Below, piece after piece: positions 1 to 32,000 of a stretch of DNA of 32,000 bases. The notes beneath the pieces were generated by a model. The model did no database searches. It saw only the letters and a list, made by a program, of their open reading frames with translations, and was not told the DNA's origin. Source of the stretch: Pseudoalteromonas translucida KMM 520 (GTDB taxonomy: Bacteria; Pseudomonadota; Gammaproteobacteria; Enterobacterales; Alteromonadaceae); contig NZ_CP011034.1 in assembly GCF_001465295.1 (NCBI RefSeq), positions 1,980,001-2,012,000 of the forward strand. The letters are read 5' to 3'. Numbering within the stretch: the stretch's first letter is position 1; each line of letters starts with the position of its first letter. Both the position numbers and the translations under genes were made by a program.

Positions 1-346
1 CATTGATTTTTTCAAAAGAACTTCTTGAAGCTAAATATTTTGAAAACAAAGGTTCATACACTTTCTTTTCAAAGGTTTCGTCGGTGTAACCAATATCTTC
101 TAAATTACTCGATAATGACTTAAACGTATCTTCACACCAATTGCATACCTGTGCAGTTCGAATAATATGAATAGCAATTTGCTCAACTGCCATCCATTGT
201 GTTAGAAATGCCTGAGTATGATGCCCCTGCTTTTGCAATCCATTTACTTCGACTTCAATATTTACGATTAAATCATTGCCACTTTTAAGTTTTTGTAATA
301 ACCGTCTTTTAACATTAGCGTCGCTAGTCAACCTTGGAGGTGCCAT
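1..346 (-). CDS. hypothetical protein, N-terminal 115 codons only (runs off the left edge); next gene of the BREX operon after pglX'
   Basis: Hand translation of the minus strand from ATG (346-344) gives MAPPRLTSDANVKRRLLQKLKSGNDLIVNIEVEVNGLQKQGHHTQAFLTQWMAVEQIAIHIIRTAQVCNWCEDTFKSL...SSFEKIN, with no stop down to position 2. The start lies 1 nt after the pglX' stop (348-350). No family recognised, and I cannot say whether this is pglZ. Confidence 0.55.
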   Translation of the reverse strand, partial: MAPPRLTSDANVKRRLLQKLKSGNDLIVNIEVEVNGLQKQGHHTQAFLTQWMAVEQIAIHIIRTAQVCNWCEDTFKSLSSNLEDIGYTDETFEKKVYEPLFSKYLASRSSFEKIN

Positions 347-347
347 A

Positions 348-3300
348 TTAATTCACCACCTTTCCGTGGATGGCTTTTACATCGCTCAGTAAATTGCCAA
401 ATTTGCCGTAGTTAACTTTTACCCCGTCGTCGAGGTCGAGAGTAATACGTTTTTCAGCGAAGTGTTTGAGTTGTTCATCAAAAGAGCGAAGTTCGGCTTG
501 TTTTCCCCCAAGTGACTTTAAGTCTTTTTCGATAGTACGTGCTTCCGTGCCTGTGGCTTGTAGTTGTTGCTCAGATAACAAATTATATTGAGCTTCGTAT
601 GCACCAATCAGCGGTATAAGATACTCAGTACGCATACGCGACAAAGTGCTTTCGTTATAGCGATGCATATAGACTAAACACTCAAAGGCTTTTTCTTTTC
701 CTGAGCTAAATAACCAGTATATTGGCTTTCTTGCATACTTAGTGACATGTTCTTTAAAAAATTGAGTTGATAAGTATCTTCTAAGAGTATTTTCTGCTGA
801 CTCAGCCTTCTTAGGATTAATTGCATTAAGTATCAAGCTATCAGCAATGAAATTAATATTTTGGTTTAAGCTCTCAGCTCCCCAAACACTTTTTACAAAC
901 TCAACTACCCTGCCTGTTGCATCATCTTCATATACCCAAGAATCCTCTGCTAACGGCACAATTGCATCATCATCCGGCTGAAAGCTTGAGTACATTCCCT
1001 TGTTTAATACCGATTTAAACTGACTAACGTCTTGGTTTGCAAAAACCACCCCGTCACCGGTATAACTAAATCGACCCATTATGCAGCCTACAATATAACT
1101 TATTAAACTAACCACGGTATCCGATCTAAAAGTATTAAGCACCTTCGCTTTATAAGCATCAGGTTCGCTTTCGTCTAAATTCGTACCAACAGTAAAGTAT
1201 GGGTTTTTATAGAAAGACAAATCAGATGCAGATATTACTACTCGCTCATTTGCGTCAATTTGATAGCTTTCATCTACATGCTCATTTAAGCTTTGCTCCA
1301 GCGAGCTAATATAATTAACAAATTGATGTGTATCAGATTCAATCGTTAAAAAGTCATCTGCTATCAATGTCGAACTTGCCTTAAGATGTTCAAGCATAAT
1401 AGGATGGCTGCCAAACGCTATTGATGTTTCTACGCTATGCCAGTCTTCTTTTGAACACTCAACAAGTTGCTCCACAGTATCTGCAATAGCTGCTTTTTCA
1501 TCATCAACAATAGGTAACACGGCTAAATCATTTGGTCTTATTGAGCCTAAAACCCCTTCTGGATACACCGTTTTGACTAAACGGTTAAACATTGAAGAGT
1601 TTAACAAACCCAACTGAAACAACCTTGTTTGCTCATCAGTAATATTTTCACTTGGGGCAAAGCAAGGGCCTGACGCATCATAAATAGCGTCAGATGGTAC
1701 TTCTCGAGCATTAAACGTCGGCGCCAAAGCGGTCCAAGAGTTAACTTTGCTTTCTAATTGTTGATTAAGTTGACCAATTTCAGATTCCTTCGTATTTACA
1801 TAGCCATTAATGTTTCCATACCAACGCCTATACTCTCCACCTGAAATTATGGGCTTCCAACTGCCTTGTTCGCTATCTAAATCATGATTATTTAGCTCCC
1901 ACCACTGCCTAACATATTTATCACGGTCAATGTTTTTACCTGCTGGCAGTGTTGCCACACTAGACTTAAAAGGCTGCCCCAACGAAAATGCATTCTGTAA
2001 ACCTTCTGATGCCCAATACGATAACGGTTTAGTTGGAACGTTTGACATTTTCGCTAACGAGTTGCACACATTGCGTGAATTATCACAAGGAAAGCTTTTT
2101 GGTCTAGGCAAAATGTATTGCTCTTCTAATGTATCAGAGCTTTCGTCTATTTGTTTATCAATGATATCCGCATTGCTTGTAAAGCAATATCTCGCTTCAA
2201 AGCTTGGTAGGTGGCTATTTCTGATCACTACAGCATTCATTTGGTGTTGGTCAGGTATAACCCCACGGCCTAAATGAGCCAGACTGCATATTGAGTGTTT
2301 ATCAAATAAAATGTCTCGCATTTTTTCGTATCGAGACATAAACATCCAGCTATCTTTTAAAATCAAAGATGTGAAGCCATCAGGCTTAAGTAAATCTAAC
2401 GTTCTACTAAAAAACATCGTCGCCAAATTACTCTTAGTTGCAGCAAAGTCTTTTTTAGCAGCTTCTTTTAAATTAATTAACGACTCATCAGCCCCTAGTA
2501 TCCCTAAATTAGGTGGGTAGGTCACTATGGCATCATATTTTTGTTCAAGTGCTTCCTTAATGGCAAAACTATTTTTACCATCACCAATTTGCTCTGGCGA
2601 TGCTATTGCACCTAGCCCATTAGCATCAGATAGCAGCAATACATTAGGTTGGTAACCTCTTGTTAAAAAAAGTCTATCTTGTTCAGCAGATCGTAATACC
2701 AAGGTAAGGGACGATATTTGAATTGCTCGTTCATCAATATCAAAGCCCACAAGGTTATGCTCAAAAATTTCTTGCGGGATATCCCGTGCTCTAAACCCTT
2801 TTTCGAGATAAATATTCACTAAAATGTCGTACGCGAGTAACAGATTTCTTCCAGAGCCACACGCAGCATCTAAAACTTTTAATTCGCGAAGGTCATAGCT
2901 AGGTGTTGTCGCAATATTAGTAATATGCTGGTTAACTTCATCTGGTTGCTCAGCATCAGGCAAAAAATATTCCAAAGAGCTAGCAATCGTTGAATCAGGA
3001 AATAACTCAAGCCATCGTCTAGCCAAAGTATTTTCTACCATATATTGGCTGACCCACTTTGGCTCTGTCGTTTGGGTGGCTTTTGCTAGTTCCTTAATAC
3101 CTGTTTTTTTTGGTAATTCTTTTTTTATATCGGCGTAATAAGCAGAAAACAACTGATTAAACACATCAATAGTCTGCCAAAATGATTCATCTAAGCCATC
3201 TACAACAAAACGAACAATAGATTTAGTCCGCGTTAAATCAGATGGCAATAGTTCATTAACCCAGCGAGTGTCTTCACCAAATAACTTATTAATTCCCTGA

Positions 3301-3695
3301 GCGAGTTGTTCACATTGACCAAGTAACGCCATTCTAAATAGCTTTTCGTCGTGAGTTCCCTCTAAAACTAACTCTATCACCTGAGATTTGTCTAAATTAA
3401 AGTCGTCCGTTAGCTCTTCTAGGTTTTCTACAATTTGAAACGCGCTTGTTTGCAATGGGTGTGATAAAACCCTAAAACCGTGCGGTAACTTATCATTGAG
3501 CTCAAGGTATCTAATAGCGCATAAGCGGTTAAACCATGTATAGGCAGCTTGCTCTACAACTTCCTCTTCCCCAAACTTATTGATTTTTGCAATCAAATCG
3601 TCGCTCTTATCAATTAAGTTTAGCTGTGACTCAATTGCAGCTTTAAATAAAACTCGTGCTTCTAGTGCATATTTTTTTATTAATTTTAGTTCCAT
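348..3695 (-). CDS. PglX-family (BREX) N6-adenine methyltransferase paralog with a degenerate catalytic motif IV (YPPN instead of NPPY); probably catalytically impaired
   Basis: 1115-aa ORF. The N-terminus (AYTWFNRLCAIRYLELNDKLPHGFRVLS), the SAM motif I (KVLDAACGSG) and the last ~125 aa (PIYWLFSSGKEKAFECLVY.HRYNE.TLSRMRTEY...LDLDDGVK.NYGKFGNLL.DVKAIHGK) are collinear with the neighbouring PglX. Motif IV reads AIVTYPPNLG (YPPN = 2508-2519). Confidence 0.8.
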   Translation of the reverse strand: MELKLIKKYALEARVLFKAAIESQLNLIDKSDDLIAKINKFGEEEVVEQAAYTWFNRLCAIRYLELNDKLPHGFRVLSHPLQTSAFQIVENLEELTDDFNLDKSQVIELVLEGTHDEKLFRMALLGQCEQLAQGINKLFGEDTRWVNELLPSDLTRTKSIVRFVVDGLDESFWQTIDVFNQLFSAYYADIKKELPKKTGIKELAKATQTTEPKWVSQYMVENTLARRWLELFPDSTIASSLEYFLPDAEQPDEVNQHITNIATTPSYDLRELKVLDAACGSGRNLLLAYDILVNIYLEKGFRARDIPQEIFEHNLVGFDIDERAIQISSLTLVLRSAEQDRLFLTRGYQPNVLLLSDANGLGAIASPEQIGDGKNSFAIKEALEQKYDAIVTYPPNLGILGADESLINLKEAAKKDFAATKSNLATMFFSRTLDLLKPDGFTSLILKDSWMFMSRYEKMRDILFDKHSICSLAHLGRGVIPDQHQMNAVVIRNSHLPSFEARYCFTSNADIIDKQIDESSDTLEEQYILPRPKSFPCDNSRNVCNSLAKMSNVPTKPLSYWASEGLQNAFSLGQPFKSSVATLPAGKNIDRDKYVRQWWELNNHDLDSEQGSWKPIISGGEYRRWYGNINGYVNTKESEIGQLNQQLESKVNSWTALAPTFNAREVPSDAIYDASGPCFAPSENITDEQTRLFQLGLLNSSMFNRLVKTVYPEGVLGSIRPNDLAVLPIVDDEKAAIADTVEQLVECSKEDWHSVETSIAFGSHPIMLEHLKASSTLIADDFLTIESDTHQFVNYISSLEQSLNEHVDESYQIDANERVVISASDLSFYKNPYFTVGTNLDESEPDAYKAKVLNTFRSDTVVSLISYIVGCIMGRFSYTGDGVVFANQDVSQFKSVLNKGMYSSFQPDDDAIVPLAEDSWVYEDDATGRVVEFVKSVWGAESLNQNINFIADSLILNAINPKKAESAENTLRRYLSTQFFKEHVTKYARKPIYWLFSSGKEKAFECLVYMHRYNESTLSRMRTEYLIPLIGAYEAQYNLLSEQQLQATGTEARTIEKDLKSLGGKQAELRSFDEQLKHFAEKRITLDLDDGVKVNYGKFGNLLSDVKAIHGKVVN
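351..730 (-). repeat. direct repeat copy A: 3' end of pglX', roughly 80% identical by eye to 4162-4541
   Basis: By-eye alignment finds long identical runs, e.g. cctttccgtggatggcttttacatc, gtacgcatacgcgaca and cctgagctaaataaccagta. Weaker homology continues about 1 kb into both genes. Boundaries are approximate. Confidence 0.8.
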
Positions 3696-4157
3696 TTACT
3701 TATTTCCCTTTAAGCTAATTAGTTCATGGTGAACTTTCCAAAAGTCAGCGGCCTTAAATAGTCCAAATAGCTTTATTTGATTCGAAAAGCGGTGTTCAAA
3801 AACATACCAATTTATTTTTCCAAACTTAACTTTCTTTATATCAGCATGACCCGCAACATTTCTTATATGGTAAAAATAACTTTTCAGAATATTATTTTTG
3901 GCATTATGAAAATGTATTACGTTTTTGCTCTCAATATTAAGGTTTAAGTCAAACGTATAAAACTCAGCTTTAATTAAATCTAAGTTTCCATGAGGTATTA
4001 AATCGAATGCATACTGCTCTTTTAAACGCTTGTAAGCTTTACTTGAGCGAATATTAAAGCGCTGATTAAGCAAGTCACCATTTTCCCATAAAAGAATTAG
4101 CCGCTCGTAAAAGTCGGCTAATTCTTTACGGGTAAAATGCTGCGGATTGCAGTTCAC
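3696..4157 (-). CDS. small (153 aa) protein embedded between two pglX genes; candidate minimal HEPN-domain RNase (RNxxxH motif)
   Basis: The ORF abuts both neighbours: its stop directly adjoins the pglX' start, and its start is 1 nt from the pglX stop. Sequence YFYHIRNVAGHADIKK contains R99-N-V-A-G-H104 (3846-3863). This matches the HEPN Rx4-6H signature with the common N after R, located in the C-terminal half of a ~150-aa protein. Function is inferred from motif and context only. Confidence 0.5.
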   Translation of the reverse strand: MNCNPQHFTRKELADFYERLILLWENGDLLNQRFNIRSSKAYKRLKEQYAFDLIPHGNLDLIKAEFYTFDLNLNIESKNVIHFHNAKNNILKSYFYHIRNVAGHADIKKVKFGKINWYVFEHRFSNQIKLFGLFKAADFWKVHHELISLKGNK

Positions 4158-4158
4158 G

Positions 4159-7100
4159 TTACTTCACCGCCTTTCCGTGGATGGCTTTTACATCAGCTAA
4201 TAGGTTGCCGAATTTTCCGTAGTTGGCTTTTACGCCGTCGTCTAGGTCAAGCGTAATGCGCATTTCGGCGTAGTGCTTTAACTGCTCATCGAAAGCGCGC
4301 AGTTCGGCTTGTTTTTTCTCAAGCGACTTTAAGTCTTTTTCAATACCACGAGATTCTGTGCCTGTGGCTTGCAGTTGTTGCTCGGAAAGGAGTGTATGCT
4401 GAGCCTCGTATTTACCCATTAGAGGCGTAACGTACTCGGTACGCATACGCGACAGCGTACCTTCGTTATAGCGGTGCAGATAAACTAAGCATTCAAAGGC
4501 TTTTTCTTTACCTGAGCTAAATAACCAGTAGATAGGGCGTTTTTTGTAGGTCTTGCAATGATCTTTAAAGAATTGCGTTGAGAAATAACGACGAACGGTA
4601 TCCATCGCACTTTCGCCCTTCTTAGGCTTCAATGCATGTAAACATAAAGTTTCAGCTACAAATTCTAGGTTTTCCGATAAGTGTTCGACACCCCAGACTT
4701 TTTTTACAAATTCTTTAAAGCGAGATGTTGCATCGTCGTCAAACAACCATTCTTCTGAGGCTAGTGGAATAATACTGTCATCGTCGGCAGTGAATGACTT
4801 GTAAACTCCGCCTGTTAGAAGGTCTTTAAAACCTTTATTACCAGAGCGTGCGTAAACTAACCCATGCATATCAAGAGAGTAGCGTCCCATCATGCAACCT
4901 AGACAGTATGACAGAAGTTCGCATAATGTATCTGAGCTAAAAATACTGGCGACACTCTCTTTTTCTTTTACATTAGAGTATCTATATTGAGCATTTGCCA
5001 GCAATGTAATATCGGAAATTTCTTTTTGAGTAGATACATCATCTACCCCCAATAACTGCTCTGAGTGAGCATCTATCTCAGTCTCTAATTCTAGTAATAA
5101 TTCTGCGCGACTATGCGACGAAATAAAATAATTCGACATAGATTCAGACAACAATTTGCCCGAACTCTTTTCAACCAATGGAGAAACTTTGAAGTCAGGT
5201 GATGTTTCAAATAAATTAAAATCTTCACGAGATATATCTATAGCTTGGTCAGCAAATGTTTTAAGTTTTTTGTCACTATAAACAGCGTCAGGTACTGGTA
5301 TTTTTGAAATGTGCCCACTCTGAAAGTCAAGAGTTGCAGACAAAACCTTTAGAAAGCTTGTCACAATTCCTGAGTTTAAATATCCTAGTAAGCTTGATAT
5401 ATCCCCGTCTTTAAAAATACAGGGGCCTGTAGAATCAAAAATAAAGCCTTCTTCAAAATAACGAAAAGAAGGTTTAATTCCAATACGCGTCCAATTTATT
5501 CCTTCTTTGAAAAAGTTTTTTGAATTTCTTAAGTTTGATTTAGGAAAAGATTTTAACTCTTTGCCGTCTTCATCCCAGTTAATTACAAACTCTCTATTCC
5601 CATACCAACGTTTAACACCACCACCTTTTAGGTACGGAACCCACTTTACGGAGCTTTCTATTTCAAACCATGCTCTGAGAAATTTTTCGTTATCCCCAGT
5701 ATCTATTCCTTTTCCAGCACTTGCGCTTAGAGATAAGGGTTTGAATCGTTCGAAACTGTCCCTTAAGCTATCACTAAGCCAATAAGCAATTGGACTTCCG
5801 CTAATTTTTTCAAATTCGTTGTTATTTACAAAGTGAGTTCTTTCATTTTTACTAGATGTAAATAAAACTCCTTTATCCGCAGACTGTGACCCACTATTTA
5901 GATCAATATAACTCCCCAAATAATTAGGAATGTGGTGATTTGAGAACGTTAAGCAGCTTCCCAGAGCAATTTTTGAATTCAAAGAAGGAAAGCTATTAAA
6001 CCCTATATGATTGATGTTCAGTAACGTAGATTTTGTCAACAATTTCTTTCTAAACTCATCAAATGACGACAAAAACATCCATCCTTGAATTGTGATAAAG
6101 GAGGCGACTCCAGTTTTTGCTAATTGTTTTTTTGCAGCTATGACAAAACAACTATATAAGTCTGATTTTGCTTCAGAATAGTTTTTGGATACGTATGCTT
6201 TCAACTCTTTATTCATGCCATTACTGCCCATGTATGGAGGGTTAGCAATAATGCAATCATAGTTTTGAGCTAGCGCTATAGATTGACATATTAAAGGAAA
6301 CAGTATCATTGACGCTTGCTTGCCAGCAGGATCAGGCCCTTGGATTTTATTTTTCAGCTCAGCTTTAAGTGCCAAAAGGTTATTTATCAATTGATGATCG
6401 ATATCTATAAGAGAGCCACGTGTTTTTGCTTGTAAAAAGGACGACTTTAGGGCTTGCAGTAGTTCAAAATAGTCTTTGTAAATACTTGTTGGTTGAATAA
6501 ACTCTTCAGGTGTATCAAACAAGCCTCTTGTGACACCTGCTTGTTGATTACCTTCTAAATCCAAAGCCTTCCATAATTTCGTAATATCAAGGTGTTCAGT
6601 AGATTGCAGCGAGAATACGTTTAATGATACTTCACCATCTTCAACTCGTTGAAAGATGCGCCTGTCGTCTTCACGCGCTTTCATCATTAATGCAAAACCA
6701 GCAAGCTGCGCCGCCCGATCATCAATATCTAAACCATAAATGTTCTTGGTAAGGATTAGTTCGGGTATTTCACGAAGGCGGTAACCACGTTCAAGATAGA
6801 TTTCACGCAATACTTCATATACTTCAACTAAAATATGACCTGAGCCACAGGCAGGGTCGAGCACTTTAATTTCTTCTGGGTCTATACTGGTTGGCGTTAT
6901 AGCTTTTAGCTGTTCAATAACATCTTCAGACTGCTCAGCAGGTTCAATGTAATATTCCATTTTGCCTTTAAGCTCTGAGTCTGGGTAAGTGGCTAACCAT
7001 TGCCTACCCACAGAGTTTTGTACTAGGTATTTGACAATCCAGTTTGGCGTAAATAGCTGAGTGGCTGCTGGAATGTCTTCTGACTTAACGACTTTACCGA

Positions 7101-7821
7101 TAACAGCGTCTTTATGCTCTGAAATGTAAAACTGATATAGCCAACCGATAACTTCAATTTCTTGCCAGTCTTCCTCTGGGATATCGTTGATTAACCCTTT
7201 TAGGATAGAATCTGTTTTAGTCAGGTTATTAGGTAACAATAACTCTGTTGCATCATCAATCGCCTCAAACGCTAAGCCTTTAAAGATCTGAGGCATAATT
7301 TTAGCTAATTGATGACATTGGCCTAATAGCAATTCACGATACAGCTCTTCTTCTTTATCACCGGCTAGTTGCAACTCAATAATATGGTCTTTATCTAAAT
7401 TTAAACTTTCAGCTACATCGGATGCATGATTTAAGATTTCAGGTAGGCTATCGGCATTACTAAGATGGCTCTTTACAGGGGAAAGCACACGAAAACCATG
7501 ATCAAAGTAGTCATGTATTTCCATATAACGCAGTGCTGCGAGGCGATTAAACCATGTATAGGCCATTTCACGGGTGAACATATCGTACTTTTCTTGGTAG
7601 GTCGCAGACGCACGTTCAGCAATTTTGCTTTCTAAACGCTTACGTTGCTCACCTTCTTTGCGAGTAAAAGCACGGCCTTCGATTATGGCAGCCCCGCCTT
7701 CAATGCGAACTTCTGCTATTCGGTCTTCATATATACCAAAGTGAGCAGCACGCTTTCTAATGGCTTCAATAAATTGTTTACGCGCTTTAGGTGCGTATGC
7801 TTTTAAGTTTTTAGTGTTCAT
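4159..7821 (-). CDS. pglX: BREX type 1 N6-adenine DNA methyltransferase PglX
   Basis: 1220-aa ORF directly downstream of brxC. Motif I is KVLDPACGSGHILV and motif IV is CIIANPPYMGS (NPPY = 6232-6243). PglX-typical GWLYQFYISEHKD and ATQLFTPNWIVKYLVQNS are present. Size and position fit pglX. Confidence 0.9.
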   Translation of the reverse strand: MNTKNLKAYAPKARKQFIEAIRKRAAHFGIYEDRIAEVRIEGGAAIIEGRAFTRKEGEQRKRLESKIAERASATYQEKYDMFTREMAYTWFNRLAALRYMEIHDYFDHGFRVLSPVKSHLSNADSLPEILNHASDVAESLNLDKDHIIELQLAGDKEEELYRELLLGQCHQLAKIMPQIFKGLAFEAIDDATELLLPNNLTKTDSILKGLINDIPEEDWQEIEVIGWLYQFYISEHKDAVIGKVVKSEDIPAATQLFTPNWIVKYLVQNSVGRQWLATYPDSELKGKMEYYIEPAEQSEDVIEQLKAITPTSIDPEEIKVLDPACGSGHILVEVYEVLREIYLERGYRLREIPELILTKNIYGLDIDDRAAQLAGFALMMKAREDDRRIFQRVEDGEVSLNVFSLQSTEHLDITKLWKALDLEGNQQAGVTRGLFDTPEEFIQPTSIYKDYFELLQALKSSFLQAKTRGSLIDIDHQLINNLLALKAELKNKIQGPDPAGKQASMILFPLICQSIALAQNYDCIIANPPYMGSNGMNKELKAYVSKNYSEAKSDLYSCFVIAAKKQLAKTGVASFITIQGWMFLSSFDEFRKKLLTKSTLLNINHIGFNSFPSLNSKIALGSCLTFSNHHIPNYLGSYIDLNSGSQSADKGVLFTSSKNERTHFVNNNEFEKISGSPIAYWLSDSLRDSFERFKPLSLSASAGKGIDTGDNEKFLRAWFEIESSVKWVPYLKGGGVKRWYGNREFVINWDEDGKELKSFPKSNLRNSKNFFKEGINWTRIGIKPSFRYFEEGFIFDSTGPCIFKDGDISSLLGYLNSGIVTSFLKVLSATLDFQSGHISKIPVPDAVYSDKKLKTFADQAIDISREDFNLFETSPDFKVSPLVEKSSGKLLSESMSNYFISSHSRAELLLELETEIDAHSEQLLGVDDVSTQKEISDITLLANAQYRYSNVKEKESVASIFSSDTLCELLSYCLGCMMGRYSLDMHGLVYARSGNKGFKDLLTGGVYKSFTADDDSIIPLASEEWLFDDDATSRFKEFVKKVWGVEHLSENLEFVAETLCLHALKPKKGESAMDTVRRYFSTQFFKDHCKTYKKRPIYWLFSSGKEKAFECLVYLHRYNEGTLSRMRTEYVTPLMGKYEAQHTLLSEQQLQATGTESRGIEKDLKSLEKKQAELRAFDEQLKHYAEMRITLDLDDGVKANYGKFGNLLADVKAIHGKAVK
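4162..4541 (-). repeat. direct repeat copy B: 3' end of pglX
   Basis: See copy A. Both copies have the same orientation (direct, not inverted). A second shorter shared block lies at the 5' ends (ttaaaccatgtataggc at about 3527-3543 and about 7547-7563). Confidence 0.8.
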
Positions 7822-7846
7822 ATTTCACCTTAAATGTCATCCGTGA

Positions 7847-10800
7847 TTATCTGATACGCACTTTATTGTTGCTATTAACTAATGTCGTTAGTTTTGCTTT
7901 TAGTGCTGATAAGTAGTCCTCAATATCTTGCTCGGTTTCTATCACACCAGCGGCATTTACCTCTCGCATCACACTTGAGGTATCAACAGAAACTATTTTT
8001 TTCGGTGTTGGTTTTGCTACTTTTTTTGGCTCAGTTTTTGTTGGTTTGTAGTTACCACTTTCTGAGTCTATACCTGAAGCTGATGCTGGTTCGGGGGCTT
8101 GTTTAGCCTTTTGTGCTACTTCTTTGGCTTTTTGCTCTGCGAGTGCTTGCTGTTGTTCAATGAACTTATTGATTAGTTCGTAGGCATCTTCTTCAAGTGT
8201 GGCAGCTTCAGTGATCTCTTGATGTATTTCAGCAATTCCTTGCAGTGTATCAACACGCTTTTTAGCATTTTGTAGTGGGTAAAGCGCTTTATTGCTAATA
8301 TCGCTGTTTACCGCGCCAGCGGCTTTAATTTGCTCAGTTACATGCTCGATACGAATATCGATTCTTGCCTTTGCATGAGTGCGCTTTTCAGTTAACAAAG
8401 CCTCGTTAACTTTGTTTACACTTTCAATAAGCGGTTCTACTTCGCGTATGTCACGGTACGGGCGCTCTTTATTAAAAATAGATTCTAACTTTTGCAGCGC
8501 TGCTATCGCATTTTCCTCTTTTTCGAGTGCTATGCGGTTGCGGTCAAAGTCGATAGTGAGTGCTTTGTACAACTTTTGCCAAGTTGAAAATTGAGTTTCG
8601 TAGAAGTTTTCAAGATCTTGGTAGTCTTCTTCAAAATCAAGTAGCTCATCACCATTAGCGAGGAATGATTCAATAAACTGATAGCTTGATTGCGCTTCAA
8701 TTAAACCCGCCAGTAATACTCGGCCATTCTCAATATCTTTAACACCTGGGTAATGCCCCGTTGATGCTTTGTTTGCAAAGCCATCAAGCTTCTTTTTCAT
8801 GGTGCTTATATTAGTTTGAGCAATGTTGAACAGCTCTTTTTCACTGTCTGGAGCATTTTTACCAAACACGTTTTTAAACAATTTAGCCGCACGGTTTAAG
8901 TTAGCTTCAGACTGTTGTTTAATACGTCGAATACGAAGCTCTGCGCGCTTTCTAACTTGTGTTAGATTGTCGTATGCACTTTTTAAAGGGACTTCTTGTT
9001 GACGCATTTGAAAGCAAATTTTGTTAGCTAATGCTAAACGCGAAATGATTAAAATTATTTCTTCATCATTCCAACCAAATGGACGTTTTGAAAAGCGTTT
9101 TACAATGTCTTCTGCGGTAATTGCTCTGCCAGTGTCATCGCCAAGGGTTATGAACTTTTCTACTTCTAAAGACGCTAACGGATTTATTTCATCAGCGTTT
9201 AAATCGAGACCAATTTGACTAACATCGTCTGCAACTAAGGTATTTTGAATCTCGCGGCGAATATCACCTGGAAATGGTTTAACTAACTTTAATTTACTGA
9301 ATGTGTTTTCAATTACGTAGCGATAAAGCTCTTGAAGTATTGAGCTTACCGCTCCGCCTTTTGGATTTTGTTTAGAGCCTAATGCGTAAAATTCAGCATC
9401 TTTTAGTAGCTCCTCTACTTCTCCTATCAAGCGGCGATTTCGATCTTGGTTTTCTGTCGCTTTTTGATGAAGTAACTGTTGTTGTTCTGGGCGTTTACCA
9501 GAGTTGCCGCGTAAAAACTTACTTGTTCGAATAAACGTTTCGATGTCTCTGAATACTCTGTTATTTTCAGCCAACTTGATGATTATCGAGCCACTATCAC
9601 CGTCCATTGAACGATTAGCACATACGGTAGATGTATATTCATCGTAGTTGGGATCTCTAGGTGTGATCACTTTCACTACTAAGTCGTTTTCTTGAGAGCC
9701 ATCTCGTGGACTACCATTACAAAAACGGCTGATAGGGAAATCTTGCTTGTTTTCAGGGTAGCGATAGTTCGCTTCACGACGCAGCACATCATCAAAAATT
9801 AGATCGCTAATCTTCTTAGTTTGATCAGATAACTCTATTTCAGTTTTTTGAATTTCCTGCTCAATTTCTTTTTCTTCGTTAGTAAGGAAAATGTACTCGT
9901 CACCTTGGCGAGCGATAAGCATATTAAGCTCTAGAGCATTTAAAGCCTGTTCAATTTCGCGCCTTAACGCTAATCGGTCTTCATCGACTTTGCCTACACA
10001 CAGGGTAACTAAGTTATCTAACGTTGACTTAATTACATCGACATAACGAATTAAAAACAGGGTTTTTAATATATTCAGCGTAAACGGCGATATAGATTCT
10101 TTAACGGATGCTTGGTCGATATCTTTTTTAACCGATGTATCGAGGAAACTTTCGATAGCTGGGTAGAAAAAATATAACGGAATTAGAACTCCGACATTTT
10201 CATTTCGGACTTGTTTGGCAGCACTTTGGAATGCATCTAACAAAGATCGCTCACCACGGCTTAAATGTAAGCCTGTTGCACCCGCTTTACGAATAGCTTC
10301 AAATATTTTTTGAACTAAAATATAATGATAAGGTACAAATGGATAGCTATTAATAAAGCTACTTGCATCTTTATAGTTAGCTAACTCAGCGGTTGTTGTA
10401 CTGTCAAAAGCTAACTGGTTTCTTAGAATGTCACCCTTTTGATCATACAAGTCCTGGAGCTCAATACGAGCCGCCTCTTCTTTTGATAGCAGGCGTTTCT
10501 CTATCACCTCACTGGTGTTTGAGCTTGAAAGAGATAGGCGTTCAAATCGGCCTTGGATTTTTGAGAAATCATGACCTTTTGAGCCTGTCATTTGCCCAAT
10601 TACTGCATCGATGTCTTCTTGAGAAGTAACAACGACCCAAGCACGGCCTTCACAAATAGTACCGAGGTTTTCAGTGATTGTTTGAAGTTTCAGCATCATC
10701 TGGGCGTTGTTACCAATGAACTGCCCCACTTCATCCACAAAAAACAACACTCGGCGGTCTGAGCTTACATCTAGGTATTCTTTTACCCATTTACAAAAGT

Positions 10801-11536
10801 TGCTAACGTCTAACGTGAAGTTGTTTTCAAGTTGCTCAACCCACTGCCTTGCTGATTCAGTTGATTGATTAGTTACCTTACCAAGCGCATCTGCCATGTC
10901 GTCTCGGAAGAAGTCGTAAGCATCTCTTTCTTCTATCCAGTTAGCAGACGCTAACGCATTGAACTCTTTTTTGAACTGTTCAAATACACCTCGTTGGTCT
11001 AATTCGCGTTCAAGGTGCGCAATATGAGGGTGATCTCCACTGAAGCCCATTTGCTCGTTAAAAACTTTTAAGAACACTTTTAATATTGCATCATCGCCGT
11101 CATCTGTGTTGGCACGGCTGTCGATATTAAAAAGGATGACGGTATTATCTTTGGTAACCGCAGTGTCTATTTCACCTAATAAGAAGCCATCTAGGTTTTT
11201 ATCTTTGAAAAACTCGATAGCTGATTTATCAAACTCACCGTTTGTCGCTTGAATGTTTTGTAAAAGGTATGACAATATTTTGATGAAGTGAGATTTACCT
11301 GAACCAAAAAAGCCACTTACCCAGATCCCTAATTTACCTGATGCAGCTTTTGCTTTTGGATCACGCACTGAAGGCATATACGCATCGAAGAACTCTTCGA
11401 AGTGTTTTGCTAATTCGGTGGTGATTACATATTCATCTAGCTCGGTAAAAACAGTGCTGTTTTCTAATTGGTCAGCTTTTACAACACCATTAATTGGTCG
11501 GTTTATATCTTTAGTAAATAAGTCTTTAATTTGCAT
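7847..11536 (-). CDS. brxC: BREX ATPase BrxC (P-loop NTPase)
   Basis: 1229-aa ORF with Walker A GFFGSGKSHF and Walker B VLFFVDEVGQF. It lies between the two small brxA/brxB-sized genes and pglX. A lysine/proline-rich low-complexity linker sits near the C-terminus. Confidence 0.9.
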   Translation of the reverse strand: MQIKDLFTKDINRPINGVVKADQLENSTVFTELDEYVITTELAKHFEEFFDAYMPSVRDPKAKAASGKLGIWVSGFFGSGKSHFIKILSYLLQNIQATNGEFDKSAIEFFKDKNLDGFLLGEIDTAVTKDNTVILFNIDSRANTDDGDDAILKVFLKVFNEQMGFSGDHPHIAHLERELDQRGVFEQFKKEFNALASANWIEERDAYDFFRDDMADALGKVTNQSTESARQWVEQLENNFTLDVSNFCKWVKEYLDVSSDRRVLFFVDEVGQFIGNNAQMMLKLQTITENLGTICEGRAWVVVTSQEDIDAVIGQMTGSKGHDFSKIQGRFERLSLSSSNTSEVIEKRLLSKEEAARIELQDLYDQKGDILRNQLAFDSTTTAELANYKDASSFINSYPFVPYHYILVQKIFEAIRKAGATGLHLSRGERSLLDAFQSAAKQVRNENVGVLIPLYFFYPAIESFLDTSVKKDIDQASVKESISPFTLNILKTLFLIRYVDVIKSTLDNLVTLCVGKVDEDRLALRREIEQALNALELNMLIARQGDEYIFLTNEEKEIEQEIQKTEIELSDQTKKISDLIFDDVLRREANYRYPENKQDFPISRFCNGSPRDGSQENDLVVKVITPRDPNYDEYTSTVCANRSMDGDSGSIIIKLAENNRVFRDIETFIRTSKFLRGNSGKRPEQQQLLHQKATENQDRNRRLIGEVEELLKDAEFYALGSKQNPKGGAVSSILQELYRYVIENTFSKLKLVKPFPGDIRREIQNTLVADDVSQIGLDLNADEINPLASLEVEKFITLGDDTGRAITAEDIVKRFSKRPFGWNDEEIILIISRLALANKICFQMRQQEVPLKSAYDNLTQVRKRAELRIRRIKQQSEANLNRAAKLFKNVFGKNAPDSEKELFNIAQTNISTMKKKLDGFANKASTGHYPGVKDIENGRVLLAGLIEAQSSYQFIESFLANGDELLDFEEDYQDLENFYETQFSTWQKLYKALTIDFDRNRIALEKEENAIAALQKLESIFNKERPYRDIREVEPLIESVNKVNEALLTEKRTHAKARIDIRIEHVTEQIKAAGAVNSDISNKALYPLQNAKKRVDTLQGIAEIHQEITEAATLEEDAYELINKFIEQQQALAEQKAKEVAQKAKQAPEPASASGIDSESGNYKPTKTEPKKVAKPTPKKIVSVDTSSVMREVNAAGVIETEQDIEDYLSALKAKLTTLVNSNNKVRIR

Positions 11537-11571
11537 GTTATTTTATCCTTGTTGTTTGATTGCAAGTCCGT

Positions 11572-12177
11572 TTACGGTACTAGTTTAAATGCACGATAAT
11601 AGTTATTTGATTCGATTCTGCCAAAGGGTTTTAACGCTGTACCGTCGTACTCACCAGGATAGAAAAGTACCGTTGGTACGTTGCCTACCTTAGCATGTAG
11701 AGCGTTTAATAAGCCGTGGCCACGAATAATAGGCCACGCGCTCCCAAGCCCATGAAGTAAAATGAACTCAGTTTTGTTTTTTTCACAAGAGCCGAAGTCT
11801 ATTTTTGAGGCGATAAATTCAGCGACTCGGTTTTGCTCAAGAGGCCCCTTTAATGCGTTGAATAACGCGTCATCACCGCGCTCTTTTTGTACTTTAAATG
11901 CTCTTTCAGTAAGTTTGCGGGAATCGAGCAATTCAATAATGGCTTCAAACAAGTTGATGCTTTTAAAATTACGCCCACGTTTATCAAGGCGCTCTGTCAT
12001 GTATTCTAAATGCTCTCTTACAGTCAATTCTGACTCTGGTGGGTAGTCAAATACGTAAAAGCCAATCTCGTTTCCTAAACCTTGGTTTTTTAAAAAATCT
12101 TCGCTTTCAATCTTGGGCTGAATTTCATCAAGCCGCTCATGAAGTCGTTTTTGTTGTTTAGTTTTAAGCTCAACCAT
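11572..12177 (-). CDS. brxB: BREX protein BrxB (DUF1788-type), assigned mainly by size and synteny
   Basis: 201-aa ORF. Its start overlaps the brxA stop by 1 nt (TAATG), and it lies immediately upstream of brxC. Confidence 0.7.
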   Translation of the reverse strand: MVELKTKQQKRLHERLDEIQPKIESEDFLKNQGLGNEIGFYVFDYPPESELTVREHLEYMTERLDKRGRNFKSINLFEAIIELLDSRKLTERAFKVQKERGDDALFNALKGPLEQNRVAEFIASKIDFGSCEKNKTEFILLHGLGSAWPIIRGHGLLNALHAKVGNVPTVLFYPGEYDGTALKPFGRIESNNYYRAFKLVP

Positions 12178-12800
12178 TAGTGCAACTCCATCGCTGAAAT
12201 AATATCGTCTCTGTTGATCTCTAGAAGCAAGTCTCTCACTTCTGGTAACAAATATACATTTTGTATTTTTTTATTCCGTGTTGTTTCTATATAACCAGCG
12301 TCAGCTATGGTTTTAAAAGCTACTTGAGATATTTTGTAAGTCGATGATTGTGACATTTGAGCTAACTCAGGGAATAATCTAATGCGTTCATCCCAAAAAG
12401 ACTCCCAATCAGCTACATCTAAACTTTCACGGAACATACGTTTAGCATCTAACACTACATTGCGCATAAAATCAGCAAGTAATGTGCAGTTAATTAACGT
12501 AGCTGCAAACATTAACTGAGTTGATAGCTCAGTGCTACCAAATGCGATTAGTTCTAGGTATTTGTCTGACATATCTTCTAAACGCTTTTTGATAGTAGCC
12601 GCATTCCTCTTTGCTGAAGCGTCAGAGCGTTTTTGTAAAATATTTTGGTTTACAATGGCTTCTAACCACTCTTTTTGTGACGGTTTTTTAAGTAATAGCT
12701 CAGCGACTGTCTGACTTTCTTTGATCATTAAGCTGCCACCAATAAGGTCGCCAAGGTAGTCTTTGTATGAATTCATTTGTATTATGCTTGGAGTCGTCAT
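12177..12800 (-). CDS. brxA: BREX protein BrxA (DUF1819-type), assigned mainly by size and synteny
   Basis: 207-aa ORF. It is the first structural gene after the WYL regulator, abuts the brxR stop codon and overlaps brxB. Confidence 0.7.
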   Translation of the reverse strand: MTTPSIIQMNSYKDYLGDLIGGSLMIKESQTVAELLLKKPSQKEWLEAIVNQNILQKRSDASAKRNAATIKKRLEDMSDKYLELIAFGSTELSTQLMFAATLINCTLLADFMRNVVLDAKRMFRESLDVADWESFWDERIRLFPELAQMSQSSTYKISQVAFKTIADAGYIETTRNKKIQNVYLLPEVRDLLLEINRDDIISAMELH

Positions 12801-13688
12801 TTATAGTTCTTCCAATTCAGGCACATAACCAGGAGCAATTGCTAAGTTTTCTGCGCCGAAAAGGGTTTGACGGTTTTTGAGCCACAGTTGGTATTCAGCA
12901 CCAACAAGTTCTGCATCAGCGGTACAATCAACATTCCAACGTCTCAATAAATAACCAGCCATAGCAGCCCTCACATTCAGCGACAGTTTTCCTCCGTCCA
13001 TTCCATAGTCTAATGCGATTGCAGTAGGATGACTTACGTTATGGGGGTGAGGAACGAGTTGTAACGGCATCATGCGCATCCAATGGTGGTCGCTTATTTT
13101 GACTTCTAAAGGTTGTATCTCTGAATATTCTAATACGGCCTTTGTAATTCTAGTTAATACAAAATCCCGAAAACTGTTAGATTTACGATCATAAGCTCTC
13201 ACATGCCAGCGCAAACCATTATCGACGATACTGTGGGGAACGATATCTCTTTCTCCTGAGCCGCTACTTAGGGAGGTGTAAGTGATATTAACTGCTTTTT
13301 GATTAATTACTGCTTGAACCAACTTTGCGACAATAAAAATATCAGGAATATTTAACTGGCTTGGCGCTTCGACGGGGAATGTCGTATCGCCAATAGCATC
13401 AAAGCCATCGGTTATTTGGTTAGAAAGTTTTACAAGGGTTTTGCGAGGGTCATGTGTGAATAAGGGCCTAAAGCCCGCAGCTTGAAAATATCTCTTTTCT
13501 TTTGAGTCATATACCATATTTTCAGGGCACAACTCTTTATAGAGATTGATATCACGAGTAGCCGAGGTTAACCCTTTCTCGAAATAAGAAACTATTTCAG
13601 CTCTCGTAACATATCCAACAAAAAAAAGTTTAAAATCAATGTATGACAAACGTTGTTTTTGAGTAAAGCCAATATTGTTTAAATTCAT
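12801..13688 (-). CDS. brxR: WYL-domain transcriptional regulator, BrxR-like
   Basis: 295-aa ORF at the head of the BREX operon. The N-terminal region resembles a winged HTH (QRLSYIDFKLFFVGYVTRAEIVSYFEKGLTSATRDINLYKE). The central segment GLRWHVRAYDRKSNSFRDFVLTRI is typical of WYL domains. Size and position match BrxR-type regulators of BREX loci. Confidence 0.7.
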   Translation of the reverse strand: MNLNNIGFTQKQRLSYIDFKLFFVGYVTRAEIVSYFEKGLTSATRDINLYKELCPENMVYDSKEKRYFQAAGFRPLFTHDPRKTLVKLSNQITDGFDAIGDTTFPVEAPSQLNIPDIFIVAKLVQAVINQKAVNITYTSLSSGSGERDIVPHSIVDNGLRWHVRAYDRKSNSFRDFVLTRITKAVLEYSEIQPLEVKISDHHWMRMMPLQLVPHPHNVSHPTAIALDYGMDGGKLSLNVRAAMAGYLLRRWNVDCTADAELVGAEYQLWLKNRQTLFGAENLAIAPGYVPELEEL

Positions 13689-13708
13689 TTCTAATTATAA
13701 AATCAACT

Positions 13709-13793
13709 AAGTGAACCTAGTATGTTCATAAAGTGAATAGATATCAAATAATTTTTGATGAATCTTAAATTCACTCATAATTCATATCACTTT
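13709..13793. promoter_or_regulatory. composite dyad-symmetric region upstream of brxR; candidate BrxR operator / BREX promoter region
   Basis: AAGTGAAC (13709-13716) and AAGTGAAT (13731-13738) are mirrored by ATTCACT (13769-13775) and TCACTT (about 13787-13792). They surround a central palindrome ATCAAA-taatt-TTTGAT (13743-13759). A separate perfect palindrome TTGATATCAA lies at 13821-13830. Confidence 0.35.
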
Positions 13794-13938
13794 AGATAAA
13801 ATATTATTTAGACTGACTAGTTGATATCAATCAAAATAGATTTTCACCACTTGCTCTTAAGTCTATATAGAATCATATCTTAAATAATATATACAGGTTA
13901 TGCAGTATTAATCTATCTAACGCTTTTAATACTACTCT

Positions 13939-14169
13939 TTAGTTAATTATCGACTTTTTATACGTGATTATCTCTTCTATTTTGCAGTCGAAGTAAGCAC
14001 ATAATGCATCCAAAGTACGCGTCGTTGTTGAGTAATTATTGTTATTAGCCATTTTAGACATAGCGGCTTTATTTACTCCTGCGGCATTTGCAACTTCATC
14101 TAACGTAATTTTACGTCCCTCTTTCAATGACTTAGCTGCGATTAATTCCTTTAAGTTATAAACAATCAT
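13939..14169 (-). CDS. XRE/Cro-CI family helix-turn-helix transcriptional regulator
   Basis: 76-aa ORF. Segment ITLDEVANAAGVNKAAMSKMANN is a classic HTH. It is divergent from the xis-int operon across an 87-bp intergenic region. Confidence 0.8.
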   Translation of the reverse strand: MIVYNLKELIAAKSLKEGRKITLDEVANAAGVNKAAMSKMANNNNYSTTTRTLDALCAYFDCKIEEIITYKKSIIN

Positions 14170-14193
14170 TTTAATACAACCAATTATTTAAAA

Positions 14194-14256
14194 AGTTTCT
14201 TTACAGGATACTTTCTATATGATTTAATCACTTTAGTTTCTTGTGAGGATACTTCT
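14194..14256 (+). promoter_or_regulatory. two 22-23 bp direct repeats plus a candidate sigma70 promoter for the xis-int-HD operon
   Basis: AGTTTCTTtacAGGATACTT (14194-) and AGTTTCTTgtgAGGATACTT (14235-) are spaced 41 bp apart. Candidate promoter is TTTACA (14200-14205), 17-bp spacer, TTTAAT (14223-14228). The SD GAGGA (14245-14249) lies 7 nt before ATG 14257. Confidence 0.4.
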
Positions 14257-14508
14257 ATGATTAAAAATGAATTTACTTTGCTTTCTGCTAAAGAACTTTC
14301 AAGCTTTATTAAGTTCAGCCCAGATTACATTAACCGTAAGTTGAAAGACAATGTTTTTTTTGAGGGTGAGCATTACATTAGACCTTTTGGATCAAGAAAA
14401 ATACTTTACCTTTTAGAAAGTGTAATGGAAGAAATGTACAACACCACGTATAAAGCTGAGCGCGAATTTGTCATTCCTCTCGCAAGTGGAGGTGTATGTT
14501 ATGGCTAG
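14257..14508 (+). CDS. excisionase/AlpA-like small DNA-binding protein (recombination directionality factor candidate)
   Basis: 83-aa ORF immediately upstream of the integrase and overlapping it by 8 nt. LLSAKELSSFIKFSPDYINRKLKDNVFFEGEHYIRPFGSRKILY resembles the Xis/MerR-type HTH-plus-wing pattern. Confidence 0.55.
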   Translation: MIKNEFTLLSAKELSSFIKFSPDYINRKLKDNVFFEGEHYIRPFGSRKILYLLESVMEEMYNTTYKAEREFVIPLASGGVCYG

Positions 14509-15712
14509 TGTAAGAAGCCGAAACGATAAGTTGTTTTTTGATTTTTATTATCAAAATATACGATGTCGTGAGCAGACCTTACTCAAGGATACAAAAGCTA
14601 ATCGTATCAAACTTGAGAAAGTTCTAGAAAATATTGAAATTCAAATTATGCTCGATCGTTTTGTTTACCGAGATATGTTTCCGAATAGTAACCGCTGCAA
14701 GGCATTTAAACTGTTTGATGACCAGATAGAAGCTATAAAAGCTAATGAAACGAATAAAGCTGATGTTATTTTACAGAATGTACCTAACTTCGAGGCATTT
14801 GCTTATGAGTGGCTAGAAGAAAGTAAAATTCATTGGAAAATTAGTCATTTTAAAAATGTGTCTATGATCTTTGAGCGTTATTTAATTCCTGAATTTGGCA
14901 AGTTTAATCTTGATGAAATAAGCCGTGCTCATATTATTAAATATCGCGCGGGCATATTAGAGCCTAAGCGTAGTAGTAAAAAACAATTGAGTAATGATTG
15001 GATCAATCATGTTATGACACCTCTTAGAGGCATACTTAAAGAAGCGTCATTACGTTATGATTTTCAAACTCCTTTTAACAATATAAAACCACTAAAAGTA
15101 GTTAAAACCAAGATAGAACCTTTTTCACTCAATGAAGTTCAGCAATTTCTTAAGTATGTAAGAAGTGATTTTCGTAATTATTATACCGTTCGCTTTTTTA
15201 CTGCGATACGAACAGCAGAGATTGATGGCCTCAAGTGGGAATACGTTAACTTTGATCGAAATGAAATTACTATTCATGAAACCTTAGTTGATGGCAATGT
15301 TGAGACACCTAAAACAGCCACATCATATAGAAATATCCAGCTATCTAGAGTTGTTGTTGATGCATTAAAAACACAATTCAAAATAACTGGTAAGAACACT
15401 TATGTTTTTTGTAATAAAAAAGGTAACCCTCTTGATCATCGAAATATAACTAAAAGGGTATGGTATCCAACGCTAGAAGAGCTCTCTTTAAAGAGGAGAC
15501 GCCCTTATCAAACAAGACATACATGCGCAACCTTATGGCTTTCTGCTGGTGAAAATCCTGAATGGATAGCTAAACAAATGGGTCACAGCACGACTAAAAT
15601 GCTATTTGAAGTTTATAGCCGTTATGTTCCAAACAATACTCGACAAGATGGTAGTGCTTTTGATCGCCTACTTCTAAATGCCAACATTGAAGAAGAGGCT
15701 ACTTATGAATAA
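14501..15712 (+). CDS. int: tyrosine site-specific integrase with N-terminal arm-binding domain
   Basis: Start chosen at ATG 14501 (MASVRSRNDKLFFDFYYQNIRCRE, an arm-type DNA-binding domain pattern), preceded by GGAGG. Catalytic signature: AIRTAEIDGLKW (R), KTATSYRNIQL (K), TRHTCATLWL (R-H), MGHSTTKMLFEVYSRY (H, Y). Confidence 0.9.
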   Translation: MASVRSRNDKLFFDFYYQNIRCREQTLLKDTKANRIKLEKVLENIEIQIMLDRFVYRDMFPNSNRCKAFKLFDDQIEAIKANETNKADVILQNVPNFEAFAYEWLEESKIHWKISHFKNVSMIFERYLIPEFGKFNLDEISRAHIIKYRAGILEPKRSSKKQLSNDWINHVMTPLRGILKEASLRYDFQTPFNNIKPLKVVKTKIEPFSLNEVQQFLKYVRSDFRNYYTVRFFTAIRTAEIDGLKWEYVNFDRNEITIHETLVDGNVETPKTATSYRNIQLSRVVVDALKTQFKITGKNTYVFCNKKGNPLDHRNITKRVWYPTLEELSLKRRRPYQTRHTCATLWLSAGENPEWIAKQMGHSTTKMLFEVYSRYVPNNTRQDGSAFDRLLLNANIEEEATYE

Positions 15713-16562
15713 CTATATCTATGGTTGGTTAAAAAATTTACATATTAATGGTACTTTGCCAACAGCCAATTGTGAGCTATTGATAAGTAAGCAAATAATT
15801 TACGCTATTACATCTGCTGATATTGCTAGAAAATGCCAAATAGTGTCTGGCTTAGCTCAATTTCAGTTAACTCACGATATAATGGGTAATCATGTTGTTT
15901 GTGATATAGAGCCTATACTTTCTCAATGTAACGAACAGCAGTACCTTAATTTAACTTCGATGATAAATAATACAAATGAGCATTTAATAGCACGATTTTT
16001 TAAGCTGCTTAGCTTTGTCACATGCAGTGAGTTGCAGCCTTTTATTGATTTTATTTTAACTAAACAAAGCATTTTACAAAAATTCATACAAGCACCGGCT
16101 AGCCTAAACCACCATCACTCTTATACTCATGGATTGTTTGAGCACAGTATAGAGGTAGCTGAAATTGCATTTAATAATGCTAAACACTTAAATCATTCCA
16201 GTATTGAATGCCAAGCTGCATTAGTAGCTGGCTTATTTCACGATATTGGTAAAATATTTGTCATGCTACATCAAGCCAACGATCGCTACATACCAGGACC
16301 ACACGAAGGTTATAACTTTGCTATCTTAGCTGAACCTTTAGCGAAGCTAGGCAGTCGTAATAGGCAATTGCTGGAGTTATTAAGCAGTTTATTAGCAGCC
16401 AAGCCATCTGGCTATCAAGCGAGATATGCAATTGAGCATATTGTGCAACAAGCTGACCGATGCTCTTCTGAATCAGCTTTTATACATGCTAAATTTCAAG
16501 AGCTTCCTGATTATTACCATTTTTGTAAAGTTGGCGATAAAGTTCTTAAAAGAATGAGTTAA
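15705..16562 (+). CDS. HD-domain (metal-dependent phosphohydrolase superfamily) protein, translationally coupled to the integrase
   Basis: Start chosen at ATG 15705 (GAGG 6 nt upstream), with an 8-nt overlap of the int stop. Motifs HHHSYTHGLFEHSIEVAEIA and VAGLFHDIGK give the H...HD signature. Confidence 0.75.
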   Translation: MNNYIYGWLKNLHINGTLPTANCELLISKQIIYAITSADIARKCQIVSGLAQFQLTHDIMGNHVVCDIEPILSQCNEQQYLNLTSMINNTNEHLIARFFKLLSFVTCSELQPFIDFILTKQSILQKFIQAPASLNHHHSYTHGLFEHSIEVAEIAFNNAKHLNHSSIECQAALVAGLFHDIGKIFVMLHQANDRYIPGPHEGYNFAILAEPLAKLGSRNRQLLELLSSLLAAKPSGYQARYAIEHIVQQADRCSSESAFIHAKFQELPDYYHFCKVGDKVLKRMS

Positions 16563-16595
16563 CGTTTTAAAATACCTAAACTTAATTTGAAGCTA

Positions 16596-19500
16596 TTAAG
16601 GGGCTTCGCCGGCCCTATAACTTATAATAAGCAGCAAATGAAGAAAGCTCATTAAGCTATGGTGGCGCCTCGACTTTTTATATGTACCTTTACTACCCTT
16701 TACTGTAATTAATAATCCAACTTCTAAAAAGCCATTGCCATTATGTTTACCTAGAAACCTGCCCTCCTCAATTGAGGCGCTTTCGATGTGACTATCGCTT
16801 AATCCAAATGACGAAACTAATTCTTCCCAGTAAGACCTCGCTTGAATAACATTTTGATTTTGTAAATCTACTTGATGAAAACGAAATTTGAAGTGGCTCG
16901 ACTTTAATTTAAATTTTATACATAAATTTAAAAAGTTGCGTATTACTTGCTCATCAGGACAACGAAGAGCGAAATTCTTCCCTGCAGCACCATATTTCAA
17001 TATTTGTAGGGCATCAAATGCTTCACTAAGCGTTACATTTTTCTGACTTAATAAAGTATCAAATTTCTGACATAAATAATAAAATGCTTTTTGTGAAGAA
17101 ACTCTTTTTAAGTCATCTTTAGTATTATCTAAACTTGGGAAGTTAGGAATTAAGGGCAGCTTTTTACCTTTCCTAGGATATTCTCTGCTTACACTCAGAG
17201 CATTATCATGTAATTTTTGAACTTGCTCCACAGGGAGTGAGTAACTCGATGCTGTATCGTGTATTGAGTTTAGTTCTAGCGATTTAAGAGCATTTGCATA
17301 ATCTAACATTCTTATTTGCCCATCAGCTTCAAACTTTTGTTTAAAACCTTTAAACGATGGTGTGATTAAATCACTAACCTTACCCGCATATTGGATCGAA
17401 TAGTCTTGCTCTTGTTTTTTACTATAAAATTCAATTCTTTCAATTAAACTTTCACCTGGCATAAACTCCTTAAAATTAGCTCTCCCTATACATTCAGATA
17501 AAAAATACTTAGATACTGTATATGTCTGATTCATTTGAGCGCAATGCTGTATGTCCTTTAAGTGTAAATAGCTATTTAGTGTCGACACAGTGACTTTATG
17601 ACCAAGTAAATGAGACAAAAAAAACATTTTTGAGCGAGTATTGTCTTTAACTTTTAATCTTTTGTTAAAGTGAGTAATAAAACTTTGATCAAATAAGTCA
17701 TTTTCAAATATAGATAAATACTGCCTTCCCGTTAATACCAAGTTTGAATTTAATCTGTACCAAGTCCAATTAGCAAAGCTATGTCTTAGGTGATGAATTC
17801 TTAGAGTATGATCCTTAGTATAGTAATGCAGTAATTGCGTTAATAGCTCGTATGCTTTATTTACGCTAACAGAGCAGTTAAATAACAATGAATTTGATGG
17901 CTTATTTTCAGTGTTTTTTTGAACGTCATAAAAGCTTCTTAGCTTAGTTAAATGCTCTTTTGGCCATAACGCATCTAGGGGTAGTTCTCTTCTAGCTGAA
18001 GGTGTTTTTAAACCCCTTATTTTATTTGGTCTGATTGATAGTAGAACCCAATCATATTCGCCTTCATTTGGCTTTATAGGTGAAACCTGAATATCACCAA
18101 AGTACAGCTTAGCGGCTTCATTACGGCGCAAGCCACTATAAAAACAAAAACACATTAATAAATATGCATATAACTCAACCGGACTGTTATTGAGGCTGTC
18201 ACTTAAATATTCAAGAATTGCGCTTACATGACTAGCTGAAACTAAATTAGCATCAACTTTACTTTGGACAGGAGCTATATCAAGATCGTCAATACACAAG
18301 TCTTTGACAATTTCAGACTCTATTAAAAACACAGAGAAATAATATAAATACTTTTTACGTTGGGCAGAATTAAAATATTCACTCGTATCATTTAACTTTA
18401 TTGCCCAATCTGACGCTGATATTACTGCTAGATCAGTTCGAGTAAAAACATTTAAAAAAGGTTCACTGATACTTTTCACATAATCAATTACTGTGTCTAC
18501 TTTTAACTTCTTTTTAGTTACCCCTCCCTCTTTCAAAAGGTAATAAAGCCAACCACACAAAATATTGAAATAAACACTATTTTTATCATTTTTCAATTCT
18601 TGTTCAACAAATTTAATGCACTGTGCCCTTGAAGCTCTTTGGCCATTCAGTTCCCTCAAGTTTTTATAGGTATACTCTAACTTGGCTTTTATTAATTTAG
18701 GCTCAATATAATCAAAGCTGTCACTATCAAATGACAATAGCTTATTAAGCTCATTAAATTTCTTAGGTTGTTTTGCTATTTCGTCTGCAACTAATGCCTT
18801 ATTACTTATTAACCTTAAAAAAGCTGTTTGAGGTAGCTCGGTACAGGTACTAGACCGTAAATACATCTGATAGTCGATAGGGCTGAGGTTGATTATAGTA
18901 TCTATTTTTCTAAGTGTTCGTAATTTTAAAAGTGACAAGCTTTGCCAATTTGTACCACTAGCTTCTGTTAAAAACGTTATTATAAATTCACTTAATCTAT
19001 TTTTATTTACTCGTATTTTCTCAGACGGCTTAATGAAGTTTTTATGATGTAATAATAAAAGGACAACAGCATCACATAGTACGTATCGTCGTTCCTCTTT
19101 TTCGCTTTTCCCATACCAAAATACTTGACCACCTAAATACATTAAAGCATCCGGGGCATTTATGATTGTAATAAGCTCGTCAAACTGAACACCTGTTGTC
19201 ATATATAAAACTAACCGACCATAACTAGCTTCTTTTGATAAATTAGCAGTTGGTGTTTGTAGCTCTTTACTTAATATTGACTTAATTTGGAGTGCTATCG
19301 GTAGTTTTATTAATTCTACTGGTGATAACATAGGTTTATCGCGCTTTAGTACGACGATTTGAGGGACTTTTGAAGATTCAATACCATGATGCTTTAATCC
19401 ATAATTTAATATAGCATCAATAAGCATGAGCTGAAGGTGTTTAATCGTTAAGTCTTCTTTTAACCGTGACTTTAAAATGTTCATTTCACTAGAAAGAACA

Positions 19501-19703
19501 TTCTCATCGGATTTTTTAAAATACCTAAGCATTAGCATGCATAGCTTTTTATATTCGTTTAAAAAATCATCATCGCTGAATCTAATTCCAAAGTCATTAT
19601 CTGAGCAGTTTCTATAAGCATTTACAATCTGTTGAAAACATTGATGGAACTTACCTTGCTTCTTCAGTTCATTTAAATAAGATCGGACTTTAGAGTTTGC
19701 CAT
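16596..19703 (-). CDS. giant (1035 aa) tyrosine-recombinase-family protein with large N- and C-terminal extensions
   Basis: Complete catalytic signature in the middle of the protein: YSGLRRNEAAKLYFGDI (R), GLKTPSARRELPL (K), LRIHHLRHSFANW (HxxR), LLGHKVTVSTLNSYLHL (H, Y). A strong SD (AAGGGGG) precedes ATG 19703. It overlaps the upstream ORF by 31 nt. Confidence 0.75.
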   Translation of the reverse strand: MANSKVRSYLNELKKQGKFHQCFQQIVNAYRNCSDNDFGIRFSDDDFLNEYKKLCMLMLRYFKKSDENVLSSEMNILKSRLKEDLTIKHLQLMLIDAILNYGLKHHGIESSKVPQIVVLKRDKPMLSPVELIKLPIALQIKSILSKELQTPTANLSKEASYGRLVLYMTTGVQFDELITIINAPDALMYLGGQVFWYGKSEKEERRYVLCDAVVLLLLHHKNFIKPSEKIRVNKNRLSEFIITFLTEASGTNWQSLSLLKLRTLRKIDTIINLSPIDYQMYLRSSTCTELPQTAFLRLISNKALVADEIAKQPKKFNELNKLLSFDSDSFDYIEPKLIKAKLEYTYKNLRELNGQRASRAQCIKFVEQELKNDKNSVYFNILCGWLYYLLKEGGVTKKKLKVDTVIDYVKSISEPFLNVFTRTDLAVISASDWAIKLNDTSEYFNSAQRKKYLYYFSVFLIESEIVKDLCIDDLDIAPVQSKVDANLVSASHVSAILEYLSDSLNNSPVELYAYLLMCFCFYSGLRRNEAAKLYFGDIQVSPIKPNEGEYDWVLLSIRPNKIRGLKTPSARRELPLDALWPKEHLTKLRSFYDVQKNTENKPSNSLLFNCSVSVNKAYELLTQLLHYYTKDHTLRIHHLRHSFANWTWYRLNSNLVLTGRQYLSIFENDLFDQSFITHFNKRLKVKDNTRSKMFFLSHLLGHKVTVSTLNSYLHLKDIQHCAQMNQTYTVSKYFLSECIGRANFKEFMPGESLIERIEFYSKKQEQDYSIQYAGKVSDLITPSFKGFKQKFEADGQIRMLDYANALKSLELNSIHDTASSYSLPVEQVQKLHDNALSVSREYPRKGKKLPLIPNFPSLDNTKDDLKRVSSQKAFYYLCQKFDTLLSQKNVTLSEAFDALQILKYGAAGKNFALRCPDEQVIRNFLNLCIKFKLKSSHFKFRFHQVDLQNQNVIQARSYWEELVSSFGLSDSHIESASIEEGRFLGKHNGNGFLEVGLLITVKGSKGTYKKSRRHHSLMSFLHLLLIISYRAGEAP

Positions 19704-22210
19704 CCTACCCCCTTAAATAACTTATCTAGAATAGGTAATAATTCATTTACAGAATCTATGTAATTTAGTGTCGAATAATTAGCTAAAGGAACCTCACCAG
19801 ACTGCCAATGGCCCATTTGAAAGTTTATTAGCTCTGAATTAACGTTGTTATAAAGCAAATTACTTTTAAGCCAATGCCTTCCTGCATTTGCAGGTATTTT
19901 ATGTTCCTTAGGTAACCTGAGAACTAACTCTGTAGGAGAAATACCTTTAGTAACAATTCCAGCTCTTTGTCTTTGAAATATGAATAAAGGTCCATGATTT
20001 ATACGTGAATTTCTAATTAGCTTAAACCACTGACAAGATTCTTTGTAATCGAGATTTAAGCTTTTAGAGGCGGCATTTAAAAAGTCATCTATTGACTGGC
20101 ATAACTTGGGCTTTAATACTCTTATTAACCCTCTCAAACAACTAAGGTGCTCTTGATAAGCTGTGATTTGCGCATTTAAAATAGACGGTAAACAAACTAA
20201 TCTAGAATGCGTAAAATCACTATCATCTTTATCACTTATCCCCATGAGGTTTAGCGTTGGAAAATACAGGGAAAAAGTTGGTAACGGGTTCCAAACAGCC
20301 CGATAACCCGTTCCAAACATTAACATCCATGCCGTATAGACTGTAAACGCGTTATGGTATTTTAAGATTGCATCTAGTTGTTTTAAAGAGTTTAACTTAG
20401 TGTTTTTAACTTCTAATGCCAAAGCTGCTATGAGGCTCTTAACTGTCATATTCTCTGGTGTAAATTTAGAACCAAGCATACGATTACGCTTATCAAAACA
20501 CACTAATTCAAAAAGTTTTATAGGGAATTTTTCTTTACAATAATCATAGTAATCAGACTCAACTTCTTGCCAAAACTCAAATAGCCTTTCACACCGCGTA
20601 ACATCATCAATATTACTATAGCTTCTAGATACTCGAGTAGAATACATTTTTACATCGTAACTAAAATCTATATAAATAGGGTCAATCACACCTGTTGCAT
20701 TAATATAATTTCCAATAAAATTACTAATGCTATTGATACTTAGCCTTCCGCTATAAGCTTTATCTGATACCTTTTTTAATTTTTTGGCTAAACTGTTTTC
20801 AAGTGCTGCAAAACTGTCTACGTTAATAAGTAAACCTTCTTTTCTGCCCTTTAAATATTTAATTATTAAATCTGTTAAAAATGTAGGACAGGCTGTAAAT
20901 ACACCATTTGCTGTTTTAATAAGACCAACTTTTTTAATCGTTGGTTTAGCAGTTTGAGTTATAGGAAAATACCACCAACCACGGTCATTTTCATCTAGAA
21001 ACAAACCTCGTGTTTTGTCATCTATTTTATTAAATATCTGTAAATCTTTTATCTCATGCAACGTCTTACCCAACAAAAACATCAGCCATCCCAATATCGC
21101 TAGCTCAATATTTTTATCGGAATGGCCATACTTATTTAGTGTATCAAATAATAAACCCAGTTCTGGCGCCTTTAATAATCGCGTATCTTGGTAAGCAATA
21201 TTATGAGCTCTGTGCACATTACGAGTTATATCTATCTGTTTTTTCTTCTTAGAGGCGGGACTAAAAATCATTTCAATACTTTGATGCTCGGTTTTATCTC
21301 GTACAGTATTACCTTCATTGTTATCAATTACAAAAGGCATCTGAACCTCTGAATCTTCAGGGTTAAGTCCCTCTGTATCTGATAAAAAGTTTAAAGATGG
21401 TATTAAAACTGACAAATTATCAACAGCCCCAGTAATAGGTAAAGTATTAGGTTTTTTATACCATTTAGCGATGGAGCCTCTGTAACGGCCTCCTCGTTTA
21501 TACAGCCGAGCTGGTTGCCAGTCATTCTTATAAAAATGAATTAAAGTATTTAAATAACCTCTATCCGTTACATTATTAGTATATATATCATTATTAATAA
21601 TTGACTCTAACTTACTCGCGATTGACGAAGCTGAATCAAGGTAGTTTGTTAATATTTTATCTTTATCAGGTTCGAAGGCTATATTGGACTTTTTCATTAA
21701 TAAGCGAAACTTATTACAAACCTCAGCTTCTCTTGTAGATGAGCTTGTAGCTAATTCAGGATCGATGAGTGTATGTATTGTTTTAAAATAATTACCAATA
21801 AAATTAGCAAGAAGATTTAATGATTTTGAATCTTGCTTATACTCATATGATTTAATAAGTAATACATAGAATGGTATCTCATTGCACCAACCATTTTTAT
21901 ATGTGCTGCGATTAAAACTCTCTCTTGAGCTTGCATCTAGCTCAACTCCATACTCATTAAAGGCATAATAAATATACTCAGGAAGACATAGTTCACTTTT
22001 AGTAAACTCCCATAGCTTTCGTGATGCATCATTCATCCTTTTTAATAATAAAAAAACTTGTGATAAACCACTCAAATCTTCAGGAGCACTTATGCGAGAA
22101 GTAAAATCATCAAAGTCAGATTTTATATCCTCGATACTGATTTCCAAGTTTACCCCTTTGCAATACAACTCAATATGCTCAAGAAGCTTAACCTTTAGCA
22201 TACCCGTCAT
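19673..22210 (-). CDS. giant (845 aa) tyrosine-recombinase-like protein with non-canonical catalytic residues
   Basis: C-terminal region: MFGTGYRAVWNPLP (R), PANAGRHWLKSNL (xxxR-H, with N in place of the first His), QMGHWQSGEVPLANYS (H-W...Y). The start overlaps the stop of the 192-aa ORF (ATGA). Confidence 0.6.
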   Translation of the reverse strand: MTGMLKVKLLEHIELYCKGVNLEISIEDIKSDFDDFTSRISAPEDLSGLSQVFLLLKRMNDASRKLWEFTKSELCLPEYIYYAFNEYGVELDASSRESFNRSTYKNGWCNEIPFYVLLIKSYEYKQDSKSLNLLANFIGNYFKTIHTLIDPELATSSSTREAEVCNKFRLLMKKSNIAFEPDKDKILTNYLDSASSIASKLESIINNDIYTNNVTDRGYLNTLIHFYKNDWQPARLYKRGGRYRGSIAKWYKKPNTLPITGAVDNLSVLIPSLNFLSDTEGLNPEDSEVQMPFVIDNNEGNTVRDKTEHQSIEMIFSPASKKKKQIDITRNVHRAHNIAYQDTRLLKAPELGLLFDTLNKYGHSDKNIELAILGWLMFLLGKTLHEIKDLQIFNKIDDKTRGLFLDENDRGWWYFPITQTAKPTIKKVGLIKTANGVFTACPTFLTDLIIKYLKGRKEGLLINVDSFAALENSLAKKLKKVSDKAYSGRLSINSISNFIGNYINATGVIDPIYIDFSYDVKMYSTRVSRSYSNIDDVTRCERLFEFWQEVESDYYDYCKEKFPIKLFELVCFDKRNRMLGSKFTPENMTVKSLIAALALEVKNTKLNSLKQLDAILKYHNAFTVYTAWMLMFGTGYRAVWNPLPTFSLYFPTLNLMGISDKDDSDFTHSRLVCLPSILNAQITAYQEHLSCLRGLIRVLKPKLCQSIDDFLNAASKSLNLDYKESCQWFKLIRNSRINHGPLFIFQRQRAGIVTKGISPTELVLRLPKEHKIPANAGRHWLKSNLLYNNVNSELINFQMGHWQSGEVPLANYSTLNYIDSVNELLPILDKLFKGVGWQTLKSDLI

Positions 22211-22785
22211 AATTTAATCACTTTTGTACTAATTTTAAGCCATTTACATAATTCTGTTTTTGTTTTAATAGCTGGAAATAAGGTACGCCATTCTGTTGAA
22301 TCAATTACTGGTTGTTCACCTTTGAATAAGCCAATAAGTAACTCTGAGATTAAAGGGCCGGATGCATTAAAGTACTGCTTAAAAAGTAGCCGAACAATAT
22401 CATTAAGAAAAATTAAACGTCTAAGATCGGGTGTCGGACGATTAGGAAGGATCAAACATGGGACAAGTTGATTTGACTGATCTTGAAGTCGACAAACTTT
22501 ATGAAATGTAAATAAGCCAGAGACTAGTTTTAACTTTTCATTATCAGTTTTATATCCAATTATCGGGGCTTGATAAGCATCAAGTTTCCAAGTAGTAATT
22601 GTATCAAAGCTGTCGTTTGAACTTGGTTTTAAAAACGAAAATAAATTTATATTACTGATTAAATTATCTATGGTTTTTTCAAGGGTAATATTTTCTGCGA
22701 CAATATACTCAAATGTAGACCTGTCTAATAATTCATCGATCTTTTTTAATTTGCCTTCAACATTCTCATCAATCATATTCAGCAC
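22207..22785 (-). CDS. hypothetical 192-aa protein, first gene of the dual-recombinase operon (possible accessory/DNA-binding subunit)
   Basis: The ORF is translationally coupled (ATGA) to the 845-aa gene. No motif recognised. The start may be GTG 22785 or ATG 22776. Confidence 0.5.
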   Translation of the reverse strand: MLNMIDENVEGKLKKIDELLDRSTFEYIVAENITLEKTIDNLISNINLFSFLKPSSNDSFDTITTWKLDAYQAPIIGYKTDNEKLKLVSGLFTFHKVCRLQDQSNQLVPCLILPNRPTPDLRRLIFLNDIVRLLFKQYFNASGPLISELLIGLFKGEQPVIDSTEWRTLFPAIKTKTELCKWLKISTKVIKL

Positions 22786-22936
22786 CAGAACAATAAGTAG
22801 TCATTTTTGACATTTTCATAATGTGCCTAAATAGTGCCCAGATCAAGCTTTAAATGTTCGTAAAACACTCAAAAACAGATTTTAATATTAACTAAATTTT
22901 ATCTAAGTTATTGTAATAATATGCAATTCATTATAT

Positions 22937-23380
22937 TTACTGGAGATTATTATTTATAGAAGCAGTTAAACTAACGTCTTGACATGGTAGGGGTCGGTGG
23001 TTCGATTCTTGGGTTTCGTCCATCCGAAATTGAAATATCCAGCGATAGCCATGTGAACATGTTTCGTCTTCTCTGCGTTTAATTGCTTGTGCAATCTGTG
23101 GTGCTCTTTCTAAACTTAAAGCCGCTGCCGTCCAAGTCGCGGGAACATTATATTTATCTAATAAATTAATAATTCTCGACGCGCCTTCTTTAATCCCATA
23201 CTGATAATTGGATTCATTACCATAGTTGCGCATTGGCTTTTTCAAATAAACTTGAAGCTCATCTACAGGCTCCATGCCTTTATCGCCATCTTTAATGCTG
23301 TACTCAGACCCTTCTTCTACATTCACAACTATTGACATTGCTAGGCGTTTATTGTTTGGCCACTGATAACTTTTAGGCAT
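22937..23380 (-). pseudogene. polysaccharide deacetylase (PuuE/chitin-deacetylase-like) gene, 3'-truncated by the island junction
   Basis: The first ~115 aa match the family pattern (RLAMSIVVNVEEGSEYS...YGIKEGASRIINLLDKYNVPATWTAAALSLERAPQIAQAIKRREDETCSHGYRWI). Family members are about 300 aa. After 23,036 the ORF reads through junction/tRNA-like DNA for about 30 unrelated codons. Confidence 0.75.
22988..23022 (+). other. tRNA 3'-end-like relic (T-loop-like GGTTCGATTC ... GTCCA) at the island/chromosome junction; not a functional tRNA
   Basis: Sequence is GGTAGGGGTCGGTGGTTCGATTCTTGGGTTTCGTCCA. The T-loop consensus GGTTCGATTC lies at 22999-23008 and a CCA end at 23020-23022. The flanking T-stem (GGTGG/CTTGG) and upstream sequence do not fold into a cloverleaf. 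Confidence 0.3.
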
Positions 23381-23420
23381 GATTTTATTCTCTTATTTCA
23401 GCTTAATATTTATGAAGTGC

Positions 23421-24269
23421 TTAGTGATACTCTTCGCCACCAGATACATTCATACACTCACCAGTAATATAAATTGCTTGGTCGGAGCACAAAAATGCAC
23501 AGGCTTTTGCAATATCGTCTTGCTGTCCAGGTCTACCTAAAGGAATACGGTCTCGCATGTCCTGCATGTATTGTTCATACCCCTTACCCGACACTTCAGA
23601 AAAGTGTTGATTTTGCCAAGCTCCTAGCGCTGTGGTGACGTGGTTAGGGCAAATTTCATTTACATTAATTTGATGTGGTCCAAGCTCTACAGCGGCAACT
23701 CGGGTTAATCCATTCATACCATGTTTTGAAGCTGTATAAGCCGAAGCATGGCCGACAGCAGACTTTGAGGCTTGAGAACCGATATTTATAATTTTGCCCC
23801 CCTGCCCTTGTTTAACCATTTGCGCCGCCGCATATTTGGTCCCTAAAAAAGCACCACGTAAGTTAACTCCTAGTACGGTATCCCATTCACTTACGTCCAT
23901 TTCTAATATTGGTTTCATTAGATAGCCAACACCGGCATTGTTGATCCAGATATCAAGACGTCCATATTTTTCAACCGTAAAATCAACCGCAGCAGCTACT
24001 TCGTCTGCTTTTAAAACATTACAAATGACACTGCTTGACTCGCCACCAGCAGCAACTATTTCATCTACAATTTGTTGTATTTCGCTAATAGTGCCAACCG
24101 CAGTATCTGGGGCATGCTTGTCATCTGCATGGCCAATATCGGTGATCACTACTTTACAACCTTCGTCAGCCAAGCGCTTTGCCATTGCTTCGCCTAAACC
24201 TCCTTTGCGGCCAGCACCTGTAATTACCGCTACTTTTCCTTTTAATTCAGAATAGATAGCCATGGTCAC
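23421..24269 (-). CDS. short-chain dehydrogenase/reductase (SDR) family oxidoreductase
   Basis: Cofactor motif VITGAGRKGGLG, NNAG, and catalytic YTASKHG (YxxxK). 282 aa. Confidence 0.9.
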   Translation of the reverse strand: MTMAIYSELKGKVAVITGAGRKGGLGEAMAKRLADEGCKVVITDIGHADDKHAPDTAVGTISEIQQIVDEIVAAGGESSSVICNVLKADEVAAAVDFTVEKYGRLDIWINNAGVGYLMKPILEMDVSEWDTVLGVNLRGAFLGTKYAAAQMVKQGQGGKIINIGSQASKSAVGHASAYTASKHGMNGLTRVAAVELGPHQINVNEICPNHVTTALGAWQNQHFSEVSGKGYEQYMQDMRDRIPLGRPGQQDDIAKACAFLCSDQAIYITGECMNVSGGEEYH

Positions 24270-24272
24270 CTC

Positions 24273-24581
24273 TTATAGTTTTGATGTAAGGATAAAAAGA
24301 GGATTATCAGCAAACTGCTGAAACTCATTAGCAATTTTTTGCATCATTTGGCTGCTAACATCTTTTGCAAATTGATCCATGTCATTAATTTTTAAAATTT
24401 CTATATACTTGTAAGGAGGTTTTTCTTCACTCATTAACAAGCCTTCTGCTTTTAGCACTTCAAACACATCTACTGAGGGTAAACCGCCTGCAGCAGGAAT
24501 ATCTGTTTCCTTAGCCCAAGCCTGATAAGTCGACTCGTCAACACCAGCTTTTAAGTTAAACAATACGACGATTGTGGTCAT
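24273..24581 (-). CDS. small hypothetical protein (about 102 aa; possibly an EthD/Dabb-like alpha+beta fold)
   Basis: The start is moved to MTTIVVLFNLKAG (ATG 24581-24579), which has AAGG 9 nt upstream. It lies 3 nt upstream of the SDR gene. The fold assignment is a guess. Confidence 0.55.
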   Translation of the reverse strand: MTTIVVLFNLKAGVDESTYQAWAKETDIPAAGGLPSVDVFEVLKAEGLLMSEEKPPYKYIEILKINDMDQFAKDVSSQMMQKIANEFQQFADNPLFILTSKL

Positions 24582-24600
24582 GATCTTTTGCCTTAATATA

Positions 24601-24616
24601 ATTTGTCCGGACAAAT
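24601..24616. promoter_or_regulatory. perfect 16-bp palindrome ATTTGTCCGGACAAAT just upstream of the small-ORF/SDR operon; candidate operator
   Basis: Read directly from the sequence. A second imperfect inverted repeat, TCTAGGAAGAT-N9-ATCTTTCTAGA, lies at 24622-24652 (possible terminator of the 160-aa gene). Confidence 0.35.
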
Positions 24617-24698
24617 TTAAGTCTAGGAAGATACAAAGTCAATCTTTCTAGATGCTAGTTAAATAGGTAATTGATAAATGGCAATTGCACGATTATTT

Positions 24699-25181
24699 TT
24701 AATGCCCGCGCCAATCGTTTGATACTCTTTTTTCATCAATCAGAGTTCGTTTAATTGTTTTACCCGAATCTAACCACTGCCATACCCGAGATCTAAATTG
24801 CCCACAGTCAGATAGTTGAATCATTTCGTATAAATATATATTCGGCTCACCAACTCTGGTCCAATGTAACATCATGGTACGTTGGTGCTCATCTAAGGTA
24901 ACTTCTGCCGCCCAGCCTTTAATGATGTCATTGTCGAAAACTAACTTGTCTTCATGAGCTTCACCCATAAAGTCACGTATTTCTGTTTCGCCATTTTCCC
25001 ATGTGTAATGATTGGTTTGATGATAAATATTTGGTTTGTCATCAGGAATACGACAAACTAGTTTTGATTTATGTGCATCTATTTGCTCGCCATTAATATC
25101 AAAGTGTCTATACCATCCTTCCCAAACACCTTCATGGCGAGCTAAAAGTGCAAACGTTTCTCTTAAATTTAATTTTGACAT
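24699..25181 (-). CDS. hypothetical protein (160 aa), possibly a beta-barrel/lipocalin-like fold
   Basis: Clean ORF on the same strand as the SDR cluster. The GVWEGWYRHFDINGE pattern is reminiscent of calycin-like DUFs. No confident family assignment. Confidence 0.55.
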   Translation of the reverse strand: MSKLNLRETFALLARHEGVWEGWYRHFDINGEQIDAHKSKLVCRIPDDKPNIYHQTNHYTWENGETEIRDFMGEAHEDKLVFDNDIIKGWAAEVTLDEHQRTMMLHWTRVGEPNIYLYEMIQLSDCGQFRSRVWQWLDSGKTIKRTLIDEKRVSNDWRGH

Positions 25182-25455
25182 AAAGCATCCTTTAATTTTT
25201 TAGGTAATTATTTTGATACATCTATATTTACTAAGCTTGGCTAACTCATGATCACCGCTGGTTACCCTAGCTACACTGGTTAAATTTACACAGCTGGTTG
25301 TGATGACACATTTGTTGGTTTTGTTAATATAATTAACATACCAAAATTATTAGAAGGGATACGAAGTCCGTGGCTGGTTTTTGATATTTGTCACGCAGGA
25401 ACAACACTAAATAAATTTAAAGCTAGACTCTCACTATAAATGTATAAAATTAAGG

Positions 25456-26310
25456 TGTGAACTTCCAACAGTTGTAATGAGTGATCGTGGTATACCTACC
25501 TCATATAGACATATGCATGGTTTTGGCTCACACACCTATAGTTTGTGGAGTGAAGCCGGTGAGCGCTTTTGGGTGAAATTTCATTTTCGTACACAGCAAG
25601 GTATTAAAAACTTAACTGATACAGAAGCTGCTGAAATAGTCGCTATGGATCGTGAAAGTAATCAAAAAATTTATTTGAATCGATTGAGCGCGGCGACTTC
25701 CCTAAATGGAAATGTATGTGCAAATTATGCCTGAAGCCGAAGCTGATAACGTGCCGTATCATCCTTTTGATTTAACTAAAGTATGGCCTAAAGGTGATTA
25801 CCCACTGATTGAAGTAGGTGAGTATGAGTTAAATAAAAACGCTAATAACTACTTTGCCGATGTAGAGCAAGCTGCTTTTTCACCGAGTAATTTAGTACCT
25901 GGAATTGGCGTATCACCCGATAAAATGCTGCAAGCCCGTTTAATTAACTACGCTGATGCACAGCTCTACCGTGTAGGTGTGAATCATAATCAAGTGCCGG
26001 TAAATCAACCTCGCTGCCCTGTTAATAGCAATGCGCGCGATGGACAAGGCCGCGTTGATGGTAACTATGGGCAAGGCCACACTACGACTTCCGTGAAGAC
26101 GATAGCGACTACTTTAGTCAGCCACGCGCTCTTTTTAACTTAATGAATGATGAGCAAAAACAAGCGCTATTTAGTAATACGGCGGCACAAATGGGTGATA
26201 CCTATGACTTTATTAAATATCGTCATATTCGTAACTGTAATCAGTGCGATCCTGCCTATAGTGAAGGTGTTGCTAAAGCCCTTGGGATGACTGTTTCTGA
26301 TGCAATATAA
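25456..26310 (+). pseudogene. catalase (monofunctional, small-subunit type) pseudogene: 5'-truncated, at least three frame changes and an internal deletion
   Basis: Three frames join into catalase sequence. Frame 1: [47 protein letters not shown]...ESNQK. Frame 2: ([15 protein letters not shown]). Frame 3: [87 protein letters not shown]. Then, after a further frame change, [32 protein letters not shown]...DPAYSEGVAKALG and a stop at 26308-26310. The N-terminal ~190 aa, including the heme-pocket region, are absent. Confidence 0.85.
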
Positions 26311-26381
26311 GCACGTGAAACAGACCCTGCAAAACATTTACCTGGCTGCTTATAAACTATTAGTTATATCTAAATTTTGCT

Positions 26382-26409
26382 AGCTGGCTTTTTTAACAAA
26401 AAGACAGCT
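26382..26409 (+). terminator. imperfect hairpin downstream of the catalase remnant (possible old terminator)
   Basis: AGCTGGCTTTTTT-aac-AAAAAGACAGCT. The stem contains one mismatch and there is no separate T-tract. Confidence 0.3.
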
Positions 26410-26519
26410 AATTAACGCGGTAATAAATACAGTTAAACTTAGTCTGTAGTTTAATTTATATAACCCATTTAAATAATGCACTTACATATTCTTCCTTATA
26501 CTGTAGTTAACCTTCCCTT

Positions 26520-26846
26520 TTAATTGCAGCTAGTCATAAAAAATTCAAAACCGTTTTTCTGCTCACTTAAGTCTTGATTAAAGCCAGCCGAGACATATAA
26601 AAAGCCATCATTTGCTACTAGCTGTTTAAGCTTATTTACACTATCAGAAAAGTCATCCATAAAATTAGTATCGGAATTTTCAAGCAACTTTTTATGCCCA
26701 AATAAAGCCTTTGGTGCGCACTGATTTGATTTTACAAATTCAGTTAACGTATCTTGATTATAAAAGGTTTTAAAACCATGTTTACACTCGGCTAAAAATG
26801 CTAATAAATCCGCAAAATCAACTTCAATAAATGTTGACTCTTCCAT
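26520..26846 (-). CDS. hypothetical protein (108 aa)
   Basis: Isolated ORF with no recognisable motif, next to the IS relic. Confidence 0.45.
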   Translation of the reverse strand: MEESTFIEVDFADLLAFLAECKHGFKTFYNQDTLTEFVKSNQCAPKALFGHKKLLENSDTNFMDDFSDSVNKLKQLVANDGFLYVSAGFNQDLSEQKNGFEFFMTSCN

Positions 26847-26918
26847 TATCCGAATAAAGATTAAAATTAATTCATTTGAATAAATAACCTGAATCTCGTT
26901 TAAGAAATTGAACTAAAT

Positions 26919-27429
26919 GCCTGTTCCGAGATCCGATCTTTCGACCAAGAACGATTGGATAAACAAGGAACAGGCATGATTAAATTAGTTGAATTGTTTT
27001 GCGATCTCGATGATTTTTGCAAAGTATTTATACCCCAATGGGAAAAACAATTACTCGAAGATGGTACCCAAAAACGTCAGCGAGCAGGACGTATGACGAC
27101 CAGTGAAATTATGACTATTGTCATTAGTTTCCATATGTCGCATCACCGTGATTTTAAAAATTACTATCTTGGTTATGTTCCACTTATGTATAAAAGTGAA
27201 TTTCCTAACTTGCTCAGTTACACGCGATTTTAGCCGTTATGCCGAGGGTACTTGTGCCGATGTGTGCCTATTTTACTTCACTTAAAGGTAAACCCACAGG
27301 CGTTGAATTATTGAAGCTGTAAATTATTAATTTAAAACTATAAGCCAAGTAGAGGATACGAGGCAAAGTAGTGCTGATCATTTTATACTGAATGATTTTG
27401 CTATTGTTATGGCTTTGGTTGTTATTTAA
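26919..27429 (+). mobile_element. IS982-family insertion sequence relic; transposase internally deleted and frameshifted
   Basis: The N-terminus MIKLVELFCDLDDFCKVFIPQW...RMTTSEIMTIVISFHMSHHRDFKNYYLGYV...FPNLLSYTRF(frameshift)LAVMPRVLVPMCAYFTSLKGKPTGVE fits the IS982-family pattern. At about 27,305-27,312 it jumps to a C-terminal-like IIEAVNY*FKTISQVEDTRQSSADHFILNDFAIVMAL (family pattern IET...LK...EHSRHRS..NF). The DDE core is therefore missing. The C-terminal match is from memory of the family and less certain. Confidence 0.65.
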
Positions 27430-27451
27430 ATCAATGTCAGATTAATTACTT

Positions 27452-27499
27452 ATAAAAACCAATGAAACCGCTAGAAATATACCTAAGCGGTTTCATTGG
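27452..27499 (-). terminator. rho-independent terminator of the nitroreductase gene
   Basis: Perfect 14-bp stem CCAATGAAACCGCT (27459-27472) / AGCGGTTTCATTGG (27486-27499) with a 13-nt loop. It is followed on the minus strand by TTTTT (27454-27458) and lies 25 nt after the stop codon. Confidence 0.7.
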
Positions 27500-27523
27500 T
27501 TAAATTATATTAAAGTAAGTGTA

Positions 27524-28132
27524 TTAACCAAATACTTTCATACGTTCTTCAACCGGTTTAAACTCCTTGTCGCCTGCTGGCTGGTCAATAGCGCCAAATA
27601 CCATTTGTGCATTCAATTCCCAGTCTGCAGCTATGTTCCACTCATCTGCAACTTTTTGATCAATAACTGGATTGTAATGTTGTAAGTTGGCACCAATGTC
27701 TAAGCTAGCCAATGCTGTCCAAATCGCATACTGATGCATAGCGCTGCTTTGTTGTGCCCAAATTGGAAATTTGTCAGCATACAAAGGTGCAGCTTCTTGC
27801 ATGTTTCTTACTACGGCTTTGTCCTCAAAGAACAATACCGTACCTGCACCGGCTCTAAAGCCTGCAATTTTATTTTTAGTACCTTGGAATTTTTCGTCGT
27901 CACCAACAATAACTCTTAGCGTTTCTTCAGTAATGTCCCACAGTTTGTGATGCTCATCACCAAACAAAACGACGATACGTGCCGATTGTGAGTTAAAAGC
28001 TGAAGGCGTATGCAAAACTGCGTGCTCAACAAGTTTAACTACTTCTTCGTTAGAAACGGGCAACTGATCGCTTAGAGCATAGATAGAGCGACGCTTCTGT
28101 GCTAATTGTTGTAAATCATTTAAGTTTGACAT
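27524..28132 (-). CDS. nitroreductase-family NAD(P)H oxidoreductase
   Basis: 202 aa. RRSIYALSDQLPVSNEEVVKLVEHAVLHTPSAFNSQSARIVVLFGDEHHKLW is a typical nitroreductase N-terminal pattern. Confidence 0.8.
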   Translation of the reverse strand: MSNLNDLQQLAQKRRSIYALSDQLPVSNEEVVKLVEHAVLHTPSAFNSQSARIVVLFGDEHHKLWDITEETLRVIVGDDEKFQGTKNKIAGFRAGAGTVLFFEDKAVVRNMQEAAPLYADKFPIWAQQSSAMHQYAIWTALASLDIGANLQHYNPVIDQKVADEWNIAADWELNAQMVFGAIDQPAGDKEFKPVEERMKVFG

Positions 28133-28190
28133 TATTATCTCCTGTGGTTGTTCAAATATTTAAGTAATTAAAAAACTAATTTAGTTACAG

Positions 28191-28922
28191 TTACTTACCT
28201 AAAAGTAACCAAAAACCGAGCACTAACAATAAATAATTCATTATCTTTAAAAATAACGCTTTATCCAGTACTGCATTAATTTTTACCCCTAACCAATTAC
28301 CTACAAATGCCAGTGGGAAAAAGGCCAGTGCAGTTAAAATTGTCTCACCCGTTAACAAGCCGAACGATAAAGCTGCAATAAGTTTTATTACATTCATCAT
28401 TGCGAAAAATATCGCCGCGGTAGCAACAAACTTACCCGGAGTAAGCCCTATCGCTGTGAAATAAATAATAATGGGCGGCCCACCCGCATGCACTAAACTG
28501 CTGGTAATACCGGAGAACATGGACATTATCCCCGCGCCAATTTTATTACTGAGAATTTTAAGCGAGCTTTTTTTAAAGAAAATATTTTTAATTGAAAAAA
28601 CAATACATATTAAGGCGATTATCAAGCGTAAGTGTTCTGCATTAATAATGTCTATAATTAAGTAAGCAATGAGCACACCTACTATTGCCCCAGGAATTAG
28701 GGGGAGAAGTAGTTGATTATCCCATTTTCGCCAGTAACTTCTTACGCTTAACATGTCGCCAATAATTAATAGCGGCAGCATTAGTGCAATGGCTTGCGCT
28801 GCTGGCAATTTTAGCATTAGCAGCGGCACGGCAAACACGCCTAATGCCCCTGCAAATGCTGATTTTGAAACACCTATCAATACAACAACAGCTGCTATTA
28901 AAACAAGTGTTGTAATATCCAT
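28191..28922 (-). CDS. TauE/SafE-family (sulfite-exporter-like) membrane permease
   Basis: Polytopic hydrophobic protein of about 243 aa. The start is moved to MDITTLVLIAAVVV (ATG 28922-28920), 1 nt after the pirin stop. The longer ORF would overlap pirin by 56 nt. Confidence 0.8.
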   Translation of the reverse strand: MDITTLVLIAAVVVLIGVSKSAFAGALGVFAVPLLMLKLPAAQAIALMLPLLIIGDMLSVRSYWRKWDNQLLLPLIPGAIVGVLIAYLIIDIINAEHLRLIIALICIVFSIKNIFFKKSSLKILSNKIGAGIMSMFSGITSSLVHAGGPPIIIYFTAIGLTPGKFVATAAIFFAMMNVIKLIAALSFGLLTGETILTALAFFPLAFVGNWLGVKINAVLDKALFLKIMNYLLLVLGFWLLLGK

Positions 28923-28923
28923 A

Positions 28924-29619
28924 CTAAAAGTCCGCCGGTAATTCAAACCATAAAGCTTCAAGTTCAGCTGTTGCTTCAAGGTTTAGCTCTGTCGCGGGGT
29001 CAACCGCAAAGGCATCACCTGCAGCAAATTCTTTACCATCAACCATTACGCTACCTTTTACAATGTGCAGGTAACCAATTTGCTTACCCGAAGCCAGCAT
29101 AAACATTTGTTGCGCGTTTAAAACTAAGCGTGACAAGCTTGCATTTTGATTAATTGACAATACATTTTCACCGCCCTCTGGTGTAAGTAATGGCGTTAAT
29201 GGACCATTTTGCGCAATGCTTTTTTGCTCATAACTTGGTTTAATTCCCATTTTATTGGGCTGTATCCAAATTTGTAAAAACTTAACTTGGTCAGTGTTAG
29301 ATGCATTATATTCTGAATGCATTACGCCACTGCCCGCACTCATACGTTGTACGTCGCCTGCCGGTACAGTGTGCTTATTGCCTTCACTGTCTTCATGCTT
29401 TAATGCGCCTTGCATTACATACGAAATAATTTCCATATCGCGGTGCCCGTGTGTGCCAAAACCTTTACCTGGCATAACCATGTCGTCGTTTATTACGCGC
29501 AGTGCTGAAACCCCCATATGTTTTGGATCGTAGTAACTGCCAAAAGAAAAACTATGTTTGCTTTGCAACCAACCAAGATCGACCGAACCGCGCTCTTGTG
29601 ACTTTCTTATGTATTTCAT
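28924..29619 (-). CDS. pirin-family protein (YhhW/quercetinase-like bicupin)
   Basis: MKYIRKSQERGSVDLGWLQSKHSFSFGSYYDPKHMGVSALRVINDD...HGHRDMEIISYV matches the YhhW-type pirin pattern. The start is set at ATG 29619 with AAGGA 7 nt upstream. Confidence 0.9.
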   Translation of the reverse strand: MKYIRKSQERGSVDLGWLQSKHSFSFGSYYDPKHMGVSALRVINDDMVMPGKGFGTHGHRDMEIISYVMQGALKHEDSEGNKHTVPAGDVQRMSAGSGVMHSEYNASNTDQVKFLQIWIQPNKMGIKPSYEQKSIAQNGPLTPLLTPEGGENVLSINQNASLSRLVLNAQQMFMLASGKQIGYLHIVKGSVMVDGKEFAAGDAFAVDPATELNLEATAELEALWFELPADF

Positions 29620-29696
29620 TATAAATTCCTTCATTTATTTCAATGAAGCCAGTTTACTACTGTGTTTATACGATTAAAATTAGCTGTTTTAGCATC

Positions 29697-29721
29697 AATC
29701 ATTCTATTTAAAAGAATGATT
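29697..29721. promoter_or_regulatory. 9-bp inverted repeat AATCATTCT-N7-AGAATGATT between lysR and pirin; LysR-type (T-N11-A-containing) box or lysR terminator
   Basis: Read directly from the sequence. It overlaps the lysR stop codon and lies about 80-100 nt upstream of the pirin start. Confidence 0.35.
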
Positions 29722-30607
29722 ATTGTAATTCTTCACATTGGTATCTTAGTTCAGCTAAAAAAGCCCTGGCTGCTGGGCCTAAGCTGTCGCCATCTTTAAA
29801 GATTAAATGCAACTGCATAGAGCGCTTGCTGTTATGTTGTAAAGGGAGTGTTTTGAGTTTGCCCTGTGCTAGTTCATTTTTAATAGAAGTTGTAGGTAGC
29901 CAAGCAAAACCTAAACCACTGCAGATCATATCAATAGAAGTGCGCAAATGACTCACCGTCCAGCGCTGGTTAGCACCTAACCAGCCCGCATCACTTTTAC
30001 GATGCATACCTGAGTCGCGCACTACAATTTGACGATGACTTTTCAAATCCTCTGAGGTTAAATCTCTCCCCAAAGAATGTAAAGTATGATCTGGATTAGC
30101 AACGGCAATAAAGTCTATTTGGCAAAGTTGCTCACTAAAACCTTCTGTTAATGCAACCGGTGAAATAGCAATATCTACATCAGCATTCTCAATCAGTTCG
30201 CTTGCCCCACTCAGTACCGACTCCACCAACTCAATTTGCAGCATTGGATATTGGGCAGAAACAGTATCAAGCACTTTATATAGCCTTGCTTGCGGAAACA
30301 TTTCATCAACCGCAATTTTTAAGCTGCCTTCTGTGCCCTGCCCAAGAGTATGGCCCACTATTTCCAGCTTAGCGGCTTCATCAAGCAAAAAGTTGGCGCG
30401 CTTAAGCATTAGCTCACCCGCTTGAGTCAAAACAGTTTTTCGCCCTTCAATTTCAAATAATTTAACATCGAGCGAGCTTTCTATTTTACCCACTGCATTG
30501 TGAATACTTGACTGGCTTTTATGAATTCCTTGTGAGGCTTGATTAAAGCCACCAAATTGCACCACAGAGCGAAACATTCGCCATTGCTCTAGTGTGACTC
30601 TAAGCAT
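29720..30607 (-). CDS. LysR-family transcriptional regulator
   Basis: 295 aa. N-terminal HTH (LEQWRMFRSVVQFGGFNQASQGIHKSQSSIHNAVGKIESSLDVKLFEIEGRK) plus a substrate-binding domain of typical length. Confidence 0.9.
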   Translation of the reverse strand: MLRVTLEQWRMFRSVVQFGGFNQASQGIHKSQSSIHNAVGKIESSLDVKLFEIEGRKTVLTQAGELMLKRANFLLDEAAKLEIVGHTLGQGTEGSLKIAVDEMFPQARLYKVLDTVSAQYPMLQIELVESVLSGASELIENADVDIAISPVALTEGFSEQLCQIDFIAVANPDHTLHSLGRDLTSEDLKSHRQIVVRDSGMHRKSDAGWLGANQRWTVSHLRTSIDMICSGLGFAWLPTTSIKNELAQGKLKTLPLQHNSKRSMQLHLIFKDGDSLGPAARAFLAELRYQCEELQ

Positions 30608-30772
30608 GATTACCTCTTATTGCTTTAAATTTTATTTTTGTTGTTAATTCTGCAGGCTATCTTCAGACAAGTTAAGCTTGAGCAAAACCACACTTGGTTA
30701 TTATGCATAAATAGGTGTGAGTTTTATTCGGATCTCAGTTAATTAGCTATTAATGCGCAATAGCTCTTGGCA

Positions 30773-31627
30773 TTATTTAAGCGGGATAAACTCTTTATCA
30801 TCACCTGGAATAGTTGGAAAACGCCCATTTTCCCAATCGTCTTTCGCTTGCTCAATACGCTCTTTGCTAAATGACACAAAGTTCCAATACAAAAATGGTA
30901 CTTTTTCAAATTTATCGCCGCCTAACATAATAAAGCGACCGTCTGTTGCCAGCGTAATTTCGCTATCGCCTGGCTCTAATAAAATAAACTCATTAGTACC
31001 AAACGTTTCACCGTTAACAGTTACTTCGCCACAAATAGTAAATATTGCAGTTTCTTGTTCTGGGTGTGGGCGCTTTATAACACTTCCTTTGCTGGCAACA
31101 ACATCAATATAAAACATGGGTGAATAGGTTTTAACCGGCGAACTTAAACCATAAGCTTCACCCACTACTAATCGCATCATTACTCCTTCGTGGGTAATGT
31201 GCGGTAATTGGTTTTTTTTCACATGATTAAATGACGGTTCAATTTCTGCCATAGCTTCTGGCAATGCAACCCAGCACTGTAAACCACTAATTGAATGTGG
31301 ATTTGCACGTACTTCAAAGCTTTCACGCTCTGAATGGGTAATACCTTTACCTGAGGTCATCCAGTTAACATCACCAGGGCGAATTTCTAAATTATTACCC
31401 AGCGAATCACGATGTAAAATACTGCCATCAAATAGGTAAGTTAGTGTTGATAAACCAATATGTGGATGCGGTCTAACATTTATACCTTGGCCCGCAGGGA
31501 AATTATTTGGCCCCATTTGGTCAAAGAAAACAAATGGACCTACCATGCGTTTTTCTTGATGAGGTAAAACGCGTTTTACATTTAATCCACCAATATCATG
31601 CTCTTTAGCTTTAAGCACTTTAGCCAT
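30773..31627 (-). CDS. pirin-family bicupin protein (second paralog)
   Basis: RVLPHQEKRMVGPFVFFDQMGP...RPHPHIGLSTLTYLFDGSILHRDSLGN...GDVNWMTSGKGITHSE is the pirin signature. The start is set at ATG 31627 (AGAGGA 8 nt upstream). Confidence 0.9.
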   Translation of the reverse strand: MAKVLKAKEHDIGGLNVKRVLPHQEKRMVGPFVFFDQMGPNNFPAGQGINVRPHPHIGLSTLTYLFDGSILHRDSLGNNLEIRPGDVNWMTSGKGITHSERESFEVRANPHSISGLQCWVALPEAMAEIEPSFNHVKKNQLPHITHEGVMMRLVVGEAYGLSSPVKTYSPMFYIDVVASKGSVIKRPHPEQETAIFTICGEVTVNGETFGTNEFILLEPGDSEITLATDGRFIMLGGDKFEKVPFLYWNFVSFSKERIEQAKDDWENGRFPTIPGDDKEFIPLK

Positions 31628-32000
31628 AATAAACATCCTCTTAAGTTGCTTTATAAAAATAAACGTATGTTATTTGTAATTCATATACAGTCAATTATCT
31701 ATAATTTATATTGTAATTTAATGATAGCCAACATCCGTTGTTCTAATTTAATTAATGAATAACGCCACTTTAGCCCGCAACATTCTCCCAATGAGAATGT
31801 TAGCACGTCATTGCAATAATACAAAAGATGCAGGTAATTTACATAATTGTTTTTTATTCTTACTTTTAAATTAGGGTCTTATTTTTAGGTTAAAACGTGT
31901 ATACCTCTGAAAATGTTTATACCTGTAAATAATGCTGCTGCACAAAACAGCAAATAATTTAGCCAGTTTTATCGCAAAGCAAATTCATAGCATACAGGGA

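What the first reader, a model, noticed from the sequence alone, without database searches (positions are those of the whole stretch)
348..7821. Type 1 BREX operon interrupted after pglX by a small ORF plus a second, diverged pglX
The minus-strand gene order is brxR-brxA-brxB-brxC-pglX(4159-7821)-orf153(3696-4157)-pglX'(348-3695)-orfX(1-346). Gaps are 0-35 nt or 1-nt overlaps, so this looks like one transcription unit. Canonical type 1 BREX runs pglX-pglZ-brxL. The two PglX proteins share the N-terminal block (AYTWFNRL..RY.E..D...HGFRVLS), the SAM motif (KVLD.ACGSG) and a near-identical C-terminal ~125 aa. Their central parts, the likely target-recognition region, look unrelated, and pglX' is 105 aa shorter. 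I know of no described BREX architecture with tandem pglX genes bracketing a small ORF. The region after pglX is, however, a place where accessory defence genes have been reported embedded in BREX loci (e.g. a type IV enzyme, PARIS). This could therefore be a new embedded module.
Basis: partly seen in the sequence, partly recalled or inferred. Interest (0 to 1): 0.8.

Follow-up and report, generated by a model that had tools for sequence, protein, structure and literature searches.

The report
BREX operon with a non-catalytic PglX twin
A phage-defence (BREX) operon of a marine Pseudoalteromonas carries, besides its normal DNA methyltransferase PglX, a second, old and conserved PglX-like gene whose catalytic NPPY motif is swapped to YPPN. 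It probably senses something rather than methylating DNA, and no paper I could search describes it.

Summary
The gene order and spacing are as reported. On the minus strand lie brxR-brxA-brxB-brxC-pglX-orf153-pglX'-orfX, with gaps of 0-35 nt.

The interpretation needs correcting.
- **pglX' is an old paralogue, not a recent duplicate.** It belongs to a small, separate clade, found here only in gammaproteobacteria or unassigned metagenome contigs, with 24-39% identity to its partner pglX outside the C-terminus.
- **The catalytic motif is swapped in every member.** Motif IV is (Y/F)PPN instead of NPPY, and about 104 residues of the methyltransferase domain are missing. The SAM-contact residues, the target-recognition domain (TRD) and the C-terminal domain (CTD) are kept.
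- **The gene is functional.** It is under purifying selection (dN/dS about 0.13). Its TRD is among its most conserved parts, whereas the partner pglX TRD has been swapped between near-identical loci.
- **Its position is constant.** In 10 of 10 informative loci it sits between a canonical pglX and pglZ.
- **orf153 is not an obligate partner.** It occurs without pglX', and it has decayed in two sister loci that keep pglX'. The neighbours vary: two Rx4H (HEPN-like) small proteins, a TIR protein, an SF2 helicase and GmrSD.

My best reading is a non-methylating, SAM-binding PglX pseudoenzyme that acts as an auxiliary sensor or decoy in BREX. I class it as a new variant of a known kind. The function is inferred, not shown.

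The parts
12801..13688 (-). brxR-like WYL-domain regulator, first gene of the operon
   Evidence: Pfam WYL E 3e-13. The L008 orthologue carries WHD_BrxR, WYL and BrxR_CTD.
12177..12800 (-). brxA
   Evidence: Pfam BrxA E 6e-45; PADLOC BrxA E 2e-64.
11572..12177 (-). brxB
   Evidence: Pfam BrxB E 1e-35; PADLOC BrxB E 1e-67.
7847..11536 (-). brxC (ATPase)
   Evidence: PADLOC BrxC full length, 1365 bits; Pfam BrxC domains.
4159..7821 (-). Canonical pglX (1220 aa), the active-type methyltransferase and specificity subunit
   Evidence: Full-length match to NCBIfam BREX_1_MTaseX (1318 bits) and PADLOC PglX. NPPY is intact. The central cassette differs from near-identical loci: TRD 41-42% identity, against NTD 92-96% and last 160 aa 99%.
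6232..6243 (-). pglX motif IV, NPPY (residues 527-530)
   Evidence: Translation; alignment.
3696..4157 (-). orf153 (PTRA_a2155), a small conserved protein of unknown fold. GTG start 1 nt after the pglX stop; its stop abuts the pglX' ATG.
   Evidence: 16 clusters at 49-100% identity, always in the pglX-to-pglZ gap, one or two genes after pglX. dN/dS 0.04-0.15. No Pfam, PADLOC or NCBIfam hit. AF2 model pLDDT 82, alpha+beta, with no fold match.
3846..3863 (-). orf153 conserved RNVAGH (Rx4H) motif; R99 invariant, H104 in at least 90% of the 16 sequences
   Evidence: Alignment A3; translation.
348..3695 (-). pglX' (1115 aa), a PglX paralogue with a swapped catalytic motif
   Evidence: PglX profiles match in two stretches and skip about 100 positions. 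Clade of 17 clusters at 43-94% identity. Only 3 clusters at 50% identity among 1.84 billion representatives. dN/dS 0.12-0.14.
2508..2519 (-). pglX' motif IV, YPPN (residues 393-396) in place of NPPY
   Evidence: Translation. (Y/F)PPN in all 18 clade sequences and in every pglX' gene read from loci L006-L017 and L019.
2850..2876 (-). pglX' SAM-binding motif I, VLDAACGSG (residues 274-282)
   Evidence: Translation. G280, S281 and G282 are invariant.
1509..2039 (-). pglX' target-recognition domain (about residues 553-729, mapped from E. coli BrxX 651-837)
   Evidence: PDB sequence alignment. Highest-identity domain in 5 of 6 comparisons, second to the MTD in win-L008: 96-99% in near loci, 68% vs Alteromonas, 53-56% at the deepest.
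1..346 (-). orfX: first 115 codons of a 198-aa probable HEPN protein, cut by the window edge
   Evidence: 98% identical to P0137 (198 aa). Invariant RNxxxH at residues 163-168 of the family, outside the window. 7 of 9 members give weak HEPN_RiboL-PSP hits, best E 0.0018. PADLOC Csx1/Csm6 HEPN E 3e-4. All-helical model, pLDDT 68.

Best explanation
pglX' is a conserved, non-methylating paralogue of the BREX methyltransferase PglX, that is, a pseudoenzyme. It is co-transcribed with a complete type 1 BREX system that has its own active-type pglX.

What it keeps: the N-terminal domain, the SAM pocket, the target-recognition domain and the strongly conserved C-terminal domain. What it has lost: the N and Y of the catalytic NPPY tetrapeptide, which are swapped to YPPN, and a segment of about 104 residues of the methyltransferase domain.

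I infer that it binds SAM and docks into the BREX machinery (BrxB/C/Z) like PglX, but recognises one invariant ligand and does not write methyl marks. It would therefore act as an auxiliary sensor or decoy subunit. Candidate ligands are a phage anti-BREX protein that targets the PglX TRD and CTD (Ocr-like), a fixed or modified DNA feature, or the SAM level.

Its output would go either to BREX itself or to the variable neighbours that often sit beside it: small Rx4H/HEPN-like proteins such as orfX and perhaps orf153, a TIR protein, a roughly 440-aa SF2 helicase, and GmrSD.

Shown: the sequence features, conservation, selection and genomic association. Inferred: loss of catalysis, SAM binding, docking into BREX, and the sensor or decoy role.
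For: 1. Motif IV is (Y/F)PPN in all 18 clade sequences and in every pglX' gene recovered from loci L006-L017 and L019. A more distant 2007-aa relative has HPPN. The partner pglX genes have NPPY, or NSPY in L006.
2. In E. coli BrxX, NPPY (508-511) holds the flipped adenine, and Y511A abolishes DNA binding, methylation and defence (PMC11842806, read).
3. The five SAM-contact residues named in that paper (I239, Q244, I355, L536, F540) read L, Q, I, L, F in pglX'. Motif I and the GxDID strand are also kept.
4. dN/dS is 0.12-0.14 over dS 0.24-1.7, similar to pglX (0.13-0.21), so the gene is functional.
5. The pglX' TRD has the highest identity of its domains in 5 of 6 comparisons (second to the MTD in win-L008) and reaches 96-99% between the nearest loci. 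The canonical pglX between loci with 98%-identical brxC has a swapped central cassette: TRD 41-42% and CTD_a 46-48%, flanked by NTD 92-96% and last 160 aa 99%.
6. Where the flanks are visible, 10 of 10 loci have a canonical pglX upstream (window, L006, L007, L008, L009, L010, L014, L017, L018, L019) and 10 of 10 have pglZ downstream (L006-L010, L014-L016, L018, L019).
7. The clade is sharply separated. It scores 548-556 bits against its own profile, against 190 or less for ordinary PglX, with only 3 clusters at 50% identity in 1.84 billion representatives.
8. Neighbours include effector-type domains: TIR in L006, the probable HEPN orfX, a third Rx4H family in L017 and L019, and GmrSD in L012 and L014.
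9. Ocr binds BrxX through the TRD and CTD (PMC11842806), which are domains pglX' retains.
Against: - No experiment exists, so loss of activity is inferred from motif chemistry only. A strictly conserved YPPN could support an unknown chemistry or a different substrate.
- No neighbour is obligatory. The helicase is absent from L015, L018 and L019, small ORFs are absent from L007, and L015 and L019 have pglX' directly before pglZ. A fixed sensor-to-effector wiring is therefore not supported.
- If Y511 is needed for DNA binding, pglX' may not bind DNA in the PglX manner. That weakens the 'second DNA sensor' version.
- The HEPN call for orf153 rests on a six-residue motif. The confident AF2 model is alpha+beta, not a HEPN helical bundle.
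- Only about 20 loci are known, so the association statistics are thin.
Confidence: 0.55

Rival explanations
1. pglX' is still an active methyltransferase with an unusual motif IV. It would give this BREX system a second, fixed recognition motif, making a two-specificity BREX.
For: The SAM pocket, motif I, TRD and CTD are all conserved, and the gene is under purifying selection. YPPN keeps an aromatic residue and an Asn around the PP core, and it is strictly conserved rather than degenerate.
Against: Both residues known to do the chemistry and base stacking are displaced. From general knowledge, N6-adenine methyltransferases use (D/N/S)PP(Y/F/W), and I know of no active enzyme with an aromatic residue first and Asn fourth. 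A text search for YPPN with 'methyltransferase' found nothing relevant. Y511A alone inactivates BrxX (PMC11842806). About 104 residues of the methyltransferase domain just before motif IV are missing. A defence specificity subunit would be expected to diversify its TRD, as the partner pglX does, yet the pglX' TRD is among its most conserved domains.
Confidence: 0.15
2. orf153 + pglX', with orfX and the helicase, would form a self-contained embedded defence system that merely lodges in the BREX hotspot and works independently of BREX, as BrxU or PARIS do.
For: The pglX-to-pglZ gap is a documented hotspot for embedded systems (PMC12839542 section 35; bioRxiv 10.1101/2024.01.29.577857). In the window lineage the four genes are tightly packed. 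The helicase resembles the motor of type IV restriction enzymes in PADLOC (E 1e-16 to 1e-19). HEPN-like and TIR partners look like effectors.
Against: The components assort independently. orf153 occurs without pglX' in 4 distinct loci (L001, L002, L003/L004, L005), the helicase occurs without pglX' in L001, L002 and L005, and pglX' occurs without the helicase in L015, L016, L018 and L019. orf153 has decayed in L009 and L010. pglX' was never found outside a BREX-1 locus: none among 72,556 plasmids, and both genome hits lie inside BREX. It also keeps the PglX NTD and CTD, which are the family's conserved, presumed BREX-docking parts.
Confidence: 0.15
3. pglX' is a spare specificity cassette for phase-variable or recombinational switching of pglX, as in the known inverted pglX duplicates with a recombinase.
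For: Duplicated pglX segments used for programmed inversion are documented (PMC9881135). The two genes share conserved 5' and 3' ends. The canonical pglX central cassette has indeed been exchanged between related loci.
Against: The copies are in direct orientation, with no recombinase in the operon and no inverted repeats between the genes. The longest exact shared run is 25 nt, and the best repeat is 79% over 300 nt. pglX' is a complete ORF with its own start codon. Its TRD is only 24-28% identical to the partner TRD and is stable across loci whose pglX TRD changed. Swapping it in would import YPPN only if the exchange reached the methyltransferase domain.
Confidence: 0.04
4. pglX' is a decaying duplicate with no function.
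For: The canonical catalytic motif is lost and there is an internal deletion.
Against: The ORF is intact at 1114-1171 aa in all full-length copies, dN/dS is about 0.13, the same substitution is conserved down to 43% identity, and the clade spans several gammaproteobacterial orders.
Confidence: 0.02

Closest known systems
Canonical type 1 BREX (brxA-brxB-brxC-pglX-pglZ-brxL, often with brxR), e.g. E. coli HS, Acinetobacter NEB394, Salmonella StySA
   Same: brxR, brxA, brxB, brxC and pglX are present in the canonical order. In near-identical loci pglZ and brxL follow. The canonical pglX has NPPY and a diversifying TRD.
   Different: Extra genes lie between pglX and pglZ. They include a second full-length PglX paralogue that lacks NPPY, which described BREX-1 systems do not have.
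Phase-variable BREX with an inverted partial pglX copy and a recombinase (Lacticaseibacillus rhamnosus/casei; PMC9881135)
   Same: There are two pglX-derived sequences in one BREX-1 locus, and the N- and C-termini are more conserved than the middle.
   Different: There the second copy is inverted, partial, flanked by repeats and served by a recombinase, and it is used to swap the TRD. Here the second copy is direct, complete, separately translated, motif-swapped and has a stable TRD. There is no recombinase and no long repeats.
Embedded accessory defences in the BREX pglX-pglZ gap (BrxU/GmrSD, PARIS, standalone HEPN, OLD-family ATPase with nuclease; PMC8565348, PMC12839542, bioRxiv 10.1101/2024.01.29.577857)
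   Same: The location is the same, and some cargo types are shared: a HEPN-like small protein (orfX), GmrSD in L012 and L014, and an OLD-like ATPase with HNH in L014. The proposed logic is also similar, namely backup or guard functions against phage counter-defence.
   Different: Known embedded systems are unrelated to BREX core proteins and also occur outside BREX. pglX' is a paralogue of a core BREX subunit and was found only inside BREX-1 loci.
Active plus pseudo-methyltransferase pairs such as METTL3-METTL14 (general knowledge; an analogy only)
   Same: A catalytically degenerate paralogue (EPPL instead of DPPW in METTL14) is retained next to an active N6-adenine methyltransferase and serves in substrate binding or as a scaffold.
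   Different: It is eukaryotic, acts on RNA and is an obligate heterodimer. BrxX is reported to act as a monomer within BREX (PMC12839542 section 17), and no pglX-pglX' interaction has been shown.
PrrC-EcoprrI (a HEPN anticodon nuclease embedded in a type I R-M locus and released by a phage anti-restriction peptide; general knowledge, also cited in bioRxiv 10.1101/2024.01.29.577857)
   Same: Small Rx4H/HEPN-like genes are nested in a methylation-based defence operon. A guard model is plausible.
   Different: PrrC has an ABC-ATPase domain and a proven mechanism. Here the HEPN assignments are weak (orfX) or unsupported by the fold prediction (orf153), and nothing has been tested.

Membership tests
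Type 1 BREX system | brxA, brxB, brxC and pglX in one cluster | tested here: met
   Pfam, PADLOC and NCBIfam hits well above cut-offs for all four genes.
Type 1 BREX system | pglZ and brxL present | tested here: inconclusive
   Both lie beyond the window's left edge. In L010 (brxC 98% identical) and L008, pglZ follows, and brxL too in L010. The source contig could not be fetched.
PglX / BrxX (BREX-1 adenine methyltransferase), tested for pglX' | Overall homology to the PglX profile (NCBIfam NF033452, cut-off 500 bits) | tested here: met
   811 bits, in two stretches that skip profile positions of about 370-495. PADLOC PglX 837 bits.
PglX / BrxX (BREX-1 adenine methyltransferase), tested for pglX' | Catalytic motif IV (D/N/S)PP(Y/F/W) | tested here: not met
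   YPPN at residues 393-396. (Y/F)PPN throughout the clade.
PglX / BrxX (BREX-1 adenine methyltransferase), tested for pglX' | SAM-binding motif I and SAM-contact residues | tested here: met
   VLDAACGSG is present. BrxX I239, Q244, I355, L536 and F540 correspond to L, Q, I, L and F. Binding itself was not tested.
PglX / BrxX (BREX-1 adenine methyltransferase), tested for pglX' | N6-adenine methylation of a 6-bp non-palindromic motif | not testable with these tools
   Needs a methylome or a biochemical assay.
Phase-variable pglX shufflon | Inverted repeats between the copies plus an adjacent site-specific recombinase | tested here: not met
   The copies are direct, there are no inverted repeats between the genes, and the longest exact shared run is 25 nt. 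No recombinase lies in the operon; the nearest integrase is at 14468-15712 on the other strand, outside it.
HEPN superfamily, tested for orfX (198-aa family) | Rx4-6H motif in an all-helical domain | tested here: inconclusive
   Invariant RNxxxH and an all-helical AF2 model with pLDDT 68. There are sub-threshold HEPN_RiboL-PSP hits in 7 of 9 members (best E 0.0018) and a Csx1/Csm6 HEPN hit at E 3e-4. No significant PDB fold match.
HEPN superfamily, tested for orf153 | Rx4-6H motif in an all-helical domain | tested here: inconclusive
   The motif is met: RNxAxH, with R99 invariant and H104 in at least 90% of 16 sequences. The all-helical fold is not met: the confident model (pLDDT 82) is alpha+beta with six strands and has no HEPN match in PDB. 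No Pfam HEPN hit even at E <= 1.
BrxHI / BrxHII helicases (BREX types 2, 3, 5, 6), tested for the roughly 440-aa helicase of related loci | Homology to BrxH profiles | tested here: not met
   Only E 0.006-0.007 to BrxHI. The best matches are the helicase parts of type IV restriction enzymes and PbeA. The gene is not in the window.

The most novel reading that the evidence does not exclude
pglX' is a natural 'reader-only' PglX. It would be a SAM-loaded pseudo-methyltransferase that assembles with BrxB/C/Z and acts as a guard or decoy for the BREX specificity subunit. It would detect phage anti-BREX factors (DNA mimics that bind the PglX TRD and CTD, or SAM depletion) or a fixed DNA feature, and then trigger defence or abortive effectors (HEPN or TIR neighbours). 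This would be the first case of a BREX core component duplicated into a dedicated non-enzymatic sensor.
Probability: 0.3. Interest if true: 0.85.

Novelty: new variant of a known kind. Interest (0 to 1): 0.62.

Why it matters
How BREX turns PglX's recognition of unmethylated sites into a block on phage replication is still unresolved. In the canonical enzyme, sensing and methylating cannot easily be separated.

This clade of PglX paralogues looks like a natural separation-of-function variant. It has kept the SAM pocket, TRD, CTD and BREX context, and it has lost the catalytic tetrapeptide. Its conserved TRD contrasts with the rapidly exchanged TRD of the partner pglX in the same loci.

If it proves to be a sensor or decoy, it adds a new layer to BREX: paralogue-based guarding of a defence system's own specificity subunit. 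It would also give experimenters a handle on which PglX surfaces talk to BrxC, PglZ and BrxL.

There is a practical point for annotation too. NCBI's pipeline names these proteins 'BREX-1 adenine-specific DNA-methyltransferase PglX', which is probably wrong as a statement of activity. Methylome-to-gene assignments in such genomes should not count them as a second methyltransferase without evidence.

Tried and rejected
- **Fetching the source contig to see the left flank.** Exact-sequence look-ups of orf153 (with V or M as first residue), pglX' and P0001 all failed. The species-representative genome scan did not return P. translucida. I inferred the flank from L008, L009 and L010 instead.
- **orf153 as a HEPN protein.** The conserved RNxAxH motif suggested it. 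However, the AF2 model is alpha+beta, no PDB or BFVD match reaches E below 0.1, and no Pfam signal appears at E <= 1. I left it as unknown.
- **orf153 as a homologue of the Alteromonas 158-aa gene after pglX'.** It is not; that gene encodes a TIR protein.
- **Gene conversion between the 3' ends of pglX and pglX'.** C-terminal identity within a locus (78-82%) is no higher than pglX' against a foreign pglX (80%), and the domain is conserved family-wide (74% to E. coli). DNA identity is only 79%. Rejected as recent conversion.
- **Shufflon or phase variation.** Rejected.
- **Pseudogene.** Rejected by dN/dS.
- **The helicase as an obligate pglX' partner.** Rejected by loci L015, L018 and L019, and by L001, L002 and L005, which have the helicase without pglX'.
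- **Other databases.** A plasmid search found only canonical PglX at 30% identity or less. Rfam and tRNA scans of the window were empty. The promoter and terminator scan was uninformative.

Full report
**1. What is in the sequence**

The window comes from Pseudoalteromonas translucida KMM 520; orf153 is 100% identical to PTRA_a2155. On the minus strand lie eight genes:

| Gene | Coordinates | Note |
|---|---|---|
| brxR-like WYL gene | 12801-13688 | |
| brxA | 12177-12800 | |
| brxB | 11572-12177 | |
| brxC | 7847-11536 | |
| pglX | 4159-7821 | 1220 aa |
| orf153 | 3696-4157 | |
| pglX' | 348-3695 | 1115 aa |
| orfX | 1-346 | start of the gene only, cut by the window edge |

Family assignments are unambiguous for all but orf153 and orfX. 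Junctions are 0-35 nt or 1-nt overlaps. The orf153 GTG lies 1 nt after the pglX stop, and the pglX' ATG directly follows the orf153 stop. Neither promoter-like nor terminator-like sites exceed chance. One transcription unit is therefore plausible, though not shown.

**2. How the two PglX proteins compare**

BLASTP aligns them over almost their whole lengths at about 39-40% identity. By domain, mapped from the E. coli BrxX structure paper (PMC11842806) through a sequence alignment to PDB chains 8zek and 9ewz, the identities are:

| Domain | pglX vs pglX' identity |
|---|---|
| NTD | 39% |
| Methyltransferase domain (MTD) | 30% |
| TRD | 25% |
| First part of CTD | 33% |
| Last 160 aa | 79% |

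The last 125 aa are 85% identical. The central parts are therefore diverged, not unrelated. The C-terminus is similar, not near-identical. DNA identity there is 79% over 300 nt, and the longest exact run shared by the genes is 25 nt. The C-terminal domain is conserved across all PglX; the window pglX is 74% identical to E. coli PglX there. The similarity therefore does not indicate a recent duplication or conversion.

- pglX' lacks the equivalent of BrxX residues about 394-497, a segment inside the methyltransferase domain. It also has about 36 fewer residues at the N-terminus. Together these account for the 105-aa difference.
- The catalytic motif IV reads IIANPPYMG in pglX and IVTYPPNLG in pglX'. 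The N and Y have changed places.

**3. pglX' belongs to a distinct, conserved clade**

A search of 5.8 billion protein clusters returned 17 clusters covering 97-100% of pglX' at 43-94% identity, with lengths of 1114-1164 aa. Then there is a sharp drop to ordinary PglX, at about 36% identity over 65% of the length.

All 18 sequences have (Y/F)PPN(L/M)G and the same internal deletion, while keeping motif I. Every pglX' gene read from loci L006-L017 and L019 shows the same features. Their partner pglX genes have NPPY, or NSPY in Alteromonas halophila.

I ran an exhaustive HMM search of 1.84 billion representatives at 50% identity, using a clade-specific profile (A2).
- Only three representative clusters scored 548-556 bits.
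- One intermediate scored 270 bits. This is P0147, a 2007-aa protein with a long N-terminal extension and motif HPPN.
- Ordinary PglX scored 190 bits or less.

The named sources are all gammaproteobacteria: Pseudoalteromonas, Alteromonas halophila, a Chromatiaceae MAG and a Porticoccaceae MAG ('Ca. Reddybacter'). The rest are metagenome contigs, including Tara ocean samples. None of 72,556 plasmids carries a clade member.

**4. It is a functional gene with a constant target**

dN/dS against four orthologues with dS 0.24-0.44 is 0.125-0.139, and 0.123 at dS 1.7. This is similar to pglX at 0.13-0.21.

The five residues that contact SAM in E. coli BrxX (I239, Q244, I355, L536, F540; PMC11842806) correspond to L, Q, I, L and F in pglX'. 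In that paper NPPY holds the flipped adenine, and Y511A abolishes DNA binding, methylation and defence.

The domain-wise comparison between loci is the most informative result.
- Between the window and L010, brxC is 98% identical with dS 0.26. Yet the canonical pglX has NTD 92%, MTD 65%, TRD 42%, CTD_a 46% and last 160 aa 99%. Its central specificity cassette has been replaced.
- pglX' is 88-96% identical throughout in the same comparison.
- The pglX' TRD is among its most conserved domains. It scores 96-99% in near loci, 68% against Alteromonas and 53-56% at the deepest split, and it has the highest identity in five of the six comparisons.

A diversifying TRD fits an arms-race DNA specificity. 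A frozen TRD points to one invariant ligand.

**5. Genomic context**

I recovered 19 related loci and annotated them by BLAST against reference proteins and by Pfam and PADLOC.

Wherever the flanks are visible, pglX' lies after a canonical pglX (10 of 10: window, L006-L010, L014, L017, L018, L019) and before pglZ (10 of 10: L006-L010, L014-L016, L018, L019).

The window's own left flank can be read from near-identical loci:
- L008: brxR-A-B-C-pglX-orf153-pglX'-orfX-helicase(444 aa)-pglZ
- L010: the same arrangement with brxL, but without an intact orf153

Everything else in the gap varies.
- orf153 appears with pglX' only in the window lineage (window, L008, L011).
- orf153 appears without pglX' in L001, L002, L003/L004 and L005.
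- In L009 and L010 orf153 is a remnant that keeps only its first 29 or so and last 17 or so codons.
- A roughly 440-aa SF2 helicase (ResIII + Helicase_C + zinc ribbon) is frequent. Its closest PADLOC matches are the motors of type IV restriction enzymes and PbeA. It also occurs without pglX' (L001, L002, L005) and is missing from L015, L016, L018 and L019.
- Other occupants are a TIR protein (L006), GmrSD (L012, L014), an OLD-like ATPase with HNH (L014), an FRG-domain protein (L016), an HSP70-like protein (L001), and SbcCD-like or RmuC genes before pglX (L018, L019).

This matches the published picture of the BREX core as a hotspot for embedded 'backup' effectors (PMC12839542 section 35; bioRxiv 10.1101/2024.01.29.577857).

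**6. The small ORFs**

orf153 forms a family of 16 clusters at 49-100% identity, under purifying selection, with the conserved stretch KSYFYHxRNxAxHAD, which contains an Rx4H motif. Its AF2 model (pLDDT 82, pTM 0.78) is alpha+beta. It has no significant match in PDB or BFVD, and no Pfam, PADLOC or NCBIfam signal. I leave its function open.

orfX is the start of a 198-aa family. That family has an invariant RNxxxH, an all-helical model and repeated sub-threshold HEPN hits: RiboL-PSP in 7 of 9 members and the HEPN part of Csx1/Csm6. It is probably a HEPN protein.

A third, unrelated small family lies between pglX and pglX' in L017 and L019. It also carries RNGIVH and gives a weak CARF_HEPN hit.

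**7. Interpretation**

Established: a conserved PglX paralogue with a swapped catalytic motif is restricted to BREX-1 operons that also encode a normal pglX.

Inferred: it binds SAM, does not methylate, and uses the retained NTD and CTD to join the BREX machinery. BREX needs a BrxBCXZ assembly, and the NTD is proposed as an interaction surface (PMC11842806; PMC12839542 section 17).

Its frozen TRD, and the fact that the phage inhibitor Ocr grips the BrxX TRD and CTD (PMC11842806), make a decoy or guard for anti-BREX factors attractive. A reader of a fixed or modified DNA feature, or a SAM-level sensor, is equally compatible with the data. The occasional TIR, HEPN-like and GmrSD neighbours fit an effector-coupled guard. 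Because none of them is obligatory, the output may simply be BREX itself.

I give the umbrella 'non-catalytic auxiliary sensor or decoy subunit' reading a confidence of 0.55. The rivals are:

| Rival | Confidence |
|---|---|
| Active methyltransferase with a novel motif | 0.15 |
| Self-contained embedded module independent of BREX | 0.15 |
| Spare cassette for recombinational switching | 0.04 |
| Decaying duplicate | 0.02 |

**8. Novelty**

The known 'two pglX' arrangement is the inverted partial copy with a recombinase, used for programmed TRD inversion (PMC9881135). This locus fails that family's defining features.

The most comprehensive recent BREX survey (PMC12839542) mentions no second or inactive methyltransferase and no NPPY variants. 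Searches for a second pglX, for a catalytically inactive BREX methyltransferase and for YPPN found nothing relevant.

I therefore class this as a new variant of a known kind: a BREX-1 sub-architecture with a pseudo-methyltransferase paralogue. It is rare, with only a few dozen sequences known. Its function is unproven, which tempers the score.

Noticed in passing
window 4159-7821 compared with L010:4870-8595 and L009:6007-9726: The canonical pglX is a mosaic. Between loci whose brxC is 98% identical (dS 0.26), the pglX NTD (92-96%) and last 160 aa (99%) are nearly the same, but the MTD (65%), TRD (41-42%) and first part of the CTD (46-48%) have been replaced (pglX dS 1.24). This looks like cassette exchange of the specificity region by homologous recombination at the conserved ends.
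   Followed up: partly
window 14468-22785: Upstream of brxR lies a low-GC stretch (0.32-0.34). It holds a tyrosine integrase (14468-15712, +), an HD/TraI_2-like protein (15678-16562, +) and three minus-strand ORFs of 1035, 845 and 192 aa with no PADLOC hit. The 1035-aa protein has a weak Phage_integrase match. The BREX locus probably sits in an integrative island. No tRNA gene is in the window.
   Followed up: partly
L007:1848-8628 and L014:80-6496: In the Chromatiaceae MAG and a related metagenome contig the canonical pglX is split. There is an N-terminal gene of 646 aa (NTD + MTD) and separate C-terminal genes (573 aa; or two alternatives of 593 and 558 aa in L014). In L007 a 1008-aa reverse-transcriptase gene lies between the halves. 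In L014 an orfX-like 199-aa gene does. This may be a split-PglX specificity-switching design, like the Brevibacterium case in PMC9881135.
   Followed up: no
L006:5115-8762: The canonical pglX of Alteromonas halophila has NSPY rather than NPPY at motif IV, while its pglX' neighbour has YPPN.
   Followed up: no
L010:8596-8869 and L009:9727-10000: orf153 is a deletion remnant here. The first 29 or so codons and last 17 or so codons are recognisable, and the middle has been replaced. pglX', orfX and the helicase remain intact.
   Followed up: yes
L018:10001-16024 (protein P0147): A 2007-aa PglX'-like protein with motif HPPN and an N-terminal extension of about 880 aa (helix-hairpin-helix-like repeats, weak sigma-70 region 4 hit). 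It sits between a canonical pglX and pglZ, in a locus with SbcCD-like genes after brxC. It may be an outgroup of the pglX' clade.
   Followed up: partly
L002:4820-9999 (Pseudoalteromonas sp. T1lg48): A Schlafen/AlbA_2 protein and a HATPase_c_4/Fic-like_C protein are inserted between brxC and pglX. pglX there is called as two ORFs (272 + 955 aa), which suggests a frameshift. orf153 and the helicase are present without pglX'.
   Followed up: no
L017:780-1211 and L019:9561-10004: A third small protein family (143-147 aa, 60% identical to each other) occupies the slot between pglX and pglX'. It carries an RNGIVH (Rx4H) motif but has no detectable similarity to orf153 or orfX.
   Followed up: partly

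What the first reader, a model, noticed from the sequence alone, without database searches (positions are those of the whole stretch)
2508..2519. PglX' has its catalytic tetrapeptide reversed (NPPY to YPPN) and other eroded PglX motifs
In pglX, motif IV is IIANPPYMG (6232-6243). At the aligned position pglX' reads IVTYPPNLG (TAC CCA CCT AAT, 2508-2519). The (D/N/S)PP(Y/F/W) motif positions the target adenine in N6-adenine methyltransferases, so losing the Asn and the aromatic residue at their positions should abolish or strongly alter catalysis. PglX-typical GWLYQFY and ATQLFTPNWIV are also degraded in pglX' (NQLFSAYY and ATQTTEPKWVS). The SAM-binding GxG loop and the whole C-terminal domain are kept, and the 1115-codon frame is intact. 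That combination argues for selection on a non-catalytic role, such as a specificity or DNA-recognition subunit, a regulator, or a decoy/sensor for anti-BREX proteins that target PglX.
Basis: partly seen in the sequence, partly recalled or inferred. Interest (0 to 1): 0.65.

Follow-up and report, generated by a model that had tools for sequence, protein, structure and literature searches.

The report
Conserved non-catalytic PglX twin in BREX
This anti-phage BREX locus carries, next to its normal DNA methyltransferase PglX, a second full-length copy whose catalytic NPPY motif reads YPPN; the altered copy is kept by selection in a small group of mostly marine bacteria, so it most likely has a job other than methylating DNA.

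Summary
Window 2508-2519 (minus strand) reads TAC CCA CCT AAT = YPPN, in register with NPPY of the upstream pglX (6232-6243). "Erosion" is the wrong word, though. All 17 homologue clusters at 43-94% identity carry [Y/F]PPN, with invariant Asn and synonymous codon variation across loci. A sister lineage has HPPN. No alternative (D/N/S)PP(Y/F/W) exists anywhere in these proteins. dN/dS is about 0.13, lowest in the methyltransferase-like domain.

Every locus with upstream sequence is a type 1 BREX operon with a canonical NPPY pglX upstream, and pglZ-brxL follows wherever the contig reaches. The residues that hold the adenosine of SAM in E. coli BrxX are kept. Motif IV and motif X (FTP to TEP) are replaced by other invariant residues.

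Canonical PglX has a hypervariable target-recognition domain (20-35% identity). In PglX' that domain is conserved (57-78%). Its C-terminal tail tracks the PglX of its own locus.

Best reading: a non-methylating PglX paralogue that docks into the BREX complex and recognises an invariant target. It is not the variable specificity factor. What it recognises is unknown. I found no published description. I rate it a new variant of a known kind, of moderate to high interest.

The parts
348..3695 (-). pglX' : 1115-aa full-length PglX paralogue with degenerate catalytic motifs
   Evidence: ORF and translation. PADLOC PglX E=6e-252. HMMER to solved BrxX/PglX 1e-215. Foldseek top hits 8q56/8c45/9ewz, E 1e-49 to 1e-52. 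dN/dS about 0.13.
2508..2519 (-). Motif IV position: Y393-P-P-N396 (TAC CCA CCT AAT) in place of NPPY
   Evidence: [Y/F]PPN in 17/17 clade members. Asn invariant in 15 loci with synonymous codon variation.
3060..3074 (-). Motif X position: QTTEP in place of QLFTP. Q208 (BrxX Q244, contacts the SAM ribose) is kept. F-T is replaced by T-E; E211 is invariant in the clade.
   Evidence: BrxX contacts from PMC11842806.
2850..2858 (-). Motif I, G280-S-G282 (SAM-binding loop), retained
2730..2741 (-). Motif II, D319-I320-D-E, retained. Equivalent to BrxX D354/I355; I355 stacks on the SAM adenine.
2409..2435 (-). KSNLATMFF. L424 and F428 are equivalent to BrxX L536/F540 (SAM adenine contacts) and are kept. 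BrxX D535 is replaced by the invariant N423.
1416..2195 (-). Target-recognition-domain equivalent (residues about 501-760). It is conserved among PglX' orthologues, unlike in canonical PglX.
   Evidence: Sliding identity across 7 loci: PglX' 57-78% against PglX 20-35%. dN/dS 0.12-0.13.
351..845 (-). C-terminal tail (last 165 aa). About 80% identical to the tail of the pglX in the same locus and tracks that partner.
   Evidence: pS 0.53-0.61 against about 0.8 elsewhere.
921..977 (-). PDDDAIVPLAEDSWVYEDD: equivalent of the BrxX C-terminal metal-binding site (D997, D999, I1001, D1012), retained
3696..4157 (-). Small 153-aa gene between pglX and pglX', tightly packed (1 base and 0 bases of spacer). 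Conserved family of unknown function.
   Evidence: 16 homologue clusters, all unnamed; R99, N100 and H104 invariant. AF2 pLDDT 84, alpha/beta fold. No PDB match. No Pfam or PADLOC hit.
4159..7821 (-). Canonical pglX (1220 aa) with NPPY at 6232-6243, GSG at 6838-6846 and QLFTP at 7045-7059
1..346 (-). 5' part of the next gene (ATG at 346, one base after the pglX' stop). Homologue of the 165/198-aa protein that follows pglX' in L003 and L010.
   Evidence: The L010 homologue has weak HEPN profile hits and RNELIH at its C-terminus.
7847..13688 (-). Upstream BREX type 1 genes: brxC 7847-11536, brxB 11572-12177, brxA 12177-12800, WYL regulator (BrxR-like) 12801-13688
   Evidence: Pfam and PADLOC.

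Best explanation
PglX' is a conserved, non-methylating paralogue of the BREX methyltransferase PglX (a pseudo-methyltransferase). It defines a rare two-PglX variant of type 1 BREX.

It keeps the four-domain PglX architecture, the adenosine half of the SAM pocket, a recognition domain and the C-terminal domain. The two elements needed to place a flipped adenine next to the SAM methyl group are replaced by other invariant residues: motif IV NPPY and the FTP of motif X.

Proposed mechanism:
1. It is co-expressed with pglX from the same tightly packed operon (shown from the sequence).
2. It docks into the BrxB/BrxC/PglZ machinery through the same C-terminal interface as PglX (inferred from the tail tracking the resident PglX).
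3. It uses its conserved recognition domain and a remodelled, still constrained base or ligand pocket to bind one invariant target, either DNA or a DNA-like molecule, without methylating it (inferred).
4. This gives the BREX complex a second, fixed sensing arm alongside the rapidly changing PglX specificity (inferred).

It is not the variable specificity determinant.
For: Observed directly:
- The register of YPPN against NPPY holds in three independent alignments.
- 17/17 clade members carry [Y/F]PPN, 103/103 other listed homologues carry NPPY, and the clade proteins contain no other (D/N/S)PP(Y/F/W).
- In 15 distinct loci, position 4 is always Asn and position 1 is Y (12), F (2) or H (1), with synonymous codon variation.
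- dN/dS is 0.128-0.141 in four pairs, and 0.04-0.10 in the methyltransferase-like segments.
- E211, N396 and N423 are invariant in 18/18 sequences.
- The equivalents of BrxX Q244, D354, I355, D503, L536 and F540, and of the C-terminal metal site, are kept.
- Context: in all 11 fetched YPPN loci that include sequence upstream of pglX', it lies downstream of a canonical NPPY pglX in a type 1 BREX locus, and pglZ-brxL follows wherever the contig reaches.
- The recognition domain is 57-78% identical among PglX' orthologues, against 20-35% for the PglX proteins of the same loci.
- Between the window and L010, brxC is 98% identical and pglX' 93%, but the central part of pglX has been swapped (26-50% identity).
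- The last 165 aa of PglX' are more like the PglX of the same locus than like other PglX'. In L002 the values are 0.66 against 0.49-0.53.
- The model's best structural matches are PglX/BrxX over the full length.
- Related second-PglX lineages with HPPN, or with no motif at all, occupy the same slot. Two of the three are fused to helix-hairpin-helix/HTH-like extensions.

From the literature: BrxX Y511A abolishes DNA binding, methylation and defence (PMC11842806).
Against: - No biochemical or methylome data exist, so loss of catalysis is inferred from motif knowledge.
- The strict conservation of aromatic-P-P-Asn is more than a dead site needs. It could mean an unconventional but active pocket.
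- BrxX needs Y511 for any DNA binding. An Asn there might prevent DNA binding altogether unless Tyr393 compensates.
- A DNA-binding arm without a cognate methylase raises a self-targeting problem unless its target is absent from host DNA.
- The AF2 model is unreliable across the catalytic half of the domain (pLDDT below 50 for residues about 350-550), so the pocket geometry could not be examined.
- Physical association with PglX, BrxC or PglZ was not tested.
Confidence: 0.6

Rival explanations
1. Guard or decoy. PglX' mimics PglX as bait for phage anti-BREX factors (Ocr-like DNA mimics, SAM lyases). When engaged, it triggers neighbouring abortive-infection-type genes (TIR protein, HEPN-like proteins, SF2 helicase).
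For: - Ocr binds BrxX through the recognition and C-terminal domains (PMC11842806), and PglX' keeps both domains.
- A conserved bait surface fits the conserved recognition domain.
- A TIR protein (Pfam TIR_2, E=3e-12) directly follows pglX' in L001 and L006.
- Proteins with weak HEPN hits and an Rx4H motif flank it in L002, L010 and L019.
- A RadD-like SF2 helicase with a zinc ribbon lies in the same pglX-pglZ interval, adjacent or within two genes, in most loci.
- No self-targeting problem arises.
Against: - The neighbours vary and are separable. L002 and L017 have pglX' with no helicase or downstream effector. L018 has the 153-aa gene plus the helicase without pglX'.
- The pglX-pglZ interval is a general hotspot for unrelated cargo: GmrSD, reverse transcriptase, SbcCD, RmuC, Fic.
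- The 153-aa protein in this window is not supported as HEPN.
- The Ocr-contact residues of BrxX are only partly kept: K1048 becomes N, T1141 becomes R, R1145 becomes K.
Confidence: 0.2
2. PglX' is a second active methyltransferase with an unconventional catalytic motif and its own fixed target. This would resemble the two active BrxX enzymes of the Haloarcula hispanica type V BREX.
For: - Two active BrxX paralogues in one BREX locus are documented (bioRxiv 10.64898/2026.04.28.721311).
- Motifs I, II and III and the SAM adenine and ribose contacts are intact.
- The mirrored aromatic/Asn pair is strictly conserved.
- The methyltransferase-like domain has the lowest dN/dS in the protein.
Against: - No known amino-methyltransferase uses aromatic-PP-Asn. 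A literature search for YPPN with methyltransferase found nothing relevant.
- Asn/Asp at position 1 and an aromatic at position 4 are near-universal (established knowledge). BrxX Y511A is dead.
- Motif X, which contacts the methionine end of SAM, is also changed, to an invariant Glu.
- Sister lineages in the same genomic slot have lost the motif completely (RPPA, QLPS) and, in one case, the motif II Asp.
- A conserved recognition domain is atypical for a BREX modification enzyme.
Confidence: 0.12
3. PglX' belongs to a separate accessory system (with the RadD-like helicase and small proteins) that merely lodges inside BREX loci and works independently of the BREX complex.
For: - The helicase lies in the same pglX-pglZ interval as pglX' in most loci where the flanks are visible.
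- pglX' is more conserved between the window and L003 (89% aa, dS 0.44) than brxC is (80% aa, dS saturated). This suggests cassette-like exchange.
- The interval is an insertion hotspot.
Against: - pglX' was never found outside a type 1 BREX locus, nor without a canonical pglX where upstream sequence was available.
- Its C-terminal tail tracks the resident PglX.
- It occurs without the helicase (L002, L017), and the helicase occurs without it (L018).
Confidence: 0.12
4. It is a decaying duplicate with no function.
For: The catalytic motif is lost, and the N-terminal domain is shorter and less conserved than in PglX.
Against: - The 1115-codon frame is intact.
- Orthologues down to 43% identity all have intact frames.
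- dN/dS is about 0.13.
- The replacement residues are invariant.
- Variation at the motif is synonymous only.
Confidence: 0.02

Closest known systems
Canonical type 1 BREX methyltransferase PglX/BrxX (E. coli HS BrxX, PDB 9EWZ/8ZEK; Salmonella PglX, PDB 8C45/8Q56)
   Same: Same four-domain architecture and same operon position between brxC and pglZ. HMMER E=1e-215 and full-length Foldseek match. Motifs I-III, the SAM adenine and ribose contacts and the C-terminal metal site are retained.
   Different: Motif IV is YPPN instead of NPPY, and motif X is TEP instead of FTP. About 90-100 residues between motifs II/III and IV are missing, and the N-terminal domain is shortened. The recognition domain is conserved rather than hypervariable. 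PglX' always occurs in addition to a canonical PglX.
Haloarcula hispanica type V BREX with two methyltransferases, BrxX1 and BrxX2 (bioRxiv 10.64898/2026.04.28.721311)
   Same: Two PglX-family paralogues are encoded in one BREX locus. In that system both are required for defence.
   Different: Both archaeal enzymes are active, each methylates its own motif, and they are 53% identical. Here the second copy lacks the catalytic motif, is only about 35-39% identical outside the tail, and has a conserved recognition domain.
METTL3-METTL14 m6A writer (PMC5023411; motif details recalled from memory)
   Same: An active methyltransferase sits beside a paralogue that keeps the fold but has a degenerate motif IV (EPPL in METTL14), is conserved, and serves substrate binding or scaffolding.
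   Different: That system is eukaryotic and acts on RNA, and its heterodimer has been shown experimentally. No PglX-PglX' interaction was tested here. PglX' retains most SAM adenosine contacts.
Duplicated pglX with a recombinase in Lactobacillus BREX loci, proposed as phase variation (Goldfarb et al. 2015; recalled from memory, not checked here)
   Same: Two pglX-like genes in one type 1 BREX locus.
   Different: In that case the duplicated segments are associated with a recombinase and swap specificity. Here the genes are in direct orientation and deeply diverged, no recombinase lies between them, and synonymous divergence is high even in the shared tail (pS 0.53-0.61).
PrrC anticodon nuclease embedded in the EcoprrI type I restriction locus (guard paradigm; own knowledge)
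   Same: An extra component lodges inside a restriction-modification-like operon and could act when phage disables the main system.
   Different: PrrC is an unrelated nuclease, not a paralogue of the modification subunit. No trigger or effector link has been shown for PglX'.

Membership tests
PglX/BrxX of type 1 BREX | Four-domain architecture (N-terminal helical domain, gamma-class methyltransferase domain, recognition domain, C-terminal domain) | tested here: met
   PADLOC PglX E=6e-252. HMMER to 8zek/9ewz/8c45 in two long stretches covering residues 24-358 and 383-1112. Foldseek full-length match, E 1e-49 to 1e-52.
PglX/BrxX of type 1 BREX | Encoded in a brxA-brxB-brxC-pglX-pglZ-brxL operon | tested here: met
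   The window has brxR, brxA, brxB, brxC, pglX and pglX'. pglZ and brxL lie beyond the window edge but follow in the near-identical locus L010 and in L001, L002, L004, L006, L009 and L019.
PglX/BrxX of type 1 BREX | Motif IV NPPY that holds the flipped adenine | tested here: not met
   YPPN at the aligned position and no other (D/N/S)PP(Y/F/W) in the protein.
PglX/BrxX of type 1 BREX | Recognition domain is the most variable part (specificity diversification) | tested here: not met
   PglX' recognition region is 57-78% identical across loci, against 20-35% for the co-resident PglX.
PglX/BrxX of type 1 BREX | Methylates the BREX motif in vivo and is required for defence | not testable with these tools
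   Needs methylome and phage assays of deletion mutants.
Catalytically competent gamma-class N6-adenine DNA methyltransferase | Motif I (GxG) and acidic motif II for SAM binding | tested here: met
   G280-S-G282 and D319 are invariant in the clade.
Catalytically competent gamma-class N6-adenine DNA methyltransferase | Motif IV (D/N/S)PP(Y/F/W) and motif X (F/Y)TP | tested here: not met
   YPPN and TEP, both invariant within the clade.
Pseudoenzyme partner of an active paralogue (METTL14-like) | Fold retained, catalytic motif lost, under purifying selection, always co-occurring with the active paralogue | tested here: met
   with co-occurrence shown.
Pseudoenzyme partner of an active paralogue (METTL14-like) | Physical complex with the active paralogue | not testable with these tools
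   No multimer prediction or experiment was available. The only indirect hint is that the C-terminal tail tracks the resident PglX.
HEPN RNase (considered for the 153-aa neighbour, window 3696-4157) | Rx4-6H motif | tested here: met
   R99-N-V-A-G-H104, invariant in 15 homologues.
HEPN RNase (considered for the 153-aa neighbour, window 3696-4157) | All-alpha helical-bundle fold and a profile match to HEPN families | tested here: not met
   The AF2 model (pLDDT 84) is mixed alpha/beta with six strands. No PDB match at E<0.1. No Pfam, PADLOC or PDB-sequence hit.

The most novel reading that the evidence does not exclude
The mirrored motif (aromatic-P-P-Asn in place of Asn-P-P-aromatic) is a working pocket, not a dead one. 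On this reading PglX' is a base-flipping reader that binds a fixed DNA feature without methylating it. One example would be a phage-specific base modification that ordinary BREX cannot see. That would give BREX a natural restriction-only, modification-independent sensing arm, and would separate in nature the two functions (sensing and methylating) that are fused in PglX.
Probability: 0.2. Interest if true: 0.8.

Novelty: new variant of a known kind. Interest (0 to 1): 0.6.

Why it matters
How BREX stops phage DNA is still unresolved. One obstacle is that PglX both marks self DNA and senses non-self DNA, so the two roles are hard to separate genetically. A naturally occurring, selected PglX paralogue that keeps the scaffold, the SAM adenosine pocket and the complex-docking tail but lacks the catalytic residues could serve as a ready-made separation-of-function variant. 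It could show which PglX surfaces engage BrxB, BrxC and PglZ. It could also show whether BREX can act without cognate methylation, and whether BREX loci carry built-in guards against anti-BREX proteins.

The finding also shows that degenerate second PglX genes recur in the pglX-pglZ interval: the YPPN and HPPN lineages and a fully motif-less lineage. A 2026 survey of BREX diversity does not mention them (PMC12839542). Annotation pipelines name them as ordinary PglX methyltransferases, which would mislead methylome interpretation.

Tried and rejected
1. A functional NPPY-like motif elsewhere in PglX': none in any of the 17 clade proteins.
2. A DNA inversion as the origin of the 'reversal': rejected. 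An inversion would give IRWV, and two point changes suffice.
3. Recent gene conversion to explain the near-identical C-termini: rejected. pS is still 0.53-0.61. Older concerted evolution, or co-evolution, is supported instead.
4. Inspecting the pocket in a structure model: the AF2 model has pLDDT below 50 across residues about 350-550 with a 23-sequence alignment, so no conclusion was drawn. Foldseek confirms only the overall fold.
5. HEPN assignment for the 153-aa neighbour: the motif is present, but the predicted fold is alpha/beta and there is no structural or profile match. Not adopted.
6. The helicase as an obligate partner of PglX': rejected, because each occurs without the other.
7. Mapping the Ocr-contact residues of BrxX onto PglX': only partly conserved and uninformative.
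8. Literature searches for two-pglX, second or duplicated pglX, YPPN, and inactive or degenerate PglX: no description of this paralogue was found. The only precedent is the two active BrxX of Haloarcula.
9. Looking up the window's own PglX' in the contig index: not on record.
Full report
WHAT IS IN THE WINDOW

The minus strand of window 1-13688 is a type 1 BREX locus:
- WYL regulator (BrxR-like), 12801-13688
- brxA, 12177-12800
- brxB, 11572-12177
- brxC, 7847-11536
- canonical pglX, 4159-7821 (1220 aa)
- a 153-aa gene, 3696-4157
- a second PglX-like gene, pglX', 348-3695 (1115 aa)

The genes are tightly packed. One base separates the pglX stop from the GTG start of the 153-aa gene. No base separates that gene from pglX'. 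One base separates the pglX' stop from the ATG at 346 of a further gene that runs off the window. An integrase and other recombinase-like genes lie at 14468-19703, so the locus probably sits on an island.

CHECK OF THE OBSERVATION

Window 2508-2519 (minus strand) is TAC CCA CCT AAT = Y393-P-P-N396. Window 6232-6243 is AAC CCT CCA TAC = N527-P-P-Y530 of pglX. Three alignments give the same register:
- BLASTP aligns YDAIVTYPPNLG with YDCIIANPPYMG.
- A 23-sequence MAFFT alignment agrees.
- HMMER against solved E. coli BrxX agrees.

GWLYQFY to NQLFSAYY and ATQLFTPNWIV to ATQTTEPKWVS are also as described. GSG, motif II and the C-terminal domain are kept. The 'reversal' needs only two single-base changes. 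A DNA inversion would not produce it.

NOT EROSION BUT A CONSERVED CLADE

A search of 5.8 billion proteins returned 17 clusters at 43-94% identity over the full length of about 1115-1164 aa. Identity to the other listed PglX proteins then falls to 33-40%.
- All 17 have YPPN (16) or FPPN (1). All 103 other listed homologues have NPPY. None of the 17 has another (D/N/S)PP(Y/F/W).
- In 15 distinct loci, including one from the HPPN sister lineage, position 4 is always Asn and position 1 is Tyr (12), Phe (2) or His (1). The codons vary synonymously: TAT/TAC, CCA/CCG/CCT/CCC, AAT/AAC.
- The substituted residues E211 (motif X), N396 and N423 are invariant in 18/18 sequences, against a mean column identity of 61%.
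- Nei-Gojobori dN/dS is 0.135 (window against L010, dS 0.24), 0.128 (window against L003, dS 0.44), 0.130 and 0.141. It is 0.04-0.10 in the methyltransferase-like segments.

The clade is rare. It forms three clusters at 50% identity among 1.84 billion representatives. Exact-pattern scans found 2 of 185,579 species genomes and 8 metagenome loci. All named sources are Gammaproteobacteria, and several loci come from ocean metagenomes: Alteromonas halophila, Ca. Reddybacter, a Chromatiaceae MAG, an Alishewanella MAG and Tara contigs.

WHICH PARTS OF THE ACTIVE SITE SURVIVE

The comparison uses contacts described for E. coli BrxX (PMC11842806) and the HMMER alignment.

Retained in PglX':
- Q244 to Q208 (SAM ribose contact)
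- D354/I355 to D319/I320
- D503 to D388
- L536 to L424 and F540 to F428 (adenine stacking)
- I239 to Leu
- the GSG loop
- the C-terminal metal site (D997, D999, I1001, D1012 to D908, D910, I912, D924/D925)

Changed:
- N508 to Y and Y511 to N
- F246-T247 to T-E
- D535 to N

The adenosine half of the SAM pocket is therefore intact, while the methionine and target-base half is remodelled. [quoted passage not shown] From general knowledge, Asn/Asp at position 1 and an aromatic at position 4 are near-universal in amino-methyltransferases. Loss of ordinary N6-adenine methylation is a strong inference, but it has not been demonstrated.

The AF2 model of PglX' had pLDDT below 50 across residues about 350-550, so the pocket could not be inspected. 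Foldseek places the model with PglX/BrxX over the full length.

GENOMIC CONTEXT

Every YPPN locus with upstream sequence has a canonical NPPY pglX upstream of pglX', and pglZ-brxL follows wherever the contig extends that far. These are L001/L008, L002, L003, L004, L006, L009, L010, L014, L015 and L019, plus the window. L010 has brxA, brxB and brxC 97-99% identical to the window and continues with a 198-aa gene, a helicase, pglZ and brxL. That is probably what lies beyond the window edge.

The neighbours of pglX' vary:
- A 440-454-aa SF2 helicase with a C-terminal zinc ribbon, labelled RadD by one source, lies in the same interval in most loci.
- A TIR protein follows pglX' in L001 and L006.
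- Small proteins with weak HEPN hits occur in L002, L010 and L019.
- GmrSD is present in L013 and L014.

These neighbours are separable from pglX'. L002 and L017 lack the helicase. L018 (Pseudoalteromonas) has the 153-aa gene and the helicase but no pglX'.

TWO PATTERNS THAT BEAR ON FUNCTION

1. Recognition domain. Seven loci carry both paralogues intact.
   - Canonical PglX is 70-93% identical in its N-terminal half but only 20-35% in the recognition region.
   - PglX' shows the reverse: 50-79% N-terminally and 57-78% in the recognition region.
   - Between the window and L010, brxC is 98% identical and pglX' 93%. The central part of pglX (residues about 420-970) is only 26-50% identical, between flanks of 90-100%.
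   - PglX' is therefore not the diversifying specificity factor. Whatever it recognises is constant.

2. C-terminal tail. The last 165 residues of PglX' resemble the PglX of the same locus more than they resemble PglX' from distant loci.
   - In L002 the values are 0.66 against 0.49-0.53.
   - In L001 they are 0.81 against 0.67-0.74.
   - The methyltransferase-N region is about 40% identical between the paralogues whichever loci are compared.
   - In the window, synonymous divergence in the tail is reduced but still high (pS 0.53-0.61, against about 0.8 elsewhere). This reflects old concerted evolution or co-evolution with a shared partner, not a recent conversion.
   - Either way, both proteins appear to use the same locus-specific docking surface.

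RELATED LINEAGES

The profile search also found three other second-PglX proteins in the same slot:
- P0241 (2007 aa) has HPPN. It lies in brxC-sbcD-sbcC-pglX(NPPY)-P0241-pglZ-brxL.
- P0263 (1960 aa) has QLPS at the motif position and has lost the motif II Asp. It lies after a pglX C-terminus and a Fic gene, and before pglZ-brxL.
- P0256 (1125 aa) has RPPA and lies directly before pglZ.

P0241 and P0263 carry N-terminal extensions of about 860 aa that are 41% identical to each other. The P0241 extension contains repeated helix-hairpin-helix-like segments and an HTH-like segment; P0263 gives a weak HHH profile hit. Degenerate second PglX genes are therefore a recurring feature of this interval. 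The YPPN clade is the version in which the pocket residues remain tightly constrained.

INTERPRETATION

The best-supported reading is a non-methylating PglX paralogue that is co-expressed with PglX. It docks into the BREX machinery through the shared C-terminal surface and contributes a fixed recognition module (confidence about 0.6). The nature of its target is open.

A DNA reader raises a self-targeting problem unless the target is absent from host DNA, for example a phage base modification. A guard or decoy for anti-BREX proteins avoids that problem and fits the occasional TIR or HEPN-like neighbours. However, those neighbours are variable and separable (about 0.2).

An unconventional active methylase cannot be excluded (about 0.12). 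It gains some plausibility from the strictly conserved mirrored motif and from the two active BrxX enzymes of Haloarcula type V BREX. The other rivals are an independent lodger system (about 0.12) and a decaying duplicate (about 0.02).

COMPARISON WITH WHAT IS KNOWN, AND NOVELTY

PglX' meets the architectural and contextual criteria of PglX. It fails the catalytic-motif criterion and the variable-recognition-domain criterion, so I do not file it as a PglX methyltransferase in the functional sense. It works most like a pseudoenzyme partner of the METTL14 kind, but the defining heterodimer is untested.

Searches of the held literature found no description of it. These included the structural papers on PglX/BrxX and the 2026 survey of BREX diversity. 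Public annotation calls clade members 'BREX-1 system adenine-specific DNA-methyltransferase PglX'. I rate it a new variant of a known kind, with interest 0.6.

Noticed in passing
L009:1839-8619; L019:1-5999; L014:71-6487: In three loci the canonical pglX is split at the methyltransferase/recognition-domain hinge into an N-half (646 aa where complete) and a C-half (573-593 aa). This resembles separate M-like and S-like subunits. A roughly 1010-aa reverse-transcriptase gene lies between the halves in L009 and L019. L014 carries two alternative C-halves (593 and 558 aa).
   Followed up: partly
window 4159-7821 compared with L010:4861-8586: Two loci whose brxA, brxB and brxC are 97-99% identical carry pglX alleles that are 90-100% identical at both ends. 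Residues about 420-970 are only 26-50% identical. This looks like a clean cassette exchange of the specificity region.
   Followed up: yes
window 351-845 and 4162-4656: The last roughly 165 codons of pglX' and pglX are about 80% identical in protein, and across loci each PglX' tail follows its resident PglX. These direct repeats about 3.8 kb apart could also mediate deletion of the 153-aa gene and pglX'.
   Followed up: partly
L020:10001-16024 (P0241); L022:1246-7128 (P0263); L021:1492-4869 (P0256): Other degenerate second PglX genes sit in the pglX-pglZ interval, with HPPN, QLPS or RPPA at motif IV. Two are fused to an N-terminal extension of about 860 aa; the P0241 extension has repeated helix-hairpin-helix-like and HTH-like segments and no confident Pfam domain.
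   Followed up: partly
window 3696-4157: The 153-aa gene belongs to a small unnamed family (16 clusters). It has invariant R99-N100...H104, a confident alpha/beta model (pLDDT 84) and no structural or profile match. It also occurs in a BREX locus without pglX' (L018).
   Followed up: yes
L018:4359-14635 (Pseudoalteromonas sp. T1lg48): This BREX locus has a pglX 93% identical to the window's over the aligned region, but split by an apparent frameshift (272 + 955 aa). It is followed by the 153-aa gene, the helicase and two unknown proteins (550 and 526 aa) where pglX' would be.
   Followed up: partly
window compared with L003 (brxC, pglX'): pglX' is more similar between these loci (89% aa, dS 0.44) than brxC is (80% aa, dS saturated). 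This suggests that the pglX' segment, or brxC, has been exchanged between BREX loci.
   Followed up: no
window 14468-22210: A tyrosine integrase, an HD/TraI_2-like protein, a 1035-aa protein with a weak integrase-domain hit and an 845-aa protein without hits lie next to the BREX regulator. The locus probably sits on an integrative island.
   Followed up: no
window 25706-26143: A 145-aa ORF matches only positions 251-372 of the 383-position catalase profile. It looks like a catalase fragment.
   Followed up: no
window 1930-2277 (+): A 115-aa ORF lies antisense inside pglX'. It is probably spurious.
   Followed up: no

Follow-up and report, generated by a model that had tools for sequence, protein, structure and literature searches.

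What does a protein of 153 residues do when its gene is fitted, almost without a spare base, between two methyltransferase genes of a BREX operon? The question is raised by orf153 of Pseudoalteromonas translucida KMM 520, which lies in the 32,000-nt stretch of DNA analysed here (the window). Its product is 100% identical to PTRA_a2155 / WP_058373558.1, a protein annotated as hypothetical. An initial annotation of this DNA read it as a possible HEPN RNase that the flanking PglX proteins hold latent, in the manner of PrrC, and that is released when a phage inhibits BREX. We asked whether the gene is real, to which family and fold its product may belong, and which neighbours accompany it in related genomes.

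The host operon and its two PglX genes

Within the window we identified the type-1 BREX genes brxR, brxA, brxB, brxC and pglX, followed by orf153 and a second pglX-like gene, pglX'. The operon and its surroundings are laid out as follows.

12801-13688, minus strand: brxR, with a WYL domain (Pfam, PADLOC)
12177-12800, minus strand: brxA (Pfam, PADLOC)
11572-12177, minus strand: brxB (Pfam, PADLOC)
7847-11536, minus strand: brxC (Pfam, PADLOC)
4159-7821, minus strand: pglX, BREX-1 adenine methyltransferase (1317 bits against NCBIfam BREX_1_MTaseX), with ANPPYMG intact
3696-4157, minus strand: orf153, GTG start, 153 aa, divergent member of the pEK499_p136-like ("HEPN") family
348-3695, minus strand: pglX', a PglX paralog 39% identical to pglX, with a degenerate motif IV (TYPPNLG)
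346 to beyond the window edge, minus strand: partial ORF past pglX'

The genes pglZ and brxL do not occur in the 32,000-nt window and would lie beyond coordinate 1; in the related loci L001, L002 and L006 (described below) both follow downstream. The partial ORF that starts at 346 has no Pfam match and is unrelated to the PDC-M26A gene found behind pglX' in L013. Integrase genes at 14468-15712 and 16596-19703 adjoin the BREX locus.

That the second PglX is catalytically degenerate, as the initial annotation had proposed, is borne out by the TYPPNLG that stands in place of the NPPY motif and by an internal deletion that removes about 120 residues from the part between motifs I and IV. Loss of NPPY with retention of SAM motif I is common to the PglX' proteins of the window, L013 and L014.

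Gene boundaries and selection on orf153

Three features define the edges and the 5' end of the gene.

4155-4161, minus strand: pglX/orf153 junction, with TAA at 4161-4159, one spacer base at 4158 and GTG at 4157-4155
3693-3698, minus strand: orf153/pglX' junction, in which TAA at 3698-3696 abuts ATG at 3695-3693 (TAAATG)
4077-4142, minus strand: stable RNA hairpin in the first part of the orf153 coding sequence (codons ~6-27; inverted repeat I1)

The reading frame does touch both methyltransferase genes, as first described, through a 1-nt spacer on one side and TAAATG on the other. The 1-nt spacing between pglX and orf153 recurs in L002, L011, L012, L013 and L014 and is 3 nt in L001, and zero-spacer junctions of the TAAATG type between orf153 and pglX' are also found in L013 and L014. 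No promoter-like or terminator-like sites were detected at either boundary of orf153. The close spacing and the lack of promoter or terminator signals indicate that orf153 shares the transcript of pglX, as its tail, and is translationally coupled to it.

Comparison of orf153 with six orthologues gave dN/dS values of 0.04-0.17, indicating purifying selection, and orf153 is therefore a real, constrained gene. These values together with homolog conservation rule out a spurious ORF. The GTG start is supported by the N-terminus, in which MN-N-PQ is conserved across all homologs. A separate horizontal origin was also ruled out, since the GC3 of orf153 (0.318) matches that of the neighbouring genes (0.32-0.33).

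The 121-nt stretch 4065-4185, which contains the hairpin, has a minimum free energy of -45.9 kcal/mol (z = -5.7). The hairpin is retained in nine orthologues, mostly via wobble changes and with few compensatory pairs, a conservation confounded by the near-invariance of the amino acids encoded there. No conserved small antitoxin gene was found beside orf153. A HEPN-MNT toxin-antitoxin pair was ruled out, as Pfam identified no MNT family among the neighbours of orf153 in those related loci for which Pfam matches were available.

A conserved candidate active site

Two elements of the protein are of particular interest.

3846-3863, minus strand: R99-N100-V101-A102-G103-H104, an Rx4H motif (HIRNVAGH) and predicted catalytic core
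4083-4085, minus strand: E25, the Glu of a WE motif that closes helix 10-25, a candidate active-site acid

The HIRNVAGH sequence was found as claimed, with R99 and H104 at the two ends of the Rx4H motif. Taken alone, the presence of an Rx4-6H motif in orf153 is not beyond chance: shuffled versions of the protein contain Rx4-6H in 72% of cases, Rx4H in 34% and RNx3H in 4%, and the remaining proteins of the window contain 0.44 Rx4-6H motifs per 153 aa. The motif is meaningful because it is conserved across the family, not because it is present in a single sequence. In two alignments, of 33 and of 49 homologs (spanning about 19-80% identity), E25, R99 and H104 alone are invariant, so both residues singled out by the initial annotation are conserved throughout; N100 is conserved at at least 90% in both. 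The 16 close homologs (49-81% identity) retain the motif.

In the predicted structure helix 90-103 ends in the motif at its C-terminus, and H104 directly follows the helix. Most likely, E25 and R99-N100-x3-H104 together constitute the active site of a metal-independent endoribonuclease; HEPN enzymes of this kind usually act as dimers in which the site is composite.

Family assignment

Direct searches with orf153 returned no match in Pfam (even at E<=1), NCBIfam, PADLOC or the PDB sequences, and a search of PHROGs gave one non-significant match, to a PHROG of unknown function (E = 0.21). HMM searches of PDB sequences with two alignments of orf153 homologs gave only chance matches (multicystatin, ZFAT zinc fingers). 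An exhaustive profile search over 1.84 billion cluster representatives identified 38 small proteins related to orf153, and it is through these relatives that the protein can be placed.

At E<=1, 26 of 33 relatives match PF18736, "HEPN pEK499 p136". One of them, P0038, which was found with the profile of orf153's close homologs (E 2.5e-6 in 1.84 billion proteins), scores 28.1 bits, above the PF18736 gathering cut-off of 26.6 bits; P0044, P0053, P0054 and P0056 score 25.7-26.2 bits, just under it, and P0055 scores 23.1. The other families matched by more than one relative are all HEPN families, namely RiboL-PSP-HEPN (three relatives) and Hypoth_Ymh (two), and DUF4145 is matched by one. No unrelated, non-HEPN Pfam family was matched by more than one of the 33 relatives. 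In a profile-profile comparison, hhalign linked the orf153 subfamily to the Pfam-positive group at 99.2% probability over 133 columns. Because of the relatives' Pfam matches and this alignment, we place orf153 in the pEK499_p136-like family, of which it is a divergent, unannotated branch. A tblastn search of the PLSDB plasmids with P0038 gave no match. We know of no biochemical characterisation of any pEK499_p136 family member. The HEPN label of PF18736 derives from sequence-profile inference only (PMC3710099).

An atypical predicted fold

AlphaFold was run twice, with 16 sequences (pLDDT 82) and with 49 sequences (pLDDT 92.2, pTM 0.88). Both models share one topology, of five helices and a five-stranded sheet.

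Predicted helices (10-16 residues long): residues 10-25, 40-49, 59-68, 90-103 and 136-147
Predicted strands: residues 51-56, 79-84, 107-112, 115-124 and 127-135

The modelled fold is thus alpha+beta and not a plain four-helix up-down bundle, contrary to the four-helix HEPN bundle that the initial annotation had anticipated. Foldseek found nothing at E<=1e-3, whether in the PDB (both models) or in BFVD (the better model). TM-scores reached about 0.2-0.28 at best, no HEPN structure occurred among the best 50 matches in the PDB and BFVD, and the weak top matches were to sensor folds of the Roadblock/MglB, profilin and GAF/PAS-like types.

The position of the conserved residues agrees better with a HEPN protein. 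In a 2013 study, the HEPN motif lies at the end of core helix-3 and the start of the next loop, the Arg of Rx4-6H is usually followed by a polar residue (N, H or D), and the conserved acidic residue, when present, lies in the N-terminal helices (PMC3710099). The same source describes a beta-hairpin immediately past the motif in the HEPN core of Csx1. In the models of orf153, a motif at a helix end and an invariant acid near the N-terminus fit this description. We lean against a canonical HEPN fold, which the models do not support; the protein may instead have a HEPN core that carries beta insertions in the manner of Csx1. Of the original proposal that orf153 is a HEPN protein, the family homology stands (through the PF18736 relatives and the 99.2% hhalign match) but a canonical fold is not supported, since the models are alpha+beta and Foldseek finds no HEPN structure among the best 50 matches.

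Gene neighbourhoods of orf153 relatives

Including the window, orf153 lies downstream of pglX in nine distinct BREX-type architectures. The related loci have the following gene orders.

L002/L005 (Pseudoalteromonas sp. T1lg48): pglX, orf153, helicase, BnzA-BnzB (Bunzi), pglZ, brxL
L011 and L012: pglX, orf153, helicase
L010: pglX, two genes, orf153, helicase
L001: pglX, orf153, three genes (one Hsp70-like), helicase, pglZ, brxL
L006 (Paraglaciecola sp. MB-3u-78): pglX split by IS66 and IS21; orf153, helicase, pglZ and brxL intact
L013 and L014 (orf153 ~90% identical): pglX, orf153, pglX', PDC-M26A/B
L003/L004: SbcC-like ATPase, PglX-like gene, one gene, orf150, SIR2-like gene

A frequent downstream companion is an SF2 helicase of 440-449 aa (ResIII/DEAD/Helicase_C), found in L001, L002, L006, L010, L011 and L012. 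In L002, L006, L010, L011 and L012 the helicase gene begins directly at the stop of orf153 or overlaps it, and in L006 it carries a C-terminal zinc ribbon. It weakly matches type IV and type I restriction helicases, PbeA and HamB, and PADLOC reports no such system. Neither the window nor, in L013 and L014, the 10 kb downstream contains this helicase. The placement of orf153 between two methyltransferase genes, on which the initial annotation built its case, is accordingly a property of one clade (the window, L013 and L014), and six other loci have the helicase downstream instead.

DNA comparisons locate the boundaries of the conserved segment. Between the window and L002, the pglX-orf153 block has 86% DNA identity and ends at the orf153 stop; between the window and L013/L014, identity extends from the 3' part of pglX to just past the pglX' stop. 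From these breakpoints it follows that orf153 travels with pglX and that variable cargo begins behind it, and orf153 marks the left edge of a variable region between pglX and pglZ, a defence-cargo hotspot. PglX' is 91% identical in L013/L014, whereas their pglX is only ~65% identical to that of the window. In these loci conservation of the orf153-pglX' block is ~90%; pglX diverges by 35%, and other cargo lies downstream.

More distant relatives occur in other settings. P0044, which adjoins a helicase, sits among the SNF2-REase, DUF1156 methylase, OLD-ABC and DUF499 genes of a BREX-related "Hma" system. Further distant relatives adjoin BspA-type LRR proteins, AAA_14/DUF4143 ATPases or a GmrSD/HNH gene. 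No BREX genes were identified in the 20 metagenomic loci returned for the Pfam-positive subgroup, and linkage to BREX is therefore a property of particular branches and not of the whole family.

Relation to known systems

The general idea has precedents, and the claim that no BREX-embedded HEPN module was known is contradicted by two studies, from 2013 and 2026. The first (Anantharaman et al. 2013, Biol Direct 8:15, PMC3710099) describes pEK499_p136 proteins as mostly standalone, of ~150 aa, with the motif h-L-R-N-x-x-A-H about two-thirds along and a conserved acidic residue in the N-terminal part. The genes are reported from R-M operons and, together with RloC HEPN genes and "in a few instances", from inside Pgl (BREX) operons, where their companions are PglX, PglY, PglZ and a Lon-type ATPase. 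Suicide or cleavage of phage RNA was proposed for the Pgl-embedded proteins, and the analogy between PrrC and R-M-linked HEPN genes was already drawn there. The second study catalogues standalone HEPN genes in BREX core loci and BREX-related loci as backup suicidal effectors, a second line once PglZ or BREX is neutralised, and gives neither a mechanism nor a partner for them (NAR 2026, PMC12839542). The available supplementary text of PMC12839542 does not contain the accessions of orf153 or of its T1lg48 orthologue, the organism name or "pEK499", and the available parts of PMC3710099 and PMC12839542 make no mention of pairing with a small SF2 helicase or with a degenerate PglX.

With the PF18736 family orf153 shares motif, size and BREX setting, and like the catalogued BREX effectors (PMC12839542) it is a small gene flanked by core BREX genes. 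It differs from the family as modelled by Pfam in that orf153 and its 16 close relatives are missed by that model even at E<=1 and form a separate marine branch fixed behind pglX. Because the family was already classed as HEPN RNase and reported in BREX/Pgl operons, orf153 is a new example of a published idea and not a new kind of system.

The likeness to PrrC and RloC lies in an Rx4-6H nuclease gene carried in an R-M-like operon, here brxR-brxA-brxB-brxC-pglX, and in the concept of a latent RNase freed when DNA-level defence is inhibited. PrrC and RloC are large proteins in which an N-terminal ABC-type NTPase regulates a C-terminal HEPN nuclease. In contrast, orf153 is a single domain of 153 aa in which neither Pfam nor NCBIfam identifies a P-loop or NTPase domain, and because it has no such domain it is not PrrC-like in architecture. 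The host also differs, being BREX for orf153 and type Ic R-M for PrrC, and masking of orf153 is conjectural. A second comparison is with Hachiman, in which a small effector gene likewise stands beside an SF2 helicase gene, and HamB is among the weak matches of the orf153-linked helicase. HamA is a PD-(D/E)xK DNase. The effector of Hachiman is thus of a different family, Hachiman is autonomous whereas the orf153-helicase pair is embedded in BREX, and the orf153-linked helicase, which has a zinc ribbon, is roughly half as large as HamB.

Competing explanations

The explanation that we favour, though we consider the case for it evenly balanced, is that orf153 is a pEK499_p136-like BREX accessory gene whose product is a predicted auxiliary RNase effector checked by a partner encoded next to it. 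Purifying selection, the invariance of E25, R99 and H104, the HEPN Pfam matches of relatives, the linkage to pglX and the published precedent all suggest such a role. Against it stand the alpha+beta model that has no Foldseek neighbour, the lack of a direct Pfam match, relatives' scores that barely reach the threshold, and the non-BREX settings of other distant relatives. Alternatively, orf153 and the SF2 helicase may be an autonomous, Hachiman-like module merely lodged between pglX and pglZ. In such a module the helicase, as sensor of nucleic-acid intermediates, would hold the nuclease back or set it free, PglX would have no part in control, and the helicase of the window clade would have been replaced or displaced. 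We regard this as rather unlikely. It would account for a helicase in six related loci that starts at the orf153 stop in five (and three genes downstream in L001), for the survival of the orf153-helicase pair in L006 despite a pglX destroyed by IS elements, and for the helicase that adjoins P0044. It accords poorly with the DNA-identity blocks, which tie orf153 to pglX and not to downstream genes, and with the lack of the helicase in the window and in 10 kb downstream in L013/L014. Among the loci examined, moreover, the orf153-helicase pair was seen only within BREX loci, PADLOC has no such system, and the matches of the helicase to known defence helicases are weak.

The PrrC-style guard of the initial annotation, with orf153 a latent RNase silenced by PglX and/or PglX' and freed when a phage inhibitor engages the methyltransferase, now appears improbable. 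In the form weighed here, PglX' would also serve as a decoy that draws off anti-BREX proteins, Ocr among them. The conserved translational coupling to pglX, and in the window clade also to pglX', is in its favour, as is an orf153-pglX' block that stays ~90% conserved while pglX differs by 35%. Retention of SAM motif I with loss of NPPY in PglX' (3/3 loci) is what would be expected of a non-catalytic binder, and PMC3710099 already holds the standing hypothesis that likens HEPN genes linked to R-M systems to PrrC. But orf153 has no NTPase regulatory domain of the kind present in PrrC and RloC, and PglX' is missing from most loci that carry orf153. L006, in which pglX is split by IS66 and IS21 and orf153 is intact, is a poor fit to simple silencing by PglX and therefore provides evidence against obligatory silencing by the full-length protein. 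Equally hard to favour is a distinct alpha+beta fold outside HEPN, in which the E, R-N and H residues are kept for ligand, DNA or nucleotide binding or for other catalysis, and orf153 is a subunit of either PglX or the helicase with a structural or regulatory task. A confident model with a five-stranded sheet and no structural neighbour, weak Foldseek matches to sensor-type folds rather than nucleases, and a HEPN label that derives from sequence profiles alone would all be consistent with it. On the other side, R-N-x3-H at a helix end combined with a conserved acid is the exact HEPN signature, relatives cross-match four HEPN Pfam families, and Csx1 offers a precedent for a beta-insert directly behind the motif in a HEPN core (PMC3710099). 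Elements of these readings can be combined into a bolder one, which we consider a long shot: the pEK499_p136-like family would have a previously unseen alpha+beta fold with a convergent or radically remodelled E...R-N-x3-H site, paired in the window clade with a dead PglX as sensor and decoy for anti-BREX inhibitors (in sister clades, with the zinc-ribbon SF2 helicase), and would form a modular "guard" layer at the 3' end of pglX.

Proposed role and significance

The type-1 BREX locus of this marine gammaproteobacterium, P. translucida KMM 520, has orf153 as a genuine accessory gene. Under the favoured explanation of an RNase effector checked by its neighbour, the product of orf153 would most likely act as an auxiliary or backup RNase that cuts host or phage RNA once BREX is overwhelmed or inhibited, and its activity could be restrained by the adjacently encoded partner protein. 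In most relatives, we speculate, this partner would be the compact SF2 helicase with a zinc ribbon; PglX', with its degenerate catalytic motif, would take that place in the window clade. The restraint might also come in part from PglX.

Embedded second-line effectors are one proposed answer of BREX to inhibitors such as Ocr, SAM lyase and OrbA. The orf153 locus offers a compact test case, with three invariant candidate catalytic residues, translational coupling to pglX, and two natural versions, one in which a small helicase comes next and one in which a dead PglX paralog does. Because the idea is already published, a positive result would confirm a hypothesis and not overturn one. The interest of orf153 thus lies mainly in the clean experimental test that it provides and in its atypical predicted fold; the family bears both on a twelve-year-old prediction and on whether a protein with such a fold is a HEPN RNase.

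A degenerate PglX copy beside orf153

The gene that follows orf153 (the 153-aa member of the pEK499_p136-like "HEPN" family) encodes a second copy of the BREX-1 adenine methyltransferase PglX, which we refer to as PglX'. Counterparts occur in two of the related loci that carry orf153 homologs, L013 and L014.

Window 348-3695, minus strand: pglX', product of 1115 aa
L013 10463-13810: pglX' counterpart
L014 3971-7315: pglX' counterpart
Window 1-346, minus strand: partial ORF, ATG at 346-344, 1 nt past the pglX' stop

PglX' retains SAM motif I (DAACGSG) and has TYPPNLG where PglX has ANPPYMG; the stretch that separates motif I from motif IV is shorter by approximately 120 residues. In the Pseudoalteromonas-type loci L013 and L014, PglX' is 91% identical to the window copy, whereas the genuine PglX is only ~65% identical. 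Together, these identities and the state of the motifs point to what looks like a conserved PglX paralog, rather than a duplicate in decay, that is probably non-catalytic. A literature search found no obvious description of a tandem degenerate pglX.

At their 3' ends, pglX' and pglX share a directly repeated stretch of ~300-600 nt (window 348-647 and 4159-4458), reaching ~981 and ~4749, respectively, by blastn. DNA identity in the repeat is 75-79%, well over the 39% protein identity of the remainder of the two genes. This pattern suggests either gene conversion or a constrained C-terminal domain common to both proteins. Recombination at the repeat could remove or insert the orf153-pglX' block.

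The partial ORF beyond pglX' extends past the window edge, and its visible 115 aa have no Pfam match. In L013 the same place is held by a PDC-M26A gene, to which this ORF is unrelated, so the cargo after pglX' varies between strains.

An RNA hairpin within orf153

A strong hairpin is predicted within the orf153 transcript.

Window 4077-4142, minus strand: RNA hairpin inside orf153 codons ~6-27

The enclosing 121-nt stretch (4065-4185) has a minimum free energy (MFE) of -45.9 kcal/mol (z = -5.7), and the hairpin coincides in part with the most conserved peptide, ELADFYERLILLWENGD. Across nine orthologs its pairs are retained chiefly via G-U wobble at synonymous sites, and true compensatory changes are few. 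The hairpin might curb translation of a potentially toxic protein; alternatively, it may be a mere by-product of conserved amino acids.

Genomic setting and defense cargo

Beyond the BREX genes, the window encodes the following features.

Window 14468-15712: tyrosine integrase with Arm-binding domain
Window 15678-16562: HD-domain protein
After the HD-domain gene, minus strand: three large overlapping ORFs (1035, 845, and 192 aa; whole region 14468-22785)

The first of the three ORFs (1035 aa) has a weak integrase-domain match. The integrase, the HD-domain gene, and the overlapping ORFs suggest that an integrative island carries the BREX locus. Farther along, a 145-aa ORF (25706-26143, plus strand) aligns with the 383-position catalase model at positions 251-372 only and thus looks like a catalase gene fragment.

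In related loci, the BREX interior between brxC and pglZ is a hotspot for defense cargo (L001, L002, L010, L013, and L014).

L002 (Pseudoalteromonas sp. T1lg48): Bunzi (BnzA/B); Schlafen/AlbA_2 with HATPase_c_4-Fic_C genes
L013: PsyrTA, PDC-M26A/B, PDC-M21A/B
L014: GmrSD
L001: Hsp70-like gene and two unknowns

In Paraglaciecola sp. MB-3u-78 (L006 1-8465), IS66-family and IS21-family (IstA/IstB) insertions break pglX into N-terminal (527 aa) and C-terminal (555 aa) pieces. Despite this, orf153, the compact SF2 helicase gene that usually lies downstream of it, pglZ, and brxL are intact.

No BREX genes were found near members of a distant 140-aa branch of the orf153 family, on contigs from human-gut and other metagenomes (L020, L022, L024-L029, and L032). 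Here the recurrent order is the 140-aa gene, a BspA-type leucine-rich-repeat protein (~390-530 aa), and an AAA_14/DUF4143 ATPase, and this setting is a separate conserved neighborhood for the family of orf153.

What the first reader, a model, noticed from the sequence alone, without database searches (positions are those of the whole stretch)
16596..22785. Three-gene, translationally coupled operon encoding two giant tyrosine-recombinase-like proteins (845 and 1035 aa) plus a 192-aa partner
The 1035-aa protein has a textbook R-K-HxxR-H-Y catalytic set (GLRRNE, LKTPSARRELPL, HHLRHSFA, LLGHK...NSYLH). This core is embedded between about 500 N-terminal and 300 C-terminal residues of unknown function. 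The 845-aa protein has a divergent version (GYRAV, NAGRHW, MGHW...ANYS). The genes overlap (ATGA at 22207-22210; 31 nt at 19673-19703). They sit at the extreme end of the island, directly next to the disrupted target gene. Ordinary integrases are 300-450 aa. Paired heteromeric tyrosine recombinases with a small third protein recall Tn554 TnpA/TnpB/TnpC or other multi-integrase elements, but the sizes and order here are different. This may be an undescribed family of integration/transposition machinery, or recombinase-fold proteins recruited to another DNA-targeting function within a defence island.
Basis: partly seen in the sequence, partly recalled or inferred. Interest (0 to 1): 0.75.

Follow-up and report, generated by a model that had tools for sequence, protein, structure and literature searches.

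The report
Giant recombinase trio capping defence islands
Three coupled genes (a small protein, an 845-aa recombinase-like protein and a 1035-aa tyrosine recombinase) form a widespread, unnamed module at the end of tRNA-targeting genomic islands that carry anti-phage systems; it most likely helps move these islands, but an ordinary integrase next door means that role is not proven.

Summary
Three overlapping minus-strand ORFs (192, 845 and 1035 aa) lie at 16596-22785. The 1035-aa protein keeps R526-K566-R640-H702-Y712 in every homologue examined. The 845-aa protein ends in a divergent recombinase domain, and its tyrosine is lost in distant relatives.

The island ends at about 23005-23008, inside a truncated puuE gene. 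It ends with a 28-nt piece of tRNA-Val(GAC). In sister islands the same end sits in a real tRNA-Val gene, so the window holds a secondary-site insertion.

The trio is not an oddity:
- The small-845-1035 gene order recurs in about 90 loci.
- The 1035-aa family has 874 cluster representatives at E<=1e-10.
- Fusions of the 845-aa and 1035-aa proteins exist.
- No Pfam, NCBIfam, PHROG or PADLOC family covers the small or the 845-aa protein.
- NCBIfam, which per the GMT paper holds Gamma-Mobile-Trio models, gave no hit.

This module follows the trio in 29 of 47 loci with enough sequence.

Best reading (about 0.5): a three-part site-specific recombination module, analogous to Tn554, GMT and SE/GInt modules. 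Rival readings include a helper for the neighbouring integrase.

The parts
22978..23005 (-). Island terminus. A 28-nt segment identical to the T-stem to anticodon-loop part of tRNA-Val(GAC): TCGAACCACCGACCCCTACCATGTCAAG. It is fused on its outer side to truncated puuE.
   Evidence: Unique in the window. The same sequence continues into a genuine tRNA-Val 3' half in L004-L013 and L021-L024. Identity to sister islands stops here.
22797..22847 (-). Conserved cis block upstream of the 192-aa gene: CTTGAT-N3-GGCAC-N5-TAGGCACA...AAATGTCA-N5-TGACYAC. Candidate promoter/operator or protein-binding site.
   Evidence: Conserved in loci whose proteins are only 35-47% identical, while the roughly 120 bp between it and the core is not conserved. 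Function is inferred.
22207..22785 (-). 192-aa first gene of the operon. No known domain. The C-terminal ...KTELCKWLKISTK... stretch resembles a helix-turn-helix; that reading is my inference. Proposed DNA-binding accessory.
   Evidence: A small ORF lies directly upstream of the 845-aa gene in 69 of 73 loci, and 65 of these are homologous by iterative HMM. No Pfam/NCBIfam/PHROG/PADLOC/PDB hit.
19673..22210 (-). 845-aa protein. About 600 residues of unknown N-terminal region, then a C-terminal tyrosine-recombinase-like domain (R637, K661, N775xxR778, H801, Y812). Proposed non-catalytic or semi-catalytic partner subunit.
   Evidence: The tyrosine is not conserved in distant members or in fusions. 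The structure prediction failed (pLDDT 31).
16596..19703 (-). 1035-aa tyrosine recombinase. About 380 N-terminal residues, then a core-binding plus catalytic core at about 385-725 (R526, K566, H637xxR640, H702, Y712), then about 300 C-terminal residues with an alpha/beta pattern.
15678..16562 (+). 294-aa HD-domain protein resembling the N-terminal relaxase domain of MobH/TraI_2 proteins. Convergent with the trio, 33 bp from its end.
   Evidence: PF01966 HD and PF07514 TraI_2 above cut-off; NF041494 MobH E 1.2e-9, partial. Present in 22 of 47 loci.
14468..15712 (+). Canonical arm-type (DUF3596) phage-like integrase. The likely true start is ATG at 14501.
   Evidence: Arm-DNA-bind_2, Phage_int_SAM_3 and Phage_integrase all above cut-off. 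Follows the trio in 29 of 47 loci with enough sequence.
14257..14508 (+). 83-aa protein in the position of an excisionase, upstream of and overlapping the integrase gene.
   Evidence: Co-conserved with the integrase in 29 of 47 loci. No Pfam hit; the role is inferred from position.
13939..14169 (-). 76-aa Cro/C1-type HTH regulator, divergent from the 83-aa gene. Last gene of the conserved 9-kb backbone; variable cargo (here BREX) starts after its stop codon.
   Evidence: PF13443 HTH_26, E 8e-13. Identity to sister islands ends at 13955-13967.
22937..23380 (-). Truncated target gene: N-terminal half of allantoinase puuE. From about 23005 downward the ORF is read-through into island DNA.
   Evidence: TIGR03212 E 2.8e-24, profile positions 13-140 of 297; sequence.

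Best explanation
The three genes encode one site-specific recombination machine that belongs to the conserved end-module of a family of integrative genomic islands.

Proposed roles:
- The 1035-aa protein is the catalytic tyrosine recombinase.
- The 845-aa protein is a recombinase-fold partner that binds it. It has lost the nucleophilic tyrosine in much of the family, so it is structural or regulatory rather than a second cutter.
- The 192-aa protein is a DNA-binding adaptor. It probably recognises the conserved GGCAC-repeat/TGACCAC block between the island end and the operon.

Proposed action: the complex acts on the island terminus, a tRNA-Val-like core whose outer boundary is in the T-loop. 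It circularises and re-inserts the island, normally into tRNA-Val and occasionally into look-alike sites such as puuE in this window. This is the same logic as Tn554 TnpA/B/C, GMT GmtY/Z/X and SE/GInt modules, which also sit at one element border and read inward.

Shown: the gene set, its conservation, the catalytic residues, the terminal position, the movement of whole islands between sites, and purifying selection without a nearby integrase.

Inferred: that the trio, rather than the adjacent canonical integrase, performs or is required for these recombination events, and the individual roles of the 192-aa and 845-aa proteins.
For: 1. Architecture.
- The small-845-1035 gene order with start/stop overlaps is kept in about 90 loci from Pseudoalteromonas, Shewanella, Paraglaciecola, Aeromonas, Acinetobacter, Methyloprofundus and Sphingobium (pair only), and many metagenomes.
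- Single proteins of about 1800-1900 aa fuse the 845-like and 1035-like parts. This argues for a physical complex.

2. Catalysis.
- R-K-R-H-Y is invariant in the 1035-aa protein across 12 divergent members.
- The core is recombinase-like by Pfam and PHROG, hhalign (Prob 94%) and Foldseek.

3. Position.
- The operon starts 187-209 bp from the island junction in the Pseudoalteromonas and Shewanella loci and reads inward.
- In several clades a tRNA 3' fragment (Val-GAC, Asp-GTC, others) lies 750-1100 bp upstream of the 845-aa gene, which puts it upstream of the small gene.
- A 51-bp cis block next to it is conserved where the proteins are only 35-47% identical.

4. Independence from the canonical integrase.
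- A Shewanella clade has no integrase within 6.5-10 kb after the trio.
- The 845-aa and 1035-aa genes there show dN/dS 0.07-0.36, mostly below 0.2, with dS up to 1.8.
- S. gaetbuli and S. subflava share 97.9% nt identity only from the tRNA-Val to the stop codon of the 1035-aa gene. Both flanks are unrelated, which points to recent horizontal spread of this block.

5. The islands move as units.
- L020 (non-tRNA flank) and L022 (tRNA-Val flank) are 98.7% identical across backbone plus cargo.
- Three independent non-tRNA insertions (window, L002, L020) share exactly the same island-side boundary, TCGAACC.

6. Cargo.
- Cargo is defence-rich, as in GMT islands: BREX, Zorya-like genes, a TIR protein and type I-Fv CRISPR-Cas.
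Against: - A complete canonical module (Cro-like regulator, Xis-like protein, arm-type integrase) faces the trio in 29 of 47 loci with enough sequence. It is far better conserved than the trio: 49% against about 22% identity in Aeromonas. It is related to ordinary phage integrases and occurs without the trio elsewhere. It could do all tRNA integration and excision on its own.
- All three secondary-site insertions are in islands that carry this integrase.
- In L003 and L019 the integrase is arranged differently relative to the trio. In L003 the integrase genes, not an island end, lie directly upstream of the small gene.
- No island's far end was recovered, so 'no other integrase' is unproven for the Shewanella clade.
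- No experiment exists, and both structure models are poor (pLDDT 55 and 31).
Confidence: 0.5

Rival explanations
1. The canonical Xis-like/arm-type integrase does integration and excision at the tRNA. The trio is an accessory DNA-processing module of the same island. Possible jobs are resolving multimers or tandem arrays of the excised circle, setting directionality or copy-out replication, or acting with the HD/MobH-like protein as a recombinase-fold relaxase for mobilisation, as MpsA of SGI1 or TcpM of pCW3 do (these two comparisons rest on my own knowledge).
For: - The integrase module is adjacent and convergent in 29 of 47 loci, and the HD protein in 22 of 47. This arrangement persists from Pseudoalteromonas to Aeromonas and Methyloprofundus.
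- An unrelated arm-type integrase follows the trio on Acinetobacter plasmids.
- The integrase has all the domains of a heterobivalent phage integrase.
- The 9.06-kb backbone containing both modules moves as one unit.
- The SE literature raises the idea that a large tyrosine recombinase could act as a relaxase.
Against: - The trio stays under strong purifying selection, and spreads between species, in a clade with no integrase or HD gene within 6.5-10 kb.
- 18 of 47 loci lack the integrase.
- The trio, not the integrase, is the module closest to the terminus and to the conserved cis block.
Confidence: 0.27
2. The trio is a separate selfish unit or a resident platform. It would be a roughly 6.5-kb block (core, cis block, three genes) that lodges at tRNA-Val or at island attachment sites, next to which unrelated cargo and integrase modules accumulate.
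For: - Between Shewanella species the shared DNA runs exactly from the tRNA-Val to the stop codon of the 1035-aa gene. Different DNA begins immediately after it.
- The trio occurs with and without the integrase module.
Against: - No second copy of the core and no tRNA 5' half follows the 1035-aa gene in any locus.
- In Pseudoalteromonas the unit of identity is the 9.06-kb block that includes the integrase module.
- Backbone and cargo move together.
Confidence: 0.1
3. The trio is cargo with a function other than mobility. One example would be a defence or anti-plasmid system that uses a recombinase-fold nuclease, parked in the hotspot between the integrase and the attachment site.
For: - It lies in defence-rich islands.
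- It diverges much faster than the integrase.
- The 380 N-terminal and 300 C-terminal residues of the 1035-aa protein have no assigned function.
Against: - No PADLOC hit.
- Position, orientation and distance to the terminus are fixed across very divergent members, with a co-conserved cis block. Cargo is not expected to behave this way.
- The complete recombinase catalytic set is invariant.
Confidence: 0.08

Closest known systems
Gamma-Mobile-Trio (GMT) systems, GmtY/GmtZ/GmtX (Mahata et al., bioRxiv 10.1101/2023.03.28.534373)
   Same: - Three co-transcribed genes at one border of a genomic island.
- Two tyrosine-recombinase-family proteins plus a small putative DNA-binding protein.
- Defence-rich variable cargo starts downstream.
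- Insertion sites can be intergenic or intragenic.
   Different: - No NCBIfam hit at E<=1, although the GMT paper says that library annotates the GMT proteins.
- The small gene is first, not last.
- The proteins are 845 and 1035 aa.
- Only one partner keeps the tyrosine family-wide.
- The primary target is a tRNA.
- A canonical integrase/Xis-like module usually accompanies the trio.
Tn554 TnpA/TnpB/TnpC
   Same: Two tyrosine recombinases plus a small essential third protein at the element's end, and site-specific transposition via a circle (as summarised in PMC10214605).
   Different: - Order is A-B-C with the small gene last, and the proteins are much smaller (sizes from my own knowledge).
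- Hosts are Staphylococcus and Enterococcus.
- No sequence match beyond the generic recombinase core.
SE (IntA-Tfp-IntB-Srap) and GInt (GinABCD) elements (PMC10214605, PMC5385486)
   Same: - A terminal, translationally coupled operon.
- It contains a recombinase-fold protein that lacks the catalytic tyrosine (Tfp/GinC), as the 845-aa family largely does.
- It also has a small auxiliary protein.
- Hosts are Gammaproteobacteria, including Shewanella and other Alteromonadales.
   Different: - Those elements have four genes with two catalytic integrases. Here there are three genes with one.
- tblastn of the 845-aa and 1035-aa proteins against 72,556 plasmids found only the trio's own family.
Lambda/P4-style integrative islands and mobilisable elements (arm-type Int + Xis at a tRNA)
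   Same: The island as a whole has this module and a tRNA 3'-fragment junction.
   Different: The 6.4-kb trio sits between the integrase and the attachment site. It also persists in islands without that integrase.
RIT (recombinase-in-trio) elements
   Same: Three adjacent genes including tyrosine recombinases.
   Different: RITs have three ordinary-sized catalytic recombinases (sizes from my own knowledge). Here there is one catalytic giant, one degenerate giant and one protein that is not a recombinase.

Membership tests
Tyrosine recombinase superfamily (1035-aa protein) | Catalytic R...K...HxxR...H/W...Y set conserved among homologues | tested here: met
   R526, K566, R640, H702 and Y712 are invariant in 12 of 12 divergent members; H637 in 10 of 12.
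Tyrosine recombinase superfamily (1035-aa protein) | Profile or fold match to the core-binding plus catalytic domains | tested here: met
   - Pfam PF00589 25.9 bits, just under the 27.1 cut-off; PHROG integrase E 8.5e-10.
- hhalign to an integrase family Prob 94%.
- Foldseek top 14 hits are all Xer/IntI/Tn1549 Int/Cre, over a low-confidence model.
Tyrosine recombinase superfamily (845-aa protein) | Catalytic set including the nucleophilic tyrosine, conserved among homologues | tested here: not met
   R637, K661, R778 and H801 are invariant, but the HxxR histidine is N775. Y812 is N/H/H in L016, L018 and L019, and F or E in fusions. The fold relationship has only modest support (hhalign Prob 54%). 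The structure model is unusable.
Gamma-Mobile-Trio (GmtY/Z/X) | Match to the NCBI protein family models for GmtY, GmtZ and GmtX | tested here: not met
   NCBIfam release 20.0 scan at E<=1: the only hit is XerC at E 0.56 for the 1035-aa protein; none for the other two.
Gamma-Mobile-Trio (GmtY/Z/X) | Gene order Y-Z-X at the island's 5' border, with cargo downstream | tested here: inconclusive
   The border position and downstream cargo are met. The order is permuted, with the small gene first.
Gamma-Mobile-Trio (GmtY/Z/X) | All three genes required for circle formation and replicative insertion into a repeat-containing site | not testable with these tools
   Needs knock-outs and PCR, as.
Tn554-type (TnpA/TnpB/TnpC) | Two catalytic recombinases followed by a small TnpC; a short footprint copied from the donor flank | tested here: not met
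   One catalytic recombinase, and the small gene is first. Non-tRNA junctions carry 28 nt of tRNA-like DNA rather than a 6-bp footprint.
SE / GInt | Four-gene operon: two RHRY integrases, one tyrosine-recombinase-fold protein without RHRY, one small auxiliary protein | tested here: not met
   Three genes with one RHRY-type enzyme. No BLAST-level similarity in plasmids. No profile comparison with Tfp/GinC/Srap was run.
Known anti-phage defence systems (PADLOC-DB 2.0) | Match to any defence-system protein model | tested here: not met
   No hits for any of the three proteins.
tRNA-integrating island with arm-type integrase (whole element) | Arm-type integrase, Xis-like gene and a tRNA 3'-fragment at the junction | tested here: met
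   The integrase domains are above cut-off. There is a tRNA-Val fragment at the junction in sister loci and a 28-nt remnant in the window. The far end (intact tRNA) was not recovered.

The most novel reading that the evidence does not exclude
The trio is a self-sufficient, previously undescribed class of tyrosine-recombinase transposition machine. It would consist of one giant catalytic subunit, one giant pseudo-recombinase subunit (sometimes fused to it) and a DNA-binding adaptor. It would move defence islands into tRNA T-loops and, at appreciable frequency, into secondary sites, independently of the canonical integrase it often travels with. It would then stand as a further group beside the ICE/IME, SE, GInt, RIT and Tn554 groups listed in PMC10214605 and the GMT systems.
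Probability: 0.33. Interest if true: 0.8.

Novelty: new variant of a known kind. Interest (0 to 1): 0.66.

Why it matters
Defence systems such as BREX, Zorya and CRISPR-Cas spread on islands whose mobility genes are often unknown. This module is common: 874 cluster representatives at E<=1e-10, and about 90 loci recovered here. In the public annotations seen here the large proteins are called only 'integrase' or 'hypothetical protein', and no curated family searched here covers the small or the 845-aa protein.

If the trio drives movement, it gives a search handle for a whole class of defence and cargo islands in marine and clinical Gammaproteobacteria (Shewanella, Aeromonas, Acinetobacter). 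It would also be a natural example of a catalytic/pseudo-catalytic recombinase pair, and possibly a programmable large-cargo integration system.

If it is only a helper of the neighbouring integrase, it still defines a new accessory function for integrative elements. The pairing of two recombination modules facing each other at one island end is unusual either way.

Tried and rejected
- Word-indexed homologue searches found only 10 relatives of the 1035-aa protein and 3 of the 845-aa protein. The profile query for the 845-aa protein did no better. This wrongly suggested a rare family. The exhaustive HMMER search and the pattern scans corrected it.
- PDB sequence searches with profiles of all three proteins found nothing meaningful.
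- The structure model of the 845-aa protein, built from 4 near-identical sequences, gave pLDDT 31 and is unusable.
- The model of the 1035-aa protein has pLDDT 55. Only the recombinase core is interpretable, so the N- and C-terminal extensions remain unassigned.
- Whole-length hhalign of the 845-aa family against the 1035-aa family is out of catalytic register and was discarded.
- No relative was found in viral contigs.
- The far end of the island was not found: no second core copy or tRNA acceptor-like sequence in the window or L002.
- A 22-nt repeat in L023 turned out to be an IS3-family end.
- The apparent 'PuuE' hit in L013 is only the translated tRNA-like core.
- The sigma-70 scan found fewer sites than in shuffled sequence.
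- The 192-aa family has no Pfam hit. A ParB-like impression from the PxI...sGlfTy pattern was not tested and is not claimed.
- Tycheposons were checked and do not fit.
- Literature searches for giant, large or heteromeric tyrosine recombinases found no description of this trio.

Full report
WHAT IS THERE. The window holds three minus-strand ORFs at 22207-22785 (192 aa, GTG start), 19673-22210 (845 aa) and 16596-19703 (1035 aa). They overlap by 4 and 31 nt. The region has 32-33% G+C, against about 41% in the flank at 23-24 kb and 38-40% in the BREX cargo to the left.

WINDOW MAP. From left to right:
- A type 1 BREX set (WYL regulator, BrxA, BrxB, BrxC, two PglX paralogues) occupies 348-13688.
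- A 76-aa Cro/C1-type HTH gene lies at 13939-14169(-).
- An 83-aa gene lies at 14257-14508(+).
- A 414-aa integrase lies at 14468-15712(+). It has Arm-DNA-bind_2, SAM-like and Phage_integrase domains, all above cut-off.
- A 294-aa HD/TraI_2/MobH-like protein lies at 15678-16562(+).
- The trio follows, then a truncated allantoinase puuE (TIGR03212, profile positions 13-140 of 297).

THE TWO LARGE PROTEINS.

The 1035-aa protein:
- It scores just under Pfam's Phage_integrase cut-off (25.9 against 27.1 bits) and hits PHROG integrase families.
- hhalign of its family against the neighbouring integrase family gives Prob 82% over residues 272-726, and 94% (E 1.5e-7) for the catalytic domain alone.
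- The AlphaFold model is weak (pLDDT 55). Its best PDB matches are still all XerA, IntI, XerH, Tn1549 Int and Cre, over about 360-400 columns.
- R526, K566, R640, H702 and Y712 are invariant in 12 homologues, some only about 22% identical.
- About 380 N-terminal and 300 C-terminal residues remain unassigned.

The 845-aa protein:
- It has no library hit.
- Its last 230 residues align in correct register with integrase box I and box II: GTGYRA with TAIRTAE, NAGRH with YQTRH, QMGHW with QMGHS, NYS with VYS (Prob 54%).
- R637, K661, R778 and H801 are invariant. The tyrosine is replaced in the Methyloprofundus, Aeromonas and Acinetobacter members and in fusion proteins.
- It is therefore best seen as a recombinase-fold partner, like Tfp/GinC of SE/GInt elements.

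THE FAMILY IS LARGE.
- An exhaustive profile search found 1670 cluster representatives at E<=1e-3, 874 at 1e-10 and 88 at 1e-30. Most are 1000-1100 aa. Several of about 1800-1900 aa are fusions of the 845-like and 1035-like parts.
- Scans of species-representative genomes and metagenomes, plus plasmid tblastn, gave about 90 loci in which an 845-like gene is immediately followed by a 1035-like gene.
- A homologous small ORF precedes the pair in 65-69 of 73 loci, often with an ATGA overlap.
- Public annotations call the large proteins 'integrase' or 'hypothetical protein'.

THE ISLAND END.
- In Pseudoalteromonas and Shewanella loci the 192-aa gene starts 187-209 bp from a junction with the 3' half of tRNA-Val(GAC). 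An intact tandem tRNA-Val is often nearby.
- Other clades show tRNA-Asp(GTC) or other tRNA fragments in the same place. One clade has a non-tRNA end in two different flanks.
- In the window only TCGAACCACCGACCCCTACCATGTCAAG remains (22978-23005), fused to puuE.
- Two more independent non-tRNA insertions (L002, L020) have exactly the same island-side boundary. All three share CAWGAA on the target side.
- L020 (non-tRNA site) and L022 (tRNA-Val site) are 98.7% identical over backbone plus cargo. Whole islands therefore relocate.
- The simplest model (my inference) is strand exchange in the T-loop of tRNA-Val, with occasional use of pseudo-sites.
- The window shares a 9.06-kb backbone (13955-23008) at 98-99% identity with five other loci. 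The identity stops at the stop codon of the Cro-like gene on the cargo side and at the T-loop position on the flank side. BREX is only one of several cargos.
- A 51-bp block (22797-22847; GGCAC repeats 11 bp apart, then GTCA-N5-TGAC/TGACCAC) is conserved across 35-47% protein identity.

TWO RECOMBINATION MODULES.
- Among 47 loci with at least 3.5 kb after the 1035-aa gene, 29 have the same integrase family plus the 83-aa gene. In nearly all of them the module is convergent with the trio. 22 have the HD protein.
- Acinetobacter plasmids have the trio followed by a different arm-type integrase and type I-Fv CRISPR-Cas.
- The integrase module also exists without the trio and resembles phage integrases.
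- Conversely, a Shewanella clade has the trio but no integrase within 6.5-10 kb. Cargo there includes Zorya-like genes and a TIR protein.
- In that clade the 845-aa and 1035-aa genes show dN/dS of 0.07-0.36, mostly below 0.2.
- Two species in that clade share 97.9% nt identity strictly from the tRNA-Val to the stop codon of the 1035-aa gene.
- The trio is pseudogenised in one species (L011).

INTERPRETATION. These features match the logic of Tn554, GMT and SE/GInt border modules:
- the terminal, inward-reading, translationally coupled operon;
- one invariant catalytic recombinase plus a degenerate partner that is sometimes fused to it;
- a small third protein;
- a co-conserved cis block;
- defence-rich variable cargo;
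- selection and spread without the canonical integrase.

Membership in any of those families fails on sequence, gene order and composition. The adjacent canonical integrase is the main reason for caution. I put 0.5 on 'the trio is, or is required for, the island's recombination machine' and 0.27 on 'accessory to the integrase'. The remainder goes to a separate hitchhiking unit or a non-mobility function.

NOVELTY. This is a new variant of a known kind: a multi-component tyrosine-recombinase module at the border of a mobile element. It is uncharacterised in the libraries and literature I could search.

Noticed in passing
window 348-7821: The BREX cargo has two PglX-like methyltransferase genes in the same orientation (4159-7821, full length; 348-3695, which matches the PglX model in two pieces). 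A 153-aa ORF with no domain hit lies between them. This may be a specificity variant or the remnant of a duplication. PglZ and BrxL are not in the window.
   Followed up: partly
window 25477-26143: A catalase gene is split into two overlapping ORFs (Pfam Catalase positions 173-237 and 251-372), and its N-terminal third is missing. It is probably a pseudogene in the chromosomal flank.
   Followed up: partly
window 22797-22847; same block in L002, L006-L013, L026, L028: The conserved block upstream of the operon has GG-N10-GC spacing (xGGCAC-N5-xAGGCA), like a sigma-54 promoter. It also has two GGCAC(A) repeats 11 bp apart and a GTCA-N5-TGAC inverted repeat. Whether it is a promoter, an operator or a recombinase binding site is unknown.
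   Followed up: partly
window 23001-23011; L002 about 6670-6690; L020 about 3585-3600: Three independent non-tRNA insertions share CAWGAA immediately outside the island boundary TCGAACC. Each also has a 4-5-nt match to the anticodon-loop end of the core (CAAGA or CATG). This may reflect target preference or a carried-over donor footprint.
   Followed up: partly
P0077 (1923 aa), P0124 (1797 aa) and similar hits: Single polypeptides fuse an 845-like N-terminal half, without the tyrosine, to a 1035-like C-terminal half that has the full catalytic set.
   Followed up: partly
L011 9992-15658 (Shewanella phaeophyticola): The 845-aa and 1035-aa genes are each broken into four ORF fragments, while the 192-aa gene is intact. 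This is a decaying copy at the same tRNA-Val site.
   Followed up: no
L042, L044, L047 (about 430 bp upstream of the small gene): A distant clade ends with TATTCAGGCTTGGCT... and no tRNA fragment. It sits in at least two different flanks, so target choice differs between clades.
   Followed up: partly
window 15678-16562: The HD protein matches only the N-terminal relaxase-like part of MobH/TraI_2 proteins and lacks a helicase part. It may make the island mobilisable by a conjugative element.
   Followed up: no
L100 (Acinetobacter lwoffii plasmid pALWED3.4) 612-2580: The same Cro-like/small-protein/DUF3596-integrase module (48% identity) occurs on a 12-kb plasmid without the trio or the HD gene, next to a DUF1376 protein.
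   Followed up: no
L023 160-190 and 12700-12735: A 22-nt direct repeat belongs to IS3-family element ends flanking the Shewanella island region. It is not an island boundary.
   Followed up: yes
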